Shown here piece by piece: positions 1 through 64,000 of a stretch of 64,000 nt of DNA; positions within the stretch are counted from its first letter, which is position 1; each line of letters starts with the position of its first letter. The stretch spans positions 416,001 through 480,000 of the forward strand of contig CAXXKM010000002.1 of the NCBI GenBank assembly GCA_963664435.2, written 5' to 3'. The notes beneath the pieces are model-generated. The model had not been told where the DNA came from. It ran no database searches and saw only the letters and a list, made by a program, of their open reading frames with translations. The translations under genes and the position numbers were made by a program. The stretch is from Longimicrobiales bacterium (GTDB lineage Bacteria > Gemmatimonadota > Gemmatimonadetes > Longimicrobiales > Gaopeijiaceae).

Positions 1-186
1 GCCGTGTGGGACGGGCTGGTTGGCATGTCGAGAAGCGCGGTCGTGACGGCGGCGAAGCAGGAGGCGACCGACGCGCACGACGAGATGAGGCGCTTGGCCG
101 AAGAGCGCGATCCGCCCAGCTATGCCGGTTGGGAGTGGTGGCTCTACAGATACGGCAGCTATTGGGACTGGGCCGTCCACAAGTAG
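1..186 (+). CDS. 3' end of hypothetical protein (partial)
   Basis: Open frame running off the window edge, stop at 184-186. Confidence 0.4.
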   Translation, partial: AVWDGLVGMSRSAVVTAAKQEATDAHDEMRRLAEERDPPSYAGWEWWLYRYGSYWDWAVHK

Positions 187-220
187 GTCCATTCAACACT
201 TCGGAAAGGAACATTCGGAA

Positions 221-1051
221 ATGCGAAACATGGCAACATCACTGGCGGCGGCGGTCCTGCTGCTGGCTCCGGCTGGGCTGGTGGGGCAGGCACCTGCCGA
301 AGCCAGTCTGCAACGCATCGAGCAAATACATCGGGCCTGGACCATCGATTCGGTCCTGGTCGCGCTGGCCACGGACGGGGAGACGAAACAGGCGGCAATG
401 GCCGCCGGTGCCATTCTTCGTGGTTTCGGTGGTAGGCAATGGAAACAGTTGGAGGGCATCGGCTCCCCATTGCCACAAGCCGAGCGGGACGCCTTCGCTG
501 AACGGCTGGTCGCCATCGCGACCGCCAACCCCGAAAGCGAGGGCGCACGCGAAATCCTGCTTGTGATGTGGAATCAAGGCGACTTCGACGCCGTTCTCCG
601 AATGTACGAGGCGGGGGCCGGCAGCTTGTGGAACCTGCTCCAGATTGACCCTCGGCGCGGCATCGAGGTCGGCATGAAGAAGCTACGGGCGAACCGTTGG
701 CGGGTCCGTACCGACCTCGCCGAGGCGCGGGCCAGACTTGGGGGTGCTTTCCGGCCGAAGGTCCCGGGGTTCTACGAGATGTGTCACTTCATCGGGGATC
801 TCGCGCCGCCGTTCGGCACGCTGGCGGTCGTGAACGGCCAGCCGGTGTTCACGTTCCACGAGGGGGTGGACCTGTCCCCAATGTCCGACGGGCGGAAACC
901 GACGAAGGAGGAATACGACGCGCTCGACGACGCGACCAACGAGCTCTACGAGGTGGGGGTTATCGACAGCCCATGCCCGCATCCCGGTTATCCACCTGGC
1001 GCCAGCTTCTACACCAAACACGATCCGCCGACGAGGCCGCGCGGACGGTAG
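221..1051 (+). CDS. Secreted hypothetical protein
   Basis: ATG at 221, signal-peptide-like MRNMATSLAAAVLLLAPAGLVGQA, in frame with ORF 122..1051. Confidence 0.6.
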   Translation: MRNMATSLAAAVLLLAPAGLVGQAPAEASLQRIEQIHRAWTIDSVLVALATDGETKQAAMAAGAILRGFGGRQWKQLEGIGSPLPQAERDAFAERLVAIATANPESEGAREILLVMWNQGDFDAVLRMYEAGAGSLWNLLQIDPRRGIEVGMKKLRANRWRVRTDLAEARARLGGAFRPKVPGFYEMCHFIGDLAPPFGTLAVVNGQPVFTFHEGVDLSPMSDGRKPTKEEYDALDDATNELYEVGVIDSPCPHPGYPPGASFYTKHDPPTRPRGR

Positions 1052-1375
1052 AGCGAACCGCGCAACCCGAAAAAAAGCGGTGCCCCCTCAGACCCCCGGA
1101 GATCGCGCCGCCGCGGCGGCGGAGAACCCGTTCGCCGACCAGCTGGCCGCCGGGCTGTTCGGCATCGCCGCGCAAGGACGGGACGCGGATGTCGCGGGCG
1201 GCAGTTTGCGCAGTCCCGGCTCCAGACGCACTTCCGGGGACCGACCATGCCGGGCGGCCTCCTAGTGCCGCGGCGGATGTCGTTCGGGGGCCTGGGGGCA
1301 TCCCCCGGCCAGAGGTTTTCGTGAAGCGAAAACACATCTGGCTCCTCAACAAACCGCAGAAATCAACGCCCCAGT

Positions 1376-2272
1376 GGCGCCGGCGAGTGGGGCCGGAACC
1401 GGGTCCGGGTCTTTCCGGATCCGAAGACTGGCCTGTACCAGTTGGAGTGGCGGGAGAACGGGCGCAGGCTCACCCGGTCCCTCAAGCACCGCGACTGGGC
1501 AAGGGCCAAGCGGCAGGCGGACGAGTTCGCCGCTGGCGTCGCGATGCACGAGCCCGGCGCCAAGGCGGAGACCGAACCCGAGCCGTTCAGCTTGGAGAAG
1601 CTGTTTGAAATCTACGGTGAGGAGGTGACGCCGACCAAGAGTCGGCGGTCGCGGAGCTACGACGGGACCGCGATGGAGATGTTCTTGGGATTCTTCGGGA
1701 AGGACCGGAGGCCCGGAACGCTTTCGCGGCGCGACTGGGACAGGTTCATCCGGGTGCGCAAGGCGGGCAGGATCGGGCCGAGCGGAAAGCCAGTGTCCGA
1801 CCGAACGGTCGAACGGGACCTGACGTTCCTGCTCGCGATCCTCAACTGGGCCGCGAGGTCGAGGGACCGGCAGGGACGGCTCCTCCTGCGGTCCAACCCG
1901 CTGAGGGGCCTCATGGTGCCGAGGGAGAAGAATCCGAACCGGGTGCTGCTCACGCAGGCGGAGTACGAAGCCCTGCTGGAGGTGTCTGTGGAGATGGACT
2001 GGCGCTTTCGCGTCGCGCTCGTGCTCGCGCCCGAAACCGGTCACCGGATCGGGGCGATCCGCAAGCTCAGGTGGTCGGACATCGACGTGGGAGCCGGTGT
2101 CATCCGGTGGCGGGGCGAGCATGACAAGACCGGCCACGAGCACCGGACGCCGGTGACAGCCGAAGCGCTTTCGGTCTTGGAAGAAGCCCGCGGACACAAC
2201 CCCGGGATCGGGGACGTACCGCTGCTGCCAGCGCCGAGCGATTCTTCGCGCTGCGTCCGCCGCTGGCAGGCC
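1376..2272 (+). pseudogene. Truncated tyrosine integrase (copy 1)
   Basis: Near-identical to 9436..10599 from AGEWGRNRVR to SRCVRRWQ. Upstream in-frame stop at 1322 with no start before the conserved N-terminus. Lacks HxxR and the catalytic Tyr; LAHETG is changed to LAPETG. Confidence 0.85.
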
Positions 2273-2522
2273 AGGCGCTCGCGGAGCCGTTACCTTTCAG
2301 AAGCCCCGACCACTGCCAAGGTTAGTGCGCCGCGGGGGGCGGGACCCGGCGTTGAGCGACTAACCTCTCCCGGGGGGACACCATGGCACCTTGAAGCCCG
2401 CTAGGTCGAGATCGCCGTTCGCCGGGTCGGCTCCGGGATGTCTAGCCGGTAGCGCACGGAGTCCGGTGAGCTAGATTCGGGTTCGTAGCCATTCGCCAGT
2501 CAGACACCCGGGGGGACGATCC

Positions 2523-3662
2523 ATGATTCAGAGATTCTACGCGGACAACTTCCGCTGTCTCGTGAACTTCGAACTGAAGTTCGACGAGCTGAATGTCTTC
2601 TTGGGCTCGAATGGCACCGGCAAGAGCTCGGTGTTCGACGTGCTGCTGAAGATTCAGAGCCTCGTCTACCGAGGCAGAAAGGTCGACGAGGTCTTCCGAC
2701 GAAGGGACCTATCACAGCTTTACGCCGGCAACCACCAAGACAGCGCTGGCGACCACGAGGACAGTGGCGTGCGGCAGAAGATTGAGCTTGATCTCGACAT
2801 CGCGGGTCACTCGTACCACTACCGGTTGAGCATCGGCCACCGCGAACCCAAGCTAATGCGAATTGACGAGGAAGTCCTTCTGTGCGACGAGAGACCCCTC
2901 TTCGAGTTCCGAATCGGCGACGCTCAACTGTACCGGGATGACGGAAGTCAAGGACCGAAGTACCCGTTCGATTGGACGCAATCCGGACTCGCTGCCCTGC
3001 ATGAGCGGCACGACAACAAGAAACTGTCTCGCTTCAAGAGGGAGTTGGCGATGTGGACCATCGTCCGACCCTGCCCGCCGATCTTCGAGGAGGAAGCCAG
3101 GACGGAGGACGAGCTTCTGACACAGGCTATGACCAATTTTGTCGCGTGGTACCGCAGGGTCTCCCCTGAGCGGCTGGGCGCTGCCGTGGACCTACTGGGT
3201 GATCTCCGTGACGTGCTTCCCTCATTTGAGTCACTGAGTCTCATTGCCACTGGTGAAGATGCTCGTGCATTGGAGGCTGTGTTCAAGCGGCCACACAAGC
3301 GTTCGCGGTACCGGATCGGGCAGTTGTCGGACGGGCAGCGGGCGCTGATCGCCCTGTATTGCCTACTGCGTTTCTGCGACGGAGGGGGGGCGAGGGCCTC
3401 GCTGTTCGTCGACGAGCCCGACAACTACATCTCGCTGCGTGAAGTGCAGCCGTGGGTGGTGGCGCTCTCCGAAGCTCTGGGAAACACTCTCGAACAGGCT
3501 GTCATCATCTCCCATCACCCCGTGACAATCGACTACCTGGGCGGGAAAGCCAAGTGGTTCTTCCGGGACGACGACGGACTGGCGCGGGTGAAGTACGAAC
3601 CACCTTCGTCGGCGGGGCCGGCATCCTATTCCGAATTGGTCGCACGGGGTTGGGAGCGGTGA
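2523..3662 (+). CDS. ABC/SMC-type AAA ATPase (AAA_21-like)
   Basis: NFRCL start, Walker A GSNGTGKS, signature LSDGQ, Walker B FVDEPDN, H-loop ISHH. Confidence 0.9.
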   Translation: MIQRFYADNFRCLVNFELKFDELNVFLGSNGTGKSSVFDVLLKIQSLVYRGRKVDEVFRRRDLSQLYAGNHQDSAGDHEDSGVRQKIELDLDIAGHSYHYRLSIGHREPKLMRIDEEVLLCDERPLFEFRIGDAQLYRDDGSQGPKYPFDWTQSGLAALHERHDNKKLSRFKRELAMWTIVRPCPPIFEEEARTEDELLTQAMTNFVAWYRRVSPERLGAAVDLLGDLRDVLPSFESLSLIATGEDARALEAVFKRPHKRSRYRIGQLSDGQRALIALYCLLRFCDGGGARASLFVDEPDNYISLREVQPWVVALSEALGNTLEQAVIISHHPVTIDYLGGKAKWFFRDDDGLARVKYEPPSSAGPASYSELVARGWER

Positions 3663-4207
3663 GCGCGAGCGTGATTCTGCTCTGTGAGGACCTGCAGACG
3701 GACATGTTCGTGCGTCGCTTCCTCCGTTGCCGGTTTGGACGCCGGTTCCGTCGCCGGATTCACAGTATTCCGTGTGCGGCTGGGAGTGGATCCGGTGAGC
3801 AGCGCGTGCGTGAGCAATTTCCCGACCAGCTGAGGTTGATTCGGGGTCGGCGGGGGGCCGCCCTGATCGTGGTCATCGATGCCGACACGGAATCGGCGGA
3901 AGCTCGTCGAACGCAGCTCCAAGGGCAGTGTGCGGAACGGGGCATCGCGGCTCTCCGAGCTTCGGATCCGGTTCTCGTAGTGGTTCCGCGCCGCAGTATC
4001 GAGACGTGGTTCCGCTACCTGAGCGGCCACGAGTTCGACGAGACGACCCGCTATCGGCACCTTCGGCGTGAAGCCGATTGCCAGCCACTGGCCGACCGGC
4101 TGTACGACATGTGCCACAAAGATCAGAAGCTCGCGGAGCCGGCCCCGGCCTCGTTGGTTGAGGCGTGCCAGGAATACCCAAGGCTGACGGGCCTGCTACA
4201 ACGATGA
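3659..4207 (+). CDS. DUF4276/RloB-like TOPRIM-fold partner of the ATPase
   Basis: GTGA overlap with ATPase stop; ILLCED, VVIDAD and IETWF motifs. Confidence 0.7.
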   Translation: MSASVILLCEDLQTDMFVRRFLRCRFGRRFRRRIHSIPCAAGSGSGEQRVREQFPDQLRLIRGRRGAALIVVIDADTESAEARRTQLQGQCAERGIAALRASDPVLVVVPRRSIETWFRYLSGHEFDETTRYRHLRREADCQPLADRLYDMCHKDQKLAEPAPASLVEACQEYPRLTGLLQR

Positions 4208-4668
4208 TTCGCTCGTTAGGAGCGGCCACTGCGGACCATGCGCCGCGACGACGGTCCCGTGGACCCGTCCCGTGCAGACATTGGTCAGTGACCATGCTGA
4301 CCAAGTGGGCAGCGACATGGGCGGTAACCATGTATCGGTGCGGTCGATCTCTCGCCAGCGCGCCATCGTGCCGGCGTGAGAGCCTCCGCGAAGCTCGGCC
4401 GAGTTCATGGAGTGCGTGCGGGCGTTCACGCTCAAATTATGGGAGGTGGTCATGGGCGAATGAGCTAGCGGTGAATCATCGTCGGGGACCTTGACAGCGT
4501 GGCTCTGTCTCTGGTAGTGGAAATCGCGCGGCGGGTGCTTCTCTACCTCTGTAGGGAGGCACTTCACAGGTTGAGGCCTGCGCCACCCACACCGCTTGAC
4601 GCTCTCGCAACAGCCAGCCTTGGTGCCGCCCTCCAAGCTGCGGCGACCGCCAGCTTGGAGCCGCGGCC

Positions 4669-5034
4669 ATGATCGAGAGCAAGGGCAACATCAGAAGTGG
4701 TGGGAGCATCTTCATGGCGGAGGCACCGATCAAGGTCAACATGCCCGACGGGAAGTCTCTGGCCTGTCCGGCCGGCACCCAGTTCTCTGCCTACAACCAA
4801 TTGGTGCCTGACCCCGAACGCAAAAGTATCGGAGCCCGCATGGTCGTAGAGGTTCTGCTCCATGAAGGAGACCGGGAAACTACGGAAAGCAAGGCATCGC
4901 TGCTTCGCAAGATTACTCGTGCCGAGGGTCGCCAGCGGTGGAAGAGAACCTTAGCAACAGGAATTCTGGTTGGCGTGATCGCCGGACTCGTCCTTGAAAT
5001 TGCGCGACGCTTCGTCGTGCCGATCTGGCCGTAA
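4669..5034 (+). CDS. Hypothetical protein with C-terminal TM helix
   Basis: 121-aa ORF ending in TLATGILVGVIAGLVLEIARR. Confidence 0.5.
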   Translation: MIESKGNIRSGGSIFMAEAPIKVNMPDGKSLACPAGTQFSAYNQLVPDPERKSIGARMVVEVLLHEGDRETTESKASLLRKITRAEGRQRWKRTLATGILVGVIAGLVLEIARRFVVPIWP

Positions 5035-5453
5035 GCAATTCAACCGATGCTCCCAGTTGGAGTGGAGCTAGCCGGGTGGAAGGTGCGCGAGCCCCACCGA
5101 CGAAGCGAATCGAGGGACGCGGAGCGGCGCGAACGCCCGACCCTGTCGAATCCTCTACCGATGATTTGTGCACCTCCAGCGCCGTGAGTCATGACCGTGT
5201 ACGCCCGCGAAAACGACATGGGGTGCCGATGCGCACCGCGGCACTCGGGTCGTGCGCACCGGCGGAGCGGTCGAAGCTTCTGCGCACAAAGGGCTTGAGC
5301 GTCGCGGTCCCAGCCGACCGGGGCCGCAGGGCTCGCTCGGCCGTGGCTGGGAGTATCCATGTCAAGTGGATGCCCGTTTTGAGGCAGAGTGGACCTGTCT
5401 CGCGGCGTCCCTCCCGACGCCTCGGTTGCGGTGTCCGCTGTTGCTTGGCGCGA

Positions 5454-6456
5454 TCATCCGTGAGCGCTCCCCGCGTGGCAGGGCGTGGGGAAGATGGGGC
5501 TGGTGTACTCTCTCGGCGGATGTTCGGTCCAGATGCGGTCCTGCTGGACGAGCGTGTTGGCGAGGACGAGGAGCTTCCGCATCACGGCAGTCAGAGCGAC
5601 CTTCGGCGGCTTTCCCTTGGCGACGAGCGCCTCGTACTTCCGCTTGAGGTCGGGATTGTGCTGGACCGCGACCAGCGTGGGCATGTAGAGCAGCCTGCGG
5701 ACCCGGTGCCTGCCGCCCTGGATGAAGCTGCGTCCCTTCCAGTGTCCGGACTCCCGGGTGACCGGGGCGAGTCCGGCGAGGCTGGCGGCCCGGGGCCCAG
5801 GGAGCATGCCCAGTTCCGGCATGTGGACGATCAGTCCCGCGGCGGTGATGTCCGATATGCCGGGGATGGAGGTCAGGATCTCGGCCCGGCGCTCCAACGC
5901 CTTCTCCTCCCCGAGCCGCCGCCGGATCTCGGCGTCGATGAGCTTCAGCTGGCGGTCGATCTGCCCCAGCTTCTGCTTGGTGATCCGCCTGCCCACCGGC
6001 GTACGCAAGTGCTTGCCACGGTTGGTGGTGGCGACCCGGTCCTTGCGCAGCGCGTCGCGGATCTGCTGGAGCTCCGCAAGGTCGCGCTGTCCTTTCGATC
6101 TCACCTCGGTCGGACGCAGGTCCTCGATGGCCGACGCCATGATGGCCAGCGATCCGGGCGTCCACCGCGTCGGTCTTGGCGCGCCGCCCGATGGAGCGGG
6201 CGAAGGACCGGACCTGGAAGGGGTTGATCGCATAGAGGGGGAGTCCGGCCTTCAGGAGGGTATCCTCGAAGTCGCGGTGGAAGGCTCCGGTGGGTTCGTA
6301 CGCGATCCGGTCGACCCCGAGGCCGATCCAGGCGATCAGCTTGCGGAGGCCGGCCCTGTCGTTGGGGAACCGGGATGCTCTCCCCTCGGGTGCGGCGAAG
6401 GCATCCAGCCAGTCCTTGGAGATGTCGATCCCGACGGTGCGAAGGATGGTGCTCAT
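5454..6456 (-). pseudogene. IS110 recombinase/transposase, +1 frameshift near 6151
   Basis: RuvC-like DEDD motifs GIDIS, YEPTG and KTDAVDA in one frame; SIPGI...LAGLAP..ESG and VMRKLL in another. Confidence 0.9.
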
Positions 6457-6461
6457 GAGTT

Positions 6462-6690
6462 CTTCCCTTCTCCTGTGCTTGTCGTGCGAGCCTCGATGCT
6501 CGAGTATCCATTCAGGACAGAGGGAAGGACGGTGGCGATCAAACTCCCAGACGGCCCCTGACGGCCAAGCGACCCATCGATCCGACCACCGTCCCTGTTG
6601 AGCGCCCGCTCCGGCTCGCTACGCTCGCCTCTGCGGGCGCTCAACAGTCCGGGCCTTCCCCGTGACCCGGTCCTGCAAATCAAGCAGGGA
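6462..6690 (-). ncRNA. IS110 bridge RNA (5' stem, target-binding loop, donor-binding loop)
   Basis: 15-bp stem 6595-6609/6633-6647. TBL guides at 6568-6576 and 6544-6550 match the target; DBL guides at 6503-6510 and 6478-6483 match the circle junction. Confidence 0.85.
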
Positions 6691-6713
6691 TCTCCAAGAA
6701 TGGAAGAGACAAG

Positions 6714-6798
6714 CGACCCCGCAGTCCGAGGGCCTGCTACGGGTTCGGGGCCGGGCGCGTTTGCGCACCCCGGCCCCGCCCCCTCGGGTCGCTCCCAG
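6714..6798. repeat. REP-like palindromic unit interrupted by IS110 (left tip at 5347-5353)
   Basis: CTGGGAG|CGACCC ... GGGTCGCTCCCAG 13-bp inverted repeat with inner GGGGCCGGG/CCCGGCCCC stem. Confidence 0.7.
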
Positions 6799-6896
6799 AC
6801 CCAGCAATCCCTTGCGGGAAGGCCGTCGAGCCCCTGTTCCGGAGCTTGGTGGCGTCCGACCGCCGAACCCGTCGCCGCCGGGAACGCCAGCCGGGC

Positions 6897-7345
6897 TCAG
6901 AACGAGATGTAGCCGCCCATCTGGAAGAGCACGATGTTCGTACCGCCGGACCCGTCGCCGACGTGGAGGATCAAGCGCGCCCCGTAGCGCCGTCCGAACG
7001 TCAGGCTCGTACCGGCCCGGCAGTCGGTGAAACGTCTCCTCCATCGTATTCGATGCCCGCGCGCAACGCCGGACGAACGAGCCAGCTGGAACGTCCGAGG
7101 AGGACCGACCCGCCGATCCGGTTCGCCGACCCCGCAAAGTCGGCGCACCGGTAGTTCTCCACCATCCCGTACAGCGACACCGGCCCGGCGAGCCGACCGC
7201 TGATGCCGACGTAGTGTCCGGGACACGCGACGCTGTTGCCGCCCACGATCCCGGCTCCGAGCAGGAAGCGGTCCGGAGCTTCCTGGGCCTGCGCCTGCTC
7301 AGGCAACACGACGACGGCCAAGCAGGCCAGCAACAGCTTCCGCAT
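6897..7345 (-). pseudogene. Outer-membrane beta-barrel-like protein, frameshifted
   Basis: Signal peptide MRKLLLACLAVVVLPEQAQA; C-terminal GGYISF in another frame; CCGGC tandem duplication at 7012-7021. Confidence 0.65.
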
Positions 7346-8407
7346 GTCGGTTCTCCCTCGCGTGGTTCAGGATGCTCCGGCCATCCGAGGAGGCTTCGCC
7401 GCTCTCCACCGGGGCCATCGCTCGCAACGGGCTGACCAAAGCTCGGCGCACTGGCCTTCCTCAACAAGGTCGGAACCGCGAGGGAGCCGGTTCACGTCAG
7501 CTGCCCAACGCCTTCCCGCACGGGATTGATGGCCGGGAGTGACCTCGAGGCGGGGGTGGGATGGCGTACACATCCCAACCATCGCCGTGGCGTGTGAGGC
7601 ATGCCGAACACCGGGGTCACTCCCGTCACGACCGCACCATCCGGTACGGCACCGCCGTTCGTGCGGCCGTGGTGCAACCGCAACGCGGGCAGCGACATGC
7701 GGAATCCCCGCCCCTGCACATTGACACGGCGATTCCGTGCACATGCACCCCGATGTCGATGTGCACGCGCGGTACGCCACCGGCCCCGGCCGATCGGCGG
7801 TCAAGAACCCTCTCCTCGAAACCGGCTCGAACGCCATACCGAATGGCCTTGGATCATTCCTCCGGGGAGGCCCGATCGGAGCAAAACCCTCATCGCGACG
7901 AGGCGGTGAAGGCAGCCGTTGAGACCGCCCAGTTCCTCGACCGTCGAGGTATCGTAGGCGGGGTCTGCGTGGACGAACACGGCGCGGTCGGAGTCCAGCG
8001 CCGCGGGGAAAGTACCGCCGCGCCCCGGTAGACGCGGACGGGCCGCATGGAGCGGTGGATGCCGAGCGCCTCGAACGCGTCCACCTTCTCGGTCTCGGTC
8101 GGAAGCCAGCCAGCGGACGCGCACGAAGCGACCGACGACCCGGACGGGCTGGACGGGGTAGTGGATGGAGGGTCGCCTCGTCCCGAGGGCGGATCCTTCG
8201 GTCGGCAAGCTGCGAGCCGAGGGGGGTCGCCAGCTCCCCGACTCCAAGACTTACGACCGCCGGCGTGTGCATGCGACATGCAGGGGTCGATTCACACTTC
8301 GGGCTTCCGGGGATTCACACGGTCGCCGACGGGCATCCGCAGACCGCGCAACGTCTTGAGGTCCAGTCGCAAACCGGGCGTTGTCGGACGAGCCACTCTG
8401 GCGGTGG

Positions 8408-8446
8408 TGGGAGCGACCCGTCAGTCCGAGGGCCTGCTACGGGTTC
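8408..8446. repeat. Second, partial copy of the REP-like unit with an empty IS110 target
   Basis: TGGGAGCGACCCGTCAGTCCGAGGGCCTGCTACGGGTTC matches 5348-5353 joined to 6714-6746. Confidence 0.8.
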
Positions 8447-8981
8447 ACAGAGCTGATCCAGGATCCCAAATGATGCTCCCAACCTCTTCTTCCGGGTGAA
8501 TGACCACGACGGGGGACTTGGCTATCTCGCGCGAGCTTGTCGTATTGCCGGTGGCAAGCCATTCGCGAACGCAATCGCGGGGGAAGCCTCCCGCGCCGCA
8601 GGCAATCGATCGGCCGATTAGATCGACCCGACGTCCTCGCCAAGCATCGGCGGGGCGCCGACCAAACCGCGAGTGGCCGAAATCCCGCTTGCCGCGCCGG
8701 CGGTAGGGGAACGGCCGCTCCGGGGATTCCCGAAAGAAGGCCCAGACATCAAAGTCCTTGACTCCGCGATCCTGGTGGACGAAGTGCCCGGCAGCACCTT
8801 GGCAAAGGCAGACGAGCATCAGGCGATCCCGGTAGATACGGCCAGTCTCGGAACGTCGTTGGAAGAGGTCAGCAAGGTCACCGATAGCGATTTCGGCGAG
8901 CCTGTGAAGATGATGCGGCTCAATCGTTTCCCACGACCGCTCTGTCACGGTATTCGGGGTAGTTTGTTCGTGTTCGGTCAT
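8445..8981 (-). CDS. Nucleotidyltransferase-fold hypothetical protein
   Basis: CQGAA.HF....GVKDFDVWAFF resembles the Pol-beta G-x-DxD motif; GGAGG RBS. Confidence 0.6.
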   Translation of the reverse strand: MTEHEQTTPNTVTERSWETIEPHHLHRLAEIAIGDLADLFQRRSETGRIYRDRLMLVCLCQGAAGHFVHQDRGVKDFDVWAFFRESPERPFPYRRRGKRDFGHSRFGRRPADAWRGRRVDLIGRSIACGAGGFPRDCVREWLATGNTTSSREIAKSPVVVIHPEEEVGSIIWDPGSAL

Positions 8982-9435
8982 GGATTCCTCCCAACATGCG
9001 AACGCAACTCACCTCAAAGTTCAAGTTAGCGCAGGCCGGGCAGGAGGCAATAGAGGTGAGGTCCGCGAGCCGGCGCAAGGTGCCTTGATCCGCCACTGTG
9101 CCTCCGACTGACGTTACACGGTTGGCAATCCTACTCGGTGCGCGATGGGTTCGTGATCTCATCATCGCAGTGAAGATTTCGGCCTTTCGGGACGGGCCAT
9201 GTCGGGCGGGCTCCTTGTGGCGCGCGGAACCGGGAACCGCATCAAGGCAGCGAGAAGAGCTCAGCCCCTCACGCCCACGACGGCGAGCGTGGCTACCACG
9301 TAGGCCATGATCGTGGCCTCGGCGCGGAAGCTGATCGCGCGCGCCGCATTGGTCATGACTTGACTGGCGGAAACCCCCCGTCCGCGCGAGCTTCCATGTA
9401 GGCAGATCGTGCAGTCCATCTTCGAAAGGAATCGA

Positions 9436-10599
9436 ATGATGGCACACACGAAACGAAGAAGTCGGCGCGGTTACAGCGCTGGCGAGTGGGGCCGGAACCG
9501 GGTCCGGGTGTTTCCGGATCCAAAGACCGGCCTCCTCCAGATCGAGTGGCGAGAGAACGGGCGCAGGCTCACCCGATCCCTCAAGCACCGCGACTGGGCA
9601 AGGGCCAAGCGGCAGGCGGACGAGTTCGCCGCCGGCGTCGCGATGCACGAGCCCGGCGGCAAGGCGGAGGCCGAGCCCGAGCCGCTCACCTTGGAGAAGC
9701 TCTTTGAAATCTACGGTGAGGAGGTGACGCCGACCAAGAGTCGGCGCTCCCGGAGCTACGACGGGACCGCGATGGAGATGTTCCTGGGATTCCTCGGGAA
9801 GGACCGGAGGCCCGGAACGCTTTCGCGGCGCGACTGGGACCGGTTCATCCGGGCGAGACGGAGAGGCGGGATCGGGCCGAGCGGAAAGCCCGTGTCCGAC
9901 CGGACGGTCGAACGGGACCTGAGGTTCCTGCTCGCGATCCTCAACTGGGCCGCCAAGTCGAGGGACCGTGAGGGACGGCTCCTGCTCCGGTCCAACCCGC
10001 TGAAGGGCCTCAGGGTCCCGAGGGAGAAGAACCCGAACCGGGTGCTGCTCACGCAGGCGGAGTACGAGGCCCTGATGGAGGTGGCGGAGGAGATGGACTG
10101 GCGCTTCCGCGTCGCGCTGGTCCTCGCGCACGAGACGGGTCACCGGATCGGCGCGATCCGCAAGCTCACGTGGTCTGACATTGACGTGAGTGCTGGCTTC
10201 ATTCGGTGGCGGGCCGAGCATGACAAGACCGGCAACGAGCACCGGACGCCGGTAACGGTTGAAGCGCTCTCGGTCTTGGATGAGGCCCGTGGACACAACC
10301 CCGGAATCGGGGACGTTCCGCTGCTGCCAGCGCCGAACGATCCATCGCGTTGCGTCCACCGCTGGCAGGTCAGCCGCTGGTGGGACAGGGCGGAACGGCT
10401 TGCCGCGCTGGAGCCGAAGCGGGGGCGCGGCTGGCACTCGCTGAGGCGGAAGTTTGCCAGCGACCTGATGGATCAGCCGCTCAAGGTGCTCTGCGAGCTG
10501 GGCGGCTGGACGACGGCCCAGACGGTGCTGCAATGCTACCAGCGGCCCGACGAGGGCAAGCTCAGGAAGGCCCTTGCGGGACGGAGGGCTTGCTCCTGA
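9436..10599 (+). CDS. Tyrosine recombinase/integrase (copy 2, intact)
   Basis: ETGHR, HDKTG, HSLRR, LGGW and CYQ catalytic motifs; AAGGA RBS. Confidence 0.92.
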   Translation: MMAHTKRRSRRGYSAGEWGRNRVRVFPDPKTGLLQIEWRENGRRLTRSLKHRDWARAKRQADEFAAGVAMHEPGGKAEAEPEPLTLEKLFEIYGEEVTPTKSRRSRSYDGTAMEMFLGFLGKDRRPGTLSRRDWDRFIRARRRGGIGPSGKPVSDRTVERDLRFLLAILNWAAKSRDREGRLLLRSNPLKGLRVPREKNPNRVLLTQAEYEALMEVAEEMDWRFRVALVLAHETGHRIGAIRKLTWSDIDVSAGFIRWRAEHDKTGNEHRTPVTVEALSVLDEARGHNPGIGDVPLLPAPNDPSRCVHRWQVSRWWDRAERLAALEPKRGRGWHSLRRKFASDLMDQPLKVLCELGGWTTAQTVLQCYQRPDEGKLRKALAGRRACS

Positions 10600-10607
10600 C
10601 GCACTCA

Positions 10608-10704
10608 GCGGGAGTCAATCGGCGGGAGTTTTGGCCCGCATTCGCGTAAGTTCAACGAGGGCTTCGCAACCCGAAACCAAGGCAGTCTGCCAAAATGGCA
10701 GAGT
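10608..10704 (+). other. att-like end of integrase copy 2 element
   Basis: GCGGGAGT twice, 14 bp apart; CGTAAGTTCAACG; palindrome TCTGCCA-AAA-TGGCAGA. Confidence 0.65.
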
Positions 10705-10729
10705 TACGATGGTGATTCTCAACGGCCAT

Positions 10730-11115
10730 GACGCGTTGAACGGCGGGTGCGGGCAGAAGCGGATGATCAGGTGGCCCCAGTCGCGGTCCATGATGTGGAA
10801 GGCGTAATGGTTCACCCACGGCCTCGGCACCCTGCGCTTGATCCGCCGGATCCGCCCGTCGGCCGTGTGTTCGACATCCCAGACGTTGCCCGGCGCCCGG
10901 CGCACGATGACCACGAACACGCCCTCATAGCTGGGGTCGTCGGGCAGGTAGCCCCTCCTCGTTCCGTTCTCCACTCTTGCTGTACACGACCGGTACGCCG
11001 GCACCCTTCGCCCAGCCCTTCACCCTGCGGGCAAAGCGCCCCGCCACCCGCATGAGCCGCGTGTTGTTCAGCCCCTCGTCCGATCCGTGCCAGCGCCGCC
11101 ACCACATCCGCAACC
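10730..11115 (-). pseudogene. Frameshifted fragment of a probable mobile-element protein
   Basis: Segments WWRRWHGSDEGLNNTRLMRVAGRFARRVK and VNHYAFHIMDRDWGHLIIRFCPHPPF in two frames; family recognised from memory only. Confidence 0.45.
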
Positions 11116-12303
11116 CCGCCGCTCGCTGACCGAGCTGGAAGTATTGAGTGTCCGGGCGATGCGGAACCCGATGCCGCTGAGCCGGTTCCCGGCGTGGGGC
11201 CTAGCGCGGAACGCCGAGCGGAGGTGGTCCGGAGAGCCGTTCCGGGAGCCGCCGCGCAACACACGTAGGGAACAGTCGCCCGACCGCCAGGCGCTCCCGT
11301 CCAGCGGTGCGCCCGCATAGCTGTCGTTCCAGCAATCCGCAGTCCATTCCCACACGTTCCCCAACACGTCATACAGCCCAAACGCGTTCGGCTGAAACGC
11401 CCCCACCGGAGATGTCACCTCGTAGCCATCCGAACAGGGAGCGGACTCGTTGCTTCCATTTGCGTACCGGCACTGCCCCGACTCGCTCTCCCCCCAGTAT
11501 CGCGCTGTCTCCGTCCCCGCCCGCGCCACGTACTCCCACTCCGCTTCGCTCAGCAGACGGTACCCCTGACCCGCCTCCCTCGACAGCCACTCCACGTACG
11601 CCTGCGCGTCCTCCCAACTCACGTTCACCACCGGCCGGTTCCCCCGGCCCCAGCCCTCGTCGTCCGGCTCATGGCCCCCGCACCCGCCACCCCTCACGCA
11701 CGCATCCCACTCCGCAAACGTCACCTCGTACGCTCCTACCGCAAACGGAGATCTGATCGTCACCAGGTGCTGCGGGCCCTCATCTGTCCCAGACTCGGAC
11801 TCCGGTGACCCCATCGTGAAGCTCCCCGAGGGGATTTCGACCATGATCGGGCAAGCCGTGCAGTCCCGAAACACTCGGCCCGGAGCTGCCGACTCCGCCG
11901 CCTGAGCCAGGAGTGGTTCCGTCTGATTGAGCAGCTCAAGCGCCTCCACGTAGTGCTCCCCTTCCCGTCCCGCCACCTCCAGGTAGCGCATGGCAGACGC
12001 TCTGGAATCCTCGGCGAATCCCGCCTCCATGGCGACGCGCGCATGACTGAACCAGAAGGGTGCCGGCAACTCCAGACCGTGCTGGGTCTGCAGGTCGATG
12101 ATGCGGTCCAAAGTCGCCAGCGCTACGATGAAGTCCTCTTCCTGCATCTGCTGCTCGGCCTGCAGCAGGAGACGGTCCGCCTCGATGGCAGGAGGCAGTT
12201 CCTGAGCAGCCAGTTGCAGCGGGCCCGCCCCCGCGGCAACGAACAGGAATCCGAGCAGCGGAATGCGGGTGGAGAGTCGCAGAGATCCAGGGAAGTAGCT
12301 CAT
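11068..12303 (-). CDS. Formylglycine-generating-enzyme (SUMF1) domain protein, secreted
   Basis: FRDC..CP.MV.IP.GSF.MGS, RLLSEAEWEY, NAFGLYDVLGNVWEW, RVLRGGS, GFRIARTL. Confidence 0.9.
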   Translation of the reverse strand: MSYFPGSLRLSTRIPLLGFLFVAAGAGPLQLAAQELPPAIEADRLLLQAEQQMQEEDFIVALATLDRIIDLQTQHGLELPAPFWFSHARVAMEAGFAEDSRASAMRYLEVAGREGEHYVEALELLNQTEPLLAQAAESAAPGRVFRDCTACPIMVEIPSGSFTMGSPESESGTDEGPQHLVTIRSPFAVGAYEVTFAEWDACVRGGGCGGHEPDDEGWGRGNRPVVNVSWEDAQAYVEWLSREAGQGYRLLSEAEWEYVARAGTETARYWGESESGQCRYANGSNESAPCSDGYEVTSPVGAFQPNAFGLYDVLGNVWEWTADCWNDSYAGAPLDGSAWRSGDCSLRVLRGGSRNGSPDHLRSAFRARPHAGNRLSGIGFRIARTLNTSSSVSERRGCGCGGGAGTDRTRG

Positions 12304-12499
12304 GATTCTCGTCTCTGAAGTGGAAGGGCCGCGGCCCATCGGTGGTGCCCGTCGTTCTGCCGACCGCGATTCGGCGCGCCTGTGCTCATCGGGTCGTCTC
12401 TACGTCCCGTCCGGCCGACGCTGGCGCGGACGCGGAGTCCCCAAGGCCGGGATCCCTCGGAAGCGCACCCGCAAAACCTCAGCCAGGAAGGAGGTGAAG

Positions 12500-12615
12500 A
12501 AAGCAGCGTAGGACCTGACCTCGGTGAGGCCGATCGCGAGCGTGCTGATGCCTGCGGCGCTCCACGCCAGCTTCTTCTTCCGTTTCTCGGGGCGGGTATC
12601 GCGAATGATGTCCAA
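12500..12615 (-). pseudogene. N-terminal fragment of an efflux/ABC periplasmic adaptor-like gene
   Basis: MDIIRDTRPEKRKKKLAWSAAG resembles HlyD-family N-termini, then degenerates. Confidence 0.35.
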
Positions 12616-12913
12616 AATCCGGGTCCTCGATGTCTCATCACCTGTCAGCCCACGACCACCGTGGGCTTTCCCATCGCGCTTGTCTGCCAGCTTAGGGGAA
12701 AGGTTCGTGCCAAAGACACGTTTGACATACGTATTCCACCGTATTGCAATGAGTTAATAGCACTACCGGCGAATGAGCGCCCACGATGGCCATCGGTCGA
12801 TAATGGGACCACATGTGCCGATTACGAACAGGCGGGCGATGGTTCGCGCGACCCAGCTTCGGCCTAGTGCTACGCGTTTCCTGGGACTTCGCCCAGGAAA
12901 CGGGGCGCCTTCG

Positions 12914-13024
12914 GCAGGCGGAATACGAAGCCTTGCTGGAGGTGTCGGCGGTGCCCGCATTCACGTAATGCTCAACGAGGGCTTCACAACCCGCAACTAA
13001 GACAGTCTGCCAAGATGGCAGACT
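12914..13024 (+). repeat. 33-bp integrase remnant fused to a second copy of the att-like end
   Basis: 12914-12946 matches 1954-1986 at 31/33. 12953-13022 resembles 10634-10702. Perfect palindrome AGTCTGCCA-AGA-TGGCAGACT. Confidence 0.8.
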
Positions 13025-13084
13025 CGAAGGCTCGCGCGGCGGTAGGGAGGTGTGGTGTTGGACTCTCGCGCCTGAGTGCCCCGT

Positions 13085-13756
13085 TTACCGCCGCGAAGCG
13101 CTGCAGTCGGTGAGGTTCACGCAGGTCACGTCGTAGAGTTGCCGCTGCCCCGGCGGCAGGGCCAGCACGCTCGCGGCCGCGACCGCGTCCCGGATGTCCA
13201 CCGGCTGCCCCGGCCGGAAGGTTATGGTGGCGCGCCAGCGCTGGGCCCCGCCGTCTCCGTAGGATTCGATCCTGGCGTCCGTAACCCACGGCACCTCTGA
13301 GAAGGCCCGGTTCAGGTCCCCCAGATCGGTGGCGCCCCGCGGTCCGGTCGCAAGCGGCAGCCACACCGTCTCCAGCGAGAACGGATGATTCTCGCGCCAG
13401 CGGTTTAGGGCCGCGTTCACCTGTTCGTGGTCCCTCCCCGTGTTGAGAAGATGCTGGGCGTAGGATTGGAGCAGCAGGTCGTTGTGCTTGACGTCCGCGG
13501 CGAGCGCCTCCTCAAGATGGTCCAGGAACGTCTCCTCGTCCCCCTGCTGCAGCGCCTGAACCGCCTCCAGGAATTCCGTATCCGGGTCTCCGGGGTTGAT
13601 CGCCGACACGACCTCCGTCATGTCGCCCCACTTCTCGTTCAGGAAGTCGACGGGCTCCTGGCCGCGCGATACCAGGTACTCCCGCGCACCCACGATCACG
13701 GCGATCGTGTAGATGCCGATCAGCATGCGGTAGCGCCGGTACCAGTCCGAAATCAC
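13085..13756 (-). CDS. Membrane-anchored hypothetical protein
   Basis: 223-aa ORF with N-terminal TM, strong GC3 bias. Confidence 0.7.
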   Translation of the reverse strand: MISDWYRRYRMLIGIYTIAVIVGAREYLVSRGQEPVDFLNEKWGDMTEVVSAINPGDPDTEFLEAVQALQQGDEETFLDHLEEALAADVKHNDLLLQSYAQHLLNTGRDHEQVNAALNRWRENHPFSLETVWLPLATGPRGATDLGDLNRAFSEVPWVTDARIESYGDGGAQRWRATITFRPGQPVDIRDAVAAASVLALPPGQRQLYDVTCVNLTDCSASRR

Positions 13757-13831
13757 GTCCGCGTGTCCTCCATCACACCTTGTGGCCCCATCACGTCGGT
13801 CCTCGAGCGCCGCAGGATTCCCCGCCGGCCG

Positions 13832-14914
13832 CTAGAGCCCCCGCTGGGTCTGCTTGTCGCGCACCTTCCAGATGAACGAGTCCAGGTAGTAATGCATCAG
13901 CCCGTACGCGTAGACCATCATCTGCGAGAAGAGCGCGTATCCGCTGGAGTAGTCGAGGGCCGGAATCCCGAACTCGGGCAGAGCGGGATAGGGCGCGAAG
14001 TTCACCACCCCGAAGCCGAATTCGTCCAGGGGGCGGTTGATGACGAGCTGGAAAAGGACGGCGTAGGCCGCGCCGCCCACCAGGAACCAGCGCAGCCGGC
14101 CCGGCCCCGTGACCCTCGACCAGAAACCCGGCCTGGAACTCCTCTTGCTCGCCGTCCGGCGCATGTAGGAATACACCATGACGATGTACTGCACGCCATG
14201 CATGAGCCGGTGCGCGACCGCGTAGAGCAGGATCGAGGTGGTCTGCCAGGCCACGAAGTACCAGAGGAAGTAGCTGGCCCCGATGAAGAGGTACTTGATG
14301 GGGTTGATCGTCCCGCCCGCGGCCACGACCTGCCGGAGATGCAGCGCGTAGACGATCAGGTACCCGATCAGCACGATCTGGCTGACCTTCAGCAACCCGT
14401 CCACGAACCCCGCCGACACCGGGACGTGCATCCGGTGCAGCTCGCGGATCCAGAGGAAGCGGAACATGGGTGCGCTCACGAACATGAAGCCGTAGAGCAC
14501 GCAGTGGAGACCCAGGTCGAAGCGGCGCGTCGAAGGGAGTCCGGCGCCCGCCTTGAAGTCGTAGATGCGCGCGAGGCCGTGCTGTTGCATGAGGCTGTGC
14601 TGATGGTCCCAGGCGGTGACCAGCAGCAGCAGGGTGATGGGCGCGAACTGCAGCCCCAGGACGGTGAAGCCGACGATCACCACCGGTCCGGCGATGAGGC
14701 GGTTCCTGAAGCGATCCCAGATGTCGGGCATGCCGTAGGAGCGCACCCATCCGGCGTAGTGGTGGGGGATCGTGATCCAGAGGTTGATCGATGCCACCGC
14801 CACATAGGGAAGCCAGGCCTGGAAGCCCAGCGCCAGCGCGACGGCGAAGAAGGGCAGGCCGAGGAACCAGACGATGTCCGCTCGGCGATTCAGGATATAG
14901 CCCGTCTTGAACAT
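13832..14914 (-). CDS. Polytopic membrane protein with His motifs
   Basis: Multiple TMs; PHH, WDHQH, HGVQY and HYYLDSFIWK motifs. Confidence 0.75.
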   Translation of the reverse strand: MFKTGYILNRRADIVWFLGLPFFAVALALGFQAWLPYVAVASINLWITIPHHYAGWVRSYGMPDIWDRFRNRLIAGPVVIVGFTVLGLQFAPITLLLLVTAWDHQHSLMQQHGLARIYDFKAGAGLPSTRRFDLGLHCVLYGFMFVSAPMFRFLWIRELHRMHVPVSAGFVDGLLKVSQIVLIGYLIVYALHLRQVVAAGGTINPIKYLFIGASYFLWYFVAWQTTSILLYAVAHRLMHGVQYIVMVYSYMRRTASKRSSRPGFWSRVTGPGRLRWFLVGGAAYAVLFQLVINRPLDEFGFGVVNFAPYPALPEFGIPALDYSSGYALFSQMMVYAYGLMHYYLDSFIWKVRDKQTQRGL

Positions 14915-15090
14915 GCCGCTGGAGATGCAGGTGATGCGTGCCGCGGGAGACCTCTTGCTCTCGCGGCTCCACAGGTGGACGGTAGGTACGGCGGCGCTTG
15001 GCGGGCAAGATCCTGCGGATGTCGCGGGACGTACCCTGTCCCCTTACTGCCATCGCCATACCCCGGCGGGAGAACCAGGGAGATCTGCTG

Positions 15091-15780
15091 ATGTGTGGTC
15101 GCTTCACCCGGAAAATGACGGCTCGGGAAGTCTACGACCTCTACGGTGTGACGGAGCCTGTGCCCTCGTCGGCGCATGAGCCCCGCTACAACGGTGCTCC
15201 GACGCAGGATTTCGCGGTGTGCCGTGCCGATGACGACGGCACCCGGCGCATCTCGGAGCTACGCTGGGGCCTCGTTCCCTCGTGGTGGAGGGACGCCGGA
15301 ATGGGGCCGCCGCTCATCAATGCGCGCGTGGAAACGGTTATCGAGAGGCGCATATTCTCCGACGCCTTCCGCGAGCGGCGCTGTCTCGTCCCGGCAAACG
15401 GCTGGTTCGAGTGGCAGGGACCGGCGCGTGCGAAGCAGCCCTGCTATCTGGCCCTCGCCGACGGATCGCCCCTGTCCTTCGCCGGCATCTGGGAGCGCTG
15501 GGAGACGCAGCGGGAAGTGATCGAGTCCTTCGCGATCCTCACGACGCGGGCTGTGGCCTCGCTCGCCGACATCCACCACCGCCAGCCCGCCATCGTGGCG
15601 CCGGAGTGGTTCTCGGAGTGGCTCGACCCCTCCACGGAAGCGCAGCGGCTTCTCGAGGAGGTGCGCAATCCCTGGCCCGGGCCCTACGAACGCCGGACCG
15701 TCAGCGCGCGCGTGAACAGTGTCCGGAACGACGACCCGGACATCCTGCGCCCGGTCGGAGAGCAGCTGCGGTTGATCTGA
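15091..15780 (+). CDS. SOS response-associated peptidase (SRAP, YedK/HMCES family)
   Basis: MCGRF start, RWGLVP, INARVET, RCLVPA.GWFEW, HHRQP. Confidence 0.93.
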   Translation: MCGRFTRKMTAREVYDLYGVTEPVPSSAHEPRYNGAPTQDFAVCRADDDGTRRISELRWGLVPSWWRDAGMGPPLINARVETVIERRIFSDAFRERRCLVPANGWFEWQGPARAKQPCYLALADGSPLSFAGIWERWETQREVIESFAILTTRAVASLADIHHRQPAIVAPEWFSEWLDPSTEAQRLLEEVRNPWPGPYERRTVSARVNSVRNDDPDILRPVGEQLRLI

Positions 15781-15911
15781 CCGGGGGGCGGGCGGGCACG
15801 GCCCGCGGTTTTGCGCCATACTTCATTTCGTCGCGTCATCGATGGGCTCAACGCGATCGATGAGCTGGCGAGCGCTCTCGAACGTCCAACCCCTGCTTCG
15901 GGAATCCTGAC

Positions 15912-17345
15912 ATGATCCTGGGACGCCGAACATTCCTTTCCCGGCTCGCCTGCGCCGGGGGGCTCGCCGTCGTGGCGCCCTCGCTGTCCGGGCTGGCCGC
16001 GCGCGGCAGCGGACGCCGGGGTGAAGGAGTTGACCCCCGTTCGTTCGTCATCGAACCCTACGGGCCGCTGGTGCGGTCCCCCGACTGCCCGGAACTCGAG
16101 ATCGCAGAAAGCCTCCGCTGCGTGCGTCTGAGTTCGGGGGGCGTGCCGTCGACGGTGCGCGACGGGTTCCTGGTCCCCAATGCGTTCGACGGGATGGCGG
16201 CGTTCCCGATGGCGAACGGCAACGTGCGCCTTATCCGCAATCACGAGATGACCGACCCGCCCGACTCGGCGCGGCCGATCGGCTCGCCCGCCTATGATGC
16301 GGCCGGGAGCGGGGGCACCACTTCGCTCGAGGTGCGGATCTCGGGCGACGGAGATGGACTGAACCTCGAACTGGTGGACGAGTTCCCATCGCTGGCGGGG
16401 ACGCGCGTGAACTGTGCCGGCGGACCCACGCCGTGGGGCAGCTGGCTGTCCTGCGAGGAAGTCACGGATGGGCGTCGCGACGGGTTCGGCAAGCCGCATG
16501 GCTACGTCTTTGAGGTACCCGTGGATGCAACCGGCCCCGTGGATCCGGTGCCGCTCACGGCCATGGGGCGCTTCGTGCACGAAGCCGTGGCGGTCGATCC
16601 GGAGACGGGCATCGTGTACGAGACCGAGGACGCGTGGTACGTCCCGCTGGTCCCCAATCGACCCGGCGCGGGGCTCTATCGCTTCATCCCGCGCGAGCCG
16701 GGCGTGCTTGCCGCGGGGGGGCGGCTTCAGATGCTGGCGATCACCGGGGAGCCCGGCTACCTGACCGCACGTGAACAGACTCAGGGCACGGTGCTGCCCG
16801 CCCATTGGGTCGATATCGACGACCCCGACCCCGAAGACGCCGGGCGCGATCCGCTCGCGGTCTTCAAGCAGGGACTTGCGAAGGGTGGAGCCCGCTTCGC
16901 CCGCCTGGAGGGCGCCTTTTCCGGGGACGGCGGCATCTATGTGGTCTCCACCAACGGCGGCGACGCGACTGCCGGACAGGTTTTTCACTACAGGCCGGTG
17001 TCCGCAGACCGGGGCGAGCTGACGCTCGTGTTCGAGTCGCCATCGCCGGAAGTGCTGGACAGCCCGGACAACATCGTGGTCAGCCCGCGCGGGGGGCTGG
17101 TCATGTGCGAGGACGGGAGCGGCGACCAGTACGTGCGCGCGCTCGACCGGGAGGGCAGGATCGTCAACCTGGCGCGCGCGCCGCTGGGCCCGGAGGGCGA
17201 AGGGGCCGGCGAGTTCGCGGGTTCGTGCTTCAGCCCGGACGGGCGCGTGCTCTTCTTCAACCAGCAGGGAGACCGACGGGCGGGGGGCACGGTCGCCAGC
17301 GCCACCTACGCCATGTGGGGTCCCTGGGGAGACGGGCCCGTATGA
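15912..17345 (+). CDS. PhoX-family alkaline phosphatase (DUF839), Tat-exported
   Basis: GRRTFL Tat motif; DGMAAF, NHE, NCAGG.TPWGSWLSCEE, GRFVHEA, PDNI. Confidence 0.9.
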   Translation: MILGRRTFLSRLACAGGLAVVAPSLSGLAARGSGRRGEGVDPRSFVIEPYGPLVRSPDCPELEIAESLRCVRLSSGGVPSTVRDGFLVPNAFDGMAAFPMANGNVRLIRNHEMTDPPDSARPIGSPAYDAAGSGGTTSLEVRISGDGDGLNLELVDEFPSLAGTRVNCAGGPTPWGSWLSCEEVTDGRRDGFGKPHGYVFEVPVDATGPVDPVPLTAMGRFVHEAVAVDPETGIVYETEDAWYVPLVPNRPGAGLYRFIPREPGVLAAGGRLQMLAITGEPGYLTAREQTQGTVLPAHWVDIDDPDPEDAGRDPLAVFKQGLAKGGARFARLEGAFSGDGGIYVVSTNGGDATAGQVFHYRPVSADRGELTLVFESPSPEVLDSPDNIVVSPRGGLVMCEDGSGDQYVRALDREGRIVNLARAPLGPEGEGAGEFAGSCFSPDGRVLFFNQQGDRRAGGTVASATYAMWGPWGDGPV

Positions 17346-18346
17346 GCGGCAAGGCGACGCGCACACCCTCCCTGAGCGGCAAGCCGGCCGTTGTCCGCCT
17401 GCCCCCGGGTCCGGGCCGGATCGCCGCCGCGGCGCTTGGCGCGTTGACCCTGCTGGCCGCGTTGGCTGGAAAGCCCGCCGAGGGGCGGGCACAGTCCGCC
17501 CAACACGGCCCGCTCGTGCTCGAGATGCCCGCCAGCACCCGCGGGCTGGCGCTGGGCGGCGCCTTCTACATGGTGGGCAACGACAGCGACGCCCTGTTCC
17601 ACAACCCGGCCCTGATCGGGGGCAACGGCGTGGTCGGCGCCGCGATGCAGCGTTTCGGGACAGCGAGCCTGCTGAGCACCGTGTCCGGCGTCGCCGATTG
17701 GTCTTCGGCCAGCGTGGCGGTGGGGGTCCGGATGCTCAGCTACGGGGCGGCGGACCGGGGTGCGGCCGTGCTGTCCCATGACGCGCAGTCGCTCTTCACC
17801 TCCGGGAGCACGGCAAGCTCGGAGGCGGCCATTTCGGTCGGTTATGCGCGGGACGTGGGGGGTGTGCGGGCCGGTATCACCGGCAAGCTGGTAGACCAGC
17901 GGCTCGGTGGCCATCACGACGCCACGGGAGCCGTCGACCTGGGAGTGACCGTCGGGGCCGGGCCCGCGCGGCTGGGCCTCGCCGTGCAGAACCTGGGACC
18001 GGGGCTCACACTGGGCGACATCGAGGTCCCGCTGCCCGTTCGCGTCACCGCTGGCGGTTCCACCCCGGCCATCCCGGTGGGACCGCTCGATCTGGGCTGG
18101 AGCGCCGCCGTCTCCCGCGAGGCGGATGGCGGGGTCCTTCCCGGGGCGGGAATGGAGGTCGCCTACTGGCCCGTTCGCGGACGGACCTTCACGGCCCGCG
18201 TCGGCGTGCGGCGCGCCCCTGAGGGCTTCGGTCACCCGGTCACCTTTGGCGGGGCGTTCAACGGCGACCGGCTCGCCATAGACTACGCGTGGCAGCGCTA
18301 CGACGGCGGCGAGGCAGCGCACCGCTTCGGGTTGAGCTGGCGGTAG
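17342..18346 (+). CDS. PorV/PorQ-like outer-membrane beta-barrel
   Basis: STRGLALGGA...ALFHNPA; C-terminal HRFGLSWR. Confidence 0.75.
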   Translation: MSGKATRTPSLSGKPAVVRLPPGPGRIAAAALGALTLLAALAGKPAEGRAQSAQHGPLVLEMPASTRGLALGGAFYMVGNDSDALFHNPALIGGNGVVGAAMQRFGTASLLSTVSGVADWSSASVAVGVRMLSYGAADRGAAVLSHDAQSLFTSGSTASSEAAISVGYARDVGGVRAGITGKLVDQRLGGHHDATGAVDLGVTVGAGPARLGLAVQNLGPGLTLGDIEVPLPVRVTAGGSTPAIPVGPLDLGWSAAVSREADGGVLPGAGMEVAYWPVRGRTFTARVGVRRAPEGFGHPVTFGGAFNGDRLAIDYAWQRYDGGEAAHRFGLSWR

Positions 18347-18461
18347 GCCGAAGGGGCGGGCAGGTCGGACGGGTGGGAGCGCGGGATTCTACATTGCTGT
18401 CCACTGCCTCCGTGGGACGGCGGCCCCGACCGGCTCCGCTTACGGAGGCTCCGGCAGGGCC

Positions 18462-20411
18462 TCAGGGCACCCGCACCGCCGTGTAGGCCGGGTCCATGCG
18501 CGCGAATCCCACGTCGTCCAGCACCACCTCGCCCGCGACCGCCCGGTCGAAGACCAGCCCCACTTCCCTGAGGTCGGCCAGGCGAAGCCCCGGAGCCGCC
18601 TCCACGAAGTCCGCCAGCGGAATCGAGTAGCTCTGCAGCAGCAGCTCGAAGAGATTGGCGAAGCGATCCTCCTCCAGGTCGCGCCGCCGCAGGACCCGCA
18701 TCTCGAGAGGCTTGCGCACCGGCCCGTAGCGGCTGAGCGGCAGGGAGGCGACGGTCCCGCTCCCATCTCGCGCGACGATGCTCGCGTCGATCGGTTCGTC
18801 CTCCGTTTCCTCGTCCTCGTCGGCTGTTTCGCGGCCTTCCTCCCTGTCACCGGAGTCGCCCGCATCGTCGGCTGCCTCGTCCCCCGCGCTGCGCGGCCCC
18901 GGCTCGCCCCGGGTGACCGCCAGCGACAACTCGAGCGAGGCGTCGGGCCCGAGCTCCCACTCGGAGGCGAGCGTCCCGGGCAGCTCGATGATGTAGGCCG
19001 CGGGCGGCCCCAGCGTGTCCGCCCCCGCGATGCGGTTGTTCCAGCCCAGCCACACGGCCTGGTTGTCCTGGGATGCCGAGGTTTCCGGCCGGTTGCTCGA
19101 CCGCAACCCGATGCGGGCCTCGCGCCAGGTCGACAGGCTGTCGCCGCGCAAGCGAACCCCGGGATGGGTTCCCGAGGTGACGTCGATGTCTTCCTCGAAA
19201 TCGGCCAGCGTGCGGAAGCTCTCGGTCTGGAAGCGGGTCACGTACATGGTCTTGGGCAGCCACCCGCCGATCACCCGGTGATCCCGGAACATCGGCAGAT
19301 AACGGCTGTCGTCCCGCAGCGTGGTCTCCAGGAAGGCCGAGATGTAGATCTCCGCGAAGCGCCGCTGGTCCTCACCGGGCATGAGCGCGCGCAGGTCCAG
19401 GATGCGCCCGCTGCGGGGGCCGTTGTCATGTGCCCCCCACACCGTGTTCCACTGTCCGTGGTTGGCGCGGTAGACCCAGATGGCGGTCTTGAGGCGCGGC
19501 CGGCCGTCGGTGAACTTCACGCGCTTGTACAGGCGCAGGCCGTGAAAGCTGGTCACGTCGCCGTCGTGCGATCCGTGGAAGACCATGTAGTTGACGTTCT
19601 CCACCGGCACGAAACGGCTGGTGGGCAGGTATTGCCCGTCCACCGGTGCGATGGCGATGATCGCGCGGATGTCGTAGTCGAAGTCGAACTCGAGGGACGC
19701 GTCGTCGGGATAGCGGTCCAGGCGGTTGAAGGCCGCGGCGTGGCCCACCGCCTCGCCGCCCCGCGAATGCCCGATGAGGGCGATGCGCTCCATGTCGACG
19801 CGCCCGTGGAAGAGGTTGTCCTCGTCTTCGTTGAACCCCTTCCAGACTCCGACGTGCTGCAGCAGGAACCAGCCCCGGGCGTCGTTCTCGCCCCGGATGC
19901 CGCCGTTGATGAAGTTCATGTCCACCGACGCCAGGATGTATCCGCGGCTTGCCAGCAGCTCTCCCAGGTAGTCGTAGCCGGGGTCCGAGAAGTCCCGCAT
20001 GTTGTGGTTGCCGTGCACCACCAGCACCAGCGGGAAGGGCCCGTCGCCGACCGGATACCAGACGCGCGCGTTGAGCGGGAAGCGATCCGGCTCGAAGCCC
20101 CAGTAGCTGTTGCGGCTCTCCGCGGACGAACCGAGGTCGACCAGCTTCGAGGCATCCACCGGCTCGGTCAGGTAGGTGACCGAGTCCCGGTACTCGGCCC
20201 GGTTCCTGTCGGTGCCGCTGCCGTAGTAGAGGGTGCGCACCTCATGAGGGCCGCGCCGACCGGGATCGGGCGCCTCCAGAAGCTGGCGCGAAAGAACCTC
20301 GTCCGCGTCGCTGGGGGCGAGCTCCAGCGGCCCGCGGCAGCTCGCGGTGAGAAAAAGTGCCAGGATCCCGACCCATCTCGGGGACGTGCGAACGTGGCCG
20401 GATGGTTGCAA
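18462..20411 (-). CDS. Alpha/beta-hydrolase lipoprotein
   Basis: AGGAGG plus TTG start; lipobox LTASC; GPFPLVLVVHGNH and GHSRGG. Confidence 0.85.
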   Translation of the reverse strand: MQPSGHVRTSPRWVGILALFLTASCRGPLELAPSDADEVLSRQLLEAPDPGRRGPHEVRTLYYGSGTDRNRAEYRDSVTYLTEPVDASKLVDLGSSAESRNSYWGFEPDRFPLNARVWYPVGDGPFPLVLVVHGNHNMRDFSDPGYDYLGELLASRGYILASVDMNFINGGIRGENDARGWFLLQHVGVWKGFNEDEDNLFHGRVDMERIALIGHSRGGEAVGHAAAFNRLDRYPDDASLEFDFDYDIRAIIAIAPVDGQYLPTSRFVPVENVNYMVFHGSHDGDVTSFHGLRLYKRVKFTDGRPRLKTAIWVYRANHGQWNTVWGAHDNGPRSGRILDLRALMPGEDQRRFAEIYISAFLETTLRDDSRYLPMFRDHRVIGGWLPKTMYVTRFQTESFRTLADFEEDIDVTSGTHPGVRLRGDSLSTWREARIGLRSSNRPETSASQDNQAVWLGWNNRIAGADTLGPPAAYIIELPGTLASEWELGPDASLELSLAVTRGEPGPRSAGDEAADDAGDSGDREEGRETADEDEETEDEPIDASIVARDGSGTVASLPLSRYGPVRKPLEMRVLRRRDLEEDRFANLFELLLQSYSIPLADFVEAAPGLRLADLREVGLVFDRAVAGEVVLDDVGFARMDPAYTAVRVP

Positions 20412-20632
20412 GACCCCCCTCCTGCACGCAGAATGCGCTAACGGCAGCGCGATGCTCGACGGTAGCCCGGACGAAGGCCGGGAGCAGCATTCTAGGTGTC
20501 CCCGGCCACCTCGATCAAGCGGCCCGCCGAAGCGGAGCGCATTCAGGAACCTTTCGCCGGATGAAGCGATAGGAGCCTTCCGCGCTTGCGCCGCCGAAAG
20601 TGTGTCGGCAGCTCTAAAACCTGGGGTGTCAC

Positions 20633-21526
20633 GTGAGTCGGGAGCGACGCTTGCAGCAGATGGGGGGTGGGTGGAGACGGGGGATCGGCGGCGGCGCGCT
20701 CGCCGTGGCGGGCATTTCGGCTGCCGCGTTCCTCGCCGGTGGACCTTCCCTGCGATCCACCGGAGCCGAACTCCCGATCCCGGCCGGCCATCCGCCCGAC
20801 GCGACCGGCGGAGAGGCTGGGATCGCCGGGGCCGCACAGCAGGGACGCCCCCTGCCCATGCACGAGTTCTACTTCACCCGCGTGGCGTACAGCGGCGGCG
20901 GCGGGGGCTTCCGGCGCTGGCGGCGGCAGTCCTGGGCGACGGACTATCCCAAGTCGGACCGCCAGTTCCTGATCGTGGCGGAGCGCCTCACCGGGCTGGA
21001 CATGTTCATGGAGGCACATCCCCGGGAGCTCACCGACGAGCACCTGAACCGCTTCCCCTTCCTCTACGTCCTGGAGGTCGGCGGCATGTCGATGACTCCG
21101 GAGGAAGCCACCGCCCTGAGGGAATTCCTCCTGCGGGGCGGCTTCCTGGTGGTGGACGACTTCTGGGGCACGCGCGAGTGGGAGATTTTCGAGTACGAGA
21201 TGCAGAAGGTCCTCCCCGAATACCCGATCGTCGACGTTCCGCTCGAGCACGAGATCTTCCACACCTTCTACGACATCGACGAGATCGTCCAGGTACCCAA
21301 CGTCAACAACGGCAGGAGGGGGGGAGCCACCTGGGAGCGGGACGGCTATGAGCCCTTCGTGAAGGGCATCTTCGACGAAGAGGGGCGGCTGATGGTGATC
21401 ATCAACTGGAACACCGATCTGGGCGATGCCTGGGAGTGGGCGGAAGACCCCTACTATCCGCTCAGGTATTCCACCTACGCCATCCAGATGGGCGTCAACT
21501 TCATCGTCTACGCGATGAGCCACTGA
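20633..21526 (+). CDS. DUF4159 domain protein
   Basis: WATDYP, LLRGGFLVVDDFWG, NTDLGDAWEW, GVNFIVYAMSH; start uncertain. Confidence 0.85.
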   Translation: MSRERRLQQMGGGWRRGIGGGALAVAGISAAAFLAGGPSLRSTGAELPIPAGHPPDATGGEAGIAGAAQQGRPLPMHEFYFTRVAYSGGGGGFRRWRRQSWATDYPKSDRQFLIVAERLTGLDMFMEAHPRELTDEHLNRFPFLYVLEVGGMSMTPEEATALREFLLRGGFLVVDDFWGTREWEIFEYEMQKVLPEYPIVDVPLEHEIFHTFYDIDEIVQVPNVNNGRRGGATWERDGYEPFVKGIFDEEGRLMVIINWNTDLGDAWEWAEDPYYPLRYSTYAIQMGVNFIVYAMSH

Positions 21527-21539
21527 CCGGGCCCCGGAC

Positions 21540-23825
21540 GTGCTTACCAGCCTCTTCGAGTTCCTCTTCAAGTATCGCCCGGTCGTCTTCCAGGAGGGCG
21601 ACTTCTCGCTGGGCGTGGCGGGCGCGGTCGCGACCGGCGCCGTCGTGGCGAGCCTGGTCGCCGTCCTTGCGCTCCTGACCTACCTGGGTGTGCGCGGCAA
21701 GACCCGGCCGCTGGACCGGCTGGTCCTGGGCGGGCTCCGGTTCGCGGGGCTGGCGGTGCTCGTCTTCTGCCTCCTGCGCCCGGCCCTGGTGGTCTCGACG
21801 GTGGTGCCGCAGCAGAACTTCGTGGGCGTGCTCCTGGACGACTCCCGCAGCATGGAGATCCAGGACTACGACGACCGCTCCCGCGGCGCCTTCCTTCAGG
21901 AGACCTTCGGTACGCCGGATTCCCCGGTTCTTTCCGCCTTGTCCGACCGCTTCGCGGTGCGCTACTTCCGCTTCTCCTCGCGCACGGAACGCATCGAGGA
22001 CTTCTCCGAGATGAGCTTCATGGGGAGCCGAACACGTCTCGGCCCGGCGCTTGAGCGGGCGCGCTCCGAACTGGCCTCGGTGCCGCTCTCGGGCCTGGTC
22101 CTGGTCACGGACGGAGCCGACAACTCGGGCGAGGAACTGACCGAGGCCCTGATGCCGCTGCAGGCGCAGGGGATTCCGGTATACACGGTGGGCGTGGGCG
22201 AAGAGAACTTCCAGCGGGACATCCAGGTCAGCCGCGCCGACCCGCCCAGGACGGTGCTCGCGGGATCCTCGCTGGTGGTCGACGTGGTCGTCACGCATAC
22301 GGGCTACGAGGGCGAGACCGTCTCCCTGTTCGTCGAGGACGAGGGACAGATCGTCAGCACCGAGGAGGTCGAGCTGCCGGATGACGGCCAGCCGGTCACG
22401 GTTCCGGTTCGCTTCACGGCATCCACACCGGGCGCACGCGCGTACACCTTCCGCGTTCCCGTGGCGGTGGACGAGCAGGTCACGCAGAACAACAGCCAGA
22501 CCGCGCTGGTGAGCGTCGAGGACCGTCGCGAGAAGATCCTCTACTTCGAGGGGGAACCGCGCTACGAAGTGGGGTTCCTGGGGCGGGCCGTGGCGGACGA
22601 CGACAACCTGCAGCTGGTCGTGTTGCAGCGCACCGCCGAGAACAAGTTCCTGCGCCTGAACGTCGACGACGGGGAAGAGCTGCAGGGCGGGTTCCCGGAT
22701 ACCCGGGCGGAGCTGTACGCCTACCGCAGCCTGGTCCTGGGGACGGTGGAGGCAAGCTTCTTCACCGGCGATCAGCTGCAGATGATCGCCGACTTCGTGG
22801 ACAAGCGCGGCGGGAGCCTGCTCGCGCTCGGCGGACGCAACTCCTTCGCCCGCGGCGGCTACGCGGGCACGCCTGTCGCGGACGTGCTGCCGGTGGTGTT
22901 TTCCGACGCGGACGCGCGTCCCGACGGCTATTTCGCCCGCATCCGCGTCGAGCCCACCCAGGCCGGGCTCGGCGTTCCCGCGCTTCAGCTGGCCGGCACC
23001 GAGGAGGAATCCGGTGCCCGCTGGTCGGAGTTGCCCCTCCTCCTGACCTACAATCCGCTGCACCGGGTGAAGCCGGGAGCCACGACGCTGCTCCAGGGAA
23101 TCGCGGAGGATCTGCCGGAGGAGCATGTGGCGCTCGCATTCCAGCGCTACGGCGCGGGCAAGAGCCTGAGCCTGGCCGTGCAGGACACCTGGATCTGGCA
23201 GATGCAGCTCCCGCTCGAGGACGACACCCACGAGACCTTCTGGCGGCAGATGCTGCGCTGGCTGGTGGACGGAGTGCCCGACCAGGTGACGGCGCAGGTG
23301 CCCCGGGACCGGGCGGAGCCGGGCGAGAGCGTGGTCCTCACGGCGACCGTGAACGACTCGAGCTATCTCGGAATGAGCAACAGCGTCGTGGAGGCGACGG
23401 TGACCACCCCGCTGGGCGAGGAGGTGGAGCTGGGGATGGACTGGGCCGTGGACAGCAACGCGGGGGAGTACGAGACCGACTTCACCCCTTCGGAGGAGGG
23501 ACTGCACACGCTGACCGTGCGCGCCTACGCCGGAGACGACCTGATCGGCGTGGACGAGGCGTACTTTCAGGTGGCGCCCCAGCGGAGCGAATACTTCGAC
23601 GCGGGGGCGCGCACGCCGCTGCTCGAGCGCATCGCCGACGAGACCGGCGGAATCTCCTACACGCCGGAAACGGTCGGCGCGCTCCCCGAGGACATTCGCG
23701 TGACCGGCGCAGGCGTCACCCTGGTGGAAGAGATGGACCTGTGGGACATGCCGATCCTGCTGCTCCTTCTGCTCGTGCTGATCCTGGGCGAGTGGGGCTA
23801 TCGCCGATTGCGGGGGCTGGTGTGA
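21540..23825 (+). CDS. vWA plus glutamine-amidotransferase-like membrane protein
   Basis: LLDDSRSM MIDAS, VTDGADN, FWRQMLRWL, C-terminal EWGYRRLRGLV. Confidence 0.85.
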   Translation: MLTSLFEFLFKYRPVVFQEGDFSLGVAGAVATGAVVASLVAVLALLTYLGVRGKTRPLDRLVLGGLRFAGLAVLVFCLLRPALVVSTVVPQQNFVGVLLDDSRSMEIQDYDDRSRGAFLQETFGTPDSPVLSALSDRFAVRYFRFSSRTERIEDFSEMSFMGSRTRLGPALERARSELASVPLSGLVLVTDGADNSGEELTEALMPLQAQGIPVYTVGVGEENFQRDIQVSRADPPRTVLAGSSLVVDVVVTHTGYEGETVSLFVEDEGQIVSTEEVELPDDGQPVTVPVRFTASTPGARAYTFRVPVAVDEQVTQNNSQTALVSVEDRREKILYFEGEPRYEVGFLGRAVADDDNLQLVVLQRTAENKFLRLNVDDGEELQGGFPDTRAELYAYRSLVLGTVEASFFTGDQLQMIADFVDKRGGSLLALGGRNSFARGGYAGTPVADVLPVVFSDADARPDGYFARIRVEPTQAGLGVPALQLAGTEEESGARWSELPLLLTYNPLHRVKPGATTLLQGIAEDLPEEHVALAFQRYGAGKSLSLAVQDTWIWQMQLPLEDDTHETFWRQMLRWLVDGVPDQVTAQVPRDRAEPGESVVLTATVNDSSYLGMSNSVVEATVTTPLGEEVELGMDWAVDSNAGEYETDFTPSEEGLHTLTVRAYAGDDLIGVDEAYFQVAPQRSEYFDAGARTPLLERIADETGGISYTPETVGALPEDIRVTGAGVTLVEEMDLWDMPILLLLLLVLILGEWGYRRLRGLV

Positions 23826-24853
23826 AGGACGTGCGCCGGCGGGTGGGACGGGCGTGGGTCGCCGCCGCCATGGGGCTGCTGGCGGCGAGTTCGGCCGTGG
23901 GGACGAGCGCCCAGCAGACGCATCTCGTGGTGGTCGGCGGAGCGAGCGGCACAGCGGAGTTCCGTGAGCGATTCCACGAGTGGGGGCTCACGGTTGTGCG
24001 GGCGGCGGTCGACAGGCACGGCCTCGATCCCGCGGACGTGGTCTGGCTGGCCGAGCGGCCCGAGATGGATCCGCTGATCGACGGGCCGTCCCGGCGAGAG
24101 AACATCGAGGCCGTTCTCGGGGAGTTGAGCGAGCGGGCAGGCCCGGACGACGCCGTCATGATCGTGCTGATCGGACACGGCACCTCCAGCGGAAACGAGT
24201 CGCGCTTCAACGTGCCCGGGAGGGACTTGAGCGCCACCGACTTCGCCTTCCTGGTGGAGCGGTTCGGGACCCGCACCGTGGTGTTCGTCAACACGGCCAG
24301 CGCGTCGGGCGCCTTCATAGCGGAGATATCCGGTCCGAACCGGACGGTGATCACGGCGACCCGCTCTCCCCGGGAGGGCAACGCCACCCGCTTCGGCGGG
24401 TTCTTCGCCGATGCCTTCGCGGGCGAGGTGGCCGATACCGACAAGGACGAGCGGGTGTCGGTGCTGGAGGCCTTCGCCTACGCCCGCAGGGAGGTCGAGC
24501 GCAGCTTCGAGGAAGAGGGCCTGCTCGCCACCGAGCACGCCTTGCTCGACGACAACGGGGACGGTGAAGGCAGCGACTTCGAGGGAGAAGACGATCTGGA
24601 CGGAGCGCTGGCGCGCACCGTCTTCCTCTCCCGGGGAGGAGGGCGGGTGACGGAAGCGGAGATCGCGGCCGATCCGGAACTTGCGGCGCTCTACCGGCAG
24701 CGTCAGGAGCTCGAGGAGCAGATCGCCGCGCTCACCGCGCTGAAGGACACCATGGATGCGGAGCAGTACGAGGCGGAGCTGGAGGGGCTGCTGGTGGAGT
24801 TGACGCTGACCACGCGGGCGATCCGGGAGAGGGAAGGGGGAGGCGGACGGTGA
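23822..24853 (+). CDS. Secreted caspase/C13-like fold protein
   Basis: VLIGHG, ITATRS, EHALLDDNGDG. Confidence 0.7.
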   Translation: MKDVRRRVGRAWVAAAMGLLAASSAVGTSAQQTHLVVVGGASGTAEFRERFHEWGLTVVRAAVDRHGLDPADVVWLAERPEMDPLIDGPSRRENIEAVLGELSERAGPDDAVMIVLIGHGTSSGNESRFNVPGRDLSATDFAFLVERFGTRTVVFVNTASASGAFIAEISGPNRTVITATRSPREGNATRFGGFFADAFAGEVADTDKDERVSVLEAFAYARREVERSFEEEGLLATEHALLDDNGDGEGSDFEGEDDLDGALARTVFLSRGGGRVTEAEIAADPELAALYRQRQELEEQIAALTALKDTMDAEQYEAELEGLLVELTLTTRAIREREGGGGR

Positions 24854-27513
24854 GGGCTGACTTCCGCCCGCGGGCGTCGGCGCGCGCTGCGTTCCTGCTT
24901 GCGCTCGCGATCGCTCCTTACGTGGCGGCGCCGCTGGCCGCGCAGGACGAGGCGAGCGCGCTTGCGGCGCTGGCGAGCGGAGAGTACGACGACGCCATCG
25001 GCCAGTTGCGGCGTCTCGCACGTGGCCGCGACGCCAACGTGGCAGTGCATCGCGCGCTCGCCCGCGGTCTCGCCGAGGTGGGACGCTACGAGGAAGCGGA
25101 GGAAGCTGCCCGCGACGGCCGCGAACGTCACGGAGCCGCGCTCGAAAACGTGCTCGGCGAAGTGCTGGTGGCCAGGGGGCGCTACCGGGAGGCGGAGGCG
25201 AGCTTCCGCGCGGCGATGGCGGGAAATGCCGACGACGAGGTCACCGCCCGCGTAAACCTTGCGGAGTTGCAACTGCGTACCGGGCAGCGCGACGAAGCCA
25301 TGCGCGCCTTCGACGGCTTCATCGACTTCTACAACCGGACCACCTCGCTGTCCTCGGCCGAGCTCACCGCGGTGGGCATCGCCGTGCGCCACCTGGGGGT
25401 GGAGGAATCGCCACTGCTGCAGGACGCTCTGCGGGCCTTCGACGAGGCCGTGGCCGCGGACCCGTCCAACCCGGAACCGCACCTGCGCACGGGACAGCTC
25501 TTCCTCGACGCGTACCGGAGCCCCGACGCGCGCGAATCGTACCAGCAGGTGCTCGCCCGCAATCCCCGGCATCCGCTGGCGATCCTGGGGATGGCGCTGG
25601 CGCTCGAATTCGACGGCTCGCCCGAGGCCATGGGCACGGCGCGCGGCGCCCTCGAGATCAACCCCAACCTGGTGCCGGCGCGGACTCTGCTGGCGCGCCT
25701 GCATCTGCGTCTGGAGGACTACGCGGCGGCCGAGGAGGAAGCGCGTGCCGCGCTGGAGGTCAACCCGTCGTCGCTGGAGGCGCTCTCGGTGCTGGCGGCG
25801 ACCTGGTTCCTGCGCGACCGCAACGCCGACTTCGCGGCCGTTCGGGAGCAGGTGCGCGAGCTGAACCCGCACTATCCGGGTCTCCTGAATACCGTGGCCG
25901 ACATGGCGGTGCAGACACGCCGCTACGCGGACGCGGTCGCGCTCGCGGCCGAAGCGGTGGACGTCGATCCCTACTCCTGGAAGGCACGCGGCATCCTCGG
26001 CATCAACCAGCTGCGGGTGGGCGCGATCGAAGAGGGCCAGGCCGAGCTCGAGCGGGCCTTCGCGGGCGACCCCTTCAATCCGTGGTACAAGAACACCCTC
26101 GACCTGCTGGACACCTTCGAGCGCTACCGCATCACCGAGACCGAGCACTTCCTCATCGCCATTGACGGGCGGGAAGCGGAGCTGCTGGCCCCGAAGGTGG
26201 CCGTGCTGGCCGAGGAAGCCTACCGGGCCCTGGCCGAACGCTACCAGTACGAACCGCCCACGCCGATCCGGCTCGAGCTCTTCCCCAGCCACGCGGACTT
26301 CTCGGTGCGGACCGTCGGGCTCGCCGGCCTCGGGGCGCTCGGAGTGAGCTTCGGCTCGGTGGTGGCGATGGACTCCCCCTCCGCGCGCGACCGCGGCGAG
26401 TTCAACTGGGCGTCGACCCTTTGGCACGAAATCGCCCACGTCTTCCACCTGGCCCTCTCCAACCACCGGGTGCCGCGCTGGCTCGCCGAGGGGTTCGCGG
26501 TCTACGAGCAGCGCCGCGGGGCGCCCTCCTGGGGGCACAACCTGAACCCGGGCTTCCTGATCGCCTACAACCAGGGCCGGGTCCTGCCGGTCAGCCAACT
26601 CAACAACGGCTTCGTGCGCCCGAGCTATGGGGACCAGGTCGTGCACTCCTACTACCAGGCGTCCCTGGTCTGCGAGCTGATTGCGCGCGATCACGGGCCC
26701 GAGGCGCTGGTGGCGATGCTCCGCGAGTACGCGGCGGGCGCCACCACGGAGGAGGTGTTCGAACAGGTGCTGGGCACGGAGATCGAGCGCTTCGACCGGA
26801 TCTTCACGGACTACTTCGAGGATCGCTTCGCCGGGTCACTGGCGTCGGTCGAGCCCCTGCCCGCGCTGGCCGAACGGGGCTCCCGCGCTCCGGACGAGGT
26901 GGCGCGGCTGGCGGCGGCCCATCCCGACAATTTCATGGCGCAGATGGCGATGGGCGCGCAGCTCTTCGATGAGGAGAGGCTGGACGAGGCCGAGGAATAC
27001 CTGGCGCGCGCCCGAGACCTGTTCCCGGAGTACGCCGGGCCGGGCAGCCCGGGCTGGCTGCTCGCGCGCATCTACGCCCAGCGGGGCGACAGCACGCGCG
27101 CGCTTCGCGAGATCGAGACCCTGACCAGGATCGACGAGTCCTTCCTGGAGGCGAACCTGGAGGAGGCGCAGCTCAGGGAAGCGGCCGGGGACGGCGACGG
27201 AGCCATCGAAGCTCTGCAACGGGCCGTGCACATCTACCCCTTCGACGAGGAAACCCACGGCCGGCTGGCCGAACTGGCCGCCGAGCGCGCCCTCCATCCC
27301 CTGGCCGTGCGTGCGCGAGAGGCTCTGGTGGCGCTCGATCCCGTGGACATGGCCGGGGCGCTCTACCAGCTCGCACTGGCGCACCACCGCGCCGGCGACA
27401 CCGCCAGCGCCCGCCGCACGGTGCTGCGCGCGCTGGAGCGGGCGCCCAATTTCGAGGCCGCCCAGGACCTGCTGATGACCCTGCGCGGCAGCCCGGAGCC
27501 ACAACCATGGTGA
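24850..27513 (+). CDS. TPR-repeat protein with MA-clan peptidase domain
   Basis: TPR-like helices; HEIAH and PRWLAEG. Confidence 0.85.
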   Translation: MRADFRPRASARAAFLLALAIAPYVAAPLAAQDEASALAALASGEYDDAIGQLRRLARGRDANVAVHRALARGLAEVGRYEEAEEAARDGRERHGAALENVLGEVLVARGRYREAEASFRAAMAGNADDEVTARVNLAELQLRTGQRDEAMRAFDGFIDFYNRTTSLSSAELTAVGIAVRHLGVEESPLLQDALRAFDEAVAADPSNPEPHLRTGQLFLDAYRSPDARESYQQVLARNPRHPLAILGMALALEFDGSPEAMGTARGALEINPNLVPARTLLARLHLRLEDYAAAEEEARAALEVNPSSLEALSVLAATWFLRDRNADFAAVREQVRELNPHYPGLLNTVADMAVQTRRYADAVALAAEAVDVDPYSWKARGILGINQLRVGAIEEGQAELERAFAGDPFNPWYKNTLDLLDTFERYRITETEHFLIAIDGREAELLAPKVAVLAEEAYRALAERYQYEPPTPIRLELFPSHADFSVRTVGLAGLGALGVSFGSVVAMDSPSARDRGEFNWASTLWHEIAHVFHLALSNHRVPRWLAEGFAVYEQRRGAPSWGHNLNPGFLIAYNQGRVLPVSQLNNGFVRPSYGDQVVHSYYQASLVCELIARDHGPEALVAMLREYAAGATTEEVFEQVLGTEIERFDRIFTDYFEDRFAGSLASVEPLPALAERGSRAPDEVARLAAAHPDNFMAQMAMGAQLFDEERLDEAEEYLARARDLFPEYAGPGSPGWLLARIYAQRGDSTRALREIETLTRIDESFLEANLEEAQLREAAGDGDGAIEALQRAVHIYPFDEETHGRLAELAAERALHPLAVRAREALVALDPVDMAGALYQLALAHHRAGDTASARRTVLRALERAPNFEAAQDLLMTLRGSPEPQPW

Positions 27514-28337
27514 CGCGGTGGTGGGGCGGGACGGCCGCCGCAGGCGGCGCCGTCGCCGTCTGCGTGTTCGCCGCCATGGGGCTCGGCGCGCCCGGCTCGA
27601 CCGCGACGCGCGCAGCGGCGGCGCCCGCCCAGGAAGGCAACATCCCCTACGACGGCCGCTTCACCTTCGTGCGCATCCGCACCGACGTGTCGGGCGGACT
27701 TGGCAGTTCCATCGACTTCTCCGGGCGGGGCCGCCGGGGCCGGGGCCAGCCGCCCTGGGCGCACGACTATCCTCGCGCCGAGCGCAACTTCGCCAAGATC
27801 CTGACCGCGACCACCCTCGTAAACACCTACGAGGGCGGCAGCAACATCCTCACGTTCGACGATCCGGAACTCCACAACTACCCGCTGGCGTACGTCTCCG
27901 AGCCCGGCTTCTGGTGGATGGACGAGGCCGAGGAAGAAGGGCTCAGGAGCTACCTGCTCAAGGGCGGCTTCGTGATCTTCGACGACTTCGGCGGCATGCG
28001 CGATTGGTCCAACTTCGAAGCCCAGATGCTCAGGGTCCTCCCCGAGGGGATATTCTACGACCTGTCCGACCTCAACCCCCTGCCGTCCGTCTTCGACTCC
28101 TTCTTCGAAATCTCCGAGCCCGAAGCTCTTGCGCCTCCTTACAGAGGCGGCTGGCCGCAGTACCTGGGCATCTTCGAAGACAACGATCCCGCAAAGCGGC
28201 TGATGCTAATCGCCAACTACAACAACGACCTTGGGGACTACTGGGAGTTCTCCGACGCCGGATGGCTCCCGATCGACCTGACCAACGAAGCGTACAAGTT
28301 CGGTGTCAACTACGTCATCTACGCGATGACGCACTGA
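27507..28337 (+). CDS. DUF4159 domain protein
   Basis: WAHDYP, LLKGGFVIFDDF, GVNYVIYAMTH. Confidence 0.85.
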   Translation: MVTRWWGGTAAAGGAVAVCVFAAMGLGAPGSTATRAAAAPAQEGNIPYDGRFTFVRIRTDVSGGLGSSIDFSGRGRRGRGQPPWAHDYPRAERNFAKILTATTLVNTYEGGSNILTFDDPELHNYPLAYVSEPGFWWMDEAEEEGLRSYLLKGGFVIFDDFGGMRDWSNFEAQMLRVLPEGIFYDLSDLNPLPSVFDSFFEISEPEALAPPYRGGWPQYLGIFEDNDPAKRLMLIANYNNDLGDYWEFSDAGWLPIDLTNEAYKFGVNYVIYAMTH

Positions 28338-28388
28338 CCTCCCACCCTCCCCATTCCTCCCCCGTCAAGGGGCTCCGGAGAAACCAGA

Positions 28389-29447
28389 GTGGCATTCATC
28401 GACAAGCCCGCAGCGGGCGCCGCCGCGCCCCCCGCCCTCGAAGAGGCCGACGACGTGGCGCTGGCCGCGCGCATGACCGCCGGCCGCGATCAGATCCTCA
28501 GCGAACTGCGCAAGGTCATCATCGGCCAGGACGAAGTCATCGAGCAGGTCCTGATCACCCTGTTCGTGGGCGGCAACAGCCTGATCGTGGGGGTGCCCGG
28601 GCTCGCGAAAACGCTGCTCGTGCACACCATGGCCCAGGTGCTGGACCTGAACTTCGCGCGCATCCAGTTCACCCCCGACCTGATGCCCTCGGACATCACC
28701 GGCACCGACATCATCCAGGAGGACCCCAAGACCGGGAAGCGCACCATGGTGTTCGCCCCGGGCCCGGTGTTCACCAACATCCTGCTCGCGGACGAGATCA
28801 ACCGGACTCCTCCCAAGACCCAGTCGGCGCTCCTGGAAGCGATGCAGGAGCACCGCGTGACCATCCAGGGGCGCACCTACGACCTGGACCCGCCCTTCTT
28901 CGTATTCGCCACCCAGAACCCCATCGAGCTGGAGGGGACCTACCCGCTCCCGGAGGCCCAGCTCGACCGCTTCATGTTCCACATCATCATGGAGCACCTG
29001 CCCGAGGACGATGAACTGGAGGTCGTGCGCGAGACGACGTCGCTGCAGGACATCAAGTTCTCGCACGCCGTCACCGGCGATGACCTGATCCGCTTCCAGA
29101 AGCTGGTGCGCAAGGTCCCCGTGTCGGACGCCGTGATGCGCTACGCCGTGCAACTGGGGCGCACCAGCCGCCCCAGCCCGAACGGCACCAGCCCGGAAGT
29201 CATCAGCAAGTGGGTCTCCTTCGGGGCAAGCGTGCGGGGCGCCCAGAACCTCATTCTGGCCGGCAAGGCGCGGGCGCTCACCCGGGGACGCTACCATGTC
29301 AGCTTCGACGACATCCGCGCCCTCGCGAAGCCGGTGCTCAGGCACCGCGTGCTCACCAACTTCCACGCGGAGTCGGAAGGAATCACCACCGACGAGATCA
29401 TCGAGGATCTGATCACCCAGGTCCCGACGCCTTCCTCCGGGATGTAG
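28389..29447 (+). CDS. moxR: MoxR-family AAA+ ATPase
   Basis: GVPGLAKT, RIQFTPDLMPSD, LADEINR, EAQLDRF. Confidence 0.95.
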   Translation: MAFIDKPAAGAAAPPALEEADDVALAARMTAGRDQILSELRKVIIGQDEVIEQVLITLFVGGNSLIVGVPGLAKTLLVHTMAQVLDLNFARIQFTPDLMPSDITGTDIIQEDPKTGKRTMVFAPGPVFTNILLADEINRTPPKTQSALLEAMQEHRVTIQGRTYDLDPPFFVFATQNPIELEGTYPLPEAQLDRFMFHIIMEHLPEDDELEVVRETTSLQDIKFSHAVTGDDLIRFQKLVRKVPVSDAVMRYAVQLGRTSRPSPNGTSPEVISKWVSFGASVRGAQNLILAGKARALTRGRYHVSFDDIRALAKPVLRHRVLTNFHAESEGITTDEIIEDLITQVPTPSSGM

Positions 29448-29448
29448 C

Positions 29449-30369
29449 ATGGCGCGCACCGCCGTCCGTCCATCCGGTCCGGGCACCGGGTTCATCGACC
29501 CCAGGGTCCTGGGACGCATCCACAACCTCGAGTTGCTGGCGCGCACCGTGGTGGACGGCTTCATCAGCGGACTGCACCGGGCGCCCTTCCTCGGACTCTC
29601 GGTCGACTTCGCCGAGCATCGGCAGTACATGCCGGGAGACGACATACGCAGGATCGACTGGCGCCTGTTCGCGCGCAGCGACCGCTTCTACCTGAAGCAC
29701 TACGAGGCGGACTCGAACGCCAACTTCATGGTCGTCCTCGACATCTCCCGCTCCATGACCTTCCAGCAGGACGGCATCTCCAAGCTGGACTACGGGCGCT
29801 ACCTCGCGGCCTGCCTGTCGTACTTCTCGCGGCAGCAGAGGGACCGGGTGGGACTGCTCACCATCGCCGGGGAGATCGTGGACTACATTCCGCCGGCGGC
29901 CGGGCACCTCGACCTCGTGCTGCACGCCATCGACCGCATCGAAGCCGGCGGCGCCGGCACCCTGGCCCAGCCGCTCTTCGAGCTCACCGGCCGCATCGGG
30001 CGGCGGGGCATCATGGTGGTGATCTCGGATTTCTACGAGGAGCCCGACGCGGTGGTCGACGCCGTCAAGGACCTGCGCTACGCCGGCCACGACGTCATCG
30101 TCTTCCATCTTCTCGATCCCGCCGAACTCGACTTTCCCTTCGAGAAGCCGGCCAGCTTCCAGGACCTCGAGTCCGAGGCGCGCCTTCCCGTGGTGCCTGG
30201 GCGGCTCCGTGAGGGGTATCGCGAGCTCATCCGCGAACACACCGAAACCCTGTCGCGGCGCTTCGTCGAGCACCGCATCGACTACGCGCTCTTCAACACG
30301 GGGACACCCCTCGACTACGCCCTCTTCAGCTACCTGTCCGCACGCCAGAGGTTGACCCGCGTCCGATGA
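29449..30369 (+). CDS. DUF58 domain protein
   Basis: FAEHRQY.PGDDIRRIDW, LDISRSM, ISDF. Confidence 0.93.
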   Translation: MARTAVRPSGPGTGFIDPRVLGRIHNLELLARTVVDGFISGLHRAPFLGLSVDFAEHRQYMPGDDIRRIDWRLFARSDRFYLKHYEADSNANFMVVLDISRSMTFQQDGISKLDYGRYLAACLSYFSRQQRDRVGLLTIAGEIVDYIPPAAGHLDLVLHAIDRIEAGGAGTLAQPLFELTGRIGRRGIMVVISDFYEEPDAVVDAVKDLRYAGHDVIVFHLLDPAELDFPFEKPASFQDLESEARLPVVPGRLREGYRELIREHTETLSRRFVEHRIDYALFNTGTPLDYALFSYLSARQRLTRVR

Positions 30370-32477
30370 GTGCCCTCGCCTTCCTCGCGCCCCTGTTCCT
30401 CCTGGGCCTCGGCTTCCTGGTGTGGCCGGTGCTCGTGCACCTGGTCCAGAAGGACCGCAAGGAGGTGGTCGAGTTCCCCTCGCTGATGTTCCTGCAGCGG
30501 GTTCCCTACAAGTCGTCCCGGCGGCAGAAGATTCGTCACTGGCTGTTGCTGCTGATGCGCCTCGCGGCGCTCACGGCGCTCATCGCCGCATTCGCGCGCC
30601 CGTTCCTGGACCGCGAGGACATCGCCCTCACCGGAGCGCAGGTGGCGCGCGAGGTGGTCATCCTCGTGGACCGTTCGTACAGCATGGACTACGGCGACCG
30701 CTGGGCGGACGCCCTGGCGGGCGCGCGCGCGGCGGTGCGCCAGCTGGGCCCGGAGGACCGCGCCTCGCTGGTGTTCTTCTCGGCCGGCGCCACCCTTGCC
30801 GTTCGCTCGACCACCGACCGCACGGTGCTCTTCGCCGCACTGGACACGGCCGCGCCCGGCACCGCCGGCACACGCTTCGGTCCGGCGCTCGACCTCGCGC
30901 GCACCGTGCTGGAGCAGTCGAACCTTCCGGGACGGCACGCGGTGGTGATCTCCGACTTCCAGCGCGCGGGATGGGACGGCGACGAGGGCGCGCGCCTGCC
31001 GCCGGGCACCACGGTGGACCCGGTTGTGGTCAGCGGACCGTACGAGGGCGATCTCGCCGTCGGCCAGCTCCTCTTCCAGCGGAACTTCCGCGACGGACTG
31101 GAGCGGGTCGAAACCACGGCCCGGCTCGTCAACTCCGGCGACCGGGAGGTCGAAGACGTGGAGGTGACGCTGGAGCTGGACGGCAGACCGGTCGGGTCGG
31201 CGGCGGCAACGCTTGGGCCCAACGGCACCGCGCTGGTGACGCTGCCGCCCTTCACGCTCAGCGAGCCGTTCATGCGCGGCTCGGTGCGCGTCCCGGGCGA
31301 TGCCTTGTCCGCCAACGACGTCGCCCACTTCGTGTTGTCGCCGGGGGAAGGGTTCTCGGTGCTGGTCGTCGAGGACGGATCCGACCCCAGGGACCCCAGC
31401 CTGTATCTCACCCAGGCGCTGGACATCGGCACCGATCCCGCCTTCGACGTCGAGGTCACCACGGTGGGCGCGATGACCGCGGGCGACCTGGCCGGCCGGT
31501 CGGTGGTGATCCTCAACGGGGCGCGGCCGCCGCGGGGCGGGGTGGGGACACGCCTGCGTGAATTCGTGGAGGACGGCGGCGGCCTGGTGGTCATCCTGGG
31601 CGAACGGAGCAGCTGGCCCGCCGACGGGCCCGACCTCCTCCCCGGCCCGCTGGGACCGGTGATGGAGCCGGAGTGGCGCGAGGGCCGCGGCGGAACGCTC
31701 GGCCGCATCGACTACACCCACCCCGTCTTCGCCCTCTTCGCCGCCCCCCGCAGCGGCGACCTCACCGACGCCACCTTCTTCCGCTACCGCAACGTGCAAC
31801 TGGCGGGGGCGGAGGGCGTACTGGCCCGCTTCGACAACGGCGCGGTGGCGCTGGCGGAACGGCAGGTGGGCGCGGGACGGGTGCTGCTCTGGACGTCGAT
31901 GCTCGACAACTACTGGAACGACATGGTCTTGCAGCCCATCTTCCTGCCTCTCGCCCACCAGTTGGTCAAGCACGCGGGCAGTTTCCGTCCCCCCACGCCC
32001 TCCTACGCCGTCGACGACGTGCTGAACCTGTCGCAGCAGGGCGAAGGACGGGAAGCCGATCGGCTCCTCGCCGGGCTGGCGCAGGGCGACAGGGACGGAC
32101 TGGTCGCGCTTTCGCCCTCCAATCGTTCCATTGACGTAGGTGGAGGCGCCCGGCCCGGCTTTCTGCCGCTCGCGGAACAGGGCTTCTACGAGCTGCGCGG
32201 AGCGGGCGGGGGCGGAGGACCGGGCACCCCCGCGGTTGCCGTGAACGTCAACCTGGGGGAAGCGGATCTGGAGCCGATGGATCCCGAGGAGTTCGTCGGG
32301 TCCATCACCAGTCCGGACATCGGCGAGGCAGGCGATGCCGGCGCCGAAATCGGGCCGGAGGACAGGGAACGGCGCCAGGGAATCTGGTGGTATCTCCTGG
32401 TGGCGGCGTTTCTGCTTCTGGCACTGGAGACGATTGTCTCCAATTATCTGTCACGAAAGGCTGCCAGCCAGCCATAG
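30366..32477 (+). CDS. BatA/vWA domain protein
   Basis: PVLVHL...FPSLMFL...LLLLMR...AFARP; VDRSYSM. Confidence 0.9.
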   Translation: MSALAFLAPLFLLGLGFLVWPVLVHLVQKDRKEVVEFPSLMFLQRVPYKSSRRQKIRHWLLLLMRLAALTALIAAFARPFLDREDIALTGAQVAREVVILVDRSYSMDYGDRWADALAGARAAVRQLGPEDRASLVFFSAGATLAVRSTTDRTVLFAALDTAAPGTAGTRFGPALDLARTVLEQSNLPGRHAVVISDFQRAGWDGDEGARLPPGTTVDPVVVSGPYEGDLAVGQLLFQRNFRDGLERVETTARLVNSGDREVEDVEVTLELDGRPVGSAAATLGPNGTALVTLPPFTLSEPFMRGSVRVPGDALSANDVAHFVLSPGEGFSVLVVEDGSDPRDPSLYLTQALDIGTDPAFDVEVTTVGAMTAGDLAGRSVVILNGARPPRGGVGTRLREFVEDGGGLVVILGERSSWPADGPDLLPGPLGPVMEPEWREGRGGTLGRIDYTHPVFALFAAPRSGDLTDATFFRYRNVQLAGAEGVLARFDNGAVALAERQVGAGRVLLWTSMLDNYWNDMVLQPIFLPLAHQLVKHAGSFRPPTPSYAVDDVLNLSQQGEGREADRLLAGLAQGDRDGLVALSPSNRSIDVGGGARPGFLPLAEQGFYELRGAGGGGGPGTPAVAVNVNLGEADLEPMDPEEFVGSITSPDIGEAGDAGAEIGPEDRERRQGIWWYLLVAAFLLLALETIVSNYLSRKAASQP

Positions 32478-32525
32478 AGAGGATCGGCGGCGCGCAGTTG
32501 ACGTACTGGACAAGGGGGAGCTGAG

Positions 32526-35500
32526 GTGCCTACACGACTCAACCAGCGCGCCAGACTCGAGTTGCTCGATGCCATCCGTCATGTGCGAAACCGCTGGCGC
32601 ATGCGAATCGCGCTGCGCGGACTGGCGGCGTTGCTCGGCATCGGCCTGGTGGCCTTCCTGGTATCCTCCTGGGGGATGGAGGGCAGCCGCTTCAGCCCGG
32701 CGGTCGTCAACGGCTTCCGGATCTTCACCTGGCTCTCGCTGCTCGGGGTGGCCTTCTGGTTCCTCCTGCGCCCGCTCTGGCGACGGCCTTCCGACGCTCA
32801 GGTCGCGCTCTACCTCGAGGAGCACGAGCCATCCCTGAAGGCCTCGGTCCTGAGCGCGATCGACGCGGGAGCCGACCCCGAGGCCACGGGTACGGCGCAC
32901 TCCCCTGCGCTCGTGCAGCGGCTCATTGAGTCGGCGGTCCGGAAGGCGCGCGCCGTGGATGGCGGATACCGCATCGAGCGGGCGGCGCTGCTGCGCTGGA
33001 CCGCCGCGGTCGCGGGGATCGCGATCGCCATCCTCATCATTTTCCTGACCGGGCCGGCCTTCCTGCGCCACGGCGCCTCGGTGCTGCTCTCGCCGACGGC
33101 GGACGCGGCGGAGGTCAACCCCTACTCGATCGAGGTGACCCCGGGCGACGCCACCATCACGCGCGGCTCGGACCTGCGCATTGCGGCGCGCAACCTTGGA
33201 TTCGACGCCGCCGATGCGGAACTCTTCCTGCGCACCGGCTCCGACGGTGAATTCCGGCCCCTGTCCATGCTCCTGGCAGGCGACACCGGAGAGGAGGATG
33301 CCGGCGAGTTCGAGGTCGTGCTCTTCGGCGTGGAAGAGGTCACCGAGTACTTCGTGCGCTCCTCCGGCGTGCAGTCGGACCTCTACCGCATCGACGTGGA
33401 GATCCTGCCCTACGTGGACCGGCTCGAGCTGGTGTACGATTTCCCGGCCTACACCGGGCTGCCGGACCGCACCATCGACGACGGCGGCGACATCGCGGTG
33501 CTGAGCGGAACCCGCGTCCACTTGCGCGTCTTCCCCACGATTCCCGCCCCGCGCGCCAACCTGTGGCGCGACGACGCGCTGGCGAGCGAACTGACGTCCG
33601 TCGAGGACGGCTCCTTCACCGGATCCTTCGTGGTGGAGCAGAACGGCTTCTATCACCTTGAGATGGAGAGCGCGCGCGCCGGGCTGGTGCCCGCCTCGCC
33701 CCAGTACACCATCGACGTGCTGCACGACCAGCCTCCCTCGCTGTCCTTCAGCCGTCCCGGCCGCGACACGCGCGCCACCGCGCTCGAGGAGGTCTTCGTC
33801 GAGGCCCGCGCCAACGACGACTACGGCATCCGGCAACTCGATCTGGTCTTCTCGGTCAACGGCGGCGAGGAGCAGACCGTCGAGCTGTTCGGCTCCGGGG
33901 CCGCGCCGCTGAGCGAGGTGAGCGCGGGCTACACGTTCTTCCTGGAGGAGTACGAACTCGTCCCGGGCGACATCATCTCCTACTACGCCAAGACGCGTGA
34001 CAACGCGGGTACAGGCAGCCAGGAAGCCATCAGCGACATCTACTTCCTCCAGATCCGCCGCTTCGACACGGAGTTCCGCCAGGCGGAGCAGCAGCCCGGG
34101 GGCGGCGGGGGCGGCGGCGGCGGCCAGATGGGCAACGAACAGGAGCTCTCGGAACAGCAGAGGGAGGTCATCTCGGCGACGTTCAACCTGAACCGGGACC
34201 GCGACCGCTATTCACCGGAGGGGTTCAGCGAGGGCATGGTCGTGGTGCGGCTCTCGCAGGAGAGACTTCGCGACCAGGTCGCGACCCTGGTGACGCGCCT
34301 CAACAACCGGGGCGTGGTGCGCGATCCCGAGTTCGAGCAGATCGCCGAGTTGCTGCCGCAGGCGATGGAGGAGATGGAGGCCGCCATGGAGCGGCTCGAC
34401 GCCGCCGACCCGGAGGGCGCGCTTTCCGAGGAGCAGCAGGCGCTCCAGTACCTGCTGCGCGCGGAAGCGCTCTACGACGAGGTGCAGGTGAGCCAGCAGC
34501 AGGGCGGGGGCGGCGGGGGGGGGGGGCGGCGGGCCCAGCGCGGACGACCTCGCGGATCTCTTCGAACTGGAGCTCGACAAGCTCAAGAACCAGTACGAGA
34601 GCGTACAGCGCGGCGAGCGCCAGCAGGCCGACGAGCAGATCGACGAGACGCTCGAGCGCCTGCGCGAGCTGGCCCGGCGCCAGGAGCAGGAGGCCGAGCG
34701 CCAGCAGCGCCTCGCCAACCGCTCGCAGGGATCCGCCGGGGGCGGCGCCCAGAATCAGCGCTCGCTCGCCGATGAGGTGGAGGAGGAGGCGAGGCGCCTG
34801 GAGGAGCTCTCGCGCATGCAGTCCAACCAGCGCCTGGCGGAGACGGCGCGCCAGCTCCAGGACGCCGCCAACGCGATGCGGGAAGCGGCCGCCGCAAGAG
34901 GGGGCGAGGCAGCCGCCGATGCGCGTTCCGCGCTGGACCGGCTTCGTGCCGCCCGGCGGCTGCTGGAGCGCGATCAGTCCGGGCGCATCGAACGGGACGC
35001 GCAGGACGCCTTGCAGCGGAGCGAGGAGCTCATCGAAGAGCAGCTCGACGTCGCCGAGGAATCGGTGGCCATCTCCGGCGCGGAACAGGTCACCTCGGAG
35101 CGCATGCGCAGGCTCATCGAGCGCAAGAACGAGATGACCCAGGAGGTCGCGGACCTGGAGCGGCAGATCGATCAGATGTCGGCGGACGCCGGCTCGGAGC
35201 AGGGGCAGGCGGCCGAGTCGTTCGACGATGCCCTGCGCAACATCCGCGACAACAAGATCCGGGAACGGATCCAGTACTCGCGCGGGCTTCCGGGCGCGCG
35301 CAGCCCCGACTTCACGCGCGACTTCGAACAGCAGACCACCGAGCACCTGATGGAGCTGAGGGATCAGCTGCAGGAAGCGTCGGAGGCGATCGGCGAGCCG
35401 GTGGACGACCGCACAATGGAGTCACTCGACCGCGCCCGGGACATGGTGCGCAACATGGAGTCGCTCAACGAGCGGCTGCAGGCGCGCGCCGACGAGAACG

Positions 35501-36135
35501 CCCGGCGGGGACTGGGACAGCGGCCCGGCGAGGAGGCCCGCGGACAGCAGGGGCAGCAGGGTGAAGGTCAGCAGGGGCAGGAGGGCGAGGGCCAGCAAGG
35601 CCAGGGCGGCCAGCAGGGCGAAGGCGGGCAACAGGGCCAGGGCGGACAACAAGGCCAGGGTGGACAGCAGGGTCAGGGCGGCCAGCAGGGCGGGCAGGGC
35701 GGCGGGGGCGGTCCCGACGGCGTGAGGGATATGGCCGGCGCCGGGTTCGGGCCGGGCGGCAGCGGCTGGGCGCGCGGGCTCACCCCCGAGGACATCCGCC
35801 AGTTCCGGGGCGAGTATCGTGAACGCGCCCGCGAGATGGCCGATCTGCGCGAACAGCTCTCCGACGCCGGGGTCGGCGTCGAGGAGCTCGACGATGTCAT
35901 CCGCTCCATGAGGGCGCTCGACGACCGCCGCGTCTACGACGACATGGAGGAAATCCTCCGGCTCCAGACCCAGATTCTAGAGGGGGTGAAGCGCTTCGAG
36001 TTCGGACTCCGCCGGGCGGCCGGGGAAGACGACCCCGAGCGCCTGCTCCTGTCCGGCTCCGACGAGGTGCCGCCGGGGTTCCGTCAGCTGATCGAAGAGT
36101 ACTACCGTTCGCTGTCCCGCACCCCCGGGGGCTGA
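32526..36135 (+). CDS. Large DUF4175-like membrane/coiled-coil protein, frameshift in G12 tract at 34515-34526
   Basis: ORFs 32526..34775 and 34777..36135 join with one G fewer, restoring [20 protein letters not shown]; ends [16 protein letters not shown]. Confidence 0.8.
35542..35712 (+). repeat. Coding Gly/Gln tandem repeat (GQQGQG)n
   Basis: [26 protein letters not shown]... Confidence 0.8.
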
Positions 36136-36173
36136 AACGCAGGTCCACGGACCGACCAAACGGAAATGAGAAC

Positions 36174-37157
<984 letters not shown>

Positions 37158-37231
37158 GCACCCCGACGCGACGTCGCCCGGTCCGCCGGGCGCGCTGAGG
37201 CGGGCGAAACGCGCCGAGCGACGGAATCCCG

Positions 37232-38302
37232 ATGCATCCCAAGACCCGCGCCCGGGTGCTCAGCGCGCTCATCTGGGGCGTCTGTCTCGCGCCTCTGCTC
37301 TGGCTCGTCGTCCGCTTCCGCGAGGACGGGCTCGGCGCCAACCCCATCGAGGAGTTCACCCACTGGGGCGGCAGCTCGACGCTGATCCTGCTGCTGCTCA
37401 CGCTGACCGTGACCCCGTTGCGCCGCTGGGCGGGCTGGAACCTGGTTCGGTACCGGCGCCGGCTCGGGCTGGCCGCATTCTTCTACGGGCTTACCCACTT
37501 CATGACCTACCTCGCCCTCGACCAGTTCTTCGCGTTCGAGTACGTCCTTGAGGACATCGCCGAGCGGCCCTACATCACGGCCGGCTTCGCCGCCTTCGTG
37601 CTGCTCATCCCGCTGGCGGTCACCTCGACCCGGGGATGGATCCGCCGGCTGGGCAAACGCTGGCAGCGCCTGCACCGCATCGTCTACCTGGCCGCCGGAC
37701 TCGGCGTGCTCCACTACTTCTGGAAAGTGAAGGCGGACACCCTCTGGCCGCTGGTGGCGGCGGTTGTGCTGGCGGTCCTGCTGGCATCGCGTCTCAAGCC
37801 GAAGGCGGCGCGGCGCGGGAAGTCCCTGATCATCCTCGTGGCATCCGCCTGGGGGCTGACGCCCTCTCCGATGGTCGCCCAGTCCGATCCCGGCGCCGAG
37901 GCCGACGAGCAAGCCATCCTGCAGGTGGTCGACGACCTGTTCGACGCCATGCGCGCCAGGGACGGGGAGACGCTGGAGCGCATCTTCCACCCCGACACGC
38001 GCCTGATCACGGCGGGAACCAACGCCGACGGCGTCCCCGAAGTCACCGAGATCCCGATATCCCGGTTCATCTCCTCGGTGCTCGCGTCCTCGAGTTACCT
38101 CGACGAGCGCATCTACAACCCGGTGGTTCAGGTCAACAACAACCTGGGAACCGTCTGGGTGGAGTACGATTTCTTCGCCGACGGGGAGTTCAGCCACTGC
38201 GGGGCGGACGCCTTCATGATGGGCAGAAGCGCCGACGGATGGCAGATTGTGCAGATCGCGCACACGATGGTGCGCGAGGGGTGCCCCGAGCGCGGCGGCT
38301 AA
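37232..38302 (+). CDS. msrQ: MsrQ heme-binding subunit fused to a C-terminal NTF2-like domain
   Basis: LGANPIE, RRRLGLAAFFY..H, WQRLHRIVY, then VDDLFDAMRARD...VWVEYDF...SHCGADAF. Confidence 0.85.
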   Translation: MHPKTRARVLSALIWGVCLAPLLWLVVRFREDGLGANPIEEFTHWGGSSTLILLLLTLTVTPLRRWAGWNLVRYRRRLGLAAFFYGLTHFMTYLALDQFFAFEYVLEDIAERPYITAGFAAFVLLIPLAVTSTRGWIRRLGKRWQRLHRIVYLAAGLGVLHYFWKVKADTLWPLVAAVVLAVLLASRLKPKAARRGKSLIILVASAWGLTPSPMVAQSDPGAEADEQAILQVVDDLFDAMRARDGETLERIFHPDTRLITAGTNADGVPEVTEIPISRFISSVLASSSYLDERIYNPVVQVNNNLGTVWVEYDFFADGEFSHCGADAFMMGRSADGWQIVQIAHTMVREGCPERGG

Positions 38303-39222
38303 CCCCCTTCCCTTCCCAGCAACCGGTCCGGCTCGGGCACGATGCGGGTGGCCCGGAAGCTCGCCAGGCGGTAGAGCGTCTCGTTACCCGCTACGCGCAC
38401 CTGATATTCGGCGTCCACCGGCGCCAATTCCAGAGCAAGGAGCGTGTCGCCGCTCTCATTCAGCGCCACGAAGCGACGCACGTCCTCGGTCGGAAACCCG
38501 GAATCTTCCTCCACGAAACCGATGGCCCGCAGTTCGTCCACCTCGTCGAGCATGTTGGCCACCGATGCCGAATCCGGCACCGCGCCCGACCCCGCGACGG
38601 TCCACCCCGCGTCGCCGCGCTCGACCACGATGACCTCGCCCGCCCGCTCCACTTCGATGGCCGCGATCGCCTCGACGTCGACCCGCGCGATGAGTTTGTC
38701 GCGCCAGTCGGTGAGGGTGCGTGTGAAGGAGCCGCGCAGGTCGCCCCGCACGGTGTAGACCTCGTCCGATCCGGGCAGTCGCGCGTAGGCGGTCTGGAAG
38801 GCCGAACCCACCCGGCCCAGCGCCACGATGCGGCTTTCACCCCCGACCAGACGGAACTCCAGCATCCACGCTTCGCGGCCGGCCACGCCCAGGCGTTCGT
38901 GATTGTCCGGGTTGGCCGCGGCCAGGGCGCCCACCTCGATCTCCGAGAGCGCGGTGAACATGCAGGCCACGGCAGCGGAGTCGGCTTCGTACCCGTTCAC
39001 CGTCCACTCGCCGGCGACGCGCGCCACCTCGATCTCCCGGTCGGGTCCGCTGAAGGCGGCGCTCTCGAGGGTGCGTTCGTCGATGCCCTCCAGTTCCGAC
39101 GCGAGTTCGCCTGCCCCGGCAGCAAGCTCCGGGCCCCGGCCGCCCACCAGCCTGATGACCCCGTACAGGACCAGCAGTCCCGCGAGCGCGATGACGAGTC
39201 TCTGCAGTACGTTCTTGCTCAT
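38299..39222 (-). CDS. DUF4340 domain protein
   Basis: N-terminal TM, WTVNGYEAD, YARLPGSDEVY, DWRDK. Confidence 0.85.
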   Translation of the reverse strand: MSKNVLQRLVIALAGLLVLYGVIRLVGGRGPELAAGAGELASELEGIDERTLESAAFSGPDREIEVARVAGEWTVNGYEADSAAVACMFTALSEIEVGALAAANPDNHERLGVAGREAWMLEFRLVGGESRIVALGRVGSAFQTAYARLPGSDEVYTVRGDLRGSFTRTLTDWRDKLIARVDVEAIAAIEVERAGEVIVVERGDAGWTVAGSGAVPDSASVANMLDEVDELRAIGFVEEDSGFPTEDVRRFVALNESGDTLLALELAPVDAEYQVRVAGNETLYRLASFRATRIVPEPDRLLGREGG

Positions 39223-41495
39223 GCGTCCACCTCGTTCCAGCGGCGTTCGGCGCGGGCCCGTCTGCCCGTGACCCGCAAGGCGCCGGCGAGGCAGAAGAAG
39301 AGGGGCATGCCCACCAGGTTCCCCCACTTGAGCGCGTTCTTGGCGAAGTCCGACTCCAGGGCCAGCGGCGGCGGCGTGCGGTCCTTGGAGCGGATACTGA
39401 TGAGCGCCTCGTCCTGCGCCAGCCAGTCGACCGAGTTGGCGGCAAAGAGCAGGTTCTGGCGGCTCGACCGGACGAACTGTTCGTCCAGGAAGTCCACGTC
39501 GGCAACCACGACCATGCGGCCGGCCCGCTCCGGACTCTCGCCCTCTTCCCCTTCCTCCGCGGGAAGCGCGAAATCCACGGCCGCCGCCACGACTTCGACG
39601 CCGAGGCTGGCCTCGTCGGGGTAGCTCTGCATGTCGGGTGCGATCGGGCTGCCCGGCGCCTGCACCCCTCCCGCGTCGGTGGTCGTCCAGAGCGGTGTCG
39701 TCCGCGCGGAATCGGTCAGCACCAGGGAGCTGGCCCACCCGACGGAGAGGTTGTTGAGGTCGCGGGTTACCGGATGATCGGCGCCGCGGAAGAGGATGGG
39801 CCAGAGCGGGTAGGAGCGCACCACCGCGAAGATCCCCTGACGCCCCATCTGCACCCGCTCCGCCGAGGCCAGATCGTAGACGATGCCCCCGTCGTACCTC
39901 ATTCCGCGCTCTTCCAGGAAGGTCTCGAGCCCCGACGTCACCGGCGACGCCATCGGCGACTGCGGATCGATCTGCGTCCCCTCCACCAGCAGCATGGCGG
40001 CCCCTCCGCCGTCCACGTACTCCCCGAGCCGGTCCAGAGCGAGCTGCGACATGGGCTCCGTCGGCCCGGCCACCACGAGCACGTCGATGGAATCCGGATT
40101 CAGGGGAGGCACCGTGTCGCCGTCGAGCGCGACGCTCCCGATCGAGTAGCGATCGCTCAGCTCCTGCTGCAGCGCCGGCATCTCGAAGGCCTGCTTCGCG
40201 CCGAAACCGGAGGCGAAGCGCAGGCGCGGACGCGCGTCGGTGGTCATGGAGACGATCGCCGTCGCCATGCGCAGCTCCAGGTCGTCGGTGCGGTCGATGA
40301 TGGGGATGATCTCGCGCTGGTCCGCGTACTGCATGGCCAGCCCGAAGTATCCGCGGCGAACCTCGAACTCGTCGTCGCGCAGGACGTTGAAGTCGAGTTC
40401 CGGGATTCCCATGCCGCTGGCTTCGGAACGCGCCTCGTCGTCGTCGCCCGGGTCGATTCTCTCCACCACCAGCTGCCCGCCGCCCGCGCGCCGGAAATCG
40501 GCGAGCAGATCCTCCACGTCGCGCCGCGTGAGCTGCACCTCCGGGGGGAGTTCGTCGGACACGAACAGCTTGAAGGTGACGAGGTCGTTGAGGTTCCCGA
40601 GCACTTCCCGGGTTCCCTCCGCCAGGGTATAGAGGTTGCCCCGGGTCAGGTCCAGACGCCCGCGGATGTAGCCGCCGAGCAGGTTCAGCACCACCACCAG
40701 AGCCGCGATCGTGATGGTGCCCACGCGCAGGCGCCGATAGTCGCCGCGGCCATGACTCAGCCGCTCCCGGCTCACCATGGCGATGGACAGCACCAGGAAG
40801 AGGGTGGCGGTGGAGAGGAAGTACAGGACGTCGCGCAGGTCGATCACGCCGCGGGCGACATTCTCGAAGTGCCCCATCACGGAGAGACGAGCCGCCGCGC
40901 CGCCGATCATCGGCGTCAACCCGATCTGCACGAAGGGAAGACCGATCAGCACCAGCACCAGGCTGACGGCGATGGCCAGCATGAACGACGTGATCTGGTT
41001 GCGGGTCATGCTCGACGCCCACAGGCCGATGGCCACGAACTGGGCGGCGAGCAGCGACGCGCCCACGTACTGCGCGGCCACGATTCCCGGATCGGCCTCG
41101 GAGGCCAGGAGCACGCCGATCGACATCGGCAGCGTTCCGGCGAGCGCGACCAGGGCGAAGACCCAGTTCCCCAGGAACTTGCCGAGCACGGTCTCGATCT
41201 CGTTGAAGGGATGCGCCAGCAGCCACTCCAGCGTTCCGCTGCGGCGCTCCTCCGCGAGCGAGCGCATGGTCGCGGCCGGAATCAGGATGGCGAAGAGCCA
41301 GGGCAGGAGATCGAAGAAGGGACGCAGGGTGGCGATGTTGGAGGCATACAGAGAACGGAACTCGATGAAGATCCCCAGCGCCAGGAAGGCCACGATCAGG
41401 ATGTACGCCGTGGCCTGATCGAAGAAGCCCGCGAGTTCGCGGCGCGCGATGGTGGGCACGCCCCTGAGGCCGGCGAGAATGCTGGGGATGTTCAC
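39219..41495 (-). CDS. ABC-2 permease (GldF-like) fused to GldG-like domain
   Basis: RRELAGFF, MRSLAEERRSGTLE, RLDLTRGNLYTL, NSVDWL. Confidence 0.9.
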   Translation of the reverse strand: MNIPSILAGLRGVPTIARRELAGFFDQATAYILIVAFLALGIFIEFRSLYASNIATLRPFFDLLPWLFAILIPAATMRSLAEERRSGTLEWLLAHPFNEIETVLGKFLGNWVFALVALAGTLPMSIGVLLASEADPGIVAAQYVGASLLAAQFVAIGLWASSMTRNQITSFMLAIAVSLVLVLIGLPFVQIGLTPMIGGAAARLSVMGHFENVARGVIDLRDVLYFLSTATLFLVLSIAMVSRERLSHGRGDYRRLRVGTITIAALVVVLNLLGGYIRGRLDLTRGNLYTLAEGTREVLGNLNDLVTFKLFVSDELPPEVQLTRRDVEDLLADFRRAGGGQLVVERIDPGDDDEARSEASGMGIPELDFNVLRDDEFEVRRGYFGLAMQYADQREIIPIIDRTDDLELRMATAIVSMTTDARPRLRFASGFGAKQAFEMPALQQELSDRYSIGSVALDGDTVPPLNPDSIDVLVVAGPTEPMSQLALDRLGEYVDGGGAAMLLVEGTQIDPQSPMASPVTSGLETFLEERGMRYDGGIVYDLASAERVQMGRQGIFAVVRSYPLWPILFRGADHPVTRDLNNLSVGWASSLVLTDSARTTPLWTTTDAGGVQAPGSPIAPDMQSYPDEASLGVEVVAAAVDFALPAEEGEEGESPERAGRMVVVADVDFLDEQFVRSSRQNLLFAANSVDWLAQDEALISIRSKDRTPPPLALESDFAKNALKWGNLVGMPLFFCLAGALRVTGRRARAERRWNEVDA

Positions 41496-42511
41496 TCTTC
41501 CACCTCCTCCGCCATCGGTGTGGAGACGTCATCAGCGGCTGCTCGAGCGGTGTCCCGGGCCTCCGAAGCGGCCGCTTCCCCGTCGGCATCATCGTTCGCG
41601 GTGAGCGACCGGAACACCCGCTCGAGATTGGCCTGCTCCCGGTGCAGCTCCCAGAGGGCCCACCCGCGGCGGGTTGCGAGCTGGAAGATGGTCGGGCGCA
41701 GCTCGGCGCCGGACGCGACCTCAAGACGCACGCGCGTGCGTCCGTCCCGCGTGTCCGCCGTGGCGGAGGAAACCCCCTCCAGGGCGGCGAGCGCCTCGGA
41801 CACGCCCTCGCCCTCGGCTTCGACCAGGTAGTACGCGCCCCCGGTGCGGTCGGCGGCCAGCTCCGCCACGGTGCCGTCGGCGACCAGCCGCCCGCCCGAG
41901 ATGATCAGCAGCCGCTGGCAGGTGGCCTCGACCTCCTGCATGACGTGGGTGCTGAGGAGGACCGTGCGCTCGGCTCCCAGCGCATTGATCAGCTTGCGGA
42001 TCTCCACCCGCTGGTTGGGATCGAGGCCCTCGGTGGGCTCGTCGAGCACCAGGATCTCCGGGCGGTGCAGGATCGCCGCCGCCAGCCCGATACGCTGCCG
42101 GTATCCCTTGGAGCACTCGCCGATCGGACGGAAGAAGACCGCCTCGAGCGCGGTCTCCTCCACCGCGTCGCGGACGGCCCGCCGGGCATCCGCGCCGCGG
42201 ATCCTGCGGATCTCGGCCACGTAGTCAAGGTACTCCGCGACCAGCATGTCCTCATACAGCGGATTCGCCTCCGGCAGATAGCCCACGCGCCGCTTGGCTC
42301 CCCTGAGGTCGGTCTCGATGGGCACGCCATCGAACTGCACGACCCCCGAATCGGGCTGGAGCGTCCCGGTCAGCATGCGCATGGTGGTGGTCTTGCCGGC
42401 CGCGTTGGGTCCCAGAAAACCCACCACTTCCCGCCGGTCCACCTCGAAAGACACGTCGTTGACGGCTACGAGGGGGCCGAAGCGCTTGGTCACCCCTTGT
42501 ACGGCGATCAT
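41492..42511 (-). CDS. ABC transporter ATP-binding protein (GldA-like)
   Basis: GPNAAGKT, SKGYRQR, LDEPTEGLDP. Confidence 0.93.
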   Translation of the reverse strand: MIAVQGVTKRFGPLVAVNDVSFEVDRREVVGFLGPNAAGKTTTMRMLTGTLQPDSGVVQFDGVPIETDLRGAKRRVGYLPEANPLYEDMLVAEYLDYVAEIRRIRGADARRAVRDAVEETALEAVFFRPIGECSKGYRQRIGLAAAILHRPEILVLDEPTEGLDPNQRVEIRKLINALGAERTVLLSTHVMQEVEATCQRLLIISGGRLVADGTVAELAADRTGGAYYLVEAEGEGVSEALAALEGVSSATADTRDGRTRVRLEVASGAELRPTIFQLATRRGWALWELHREQANLERVFRSLTANDDADGEAAASEARDTARAAADDVSTPMAEEVEE

Positions 42512-42559
42512 TCCGTCCTCCTTCCGCGTTGTCTCTCCCGCGCCCCGCCGGCCTACACG

Positions 42560-42592
42560 AAAAAAGCCGCGCGAATCTCGTCATCGCGCGGC
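42560..42592 (-). terminator. Intrinsic terminator in the 5' leader of the ABC operon
   Basis: GCCGCGCGA/TCGCGCGGC stem followed by T6 on minus. Confidence 0.7.
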
Positions 42593-42664
42593 GCCGGGGC
42601 AGCCCGTGCCGACCCGCGCGCGAGCAACTCACTGGTTGCCCCCGTTTTCGCGCGGGGGCGAACG

Positions 42665-42693
42665 ATTCTACAATGTGATGCCGGCGATGTCCA
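42665..42693 (-). promoter_or_regulatory. Sigma70-like promoter
   Basis: TGGACA-17 bp-TAGAAT on minus. Confidence 0.6.
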
Positions 42694-42730
42694 GAAGGTT
42701 TTCTCCTCCATGCCCACGGGAGCACACGCC

Positions 42731-44236
42731 ATGACCGACAGGCCGACCGACCAGCACCGACCCCACCGGACGCACCGGCCTGACGACTGCGCATGCCCCG
42801 GCCGCGGACCAGGGCGTGCGCTCAGGCTCCCGTTCCTCGCCGTTGCATTCGCCGGTCTCGCGTGCGCCGGTTCGGGGGATGAAGCCGGGGGAGGCAGCGC
42901 AGGCGGGACCGGAGCCGGAGCCGCCGCGGCCATCCCGGCCAGCGAGCTGGTCCGCACCGCCAACCCGTTCGCACGCGGCTACACCGAGGAGGACTTCCCG
43001 CGGCTGCGCGAGCTGGCCGACGGCGTGTACTCCTACGAGGCGCTGCGCTCGGCCGGGGACCAACGCTTCACCACCGTCAGCATGTTCGTGGTCACCGACG
43101 AGGGCGTGCTGGTGGCGGACGGCCAGGGCAACGTGGCGGAGACGCAGCGCCTGATCGACCACATCGCCTCGGTCACCGACCAGCCCATCACTCACGTGGT
43201 GATCTGCTCCGACCACGGCGACCACACCGCCGGCAACTCCGCCTTCCCCGCGGACGCGGAGTTCATCGCCCATCCCACCTCGGCGGGGGCGCTGGAGGCC
43301 ACAGCAGGCAATCCCGACCGGCCCGCCGGCGCACCGGCGGTGGTGCTGCCCACCCGCCTGGTCGACGAGCGCGAGGTGCTCGAGCTGGGCGGCCGGACCA
43401 TCGAGATCCTCTTCCTCGGACGGGCGCACACCGGCGGCGACCTCGTCGTCCATCTTCCCGAAGAGGACATCCTCTTCATGAGCGAGGCCTATCTGCACCG
43501 CGTCTTCCCCGCCATGCGCACCGCCTATCCCAGCGAATGGGTGGCGATGATCGAGCAGGCTCAGGCGATGGAGGTGGAGACCTATGTCCCGGGGCATGGC
43601 TTCGTCGATTCCCCCGAGGTCCTGCGGGAGGAGCTGGAGGTGTTCCGTCAGGCCGTGGTGCAGGTGATCGACGAAAGCCGTCGTCTGCACGGACAGGGGC
43701 TCAGCCTGGAGGAGGCGCAGACCAGCGCCGACTTTGGAGCGCTGGGCGACTGGTGGCTGTCGGAGAGCCAGGCTTCCCGCGCCATCCAGCAGGTGTACGC
43801 GGAGCTCGACGGCATGCTTCCGCCGATGGAAGGCGAGGGCGAAGAGGGCGGCGAGCACGGTGAGGGCGGCGAGCACGGCGAAGAGGGCGACCACGACGAA
43901 CAGGGCGAGGAATCGGGCGAATACATTGCCTCTGGTGAAACCTGGAACGAGACCCGGAGGGGCGCCCGCCTGATCCTCTCATTCGATCGAGCCCGGGGCG
44001 CTTTCGTCGGCGCCGTCGAGAACACGACGCAGCAGCCGATGTGCGCCGTGCGGGTCGAAGTTCATCTGTCCACCGGCACCGAACTGGGGCCGACCGCACG
44101 CACGGACCTTGCGGCTGGCACATCCATGGAAGTGGTGCTGTCGGCGGAGGGCGAACCCTTCGACGCCTGGACGGCCCATCCGGAGGTTTCGGCGTGCGCC
44201 GGCTCGTCGATCCAGCTTACCGCTCCGCTCAGATAG
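42731..44236 (+). CDS. MBL-fold hydrolase lipoprotein with His/Glu-rich linker and extra C-terminal domain
   Basis: Lipobox LAC; SDHGDHTAGN, AHTGGD, VPGHG; EGGEHGEGGEHG linker. Confidence 0.85.
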   Translation: MTDRPTDQHRPHRTHRPDDCACPGRGPGRALRLPFLAVAFAGLACAGSGDEAGGGSAGGTGAGAAAAIPASELVRTANPFARGYTEEDFPRLRELADGVYSYEALRSAGDQRFTTVSMFVVTDEGVLVADGQGNVAETQRLIDHIASVTDQPITHVVICSDHGDHTAGNSAFPADAEFIAHPTSAGALEATAGNPDRPAGAPAVVLPTRLVDEREVLELGGRTIEILFLGRAHTGGDLVVHLPEEDILFMSEAYLHRVFPAMRTAYPSEWVAMIEQAQAMEVETYVPGHGFVDSPEVLREELEVFRQAVVQVIDESRRLHGQGLSLEEAQTSADFGALGDWWLSESQASRAIQQVYAELDGMLPPMEGEGEEGGEHGEGGEHGEEGDHDEQGEESGEYIASGETWNETRRGARLILSFDRARGAFVGAVENTTQQPMCAVRVEVHLSTGTELGPTARTDLAAGTSMEVVLSAEGEPFDAWTAHPEVSACAGSSIQLTAPLR

Positions 44237-44245
44237 TCTTCAAGT

Positions 44246-45481
44246 ATGAAGATAAGAGGGTCCGACCCGTGGGTATTCGTCGCCTGCTTCGCCGTGGTGA
44301 CCGGCGCGTGCGCCCGGGACGCGCCGCCGCGATCCTCCGCGGCCCTCGTCGTTGACAGTGCCGGGGTCGAGATTGTCACCAGTGACGCACTAGGCTCGGA
44401 ACGACTGTGCGCGCTGGCCGACCGGCCGACCCTGTCCCTGGGCACCGTCGAGGGCGACGAAGTTTCCATGCTCTTTTTCGTCCGGGGCGCAAACCGGCTC
44501 TCCGACGGGAGTCTGGCCGTCCTCGACAACGGCTCCGGAGAGATCCGAATCTTCAGCCGCGCGGGAACCCACCTGCGCTCCATGGGAAGGCACGGGGACG
44601 GCCCCGGCGAGTTTCGCATCGGCCGCTTCATATGGGTGCTTCCAGGGGACACGCTGTGGGTTGGCGACTACCGCCCGTGGCGCTACCACATCTACTCCGC
44701 TCGCGGGGCATTCATCCGCACCGTAACCCCCGATCCTGCATATCCGAACGCTTCGCGGGGCGGCGGAGTCCTCGCAAACGGTACCTCGGTGAACGTGCGA
44801 CGTCTCTTTTCCGGTCCGGGAGACGACTTCCGGCGGCCCGAGTCCTGGTCTGTCGACGCACATGACGTCGATGGCACGCTGATGCGAGAACTCGGCAGAC
44901 TCGATGGCGTCCGACTGGGCACCTGGGAGGGAGCGGGCGCCAGAATGTCCACGCTCTTCGACCCGGATCCGTCCATCGCCGCCGCCGGTGCGACGATCGC
45001 GATCGCCTCGGCGCGGGAGCCCGAAATCCAGATGCTGGATGGGGAATTCAGGCTGCGCCGAATCGTGCGCTGGTCGGATCCGAACCGGGAGGTGACCGCC
45101 GCCCACATACAGGCGTATCGAGATGCGGTGGTGGCAAGGCGTGGCGGACGCGGCAGCGAGGACTGGAGCGCCGCCGACGAGTCTGTAGTGAGCGACAGAC
45201 GCCCGGCGGCCGACCTGTTTCCCACCACGTCGGGGCTGATGCTTGGCCGCGATGGCCGCCTGTGGGTCAGACGATACCGCAGGCCCGGCGACGATGTCCG
45301 CTGGATGGCATTCGGTTCCGGCGGCGAGTTCCAGTGCCACCTCACTCTGGACGTGTCGCTGACCGTCTATGAGTTCGGCGCCGATTATCTGCTCGCCGTA
45401 CACAGCGATGAACTCGGAGTCGAGCGGGTCGTGGAGTATGAACTACACCCTTCGTCCGAGCTGATCGGCGCGCAGCCGTGA
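44246..45481 (+). CDS. 6-bladed beta-propeller lipoprotein
   Basis: VTGAC lipobox, DSAGVEIV, GRHGDGPGEF, DELGVERV. Confidence 0.8.
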   Translation: MKIRGSDPWVFVACFAVVTGACARDAPPRSSAALVVDSAGVEIVTSDALGSERLCALADRPTLSLGTVEGDEVSMLFFVRGANRLSDGSLAVLDNGSGEIRIFSRAGTHLRSMGRHGDGPGEFRIGRFIWVLPGDTLWVGDYRPWRYHIYSARGAFIRTVTPDPAYPNASRGGGVLANGTSVNVRRLFSGPGDDFRRPESWSVDAHDVDGTLMRELGRLDGVRLGTWEGAGARMSTLFDPDPSIAAAGATIAIASAREPEIQMLDGEFRLRRIVRWSDPNREVTAAHIQAYRDAVVARRGGRGSEDWSAADESVVSDRRPAADLFPTTSGLMLGRDGRLWVRRYRRPGDDVRWMAFGSGGEFQCHLTLDVSLTVYEFGADYLLAVHSDELGVERVVEYELHPSSELIGAQP

Positions 45482-45571
45482 CTGCGAGTTCCGGCGCATC
45501 CATCGTGGCCCCCTCTCGCTCTTGAGCCGTCTCTCCGCGGCTGTACAATTCGTAACGCTCCGGCTTGCTCC

Positions 45572-47857
45572 ATGTCCCCTGAAACAGGGTTGAGACCGAT
45601 GTCCACTCGCTCTTCCATGTCCCGCCGACTCGCCGTCGGCCTGCTTCCCATACTCATCGCGCTCGCGGCGACACCCGCGCAGGAAGCTCCGACCATGCTG
45701 GGCTTCAGCCCCGCTTCCGCAGCAACCCAGCGCGGTCTCGAGTCCCGCTTCGACACGCATATCAGCGCGGGCGACATCGAGGAGTGGATGCGCTACCTGG
45801 TGGAGAAGCCCATCTACACCGGTTCGCCCCACAACATCGAGACCGCGCACTGGCTGGTGGAGCAATTCGAGTCATGGGGCTTCGAGGCGCGGCTGGACGA
45901 GTATCACGTGCTCTATCCCACGCCGCGCATCCGGGAGCTGGAGCTGCTCGAGCCGACCCGCTACACGGCCCAGCTGCGCGAGCCCGCGCTGGAAGAGGAC
46001 GCTTCATCGCGGATCGAGGAGGACCGGCTCCCGCCCTTCAACGCCTACTCGGCGGACGGCGATGTCACCGGCGAGCTCGTCTACGTCAACTACGGCATCC
46101 CGGCGGACTATGAGGAGCTCGAACGCCGCGGCATCAGCGTCGAAGGCAGGATCGTGATCGCGCGGTACGGGGGATCGTGGCGCGGCATCAAGCCCAAGGT
46201 CGCCGCCGAGCACGGCGCCATCGGCACCATCCTCTACTCCGATCCGCGGGACGATGGCTACTTCCAGGGTGATGTCTATCCGGAGGGCCCGTACCGGATG
46301 GAGCACGGGGTACAGCGCGGCGCGGTGCAGGACATGCCGCGCTATCCCGGGGACCCGCTGACGCCGTTCGAGGGAGCCACCGCCGAGGCCGAGCGCTACA
46401 CGGTGGAGGACGCCCCGACGATCATGAAGATCCCGGTGCTGCCCATCTCCTACGCCGATGCTCTGCCGCTGCTGCGCGCGATGGAAGGTCCGGTGGCGCC
46501 GGCGGCGTGGCGCGGGGCGTTGCCGATCACCTACCACATCGGGCCGGGACCGGCGCGCGTGCGCCTGCACGTCGAGTTCAACTGGGACATCACGCCCGCC
46601 TACAACGTGGTCGCGGTCATGCCCGGCTCCGAGCAGCCCGACCAGTGGGTCATCCGCGGGAACCATCGCGACGGATGGGCGATGGGCGCGGCTGACCCCA
46701 TCTCCGGGCTGGTGGCGCTGATGGCCGAGGCGCGCGCGGTCGGCGAGCTGGCCCGGGCCGGGTCGCCGCCGAAGCGCACTGTCGTGTATGCCGGGTGGGA
46801 CGCGGAGGAGCCGGGCCTGCTCGGGTCCACCGAGTGGGCGGAGCACCACCGCGACGAGCTGCACGAGAAGGCGGTCATCTACATCAACACCGACGGCAAC
46901 GGGCGCGGCTTCCTGTCGGCGGGCGGGTCGCACACTCTCGAGCGCTTCGTGAACGAGGTGGCGAAGGAGGTCACCGATCCCCAGACCGGCGTCTCCGTGT
47001 GGGAGCGGGTGCAGGCCCGGCGGGCGGTGCAGGGCGACCCCAGCGCCCAGCGCGACGGCGACCTGTGGATCGCGCCGCTCGGGTCGGGATCGGACTACAC
47101 GCCCTTCCTCCAGCACCTCGGCATCGCCTCGCTGAACATCAGCTTCGGAGGCGAGAACGGGGGCGGATCCTACCACTCGCAGTACGACACCTTCGAGCAC
47201 TACACCCGTTTCGGCGATCCCGGCTTCCAGTACGGCGTGGCGCTGGCGCAGGTCGCGGGACGGCTCACCCTCCGCTTCGCCAACGCCGACGTCCTGCCCC
47301 TGCGGGCCGCGAACTTCGCCGAGACCGTCGACCGTTATCTGGACGAAGTGCGCGATCTCGCCGACGAACTGCGCGCGGAGACCGAGCGCTACAACCGCCT
47401 TGTGGAGATGGACGCCTTCCGGCTGCAGGCCGATCCGACCCGGACCTACATCCCCCCTTCGATGCACGATGAGGTCCCGTTCTTCAACTTCGCGCCGGTG
47501 CAGAACGCGCTGGGCGAGCTGGAGGGCGCGGCGGAGGCGCTGGACCGGACGCTGGCCGGTGCGCTCGCAGGGGGATCGCTGTCGGCGGGCCGCGCGGCCG
47601 AAATCGACGCTCTTCTGCTCAAAGTCGAGCAGGCGATGACCGACACCGACGGGCTCCCCGGGCGCCCCTGGTTCCGCCACACCATCTACGCGCCCGGCTT
47701 CTACACCGGGTACGGCGTGAAGACGCTGCCGGGCATCCGCGAGGCCATCGAGCAGCGGGAGTGGGAACTGGTCGAGCCGCAGATGGAACGGCTCGCGCGA
47801 GCGCTGGAGCGGGTGGCGGAGCTGCTGCGCCAGGCTGCGGGAGGGACGGTGTCGTAG
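45572..47857 (+). CDS. M28 peptidase (glutamate carboxypeptidase II-like, PA and TfR-dimer domains)
   Basis: GNHRDGW, GAADP.SG, WDAEEPGLLGSTEW, GSGSDY, YHSQYD. Confidence 0.93.
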   Translation: MSPETGLRPMSTRSSMSRRLAVGLLPILIALAATPAQEAPTMLGFSPASAATQRGLESRFDTHISAGDIEEWMRYLVEKPIYTGSPHNIETAHWLVEQFESWGFEARLDEYHVLYPTPRIRELELLEPTRYTAQLREPALEEDASSRIEEDRLPPFNAYSADGDVTGELVYVNYGIPADYEELERRGISVEGRIVIARYGGSWRGIKPKVAAEHGAIGTILYSDPRDDGYFQGDVYPEGPYRMEHGVQRGAVQDMPRYPGDPLTPFEGATAEAERYTVEDAPTIMKIPVLPISYADALPLLRAMEGPVAPAAWRGALPITYHIGPGPARVRLHVEFNWDITPAYNVVAVMPGSEQPDQWVIRGNHRDGWAMGAADPISGLVALMAEARAVGELARAGSPPKRTVVYAGWDAEEPGLLGSTEWAEHHRDELHEKAVIYINTDGNGRGFLSAGGSHTLERFVNEVAKEVTDPQTGVSVWERVQARRAVQGDPSAQRDGDLWIAPLGSGSDYTPFLQHLGIASLNISFGGENGGGSYHSQYDTFEHYTRFGDPGFQYGVALAQVAGRLTLRFANADVLPLRAANFAETVDRYLDEVRDLADELRAETERYNRLVEMDAFRLQADPTRTYIPPSMHDEVPFFNFAPVQNALGELEGAAEALDRTLAGALAGGSLSAGRAAEIDALLLKVEQAMTDTDGLPGRPWFRHTIYAPGFYTGYGVKTLPGIREAIEQREWELVEPQMERLARALERVAELLRQAAGGTVS

Positions 47858-47862
47858 GGAAT

Positions 47863-47967
47863 GGAGTACCCACTACCGGTAGTAAGGAACTCCCGATTCG
47901 TGTTCTTGTTGCGAGCGTTTGACTTACGGGATTTCTAGATCCGATTCCCGCTGTTCGATTCCCGCTG
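47863..47967. other. att end next to integrase copy 3
   Basis: Imperfect palindrome GGAGTACCCACTACC|GGTAGTAAGGAACTCC; CGATTCCCGCTG at 47942 and 47956. Confidence 0.7.
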
Positions 47968-47973
47968 ATCGGA

Positions 47974-49140
47974 TCAGGCGCCAACCGTGCGGGGACGGCT
48001 GTCCAGAGCCGTCCGGAGTTGTACCTCGTCGGTGTGCTGATAGCACCGCAGGACGGTTCGGGCTTCCTTCCAGCCGCCGAGATCGCAAAGCACCTTGAGC
48101 GGCAGGTCCATCAAGTCGGACGCGAACTTCCGCCTGAGCGAGTGCCAGCCTCTCCCGCGCTTGGGCTCCAACCCGGCCCGCCGCTCGGCGGTCTTCCACC
48201 AAGTGCTCACCCGCGAGCGGCTCACGCATGTCGACGGATCCCGCGGCGCGGGCAGAACCGGCGCGTCTCCGGCTCCGCGAGCATGCCTCCGCGCCTCCTC
48301 CAAGGCAGTGATCGTCTCGTTGGTCACGGGCGTCCAGTGCTCGTATCCGGTCTTCTCGTGCTCGGCCCGCCAAAGAATGGTCCTGCCCTCGAATTTGATG
48401 TCGGACCACCGCAGCTTCCGGATGGCACCGATCCGGTGCCCGGTCTCGTGGGCGAGCACGAGCGCCACGTGGAAGCGCCAACCCACCTGCTTGGACACCT
48501 TCAGGAGTGCCTCGTATTCCTCGTCGGAAAGCACGACCCGGGTGGGGTTCTTCATCTTCGGCCTCCCGAGACCCTTCAGCGGGTTGAATCCGATGAGCAA
48601 ACTTCCGTGCTCATCTCTCGACTTGGCGGCCCAGTTGAGGATCGCGATCAGGATCTTCAGGTCGAGTGCGATGGTGCTGTCGGATGCGGGCTTGCCACTC
48701 GGTCCGATCCTGCCCGCGCGCCGCTCCCGGATGAACCGGTCCCAGTCGCGCCGGGAAAGCGTCTCGGGCCTTCGGTCGCGCCCGAGGAAGTCGAGGAACA
48801 TCCGCATCACGGCCCGGTTCTGGCGCTGGGTCCGCCTCTGCTTCGTCGGGACCACCTCCTCACCGTAGATTTCAAAAAGCTTTTCCAGGGTGAGTGGCTC
48901 GGACGCGGCTTCGGCCTTGCTGTTGGGCTCGTGAACCGCTAACCCCGCAGCGGCCTCGTCGGCCTGCCGCTTTGCCCGCGACCAGTCGCGGTGCTTGAGG
49001 GACCGGGTGAGCCTGCGCCCGTTCTCTCGCCACTCGATCTGGTAAAGGCCGGTCTTCGGGTCGGGGAAGATCCTCACCCGGTTGCGGCCCCACTCGCCGG
49101 CGCTGTAACTCCGCCGGCCACGTTTAGTGCGTGCCATCAT
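47974..49140 (-). CDS. Tyrosine recombinase/integrase (copy 3, intact)
   Basis: ETGHR, HEKTG, HSLRR, LGGW, CYQ; GGAGG RBS. Confidence 0.92.
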   Translation of the reverse strand: MMARTKRGRRSYSAGEWGRNRVRIFPDPKTGLYQIEWRENGRRLTRSLKHRDWSRAKRQADEAAAGLAVHEPNSKAEAASEPLTLEKLFEIYGEEVVPTKQRRTQRQNRAVMRMFLDFLGRDRRPETLSRRDWDRFIRERRAGRIGPSGKPASDSTIALDLKILIAILNWAAKSRDEHGSLLIGFNPLKGLGRPKMKNPTRVVLSDEEYEALLKVSKQVGWRFHVALVLAHETGHRIGAIRKLRWSDIKFEGRTILWRAEHEKTGYEHWTPVTNETITALEEARRHARGAGDAPVLPAPRDPSTCVSRSRVSTWWKTAERRAGLEPKRGRGWHSLRRKFASDLMDLPLKVLCDLGGWKEARTVLRCYQHTDEVQLRTALDSRPRTVGA

Positions 49141-49232
49141 TCGATTCCTCCGATGATGGACCGCACGATCTGCGCGTCCGAAACCTCGCGGAGGGGCGTT
49201 GCCCGCGCCAGATCGAGCCCTGCCCGTAGCCA

Positions 49233-50828
49233 TCAGCGGCTCGGACCGTGATCGCGACCGCGGCTCCGCCCGCGCTGGCTCAGCGCTGCTATCATCATCA
49301 CAAGGTCGCGGCGAGCGTGCCGTACGACTCGGCTAAGCGTGTAACTTGCTCGTCCAGCCACTCGATTCGCCTTTGCAAGGCTGCGTTCTCCCCGCTCTGC
49401 CTCTCGACGTGCTGCCGCAAGGCGTCGTTCTCCTCGCTTTGCCGCTCGACGCGCCCGCGCAAGGCTTCGACGTGCTGCCTCAAGCCGTCGACCTGCCCGG
49501 AGTGCCGCCGCTGCTCCGTCTCGTACTGCGCGGACAATCTCTTCAAAGCCTCCGTCAACTGCCGTTCCAACTCGCTCATACAGTTCCCTCACTCTCTCGA
49601 CAGCTTCAACGCCCGACGATCCCCGTCCACCCACCACCAGGGCGGATCGGCCAGCACCTCGTCCGGCACCACCACGAACCGCTCGCCCTTGATCTCGCGG
49701 AACACGAGCCCCCAGGTGTCCTCCTCCATTTGGGCCAGTGTCCGCCGGGCGTCCTCGATGTCCCGGCCCAGTTCGGCGCGGGTCTCGATCCGGTCCTGGA
49801 TGCTCATCGACAGCCAGCGCATCGTCGCCCAGCTTCCGCCGAAGAAACCGATCCAAAGGCTCAGGCCTACGATCAGGGGCCGTTGCCACGCCTTGACCAG
49901 CAGCTGGCGCATCCTCCCGGCCGCCTCCTCCGTATCGCGCTCGATGGAACGCAGCGCGTTCCTCGCGGCGCGCCGCGAGTTCTCGCCGAGCCTTTCGAGC
50001 TCGCTCGCGGTCAACTCCTCGACCTCCCGTCTCTCGCTCTCCAGCCTCCTCCGCAGCCGCTCGGTCAAATCGTTCGCGGTCGAAGTTCTCTCCATACAGT
50101 TCTCCTTTCAGCCGCCACCGGTCGCCGGTCTCGGGATCCAGCGCGGTCAGGTAGTCCTTGCCTTGGCGCGGCACTTCTAGGCCCGCCTCCCGAAGGGCGG
50201 CGACGACATCGGCCCGGTTCCGCGCCGTGCCGTGCTCGACGCGCTGGAGCAGGTAGTCCCGGATCAGGTCGCGAGGGGAGGCTTCGAGCCGGAGCCCGGC
50301 CCGCAGTCGGGTCGCTTCGATGTAGGCGCGGTGGCCGGGTTGCTGCACCCTGGCCCGCGCCGGATCGTCCGGGCGAGCCCAGCCGTGTTCGTGGTTGAAG
50401 GCGTCCCGGAGCGGGCCGAAGGTCTTCTCCCAGCCCGGCGGGGCAATGTTGAGGCTCCGGCCGGTCTCCAGGTCGCACCGCGCGGCGAGGACGTGGACGT
50501 GCGCGCCGCCGCCGCGCTCGCGGTGCAGCACGGCGGTCCAAGCGTATCGGTCGGGCTCCAGTCCCGCCCAGGCCGTGTCCTCGAAGGCGTCCACGACCGC
50601 CTCGATCTCGGCGTCGGTCGGTTCGTCCTCCGGCGCCCATGCGATCACGCCGGACGTGTACCTGTGCTCGAACGCCAGCGTGTCGGCGACGGCGGCCACC
50701 TGGTTCGGATCGCCCCGAAGGACCTCGACGCCCTCGCGCGGCTTCCCGGCGGCGTCCCGCTCGCCGAGGAGGTAGCCAGCCGCCTTGCCGGCCGATCCGG
50801 TCCCGTGCGCCAGAAACTTAATCAGCAT
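49233..50828 (-). CDS. mbeA: ColE1-like (MbeA/MobA) relaxase
   Basis: MLIKF..G.G....YLLG, VLRGDP, YTSGVIAW, H...HVH, FNHEHGWARPDDP, RLKGELY. Confidence 0.9.
   Translation of the reverse strand: MLIKFLAHGTGSAGKAAGYLLGERDAAGKPREGVEVLRGDPNQVAAVADTLAFEHRYTSGVIAWAPEDEPTDAEIEAVVDAFEDTAWAGLEPDRYAWTAVLHRERGGGAHVHVLAARCDLETGRSLNIAPPGWEKTFGPLRDAFNHEHGWARPDDPARARVQQPGHRAYIEATRLRAGLRLEASPRDLIRDYLLQRVEHGTARNRADVVAALREAGLEVPRQGKDYLTALDPETGDRWRLKGELYGENFDRERFDRAAAEEAGERETGGRGVDRERARKARRELAARREERAAFHRARYGGGGREDAPAAGQGVATAPDRRPEPLDRFLRRKLGDDALAVDEHPGPDRDPRRTGPGHRGRPADTGPNGGGHLGARVPRDQGRAVRGGAGRGAGRSALVVGGRGSSGVEAVERVRELYERVGTAVDGGFEEIVRAVRDGAAAALRAGRRLEAARRSLARARRAAKRGERRLAAARREAERGERSLAKANRVAGRASYTLSRVVRHARRDLVMMIAALSQRGRSRGRDHGPSR
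49298..49579 (-). CDS. mbeD: MbeD/MobD-like coiled-coil protein overprinted in the relaxase gene
   Basis: MSELERQLTEALKRL...ENAALQRRIEWLDEQV. Confidence 0.8.
   Translation of the reverse strand: MSELERQLTEALKRLSAQYETEQRRHSGQVDGLRQHVEALRGRVERQSEENDALRQHVERQSGENAALQRRIEWLDEQVTRLAESYGTLAATL
49589..50095 (-). CDS. mbeB: MbeB/MobB-like protein overprinted in the relaxase gene
   Basis: Coiled coil, TM segment, TWGLVF....GERFVVVP; position as in ColE1. Confidence 0.75.
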   Translation of the reverse strand: MERTSTANDLTERLRRRLESERREVEELTASELERLGENSRRAARNALRSIERDTEEAAGRMRQLLVKAWQRPLIVGLSLWIGFFGGSWATMRWLSMSIQDRIETRAELGRDIEDARRTLAQMEEDTWGLVFREIKGERFVVVPDEVLADPPWWWVDGDRRALKLSRE

Positions 50829-51155
50829 CGGAATCCGGGCCTTCGGCGGGGGACAGTGCCGCGAGCGCCCGCCTGATGGCGACGAGGTGGCCGATCACCT
50901 CGACCGCCTCGATGGCCCCCCGGTGGGTGTTCGCCACCGGGCGATCTGGTTGACGTTGTTCCCGATCCGCGCCACTTGCTGGACGCGCTCGCGCTCGACC
51001 TCGGCGTGCGCCACGGTCCACGTGCGCGTCCGGCCCACCGACCGGCGCACCAGATCCGACAGCGTGAGGCCCGCGGCGCGCGCCTTGGCGTGCCACTCGG
51101 CACGCTCCGCCTCGCTGGCGCGAACCTTCACCCAAACGGCGCGTCCGGCGCTCAT
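50818..51155 (-). pseudogene. mbeC: MbeC/MobC relaxosome protein, 1-nt frameshift near 50934
   Basis: RHH-like N-terminus and RIGNNVNQIARW; continuation ANTH...LVAIRRAL is in another frame. Confidence 0.85.
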
Positions 51156-51236
51156 GGCGCGCCGTTTCCGTTGCGGGGGTCTGAGGGGGCAAGGCCCCCC
51201 GCCAGCCTCTCCTGGGGACACGCGAAGTGTGGCCAC

Positions 51237-51257
51237 GGAGAGTATGCTGGCTTGTCC
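51237..51257. other. oriT nic site, ColE1-like
   Basis: GGAGAGTATGCTGG^CTTG resembles ColE1 GGAGTGTATACTGG^CTTA, upstream of mbeC in the expected orientation. Confidence 0.75.
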
Positions 51258-51969
51258 TCCTTAGCGGCGTCCAACGACCCCGTGGGCGACGTGTCCGAGA
51301 CCCGGCGGAGACCGCCGCCAATGCGGTGGCGGCGCACCACCGCACGCGCTCCGGGGAACCCGTTCAGACGGGCCTTGCCAAGCGCGGCCAACGGTGGGAT
51401 GGTGGCCAGCAATACCGCGCCATCCATGTACCCCCGAAGCCAAAGCGGCGACCGATCCCGCCAGTGTCCCTGGCGTGGGGCGCTGGCACCGGTTCCGCAG
51501 TGGGGTGTATCAACCTGACTACGTGCGTCTTCTCCGGTGTTTCGCCTCGTTTGCTCGTGCTGCCCTCCACGCTTCGGTGACCCGAAAGGCGACATACTAC
51601 GGAGTTCATCCGCGATTGGTTTCAATCCAATCGGCGGCGACGAAGGACCCCGAAGCCGAGCCGCGTCCACCTTCGGGGCTTCGGGGACGGGGCCATCGCC
51701 AAGGTCCGGGCCGGACGCCTTCATCACCAATGCCGTCGGGGACGGCGCGTCGGTGTCCACGAGGGAAGTGCCGACCCGCGTGCTGAACAGGTACTTCTGC
51801 GTCTCCATACCTGGAACGCTGAAGAGCCGCTCGCCGGCAAGTCAACCCGTCGAAAACCTCCTATTGGCCGATAACGTCCGGGGATGTCCGATAACGTAAA
51901 GTAGCCGGCGCCGGTCGTCGCCAACGGGGCGGAAAAACGCCCCCGTAACGCCGCCCGCGCTCCTCCGTC

Positions 51970-52450
51970 CGTCGCTTCGTATGCCAGCCGGAACGCGGTG
52001 TCCGCCAGCCACCGCCGGAAGTCCGGGTTGTCGGCGAAGAGCTTGAAGAGTTGCGTGTTGTCCCGCACCATCCCCAGCACCGCCCGCTCCGTCGCCTTGT
52101 CGGACTCGACGCGGGCGTTTTCCTGGTCGGAGTTCTGCCGGGCGTTCTCGAACCGGGCGACCTTCGCCACCGAGGCCGGAATGTCCTGCGTGGCCGTCCG
52201 GATGACCCTGTCGGGATCCCCCCACTCGATTCCGCCGAACCGATCGTTGAACTCCTCGATGATCGCCAACAGACGGCCCGTCTCGCTCTCGCCCTTGCCT
52301 CCGCCCTCGCCCGTCCTGACCGGATTGATCTCCGCGTCGTCGTCATTGAGGATGATCCTCCGCATCCGGTGCGTCTCGACGCGGTAGCTTTCCATTCGAT
52401 CCTCTCGGGGATGCGCTTCGACAGATCGGGCTCCTCAGGCCGGCGGAGGA
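51970..52450 (-). pseudogene. hsdR: C-terminal remnant of a type I restriction enzyme R subunit
   Basis: DLSK.I..I / MESYRV...LLAIIEEFNDRFG.IEW...NSDQENAR...LFKLFADNPDFRRWL. Confidence 0.8.
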
Positions 52451-52850
52451 GCTGGAACCGGGCTCTTGGGGATACTCCACCGGTTTGGAGTACGCGCCGG
52501 ATCAGGGTGCGGGCGAGCTGGGGATCAGGGCTCCGGCTCGGGTGACAGCCCGGTGGGGACGGTTCTACGCCAACGCACATTCGGGATCGTGAGGACTGTG
52601 CGGACGAGGAGGTGACCGAGGCCATTCTCCCCACGGCACGCATACGGGAGAAATCAGGCTCCAGGTCTCCCACCTCGCGCCGAGGAGCGGCCCCGACCAG
52701 ACCTACCGGGCCGCCCCCTCTCCCACGGTGTACCTGCGGTCCGCGACGGGGATTGGATGCGACGATGGAGTCGCTTAGGTTTAGATCTTAGAGGTGGCGC
52801 GTCAGGTTCGTTTCCGCATCGTTCGCGAAGGGAGAGGGGGGTTTCAGCGC

Positions 52851-53453
52851 GTGACACCGCAAGTCGTTGACCTAGCGTTCCGCCTCACTGGTAGCGACCT
52901 GCCCACGGATCACGGGTACTTCCTTTTTGCCGCTATCTCGAAGAACCTAGCTCCTTTTCACGCGGCTTCCGGCTGGGGTGTCCATCCGGTTCGCGGCACA
53001 CCCTTGGGGAACGGCACGCTCGCCCTTTCCGAGTCCAGCCGCCTCGTGATGCGGTTGCCAGCCGACGATATCCGGCGCGCCATTTCTCTGGCAGGGAAAC
53101 GGTTGGACATCGGCGGTCGGACCGTTCGTGTGGGAGTGCCCGAGATTCGTCCTCTTCGGGCCGCTCGGCACCTGTTCTCGCGTCTTGTCACGATCAAGGG
53201 CTTCGCCGATGCGCCGGACGAGTTTGCCGAAGCGTGTACTCGGCAGCTTGAGACCCTGGCCGTGCGGGAGGCTCAAATGGGCGTGGATAAGCGGCGCGTG
53301 ATGGACGTCAAGGGATACACCATCGTCGGCTTTTCGGTTCGGCTTTCCGGCCTGAACGAGGGGGATTCGGTGCTTGTCCAAGAACGCGGGCTCGGTGGAA
53401 AACGGAAGATGGGTGCCGGGATCTTCGTACCGATTCGTCCCAAGCATGCCTGA
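52851..53453 (+). CDS. cas6: Type I-MYXAN Cas6 (Cmx6)
   Basis: VDLAF.L.G..LP.DHGY.LF.AIS; C-terminal QERGLGGKRKMGAGIFVP. Confidence 0.93.
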   Translation: MTPQVVDLAFRLTGSDLPTDHGYFLFAAISKNLAPFHAASGWGVHPVRGTPLGNGTLALSESSRLVMRLPADDIRRAISLAGKRLDIGGRTVRVGVPEIRPLRAARHLFSRLVTIKGFADAPDEFAEACTRQLETLAVREAQMGVDKRRVMDVKGYTIVGFSVRLSGLNEGDSVLVQERGLGGKRKMGAGIFVPIRPKHA

Positions 53454-55677
53454 GGTGCCTGCTTTTCCAGTGCTGCTCGCGAAGTCCCGGGTTTCTGCAC
53501 AAGGCGAAGCCATTACGGTCGCCGACCATTGTGTGGAGGCGGCGGATTGCGCGGCAGCGATTGTCGAGGCGGCCGGCTCCAGGCTTGCGGCGTTTTTCGG
53601 GCTGGACGATTCGGACGAGGAGCGACTCGAGTCGCTCCTCCGCATCGCTGCGCTCATGCACGACCTGGGGAAGGCCGGAGCTTCATTCCAAGCCCAGATG
53701 CACGAGGCGGCGCGCGAGGCCCACCCGTTCAGGCACGAGGCGCTCTCGGTCGCCGTGTGCATGGATCCGGCGGGGCTTGGATGCTGGATCCGGCGAGCGA
53801 TTCCTGACGCTTGCGGTCGGGCGGCCGTGCTCGTTGCGGTGATGGGTCATCACGTCCGTGCGTCGCCGTCGGCACCCGCGGCGCGGACGCCGCGGGACGA
53901 GGTCGTGTACCTCGACCACCCCTCTCTCTCGTCCCTCTGGCAACATCTCGCGCGCCTTACCCGGGCCCAGCGGGTTCCCGAGCCGGAAAGACTCACCCTT
54001 CCGAGAGCCGCTTGGGAGGACCTGCTGTTCGAGTACGTCATGTTTGTCCGGGACGCCGTTCGCTCGGCGCCGCAGGCCGAGCGAGCGAGCCTGGTGTCGC
54101 TCGCCGCCTGCTGCAAGGCGGTTCTCGTCGCTGCGGATACGGTGGCGTCCGCGCGGATCAGCGGGCAGGATACTGCGGCCTTATGGGCCAAGACCGTTCT
54201 TCGCCGAGGCCTACAGTCGGACGAACTCGACCGAATCGTGGATGCGCGCCTCGGTGGACGGCCACCCTACCCCTTTCAGGAGAAGGTGGCCGCCTCCGAC
54301 GAGCGGGTGACTCTCGTTGAAGCCGGATGCGGGAACGGGAAGACTCTTGCCGCCTACATGTGGGCCCGACGAAGTGCCGTCGGTCGTCGCCTCGTGTTCT
54401 GCTATCCGACGACAGGCACGACTTCGGCCGGGTTTCAGGACTACCTCCTCGCCCAGACCGAACTCGAGCGCGCCCTCATGCACGGCCGCGCGTCGGCCGA
54501 CATCGAGCACATCCTCGATAATGGCGCAGCGTATGAGGATGATTCGCTTTGGGTCGCCGACGTGCTGGACCTCTGGGGAACGAAAGTGGTGGCGTGTACG
54601 GTGGATTCGGTTCTCTCGCTACTGGCTTGCTGGCGTCGTGCCCTCGCTGCCGCTCCCGTCTTCGCGCAATCGGCGTTCGTGTTCGACGAAGTGCATAGCT
54701 ACGACGATCAACTCTTCGGCGCTTTTCTCGCGTTTCTTCGCTGGACCCGAGCATCCTGCCTCGTGATGACGGCGAGCCTGTCCGACGCGCGAAGGGCCGC
54801 GATCGAAAAAGCGTACGGGAGACCGCTCCAGCCGATCGGGGGAGAACCCACCATGGAGGATGCGGAGCGCTACCGCATCGCACGTGTGCACCCAGAAGAA
54901 GTTGCCGAGTGGGTCGAGAAGTCCCGCAAGAGCGGGGGCAAGGTCCTGTACGTCGCCAATACGGTCGCGCGTGCGCTCGTGGCATTCAACCGTTTCGGAA
55001 CCCGCTGGAGCCCTGACGCTCGGCTCTATCACAGCCGCTTCAGGTATGAGGATCGAGTACGGGTCCAGGGAGAAGTGCTGGAGCTCTTTCGGAGGCGCGG
55101 CCCGGCCTTTGTCGCTGCCACGCAGGTCTGCGAGATGTCCCTTGACATCAGTGCCACCCTCCTCATCTCGGAGCTGGCGCCATTTCCTGCGCTCGTGCAG
55201 CGGCTGGGCCGCCTGAACCGGCGCGCTCGCGAGCCGGTGGCAGTCTGCCCAGCTCTCATCGTCGAGCCCCCGGACCCGCAACCCTACGACAAGGAGGCGC
55301 TGTCGGTGGCGGACCGGAAGCTCGTGTCCCTGGATGGCCAATCGTCATCGCAGCGCGATCTCGCGCGTGCGCTGGCCGGGATGCCGGACGGACCGTACGA
55401 GGACCGCATCATGCCCCTGCTCAGCCCATTCGACCTCGCCGGGACTCAGCCCGGAATGTTGCGCGACGGCTCGGTGTCGATGCCGGTGGTTCGGGAAGAG
55501 GACCTTCCATGTTCGCGGAAACGCATCACGCGAGCCGAACTAGTTCGGCTCACGATTCCGATGCTTCTGCCGAAGGACCATGATGTAAGACGCTGGCCCC
55601 GCCTGCGGGGGACGATCGTGGCACCCGCCGGGAGCATCGACTACGATCCGGTAAGGGGTGCGCGATGGCGGAACTAA
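53446..55677 (+). CDS. cas3: Cas3 HD nuclease-helicase
   Basis: LLAKS, HDLGK, AGCGNGKT, DEVH, MTAS, QRLGRLNR. Confidence 0.95.
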   Translation: MPEVPAFPVLLAKSRVSAQGEAITVADHCVEAADCAAAIVEAAGSRLAAFFGLDDSDEERLESLLRIAALMHDLGKAGASFQAQMHEAAREAHPFRHEALSVAVCMDPAGLGCWIRRAIPDACGRAAVLVAVMGHHVRASPSAPAARTPRDEVVYLDHPSLSSLWQHLARLTRAQRVPEPERLTLPRAAWEDLLFEYVMFVRDAVRSAPQAERASLVSLAACCKAVLVAADTVASARISGQDTAALWAKTVLRRGLQSDELDRIVDARLGGRPPYPFQEKVAASDERVTLVEAGCGNGKTLAAYMWARRSAVGRRLVFCYPTTGTTSAGFQDYLLAQTELERALMHGRASADIEHILDNGAAYEDDSLWVADVLDLWGTKVVACTVDSVLSLLACWRRALAAAPVFAQSAFVFDEVHSYDDQLFGAFLAFLRWTRASCLVMTASLSDARRAAIEKAYGRPLQPIGGEPTMEDAERYRIARVHPEEVAEWVEKSRKSGGKVLYVANTVARALVAFNRFGTRWSPDARLYHSRFRYEDRVRVQGEVLELFRRRGPAFVAATQVCEMSLDISATLLISELAPFPALVQRLGRLNRRAREPVAVCPALIVEPPDPQPYDKEALSVADRKLVSLDGQSSSQRDLARALAGMPDGPYEDRIMPLLSPFDLAGTQPGMLRDGSVSMPVVREEDLPCSRKRITRAELVRLTIPMLLPKDHDVRRWPRLRGTIVAPAGSIDYDPVRGARWRN

Positions 55678-57263
55678 CTTGGTCTGTCACAGCGCCCGGC
55701 CTCAACGCCCTCGAGCGCTGCGGCCTCGGAGCGATGGCCGCCACGATCGATGCCGCGGATCAGGAGGGGTTCGACCTGACGCCGCTCGACGCATCGTTCG
55801 ATCACGATTCCGTTATGCTCAGCTGGCCCGACGACTATCGGCCCAGCGCAGCACTCGCGAAGCTCATCAGGTTCGCTTGGCAGGCTCGGCAATCCACGAG
55901 CCCCGACGGCCTCGGGGTGCTCTACCTTCCGGCGATCCACCGGGGCTCCGCCAGCGATTCCTATCTGGAGCGCTTGCTTGAGAACAGCGGCATCCTCCGG
56001 ACGTTTCTCCAACATCCGCGAATCCAACCGAAGACCCGTCCGCCGACACGACAGACGATTGAGTTGGAGGGAGCGCGCTCAATCGAAGTCCGTTTCGTGG
56101 AGCCCAGCACGAACCTCAAGTACGTCTCTGACTTCTCGGGCAAGCTCTTCGGCGGGACAGGTAACCTCAAAGCACGCGTCGACCTCGCGCAGTACATCAT
56201 GCCGGGGGGGACCGCACGACACGGCGGCGAGGAGTCTTGGACCGGTTCGGCCATCCAGGCCGTTCCTCTTTTCTTCGCGCCGATCGGTTGCTTCTTCCTT
56301 AGGGCACAGGAGTCCTCCTGGGTGGTCGTGGTGCCTGATGTCACCGACCTGGCGGCGTTCGCATCAGTGCGGCCGCTCGTAGGCATCGGCTGGAAGGAGG
56401 CGGAGGTTCGAAGCCTAGAGGACGCCGGACTCCGGGTCGCCGTCGCTTATCGGACCCAAACTACGACGCGCCGTCTCGCCCTCAGAGGATTCGAGGTGTT
56501 GAGGGTGGGTCGTGTGGCTTGGAACAAGCAGCAGAGCGTCCGCTCGCACTTCTGTCGGTTGCGGCCCGGCATGAAGGAGTTGGACGAGTTCGAAACGGTG
56601 CTCCGACACCTGTCGAACCGATACTGCACCCGGAAGGACGGAGAGGGCGACTTCGTTTCAGTGCCGACGCCACGAGGGAGGATCGCGGCCAACCTCGTGC
56701 ACGGCCACTACTGGTACCGCTCCCTGTTCGACATCCCGAAGGAAGACCGCGAGGAAGTGAAGAACCTGAGCCGAAGAAACGAGTCGGAAGAACGAGCCTG
56801 GTTCCGACTCGTCGGCTACGAACGAAGAGCACTGACTGCTATCGCAGAGGAGTTGCCGATGGACGCTGATCGAGAGTTGGACCGGCTGTTCCAACACGCC
56901 ATCCATGAGGCGATGGCGCGCCGGTTCAGGCAAGAAGCAGAGTACGCGAAGCGCGGTGCGAGGTCGATCCAGGACCGATGGGACGACTTTCGCGAGTCCT
57001 CCCGGCGACTGTTATCGAGATCAAATACCCGCTCCACGCTCCGGACGGCGATCGCGGGGTTCTTCGCGGAGGCCGGAGGTAGCCGAACGCTTCGGGAGAA
57101 CGCTCAGGCCATCTGGGCCTTCATAGATTCGCCCGCCACGTGGCGCCGGGCTCGGGATCTCGCCCTGTTCTCGGTAGTGACCTACCAGCGCAAGGCGGAT
57201 CCGGAAGAGGGCGAAGCAGAAAAGGGTGAGGGAGAGGTTGGGGATGTCGAGCAGAGCGATTGA
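55665..57263 (+). CDS. cas8: Large subunit Cas8a1/Cmx1 (MYXAN type)
   Basis: Lies between cas3 and cas7; PGGTARH, FFAPIGC, VVPDVTDL, VAWNKQQ, RGRIAANL, ARDLALFS..TY. Confidence 0.85.
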   Translation: MAELTWSVTAPGLNALERCGLGAMAATIDAADQEGFDLTPLDASFDHDSVMLSWPDDYRPSAALAKLIRFAWQARQSTSPDGLGVLYLPAIHRGSASDSYLERLLENSGILRTFLQHPRIQPKTRPPTRQTIELEGARSIEVRFVEPSTNLKYVSDFSGKLFGGTGNLKARVDLAQYIMPGGTARHGGEESWTGSAIQAVPLFFAPIGCFFLRAQESSWVVVVPDVTDLAAFASVRPLVGIGWKEAEVRSLEDAGLRVAVAYRTQTTTRRLALRGFEVLRVGRVAWNKQQSVRSHFCRLRPGMKELDEFETVLRHLSNRYCTRKDGEGDFVSVPTPRGRIAANLVHGHYWYRSLFDIPKEDREEVKNLSRRNESEERAWFRLVGYERRALTAIAEELPMDADRELDRLFQHAIHEAMARRFRQEAEYAKRGARSIQDRWDDFRESSRRLLSRSNTRSTLRTAIAGFFAEAGGSRTLRENAQAIWAFIDSPATWRRARDLALFSVVTYQRKADPEEGEAEKGEGEVGDVEQSD

Positions 57264-57304
57264 AACCAGGGCGAACTGAATTCAAACCAGAGCGGAGATC
57301 TACC

Positions 57305-58174
57305 ATGGCCCACCATCTCTTCGGAACGGTCCTCACGCCTCACGGCATTGCTTCGAACAATCGGGGCGAGTCAGCGGGCAACGTGACCACGTTGCAGAAG
57401 GTCATCAAGGACGATGGACTTTTCACGACTGTGAGCGCGGAGGCGATTCGCTATGCGATTCGCGAAGCGTTCACCGAGGGCGGCAAGGTCGTGAATCGGA
57501 GGATAACTTCCGGCGGGAGTGACTGGAGGGACCCGAAGTTCGAGAACTGGCAGGCGCATCTGGACGACGACCTGCTCGGCTTCATGCTCCCCGACAAGGA
57601 GACCGTGAAGCGTCGCGGTCGACTGGAAATCAGCCGCGCTTTGAGCACACGTCCGTGGCCGGGCGACGTGGTCTTCAATGCCGCCGCGGTCGGAGCGCAG
57701 TCATCGGGCAATCCCAAACGGTCATCGGGGAACCCCAATCCGATGCCCTACGGGACCGAGATTCACGCGACGCGCTATCAATACTCCTTCGCCCTCACGC
57801 CCGAGACTCTCGAGGATCGCGCGCGGGCCATTGACGCCCTAGAGAGCATACGAGATCTTCGCCGGGTGGCGGGCAACCACAGCCGGTATCTCTACGATTT
57901 TTCGCCCGACGCAGTCGTCCTGCGCTGGACGCATGACCCGGCTCCACGGCTAATGTATTGCTTCGAGCAGGATGAGCTCGGCACGATCACTGCCGATTCG
58001 CTCCTCTCGCGTGTCGGCTCCGGCGACATCGATGCGAGCGAAGTGGTGGTTGGAGGTCCTGCGGCTCTTGCTCTACGGGACCGCCTCACCGCTGCGGGCA
58101 GTCATTTCGCGGAAGGTGTGAAGGACGCCTTTCAAGAAATCGAGGCAAGACTGCGGCGTCACCTGGGACTCTAG
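57305..58174 (+). CDS. cas7: Cas7/DevR (Cst2)
   Basis: NNRGE..GN.TTLQK, TVSAEAIRYA, DDDLLGFM, VAGNHSRYLYDFSP. Confidence 0.95.
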   Translation: MAHHLFGTVLTPHGIASNNRGESAGNVTTLQKVIKDDGLFTTVSAEAIRYAIREAFTEGGKVVNRRITSGGSDWRDPKFENWQAHLDDDLLGFMLPDKETVKRRGRLEISRALSTRPWPGDVVFNAAAVGAQSSGNPKRSSGNPNPMPYGTEIHATRYQYSFALTPETLEDRARAIDALESIRDLRRVAGNHSRYLYDFSPDAVVLRWTHDPAPRLMYCFEQDELGTITADSLLSRVGSGDIDASEVVVGGPAALALRDRLTAAGSHFAEGVKDAFQEIEARLRRHLGL

Positions 58175-58176
58175 AG

Positions 58177-58800
58177 GTGGACGGGGTTGTGGTCAGCGCG
58201 TCCGTGCCGGTCGCCTCATTTCGTCCGTATCTGTCGAGGGATTACCAGGACACGTACCCGGCTCCTCCGCCAGCCACGGTGTTCGGCATGCTGCTCTCCC
58301 TCTGCGGCATCACGGAGGCGGCTCGCTCCGACTACGGAGGGACCGAACTCGCGATCATGGTGGATCGCGTTCGCGAGCCGTCCAGAGTGCTCAGGAAGCT
58401 CCGCCGGGATCCCGCTTCGCATAGGGGGCGCGGAATCGCAAAATACCGGCCCGACTACCAAGAACTGATCCTCGGACTTCGAGCGTGGATCGCAGTGCGG
58501 CAAGGTGACGCCGCTAGTGACCTCCCGGATTGTGTCCGGGACGCCTTGGAGCACCCCGAAAGCTTGGACCGCTACGGGGCGCTTTCGCTTGGCGAGAGCA
58601 CGTTCCTAGTCGACGAGATCGCAGTCTGCGACTCCCCGCCAGCAGGCGGCACCGTTCTCCACCCGGACGATACCGGATCGCTTACTCTTCCCGTCTGGGT
58701 CGACTACAAAGACCCATCGGCGACCAGGCTTCAACGATTCGGCCTCGTGGAGCGCCCCCTCGCAGAGGAGGACTATGTCCAAGTCGGACCGGGAGCCTGA
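58177..58800 (+). CDS. cas5: Cas5/DevS (Cmx5)
   Basis: VPVASFR, TYPAPPPATVFGMLLSL, RPDYQEL, LSLGESTFLV. Confidence 0.93.
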   Translation: MDGVVVSASVPVASFRPYLSRDYQDTYPAPPPATVFGMLLSLCGITEAARSDYGGTELAIMVDRVREPSRVLRKLRRDPASHRGRGIAKYRPDYQELILGLRAWIAVRQGDAASDLPDCVRDALEHPESLDRYGALSLGESTFLVDEIAVCDSPPAGGTVLHPDDTGSLTLPVWVDYKDPSATRLQRFGLVERPLAEEDYVQVGPGA

Positions 58801-60448
58801 CAGAAGAGGAAGCGGCGCCCTCGGGCTCCGATCGAATCCGACCGAGGATTCGCTCGACTTGGTGCCCGTAATGGCTCTTCACGCCCTCGCCTACTGCCCC
58901 CGCCTCTTCTACCTCGAGAACGTCGAAGGACAGCGTGTGGCCAACGCCAGGGTGTACGCTGGCCGCGAGCTTCACTCCTCACTCGAGCACAAGCACGAAG
59001 ACTCTCTGCACGTCGTCTCCTCCCGATTGGGGCTGCAGGGACGCGTCGATTTCATTCGGTCTGACAGGGAAGAGTTGATCCCTGTCGAGGTCAAGCGCGG
59101 GAGGGCGAAACGAACCGACACCGGACTCACTGGATGGCCATCTGACGTACTCCAAGTGGGTGCGTATGCCATGCTTTTGGAGGAATCTCTGGAAACCGCC
59201 GTTGGGCATGCACGCATCCACTACGCGCGTGATCGCGCTTGGGTTCACGTGGAGGTTACGGATGACCTCCGCCGCGACGTACAAGACGCAGTGGATGAGG
59301 CCAAGAGGCTCAGCGCGTCCTCACGACGCCCTCCGGTGGCCGAAAACGAGAACCTCTGCAAGCATTGCAGTCTCTCCGTGGTATGTTTGCCGGACGAGGA
59401 AAGGTTGGTCGAAAATCGGACGTTGCCGGCCCCGCCGGATGATGACCGTCAGGTGGTTCACGTCACCGACCCGGGATCGCGGATCGGGAAGTCTGCGCTG
59501 TGTCTCAGGGTTCGAGCGGTCGGTGGGAGCGTCACGGATCTTCCCATTGCGCAGGTTCACTCGGTCGTGCTGCACGGTAACGTCCAACTCACGTCGCAAG
59601 CTATCCGACTCTGCGTGCAACGTGGTGTAGGCGTGCACTGGTTGACCGGGAGTGGACGCTATCTCGGTTCGCTCGCAGCGTCCGTGGGGAATCCCACGCG
59701 TCGGATCCGCCAGTACGAGGCGCTACTGGACGCAGACACTCGCCTCAGACTGGTTCTCGCTCTCGTTTCGGCCCGGATCTGGAACCAATACCGCTACCTG
59801 CTGAGAGCCTCGCGCGGCAAGGAGCAACTCCGCGCGAACGTGCAGCCGTTCCTTCGGGAACTTCGGACTGCGACGCACCGTCTCAATCGGCAGTCCAACG
59901 TGGACTCGATCAGAGGGATCGAGGGGGCGGCCGGTCGAGCGTACCACGGCGGATTGAGGAAGCTCATACAGCCCCCGGAGTTCGCGTCTCAACGAAGGAC
60001 GCGACGACCAGCCCAGGATCCCTTCAATGCTCTTTTGAACTACTCGTATTCGCTCCTGCTGGCGAGGATTGCCAATGCCGTCGTGGCCTGTGGCATCGAC
60101 CCGCATCTAGGGTTCTACCACACGGATCGCTCGACGGCCCCACCGCTGACGCTGGACTTGATGGAACTGTTTCGCGTGCCCTTGTGCGACGTGGCGATTC
60201 TCGGTGCGATCAACCGACGTACCTGGCGGCTGAGTGACTTTGATTGTTCGGATCTCGGCGTGCGCCTGTCACGCCACGTCCGGACCCAGGTGATCGAGTT
60301 GTTCGAACGGCGGCTTGACGCCTCATGGAAGCATCCAGCCACACGCCACTCGCTGCCCTACCGAAAGGTGATCGAGTTGGAAGTCCAGCTACTGGAGAAG
60401 GAGTGGTCTGGATCAGAGGGTCAGTTCGCCCAAGCGAGGTTGCGATGA
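58775..60448 (+). CDS. cas1: Cas4-Cas1 fusion
   Basis: HALAYCPRLFY and CKHCSLSVVCLP (Cas4 Cys); RGIEG, LGFYH, LDLMELFR (Cas1). True start may be nearer 58860. Confidence 0.93.
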   Translation: MSKSDREPDRRGSGALGLRSNPTEDSLDLVPVMALHALAYCPRLFYLENVEGQRVANARVYAGRELHSSLEHKHEDSLHVVSSRLGLQGRVDFIRSDREELIPVEVKRGRAKRTDTGLTGWPSDVLQVGAYAMLLEESLETAVGHARIHYARDRAWVHVEVTDDLRRDVQDAVDEAKRLSASSRRPPVAENENLCKHCSLSVVCLPDEERLVENRTLPAPPDDDRQVVHVTDPGSRIGKSALCLRVRAVGGSVTDLPIAQVHSVVLHGNVQLTSQAIRLCVQRGVGVHWLTGSGRYLGSLAASVGNPTRRIRQYEALLDADTRLRLVLALVSARIWNQYRYLLRASRGKEQLRANVQPFLRELRTATHRLNRQSNVDSIRGIEGAAGRAYHGGLRKLIQPPEFASQRRTRRPAQDPFNALLNYSYSLLLARIANAVVACGIDPHLGFYHTDRSTAPPLTLDLMELFRVPLCDVAILGAINRRTWRLSDFDCSDLGVRLSRHVRTQVIELFERRLDASWKHPATRHSLPYRKVIELEVQLLEKEWSGSEGQFAQARLR

Positions 60449-60771
60449 GCGGTCGTGCCGTTCCACCAAAAGGTGCGGGACGGTGGTACTTGGTCTGCTA
60501 TGACGTTCGTGATCCGAAACGCCTTCGACGGGTTGCAAGGATGCTTGAGGGGCACGGGGAGCGCATCCAATACTCCGTCTTTCGATGCTGGTTGTCGGCA
60601 TCTGGACTCGAACGACTCCGCTGGGAGTTAACGGAAGACTGTGTGGCCCAAGAAGATGACGTGATCTTCATTCCGCTCTGCTCACGTTGCGTCGCAGGGA
60701 TCAGAGTCACTCACAGTGCTCTCAAGGAGGGCTCGTGGGAGACACAACGGGGGCGGGTTCGGATTCTGTAG
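60445..60771 (+). CDS. cas2: Cas2
   Basis: YLVCYDVRDPKRLRRV...GERIQYSVF. Confidence 0.95.
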   Translation: MSGRAVPPKGAGRWYLVCYDVRDPKRLRRVARMLEGHGERIQYSVFRCWLSASGLERLRWELTEDCVAQEDDVIFIPLCSRCVAGIRVTHSALKEGSWETQRGRVRIL

Positions 60772-60891
60772 TCTCGTGATTCAAGCATCGGGGGGGTACG
60801 GCAAACAAGGTCGCTTTTTGACAACAAGGAAACGGGGGTCCATGAAAAACTCCCTGCAAGAACGCTTGCCGCTTACCTTTACAGAGGAGCG
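60772..60891 (+). promoter_or_regulatory. CRISPR leader
   Basis: Lower-GC 120 bp between cas2 and repeat 1, TTGACA at 60818-60823. Confidence 0.7.
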
Positions 60892-61428
60892 GTGAGAACC
60901 GCTTTGATGCCGGAAGGCGTTGAGCACAGGCTTGCCGAGGTCACGCGCGAGGAGATGGATCGCGTGAGAACCGCTTTGATGCCGGAAGGCGTTGAGCACT
61001 GGGAGCGCGTGCGCACCTCTGCCGGAGCGCTGCTGGTGAGAACCGCTTTGATGCCGGAAGGCGTTGAGCACTGAGAGGCGAGTGCTGGAGCGCGCAGGAC
61101 GGGCGCTGTGAGAACCGCTTTGATGCCGGAAGGCGTTGAGCACAAGTGCAGTTCGTTGGTGCCGTTCCGGAACGCGGCGTGAGAACCGCTTTGATGCCGG
61201 AAGGCGTTGAGCACACCATCACCGGCGGCTGCGTGGCTGGCGAGTACGAAGTGAGAACCGCTTTGATGCCGGAAGGCGTTGAGCACAACGTGAGGATGTA
61301 CTCGTGAGCCTTGGCCGTCCGGGTGAGAACCGCTTTGATGCCGGAAGGCGTTGAGCACTAGAAGGCGCCGAAATTGCGCAGCACGACCCGGTGTGAGAAC
61401 CGCTTTGATGCCGGAAGGCGTTGAGCAC
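60892..61428 (+). CRISPR. CRISPR array: 8 identical 36-bp repeats, 7 spacers of 34-36 bp
   Basis: GTGAGAACCGCTTTGATGCCGGAAGGCGTTGAGCAC at 60892, 60964, 61036, 61108, 61179, 61251, 61323, 61393. Confidence 0.99.
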
Positions 61429-61757
61429 TACATAGACTGACCCCGTTTTCCGCCGTCGCTCCTACCAATGCCGTGGCGCTCGGGGGTTGGGGGTATTGCG
61501 TGTCTGGGGCTCTGGCGGACACCCTGAACCGACAGGTCCAAGAGAGGAACGGGATTCCCGCAGTTTGAGGCGATTTCCCTGCTGTTTCTGGACGACGAGA
61601 GCAGATGCGATTCAAGGGCAGAAAGCGCAGATCGTGCAGCCCTGTAAGTAGTTAGACGATTCGTTGCCCTGATTCGCGCTATTCTCAACCTGACCGGTAG
61701 TAGGGATGAGGAGGCAGGGAATCCTTGACAGGCTGTGGGCGTTTGCCTCTCTTGTAT

Positions 61758-61771
61758 GTGCAATATTGCAC
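61758..61771. promoter_or_regulatory. Palindromic operator of the TA operon
   Basis: Perfect 14-bp GTGCAATATTGCAC, 10 bp before the antitoxin ATG. Confidence 0.6.
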
Positions 61772-61781
61772 TGGAGAGCGA

Positions 61782-62213
61782 ATGACCACACAGGCCCTGG
61801 CTGAACATCTTGGGGGGCGGCAAGCTCTCGGCCGTGACATCCGGTCCGACCTCGACCTGGACGATGCGGTCCGGGCCGGGCTTCCCGTCAAAGCCGTTGA
61901 GACCGTGGTGAAGAACGGTGCTCTGCGCGCAACCGAACTTCATGCACTGGTCATCCCACGGCGTACGCTTGCCCACAGGAAGCGCCAGGGGAAGCGGCTG
62001 AGCAGCGAGCAGTCGGACCGCCTCACCCGGGTGGTCCGCGTCGTGGCCTCGGCGGAAGAAGCCATCGGCGACGGTGGAAAGGCAAGACGCTGGCTACGCA
62101 AGCCCAACCGTGCCCTCCAGGGACGGCGGCCACTGGATCTCCTGGCCAGCGATGTAGGCGCCCGCCTTGTGGAACAGGTGCTGGGGCGCATCGAGCATGG
62201 GCTGGGCGCGTAG
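61782..62213 (+). CDS. Xre/MbcA/ParS-family antitoxin
   Basis: IPRRTLAHRK, LSSEQSDRL.R, ARRWLRKPNRAL.G.RPLDLL, VLGRIEHG. Confidence 0.93.
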   Translation: MTTQALAEHLGGRQALGRDIRSDLDLDDAVRAGLPVKAVETVVKNGALRATELHALVIPRRTLAHRKRQGKRLSSEQSDRLTRVVRVVASAEEAIGDGGKARRWLRKPNRALQGRRPLDLLASDVGARLVEQVLGRIEHGLGA

Positions 62214-62249
62214 CGCCAAGGCCACGCTCCCGGACACGCGGAATCGCGC

Positions 62250-62705
62250 TTGGAACTCTGGCGGATCTCCCGCAAAGCCTACGCGGCCCTGGATGGCGAT
62301 GGGGCCCGCCTCTACGGGGCACGGTGGACTCCTCGCGGAACGCCCGCCGTCTACGCGGCTTCCCACCTCTCACTGGCAGCCCTGGAATACCTGGTGCACA
62401 TCGACACGGAAGACGCACCAGACGATCTGGTGGCTCTCCGCATAAGCGTTCCGGACGATGTGACCGAACTGGCCTACGCGCCTGCCTCTCTGCCCGCCGA
62501 TTGGCAGCAGACTCCGTCACCGCCCCAATGCCAGGCGATCGGTAGCGAGTGGGCCAGGAGGCGGGAGGAGCTGCTACTACGAATTCCATCCGTGCTCGTT
62601 CCCGAAGAGAGCAACGTGCTCGTGAATCCGATGCATCCGGACGCCGTCGGGGTCCGGGTCATCGGGTCTCGTCCCTTCTCCTACGATGTCCGATTGTTGA
62701 CCTGA
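62250..62705 (+). CDS. RES-domain toxin (NAD+ phosphorylase family)
   Basis: LWRI, GDGARLYGARW, LAALEYLVH, IPSVLVPEESNVLVNP.H. Confidence 0.93.
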   Translation: MELWRISRKAYAALDGDGARLYGARWTPRGTPAVYAASHLSLAALEYLVHIDTEDAPDDLVALRISVPDDVTELAYAPASLPADWQQTPSPPQCQAIGSEWARRREELLLRIPSVLVPEESNVLVNPMHPDAVGVRVIGSRPFSYDVRLLT

Positions 62706-62719
62706 CCGGGAGCATTACC

Positions 62720-63049
62720 ATGAAAGAGGCACTCGACGCTCTGCACGACCGCTTGGCCCCCGCGGAGGAAATCTTCTTCACCTGGCTGACGCGGGTGTTC
62801 ATCGCCGCGACTCTGGTCGGGTCAGCGTGGATCGACGACGCGCCCCCTCTCGAGCTCGCGGCCATGCTCGTCGCGATCTACGTCGCCGTCAGGGTGGTCA
62901 CGCAGTTCGGCCGGCTGGCCGCCGCCACCCCCTTCCGGCACCGAGCCTTGCGGGTGATATTCGCCATCGGCGCGCTCATGGTGCTCGGATTGTCGTTCCT
63001 GGTCATCGTCACGCTCGTGGAGCGGCTGGCCCTCTCGGCGGTCGGTTGA
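62720..63049 (+). CDS. Small membrane protein
   Basis: Three hydrophobic segments, GGGAG RBS. Confidence 0.6.
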   Translation: MKEALDALHDRLAPAEEIFFTWLTRVFIAATLVGSAWIDDAPPLELAAMLVAIYVAVRVVTQFGRLAAATPFRHRALRVIFAIGALMVLGLSFLVIVTLVERLALSAVG

Positions 63050-63252
63050 GCCGCTTTCTCGTGCTCACGCTGGCCGCCGTCCTCCACTCCTGCGGGCCGG
63101 AATCGCCAGCGGGCGAGCCGACGCGTGAGACCCTTCCGAACGGGGCGGTCCTCGTCCGCTATCCGAGCCTTCCCGCCATCGACTCCGTCGGCCCCGAGGT
63201 CACCGACGCGCTTTGGACTTGCAGTTCGGAAGCCTTGAAGGGGACGACCCCA
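63046..63252 (+). pseudogene. N-terminal remnant of a beta-propeller-type lipoprotein
   Basis: LAAVLHSC lipobox, RETLPNGAVLVRY, then a shifted frame DLQFGSLEGDDP. Confidence 0.5.
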
Positions 63253-63280
63253 TGGTGTAGTATGGTTCAGTATACTTGCT

Positions 63281-63323
63281 CCCCGCCCGACACGCCGAGA
63301 GGCCTCGGGCGGGGTTATTTTTT
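63281..63323 (+). terminator. Terminator-like hairpin immediately upstream of NYN gene
   Basis: CCCCGCCCGA/TCGGGCGGGG stem, inner GCC-GAGA-GGC, then TTATTTTTT. Confidence 0.75.
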
Positions 63324-63335
63324 GCGGATCGGTCA

Positions 63336-63971
63336 ATGAGCGGCGAGCCTCCCATCAAGCGCGCGATTGCCTTCCTGGACGGCCAGAACCTGTTTCACGC
63401 CGCCCGCGAGGCGTTCGGCTACACCTACCCCAACTACGACGTTGCGGCGCTCGCCAAACAGGTTTGCGCGCGGCAGGGATGGAAGCTGGCGCAGGTCCGC
63501 TTCTACACCGGAATCCCCGATGTCGGCGACAACCCCAGGTGGCACTCCTTCTGGACCCACAAGCTCGCTGCGATGGGGCGGCAGCGCGTGGTCGTGTACA
63601 GCAGGCCACTCCGATACCGCAACCGCCGGGTGGATCTGCCCGACGGCACACAACACTCTTTTCTGACCGGCGAAGAGAAAGGGATCGACGTGCGGATCGC
63701 GCTCGATGTGATCGCGCTCGCCCACCGCTGCGCATACGACGTGGCGCTCGTCTTCAGCCAGGATCAGGATCTATCGGAGGTCGCCGAGGAGATTCGGACC
63801 ATCGCGCGGCAACAGAAGAGGTGGATCAAGATAGCGAGCGCCTTTCCCCACAGCCCAGCCAGCCGCAACCCAAGGGGAGTAAACAAGACCGACTGGATCA
63901 AGATCGACCGGAAGCTATACGACGAGTGTCTCGACAGACGAGACTACCGCACGAAGAGCCAAGGGTCGTAG
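63336..63971 (+). CDS. NYN-domain (PIN-like) ribonuclease
   Basis: AFLDGQNLFH, RFYTG, EKGIDV.IALD, FSQDQDL. Confidence 0.92.
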   Translation: MSGEPPIKRAIAFLDGQNLFHAAREAFGYTYPNYDVAALAKQVCARQGWKLAQVRFYTGIPDVGDNPRWHSFWTHKLAAMGRQRVVVYSRPLRYRNRRVDLPDGTQHSFLTGEEKGIDVRIALDVIALAHRCAYDVALVFSQDQDLSEVAEEIRTIARQQKRWIKIASAFPHSPASRNPRGVNKTDWIKIDRKLYDECLDRRDYRTKSQGS

Positions 63972-64000
63972 ATTCTTCCTCCTTGAAGGGCCGGGCGGGC

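Follow-up and report, generated by a model that had tools for sequence, protein, structure and literature searches.

Where does an IS110-family element of the Longimicrobiales insert, and how much of its address is written in its own RNA? The question is raised by positions 5352..6713 of a 64,000-nucleotide stretch of DNA, hereafter the window, from a Longimicrobiales bacterium with a genome of 4.5 Mb and 68% GC (G000). At this locus an earlier note had read, from the letters of the DNA, an insertion sequence (IS) with a decodable bridge RNA and a promoter formed where its ends join. The element (IS110 group) lies on the minus strand, as do all features given below unless stated otherwise, and comprises 1360 bp plus a second CT core, its ends being set by those common to four paralogs and by an empty homologous site. 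The left (6712..6713) and right (5352..5353) CT cores are invariant in aligned copies. On the host side they are bordered by the left target GGGGTCG (6714..6720), which agrees with the left target guide at 6/7 positions, and the right target CCCAG (5347..5351), which agrees with the right target guide at 5/5. The right end of the element supplies the left donor ATGGATA (5354..5360) and its left end the right donor TGTC (6708..6711). The restored target reads GGGGTCG-CT-CCCAG and the circle junction, or donor, ATGGATA-CT-TGTC; the target and CT core proposed in the note can be read directly off both flanks and the CT at 6713-6712 and 5353-5352. Moreover, the empty homologous site was found with both flanks joined on host contig C1 and on a contig of the public run X1, in agreement with a 2-nt core and scarless restoration of the target. 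In the circle, TGTC (6711-6708) and GACA (5363-5360) form a short inverted repeat, which with its 4 bp is the sole repeat at the junction.

Relatives align with the element over its full length, with matches spanning positions 1-1362. Four relatives with an intact gene, one of them at C2:901710-902711, reside in the same genome, where the closest copies share 86-87% identity with the window copy, and remnants of the same IS family were seen at C1:1161357-1162071, C3:1134920-1135144 and C3:1789034-1789258. The nearest named relatives belong mostly to Longimicrobiales or Gemmatimonadota assemblies, and a match to the element is present in 5 of 101 family genomes and, weak matches included, in 18 of 31 relatives. 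The traits of the IS1111 group, namely an RNA in the right end and subterminal inverted repeats of 7-17 bp, are absent from the element, whose guides sit in the left end. As to the surroundings, two related tyrosine-integrase genes (window 1442-2404 and 9409-10599), the first of which looks truncated, flank the region and belong to a family with many copies in the genome. Window positions 2523-4207 encode an AAA ATPase (AAA_21/AAA_15 matches) followed by a 251-aa ORF without a Pfam family, which we take to resemble a defence-type gene pair.

The six motifs on which the earlier reading of the element was built all lie at their assigned minus-strand positions in the window. The left target guide TGGGTCGCT (6576-6568) matches at 8/9 positions, the right target guide CTGGGAG (6550-6544) at 7/7 and the right donor guide GACAAG (6483-6478) at 6/6. 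The left donor guide had been given as TGGATACT at 6510-6503, correct in place and one base too short, as the guide runs from 6511 to 6503 and matches at 9/9. In a sequence of 68% GC, guide-like words might be expected by coincidence, and three of the four levels are indeed each reached in 7-9% of shuffles: taken singly, 8/9, 7/7, 9/9 and 6/6 were attained 156, 141, 0 and 171 times in 2000 dinucleotide shuffles. Jointly, the four levels were reached in 0/2000; the guides stand in the correct order and loop position, and the covariation of guides and flanks over 27 guides, presented below, refutes coincidence, to which we leave a practically negligible probability.

The predicted bridge RNA occupies 6463..6692, with approximate ends, and the left end folds with a z-score of -5.06. 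It comprises a long 5' stem-loop (6595..6647), a target-binding stem-loop (6527..6594) containing the guides at 6576-6568 and 6550-6544 and the handshake bases TT at 6543-6542, and a donor-binding stem-loop (6463..6526) containing the guides at 6511-6503 and 6483-6478 and the handshake bases CA at 6477-6476. In a consensus fold of the left ends of 27 relatives, all four guide regions fall in loops (two internal loops), and two-sided changes occur at 9 of 62 pairs, mostly in the 5' stem. The expectation that the guide segments lie in loops rather than stems is borne out by this consensus; in the minimum free energy fold of the window copy both donor guides lie wholly inside an internal loop, and a few short pairs are added within the target loop. 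Across single-sequence folds of 37 left ends, the donor guides are clearly more unpaired (0.62-0.64) than the average (0.36), while the two target guides exceed it only slightly, at 0.40 and 0.41; those of the window copy reach 0.61 and 0.59. An Rfam scan of the window returned 0 matches. In the consensus fold, the stem of the donor loop takes up a purine-rich stretch (6463-6475) that precedes the recombinase start codon, a pairing which could couple RNA folding to translation.

The recombinase gene (5454..6456) encodes the DEDD and Tnp_20 domains (Pfam PF01548 and PF02371), which fall in two different frames because of a single extra base near 6151. This base is missing from the four intact paralogs, each of 333 aa, and two public runs likewise have contigs without it. 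Over residues 7-304, an intact paralog matches the IS621 transposase 8wt6 (E 1.3e-31), its D11, E55, D96, D99 and S236 coinciding with the catalytic positions, and all five residues are found across the two frames of the window copy. Since just one base has been added and what remains of the gene retains every catalytic residue, the frameshift might be taken for an assembly error in a copy that is autonomous. We consider this improbable: the extra base lies outside any homopolymer, the host genome holds no second identical copy of the element, and the other four copies in the same assembly are intact. Judged from its reading frames, the window copy is non-autonomous through the frameshift.

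The putative junction promoter consists of a -35 box TTGACA (5360..5365) and a -10 box CATTCT (6697..6702; 3/6 to the consensus), which are brought to a distance of 17 bp in the circle only. Both motifs proposed for it (TTGACA at 5365-5360, CATTCT at 6702-6697) were verified, and the pattern is kept across relatives, where three junction registers occur: TTGACA-17-CATTCT; TTGTGA or TTGCGA-17-CATAAT or TAGTCT; and TTGACA-18-AATCAT. With a lenient pattern applied to sequence only, a promoter-like pair spans the core in 32/32 junction types vs 2/71 restored targets, and a promoter scan of the integrated form gave 0 sites. None of the public runs shared half of the query words (best share 0.29). 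Four of the 24 runs listed were examined; they hold relatives of the element only, as contigs, which are uninformative on transcription and habitat, and no end-to-end joint was present in them.

By analogy with IS621, the element would excise as a circle whose joined ends make a sigma-70-like promoter driving the left-end bridge RNA. The donor loop of this RNA would pair with ATGGATA-CT-TGTC and the target loop with (T/G/C)GGGTCG-CT-CCCAG, while the DEDD/serine recombinase would exchange strands at the CT core. We are highly confident that the window element is a non-autonomous member of the IS621-type bridge-recombinase elements, from a lineage within the Longimicrobiales (Gemmatimonadota). 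The IS621-type architecture, the CT core and the guide assignment advanced in the earlier note are upheld by the motifs, the recombinase alignment and the guide-flank covariation in relatives. The bridge-RNA architecture itself was published in 2024 (PMC11208160). Judged by sequence, the features that IS621 (PMC11208160, PMC11208158; PDB 8wt6) shares with the window element are DEDD and Tnp domains with the serine, a CT core, a junction promoter, a short inverted repeat around the donor, a left-end RNA with a 5' stem-loop, a target loop and a donor loop, and handshake bases fitting the non-cognate DNA. The left end of IS621 is quoted as 191 bp, whereas the window element has about 257 nt to the start codon. 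Further differences are the distant protein (E 1.3e-31), another target and donor, the frameshift of the window copy and a target on mobile islands.

If the guides address the DNA, the flanks of other copies should fit their own guides better than those of others. The family was represented by 109 records, from which 14 without an N-terminal match, 5 duplicates of own-genome loci, one locus with an unparsable loop (L084) and 8 missing a flank were dropped. The 81 loci that remained, all with a target loop that could be parsed and with a flank on either side, gave 70 distinct pairs of guide and site with 27 guides. The cognate left guide matched at 5.9/7 vs 4.2 in shuffles and the right at 2.8/4 vs 1.6, levels reached in 0/10,000 shuffles over the 70 pairs; when one site was drawn for each of the 27 guides, five draws gave 0/2000 shuffles each, and both tests overstate significance because many loci come from few related genomes and hence are not independent. 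The suggestion that the flanks of other copies would agree with their guides is thereby confirmed as covariation. The guides fall largely into two classes, class I, which includes the window copy, and class II. Within class II alone the right guide scores 2.43 vs 1.52 shuffled; within class I alone it is no better than shuffles (3.50 vs 3.43; 2179/10,000), since class I sites are alike.

Scaffold and donor loop are near-constant across the family, and the target guides vary. Donor and right donor guide agree in 80 of 81 loci, 4 of which show a paired change from GACA to AACA. For the first handshake base, a fit to the non-cognate DNA was seen in 69/70 pairs (target loop to donor) and 70/70 (donor loop to target), which amounts to consistency rather than covariation, the handshake columns being nearly invariant; such a fit has been described for IS621 (PMC11208158). 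Comparison of the copies shows, as far as sequence can tell, that one scaffold and one donor loop have been kept in the family and the target loop rewritten. Of the specificity that the note had attributed to this copy as its own, the target part stands, given the varying target loop, and the donor part does not, as donor specificity is common to the whole family. Because the donor is common, intact paralogs in the genome could move the window copy in trans. Reprogrammability, which had been put forward as a potential of the element, finds its sole support in what looks like natural retargeting among relatives.

Matches between guides and occupied sites are not always complete. The left guide of the window copy has one mismatch to its own site. 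Its target guides recur in just one other element, L031, which is without a left flank and whose right flank matches at 2/5. The intact paralog L003 (G000 C3:10333-11690) matches its own guides at 7/14 and those of the window copy at 10/14, which may reflect movement in trans or guide drift. Furthermore, several class II right guides match their sites at 0-2/4; insertion at partial matches has been reported for IS621 (10.64898/2026.08.31.748434). When the classes were placed on a recombinase tree, thinned from 49 to 38 rows, 3 changes were required for class II, at least 3 of them forced by well-supported branches, and 5 for class I, at least 4 of them forced in this way; recombination between copies could mimic such class switches. 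A third guide was observed in nine IS110 relatives of one genome (L093, L095, L097, L100, L102-L105 and L107, in G053), which share one common site 32 bp upstream of an rve-type IS transposase and are either targeted to this IS or copied along with it.

The site occupied by the window copy is a branched hairpin repeat of about 90 bp with a small upstream hairpin (6714..6823, continuing at 5351 and below), which the element interrupts. A profile built from 18 empty copies matches the restored site (E 1.8e-19) and finds 30 matches in the host genome. Within the window lie another empty copy at 7506..7636 (plus strand) and a partial one at 8398..8496 (E 2e-5), and the opposite arm of the interrupted hairpin offers a second, unoccupied target at 6785..6798 (plus strand), fitting the guides of the window element at 13/14. 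With the profile derived from empty host copies only, 17/18 class I sites lie inside the repeat and 0/52 other sites do; 9 of them use one arm and 8 the other. At the level of sequence, these counts show that the guide class of the window copy lands in either arm of a conserved hairpin of about 90 bp belonging to integrative mobile elements. A small secreted-looking ORF (window 7001-7345) recurs beside the hairpin at 6/18 class I sites.

What this hairpin does can be approached through its form and neighbours. It may be a cis element other than a transfer origin, such as a coupling-protein mRNA leader, a single-strand promoter or priming site, or a REP-like repeat, that would serve the IS as a safe multi-copy landing site. 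Several observations accord with this: the repeat ends 5-7 bp upstream of the predicted coupling-protein start, the repeats are often paired and often away from transfer genes, and the outer stem covaries, with two-sided changes in 4 of 14 consensus pairs, in a manner compatible with RNA or DNA folding. Landing in REP and attC hairpins is, in addition, known in the IS110 family (PMC11187229; 10.64898/2026.03.19.712850). Against it, the repeats have a tight link to mobile genes that housekeeping REPs do not have, 27 of the 30 having a gene for an integrase, a 311-aa protein or a coupling protein no more than 5 kb away vs 6.9% of random positions, and the target site of the sister class contains a nick-like sequence. 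The chances of such a cis element are put at slightly under even.

The same gene link would also suit an origin of transfer, even if about 24 of the 30 class I repeats are not directly beside the pair of 311-aa and coupling-protein genes. So would the gene order in the five full-length pairs of the host, in each of which the repeat separates the 311-aa gene from that of the coupling protein; paralogs of the window IS interrupt two of the five. Fragments of the 311-aa gene, which usually precedes the repeat, lie at 7813..8108 in the window (tblastn pieces, 72-85%). The protein family has 903 matches (for example L001:4993-5928, minus strand), and its structure was modelled on 78 sequences, 77 of them among the 120 matches listed, with a pLDDT of 86. 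The predicted structure has an N-terminal winged helix and a C-terminal part which aligns best to restriction-endonuclease folds, at Z 5.7-7.0, below the distinctive level of the tool (Z 8); the best match is SdaI (Z 7.0, rmsd 4.1, 122 residues). For this protein Foldseek gave nothing at E 0.001, Pfam weak helix-turn-helix matches and no family, and an Atlas search unnamed clusters only, and no catalytic motif was identified in it. MOB_C relaxases have a restriction-endonuclease fold (PMC12857230) and travel with their own coupling protein (PMC5704250). The class I context resembles MOB_C modules in that a putative nuclease-fold protein stands beside a coupling protein, an assignment made by position and a weak fold match only, and the modelled 311-aa protein is a candidate new relaxase.

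The guides of class II (nnGCTGG) address a second repeat family, in which the CT core comes directly after CTGG. This family, with 28 profile matches in the host, is oriT-like in having a hairpin, an inverted repeat and CTGGCT, and its copies often stand immediately before mobC; examples are C1:1459126, C3:44426, C3:1148821 and C2:846543. Class II sites match the profile of 19 empty host sites in 31 of 42 cases, a count which is partly circular since it was a profile from class II flanks that had first led to these host sites. CTGGCT is present in 19/19 empty host sites and the full CTGGCTTA in 5/19. A mobC-like gene lies within 300 bp in 9/19, the other 10/19 being without mobC nearby, and mobC lies within 2.3 kb at 16/42 class II sites vs 0/18 class I sites. 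ColE1 is cut between G and C, and transfer begins with the DNA on the 3' side of the nick. The commonest empty class II form, CTGGCTTG (8/19), is rebuilt by insertion at CTGG-CT, and therefore the origin may stay usable with the IS in the first DNA transferred. According to PMC5703827, CTGGCTTA is the nick sequence of ColE1 and lies upstream of mobC; the likeness of the class II target to the ColE1/MOB_HEN oriT of that report, CTGGCTT with inverted repeats near mobC, assigns it by motif and position only. The idea that class II targets are host -10 boxes, taken from the pattern TAnnnT, was rejected, as a -35 signal is missing upstream and the flanks make up a family of repeats. Short tandem GCTT/GCTG repeats were seen at the class II insertion point of L030, L037, L038, L046 and L067.

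Taken together, the two target classes permit a reading in which the family has specialised in the transfer origins of integrative mobilisable or conjugative elements, class II in a ColE1-type nick and class I in the origin of a MOB_C-like module, and in which the IS rides or disables conjugative elements. For class II, the fit of sites to the empty-site profile, the CTGGCT and nick-like sequences and the proximity of mobC argue for it, tempered by the partial circularity of that fit and by the oriT-like sites without mobC nearby. For class I, the gene order of the five full pairs, the mobile-gene link and the winged helix with a restriction-endonuclease-like part, the fold of MOB_C relaxases, speak in its favour, and the subthreshold fold scores, the empty Foldseek result, the weak Pfam matches, the missing catalytic motif and the repeats away from the gene pair speak against it. 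Specialisation on transfer origins is accordingly a tentative reading, falling a little short of an even chance. The fuller proposal, that this is an IS110 lineage with bridge RNAs specialised on transfer origins, with at least three switches between two origin types, and that the class I hairpin serves as the transfer origin for a MOB_C-like relaxase not yet described, is more doubtful, and we give it about one chance in three.

Comparable landing sites are known. ISPpu10 (10.64898/2026.03.19.712850) and other REP-targeting IS110 elements are likewise described as inserting into a GC-rich multi-copy stem-loop repeat, from which the repeat of the window differs in its length of about 90 bp, its branching, its link to integrative elements and its use as a target in both arms. 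The IS1111-group elements ISKpn4/ISPst6 (attC) and IS4321/IS5075 (Tn21 ends) are also guided by RNA to conserved recombination sites within other mobile elements, and natural retargeting between relatives is known from ISEc11/ISXne4 (PMC11187229). The IS1111-group elements have their RNA downstream and long subterminal repeats, whereas the window family has its RNA upstream, and its targets would be oriT-like sites or an undescribed hairpin. No report of an IS110 insertion at oriT was found in the open-licence literature, with ISfinder and the bridge-RNA supplements outside that scope and able to list such cases; in one IS110 paper that does mention oriT, it serves only to detect captured plasmids (10.64898/2026.08.14.744561). 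What is possibly new is the identity of the targets, control sites of mobile islands, and thus the target class.

If the targets are transfer origins, this would be an RNA-guided IS using the start sites of conjugation as landing pads, and if the family is indeed made of origin specialists, its guides would form a readable catalogue of unknown transfer origins. IS110 guides could then help to locate unknown oriT in uncultured bacteria. The intact high-GC paralogs, together with the 27 natural guide variants on one scaffold, constitute a series from which the rules of retargeting and mismatch may be drawn.

Follow-up and report, generated by a model that had tools for sequence, protein, structure and literature searches.

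Does the CRISPR-Cas locus between an M28 peptidase gene and an Xre-RES operon of this Longimicrobiales bacterium move as a unit and, if so, by what means? The window, i.e., the whole stretch of 64,000 nucleotides that was analyzed, contains at 47875..61702 a cas operon with its array, a plasmid-type mobilization (mob) operon and a tyrosine integrase gene, all enclosed by a short direct repeat. The original prediction read this island as an IME with CRISPR-Cas as its main cargo, and the integrase, the relaxase, an oriT-like site and an empty site in a congener (genome G001) agree with that reading. We consider it likely that the island is a 13.8-kb IME of a genus-wide family, which carries a complete type I-MYXAN CRISPR-Cas system as exchangeable cargo. 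The ends and the integrase gene are organized as follows.

47875..47884, no strand: attL core, 10-bp repeat with the 7-bp overlap CCGGTAG at 47876-47882; one half of an intergenic palindrome of the host, empty in G001
47885..47973, no strand: integrase-proximal end with two arm-type-like motifs (47943, 47957) and a reverse GTAAGT box (47922)
47974..49140, minus strand: tyrosine integrase, 388 aa counted from the second ATG (PF00589, E 2e-18; phrog_1, E 5e-49)
61546..61692, no strand: far end with arm-type-like motifs (61553, 61574) and the family box with GTAAGT (61644)
61693..61702, no strand: attR core, 10-bp repeat with the 7-bp overlap at 61694-61700

The 10-mer ACCGGTAGTA forms a direct repeat at 47875-47884 and 61693-61702, as predicted, and the match reaches 13 of 14 positions once extended rightwards. 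It is the sole exact repeat of at least 10 bp common to 47841-47990 and 61431-61760, and two of its five occurrences in the 4.5-Mb genome are the island cores. The motif GATTCCCGC, claimed to be doubled beside the integrase and to recur in the far end, was indeed seen at 47943, 47957 and 61553; position 61574 has a fourth copy, which is degenerate. A GTAAGT box is present 38-44 bp inside each core, where a distance of about 50 bp had been stated. The repeated end motifs may serve as arm sites. The integrase itself retains R236, K263, H333-x-x-R336, W357, and Y367, which we take to be the catalytic residues.

An orthologue of the flanking M28 peptidase gene was found in three of the 18 other genomes of the genus, with 89-91% identity. 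One of these, G001, lacks the island while being syntenic on both flanks, and it has a single core in which the left flank of attL is followed by 19 identical nucleotides covering the attR core and the right flank. The break thus falls exactly at the core, in agreement with the predicted breakpoint, and this sequence comparison shows that the island integrated precisely, within an intergenic palindrome of the host. The predicted empty site had been expected to join the M28 gene to the Xre-RES operon; the exact site was recovered, but Xre-RES is missing from G001, which diverges 9 bp past the core and realigns from 62705. The Xre-RES operon is therefore an independent neighbor, separated by its own indel. 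Breakpoints are informative in this one of the three M28-bearing congeners, as the sequences of the other two (G009 and G006) depart from ours immediately beyond the stop codon of the M28 gene. Several unoccupied copies of the target palindrome exist in the genome; they are intergenic and often form doublets with a spacing of about 21 bp. Since their number (0-8 per genome) is not clearly higher than that of a reversed-pattern control (1-7), we only make use of their intergenic, often doublet arrangement. A second element at the palindrome was not found in the 18 other genomes with one strict pattern.

Assembled contigs of public sequencing runs span the occupied junctions, attL in X4 and attR in X4, X5, and X6; X4 may be the source sample. 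The predicted attP and attB junctions were not found in this assembly, and of the 25 joints in the contig sets of X4-X7, the 15 that were shown include neither the circle nor the empty-site junction; rare forms are dropped from such contigs, which can indicate presence only. Sequencing depth in X4 is 33 for the cas genes and 36-46 for the flanks, a comparison that is uninformative on excision. The M28 flank is nearly uncovered in X7 and was not used. Among the runs listed as containing the island, none is an RNA data set.

The integrase is by no means a single-copy gene. This genome contains 28 integrase matches (E ≤ 1e-60) and 10 relaxase matches, and the two families are present in 17 and 15 of the 18 other genomes of the genus, respectively, with int and mbeA adjacent in many copies. 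Across the genus, the integrase copies number roughly 275. The architecture of the integrase-proximal end is kept downstream of 27 integrase copies, and the far end can be aligned with those of 28 siblings. End profiles identified 30 integrase-proximal and 47 far ends in the genome. An opposing far end lies within 60 kb of 23 of the 30, and the junction 7-mer is identical in 22 of these 23 pairs (18 in register, four shifted by one base), against 31 of 1375 non-neighboring control pairs; the profiles were trained on the same ends, with the compared 7-mers outside the modeled columns. A 7-bp overlap that is identical at both ends, in combination with arm-like repeats, is the pattern of lambda-type elements. 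The family uses about 15 target types, among them (as read by eye) the anticodon loops of tRNA-Val and tRNA-Pro, with integrases that are 63-84% identical. The target type mostly tracks the integrase clade; nevertheless, the closest paralogue (84%) uses another overlap. Among the cargoes of the siblings are type I R-M, McrBC, and GmrSD systems as well as fibronectin/cadherin proteins (adhesins); in addition, a conjugation cluster is present in some of them. The element is not unique, and in this multi-copy family CRISPR-Cas is one cargo among many.

The CRISPR-Cas module is organized as follows.

52794..53453, plus strand: cas6/Cmx6 (TIGR02807, 181 bits vs. a cut-off of 99)
53374..55677, plus strand: cas3, HD nuclease and helicase (TIGR01596 and TIGR01587 above cut-off; HD and helicase motifs present)
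55665..57263, plus strand: cas8a1/Cmx1 (TIGR03485 and TIGR03486 above cut-off)
57305..58174, plus strand: cas7/DevR (TIGR02585)
58177..58800, plus strand: cas5/Cmx5/DevS (TIGR02586, 147 vs. 112)
58775..60448, plus strand: cas4-cas1 fusion (TIGR03983, 367 vs. 358; TIGR00372)
60445..60771, plus strand: cas2 (TIGR01573, PF09827)
60772..60891, plus strand: probable leader, from its position between cas2 and the first repeat
60892..61428, plus strand: CRISPR array of eight identical 36-nt repeats and seven spacers of 34-36 nt

All seven I-MYXAN cas genes score over their NCBIfam cut-offs, and with the array they make up the complete type I-MYXAN system that had been predicted, in the same gene order. 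An internal start at 56859 in cas8a1 could possibly give rise to a Cas11-like product. The GC content of the cas genes is 63.2%, vs. 68.0% for both the genome and the island backbone. Two other type I CRISPR systems of the host are located outside family ends, and the 57 spacers of their arrays do not match the island. The seven island spacers gave no match among 50,697 phage records, and only repeat matches and weak partial hits among 101 family genomes. An exact scan of the species genomes for the repeat returned none, and the prophage terminase as a route to phages of the host yielded one weak match in 19 genomes.

The same module was found in another strain, represented by three identical metagenome assemblies (L045-L047) that were counted once. 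Its oriT, mob genes, hsdR remnant (see below), cas genes, and array are 94.8% identical to those of the island over 8.9 kb, while the surrounding frame differs: the integrase is 72% and the far end 79% identical, and both the junction and the target are different. The DNA past this junction is 98% identical to contig C3 of our genome and belongs to an HNH gene; our genome has this gene twice, and neither copy is interrupted. The island has seven spacers and the other strain 31, with none in common. The cas operon of that strain lies beside int and mob genes, and not beside Xre-RES, so that it does not speak against the original prediction; together with the empty site in G001, this second arrangement supports the reading as an IME. 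Judged from this comparison, the CRISPR module has moved between integrase/att frames and sites. The Cas8 family occurs in none of the 18 other genomes of the genus. Run X7 appears to represent this second variant; its Xre-RES contig starts at 61718 and continues for about 320 unrelated letters. More distant cas operons (Cas8 identity of 70% and 78%) have no match to the island integrase or mob genes within about 21 kb, and adjoin imuABC or other integrases and IS.

A trace of what preceded the cas genes, overlooked in the first reading of the locus, is located between the oriT-like site and cas6.

51724..52395, minus strand: C-terminal remnant of HsdR, the type I restriction subunit (50% identity, E 8e-35; homology over the first 140-159 codons)

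The closest backbone, found in genome G011, encodes an intact type I R-M system and AbiE where the island has its cas genes, although in the orientation opposite to that of the remnant. The remnant points to an earlier restriction cargo that would have occupied the same slot.

A CRISPR-Cas system that is found at two unrelated sites also raises the question of whether the target of the integrase is chosen by Cascade, as in RNA-guided, CAST-like elements. Type I-MYXAN is presumably of the I-B-like kind captured by Tn7-like elements. I-B systems are indeed among those reported as captured in this way (PMC11656645, as far as its accessible text goes), and type I-B CRISPR-associated transposons resemble the island in having related Cascade genes on a mobile element. 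The island, however, keeps its nuclease and adaptation modules (cas3, cas1, cas2, and cas4), has no Tns or TniQ domain among the scanned open reading frames, and relies on a tyrosine integrase to set the site. Its spacers have no target in their own genome, where no match reaches 27 positions and the best one to the element or its flanks covers 24 of 34, while 21 further elements whose ends pair in the same way have integrated although they lack this cas operon. We therefore regard RNA guidance as extremely improbable, in agreement with the original statement that nothing indicates RNA-guided integration.

Between the integrase and the hsdR remnant, the island encodes a nested mobilization operon.

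49233..50828, minus strand: MbeA-like relaxase, 531 aa (PF03432; Tyr19, H102/H110/H112)
49298..49579, minus strand: mbeD, inside mbeA (PF04899 above cut-off)
49589..50095, minus strand: mbeB, inside mbeA (23% to ColE1 MbeB over 159 aa, E 8e-9)
50818..51155, minus strand: mbeC, RHH relaxosome accessory protein (PF21983 and PF05713, MobC/NikA), with a frameshift near 50933 in this assembly
51200..51257, plus strand: oriT-like site, an inverted repeat and a nic-like 22-mer (51236-51257)

The operon shares with the ColE1 mob region (NC_001371) the gene order, the nesting, a relaxase domain with 31% identity to MbeA (over 254 aa, E 2e-26) and the absence of a coupling protein of its own. The relaxase is closer to those of small plasmids (52-57%). 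Upstream of mbeC, the nic-like 22-mer is identical to that of ColE1 at 18 of 22 positions, in the same orientation relative to mobC; we assume, by comparison with ColE1, that the nick position lies within it. The core of the oriT-like site is kept in 10 of the 11 copies compared, and the 11th is interrupted there. Unlike the ColE1 region, the operon is integrated and not on a replicon, its mbeC gene is frameshifted, and its H102, H110, and H112 (H-x7-H-x-H) align with the ColE1 residues H, E, and N. HEN is presumably the label of the metal-binding triad of ColE1 MbeA. As the island relaxase has three histidines at this site and scores 84 against a cut-off of 500 for NF047848, it is ColE1-like but not MbeA proper. 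The claim of a ColE1-type mob module is thus upheld in operon layout, nesting and oriT likeness, whereas the histidine triad departs from it and the frameshift had been missed.

Such a layout could also be explained by a small ColE1-like plasmid that became integrated, by chance beside an integrase gene. The best plasmid matches are indeed small mobilizable plasmids, but no rep-type Pfam domain was found among the scanned island open reading frames and no Rfam RNA was matched, searches that a divergent replicon could escape and that agree with the original note of no rep gene. Moreover, int and mbeA are neighbors throughout the genus and the ends fit the att architecture of the integrase family, which makes an integrated plasmid very unlikely, and we retain the IME.

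The island had also been called self-contained, which is overstated: VirB and T4CP families are lacking among its scanned open reading frames, leaving it without a T4SS, and mbeC is frameshifted in this assembly. A candidate helper is encoded by a sibling in the same genome (C3:1152-1202 kb), with VirB2, B3, B4-like, B9, B10, B6, B8, T4CP-like, B11, and ArdC genes in a row. The matches to T4CP are of low significance (E 1e-7 to 1e-9); the search for T4CP and VirB4 by PF02534 and PF03135 gave no match, while other families did match. ColE-type mob operons are mobilized by unrelated helpers, e.g., IncP and F, according to the accessible part of PMC9282650, and this promiscuity makes the use of the resident cluster plausible.

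The main alternative is that the island integrated once and its present copy is no longer transferable, the cas module having reached two sites by recombination between siblings within one lineage and not by conjugation. The mbeC gene is broken in one of the 11 copies compared, that of the island, in which alone a conserved motif is altered. In L045-L047, another family end breaks the integrase gene at codon 269, and the left end of that element was not reached, so that this copy may be immobile. Both strains are close (98% in the flanks), identity is patchy throughout the int-mob region (74-98%), and 13 of the 77 family ends adjoin backbone-like sequence, with clusters in the integrase gene, in the region just upstream of it, at mbeD, and at oriT. 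Such contacts are a visible route by which integrases, ends and cargo could be re-paired. On the other side, the integrase, att cores, arm motifs, relaxase, and oriT of the island are intact, the genome contains nine intact mbeC paralogues, and the frameshift, located in a short run of G, could be an artifact of the assembly. We consider this alternative unlikely, and the island is best regarded as an IME with inferred excision and helper-dependent transfer.

According to this preferred reading, the integrase would recombine attL with attR to yield a non-replicating circle of 13,818 bp. A Mbe-type relaxosome would nick oriT, with the cas genes entering the recipient first and the mob genes last, and, should the frameshift be real, one of the nearly identical paralogues would provide MbeC in trans. 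The co-resident sibling, which has an integrase of the same family together with VirB and a coupling protein, would supply the channel, after which the integrase would insert the circle where the overlap matches. The block of cas genes and array would have entered a slot formerly holding a type I restriction system, and would since have been carried by at least two integrase/att frames, probably via nesting and recombination among siblings. CRISPR-Cas itself would act as ordinary adaptive immunity, with no role in guiding integration; it may protect either the host from phages or the element from its competitors.

CRISPR-Cas is already known as cargo of islands and IMEs; the switch of integrase and site and the wider family are what is added here. 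The accessible parts of two studies on Vibrio (PMC6360697, PMC5109276) describe the CRISPR islands GI-24 (17 kb, type I-E), VPI-6, and GIVchS12, which likewise combine a tyrosine integrase, attL/attR, an empty site in relatives and a complete CRISPR-Cas cargo. In GIVchS12, CRISPR-Cas has taken the place of other cargo on a common backbone, as in our family. The Vibrio islands are, however, described as non-self-mobilizing and bound to one fixed site (the word “relaxase” is absent from the text of PMC6360697 as available), whereas the Gemmatimonadota island brings along a relaxase operon and an oriT, its CRISPR-Cas system is of type I-MYXAN, and the integrase and site occur in two combinations. 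Conversely, their excision was demonstrated by PCR, while that of our island is a prediction. Predicted IMEs with cas genes are given in Table S2 of PMC10201445, with types I-F1 (Photorhabdus, 52 kb), I-C (Frankia, 19 kb), and I-E (Cyanothece, 30 kb); I-MYXAN and Gemmatimonadota are absent from the rows of that table that were covered. These defence IMEs resemble the island in having an integrase and a relaxase, no T4SS and a defence cargo, but the rows are automated calls, with no mapped ends in the part that was covered, whereas the island ends are mapped. Cas systems make up 11.8% of island defence systems in the accessible part of PMC10484663, and no closer precedent occurs in the accessible text of PMC11656645, PMC12479173, or bioRxiv 10.64898/2026.06.24.734381.

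The movement of complete CRISPR-Cas systems between bacteria is mostly inferred from patchy phylogenies. Here, one operon occupies two sites, each time within another integrase/att frame, there are reciprocal empty sites, and whole immune systems are seen as swappable cargo that is moved around. The compact 13.8-kb vehicle makes the route testable in E. coli, since its ends are mapped, it has a relaxase as well as an oriT, and its own genome encodes candidate helpers; the family offers a natural panel of related integrases for asking how tyrosine integrases change specificity. More tentatively, the island may be one node of an undescribed, genus-wide integrative network in Gemmatimonadota associated with sponges, a reading that we rate somewhat short of probable. 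In such a network, a single integrase family with low-information cores and interchangeable 7-bp overlaps would drive ICEs, IMEs, and bare cargo elements that insert repeatedly into dispersed palindromes and into siblings (integrase, mbeD, oriT), whereby integrases, ends and cargo would be re-paired. The immune system would switch integrase and site while it continues to acquire spacers, and would be exported by family members with a T4SS.

Our literature search found no description of this element family, and the terms integrase, conjugat-, and transpos- are absent from the text of the Palauibacterales paper (PMC10469786). The integrase and Cas7 gave no matches in viral contigs. Of the 120 listed homologues of the integrase, only two are named proteins, both from Ca. 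Palauibacter. The host probably belongs to the Gemmatimonadota and lives in association with sponges, and the public runs that match the island are labeled as sponge metagenome.

Two family elements of the genome carrying the island (G000; contigs C1 to C3), located at C2:111572-141260 and C3:59477-72486, have near-identical integrases and ends and the same 7-bp overlap but differ in flanks and lengths, a combination pointing to recent movement within this genome. Genome-wide, siblings of the island are also repeated landing places of family ends. Four ends lie near codon 58 of the sibling integrase (window-equivalent 48967-48972), while two each are found just upstream of this gene, at the mbeD start, and at the oriT beside the nic-like site. 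At C3:808-815, a far end is directly adjoined by an integrase-proximal end with an overlap common to both, representing either an attP-like junction or a tandem integration.

The window itself contains two more family integrases, both in a 16.4-kb sibling (C2:410302-426689) with a 7-bp overlap of its own:

window 1352-2263, family integrase
window 9427-10689, family integrase

Six integrases that make up a single clade target another dispersed intergenic palindrome, the second of its kind (C1:121696, C3:891915 and others); about eight more copies of it in G000 are empty. The family also includes ICE-like members encoding VirB/T4CP proteins and a family integrase:

C1:704725-736255, ICE-like member
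C3:540415-583629, ICE-like member
C3:1152310-1202464, ICE-like member
C1:1570000-1590000, ICE-like member

Three insertions split the copy at C3:540-583 kb: McrBC, a mob element and a further integrase. The ORFs scanned in these ICE-like members yielded no relaxase belonging to the elements themselves.

The 5′ part of cas8 (window 55529-56128), likely the PAM-reading region, shares 78-84% identity between G000 and the strain of L045-L047, compared with 93-100% for the remaining operon, which may reflect local replacement or fast evolution. Next to the island, the Xre-RES toxin-antitoxin pair (window 61712-62705) is missing in G001, a congener with an empty site, and recurs at 99% identity with a different left neighbour in public-run contigs (X7) that apparently represent an L045-L047-type variant. 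The pair is an independent module of about 1 kb. G001 likewise lacks the NYN gene (window 63276-63971).

Two further type I CRISPR-Cas systems (loci L076 and L077) lie outside family ends, one of them containing GSU0053/GSU0054 genes:

C2:498805-509900, type I CRISPR-Cas system
C3:1204700-1215600, type I CRISPR-Cas system

In the C3 array, spacer 14 has a 34/34 match to the G000 chromosome at C2:517105.
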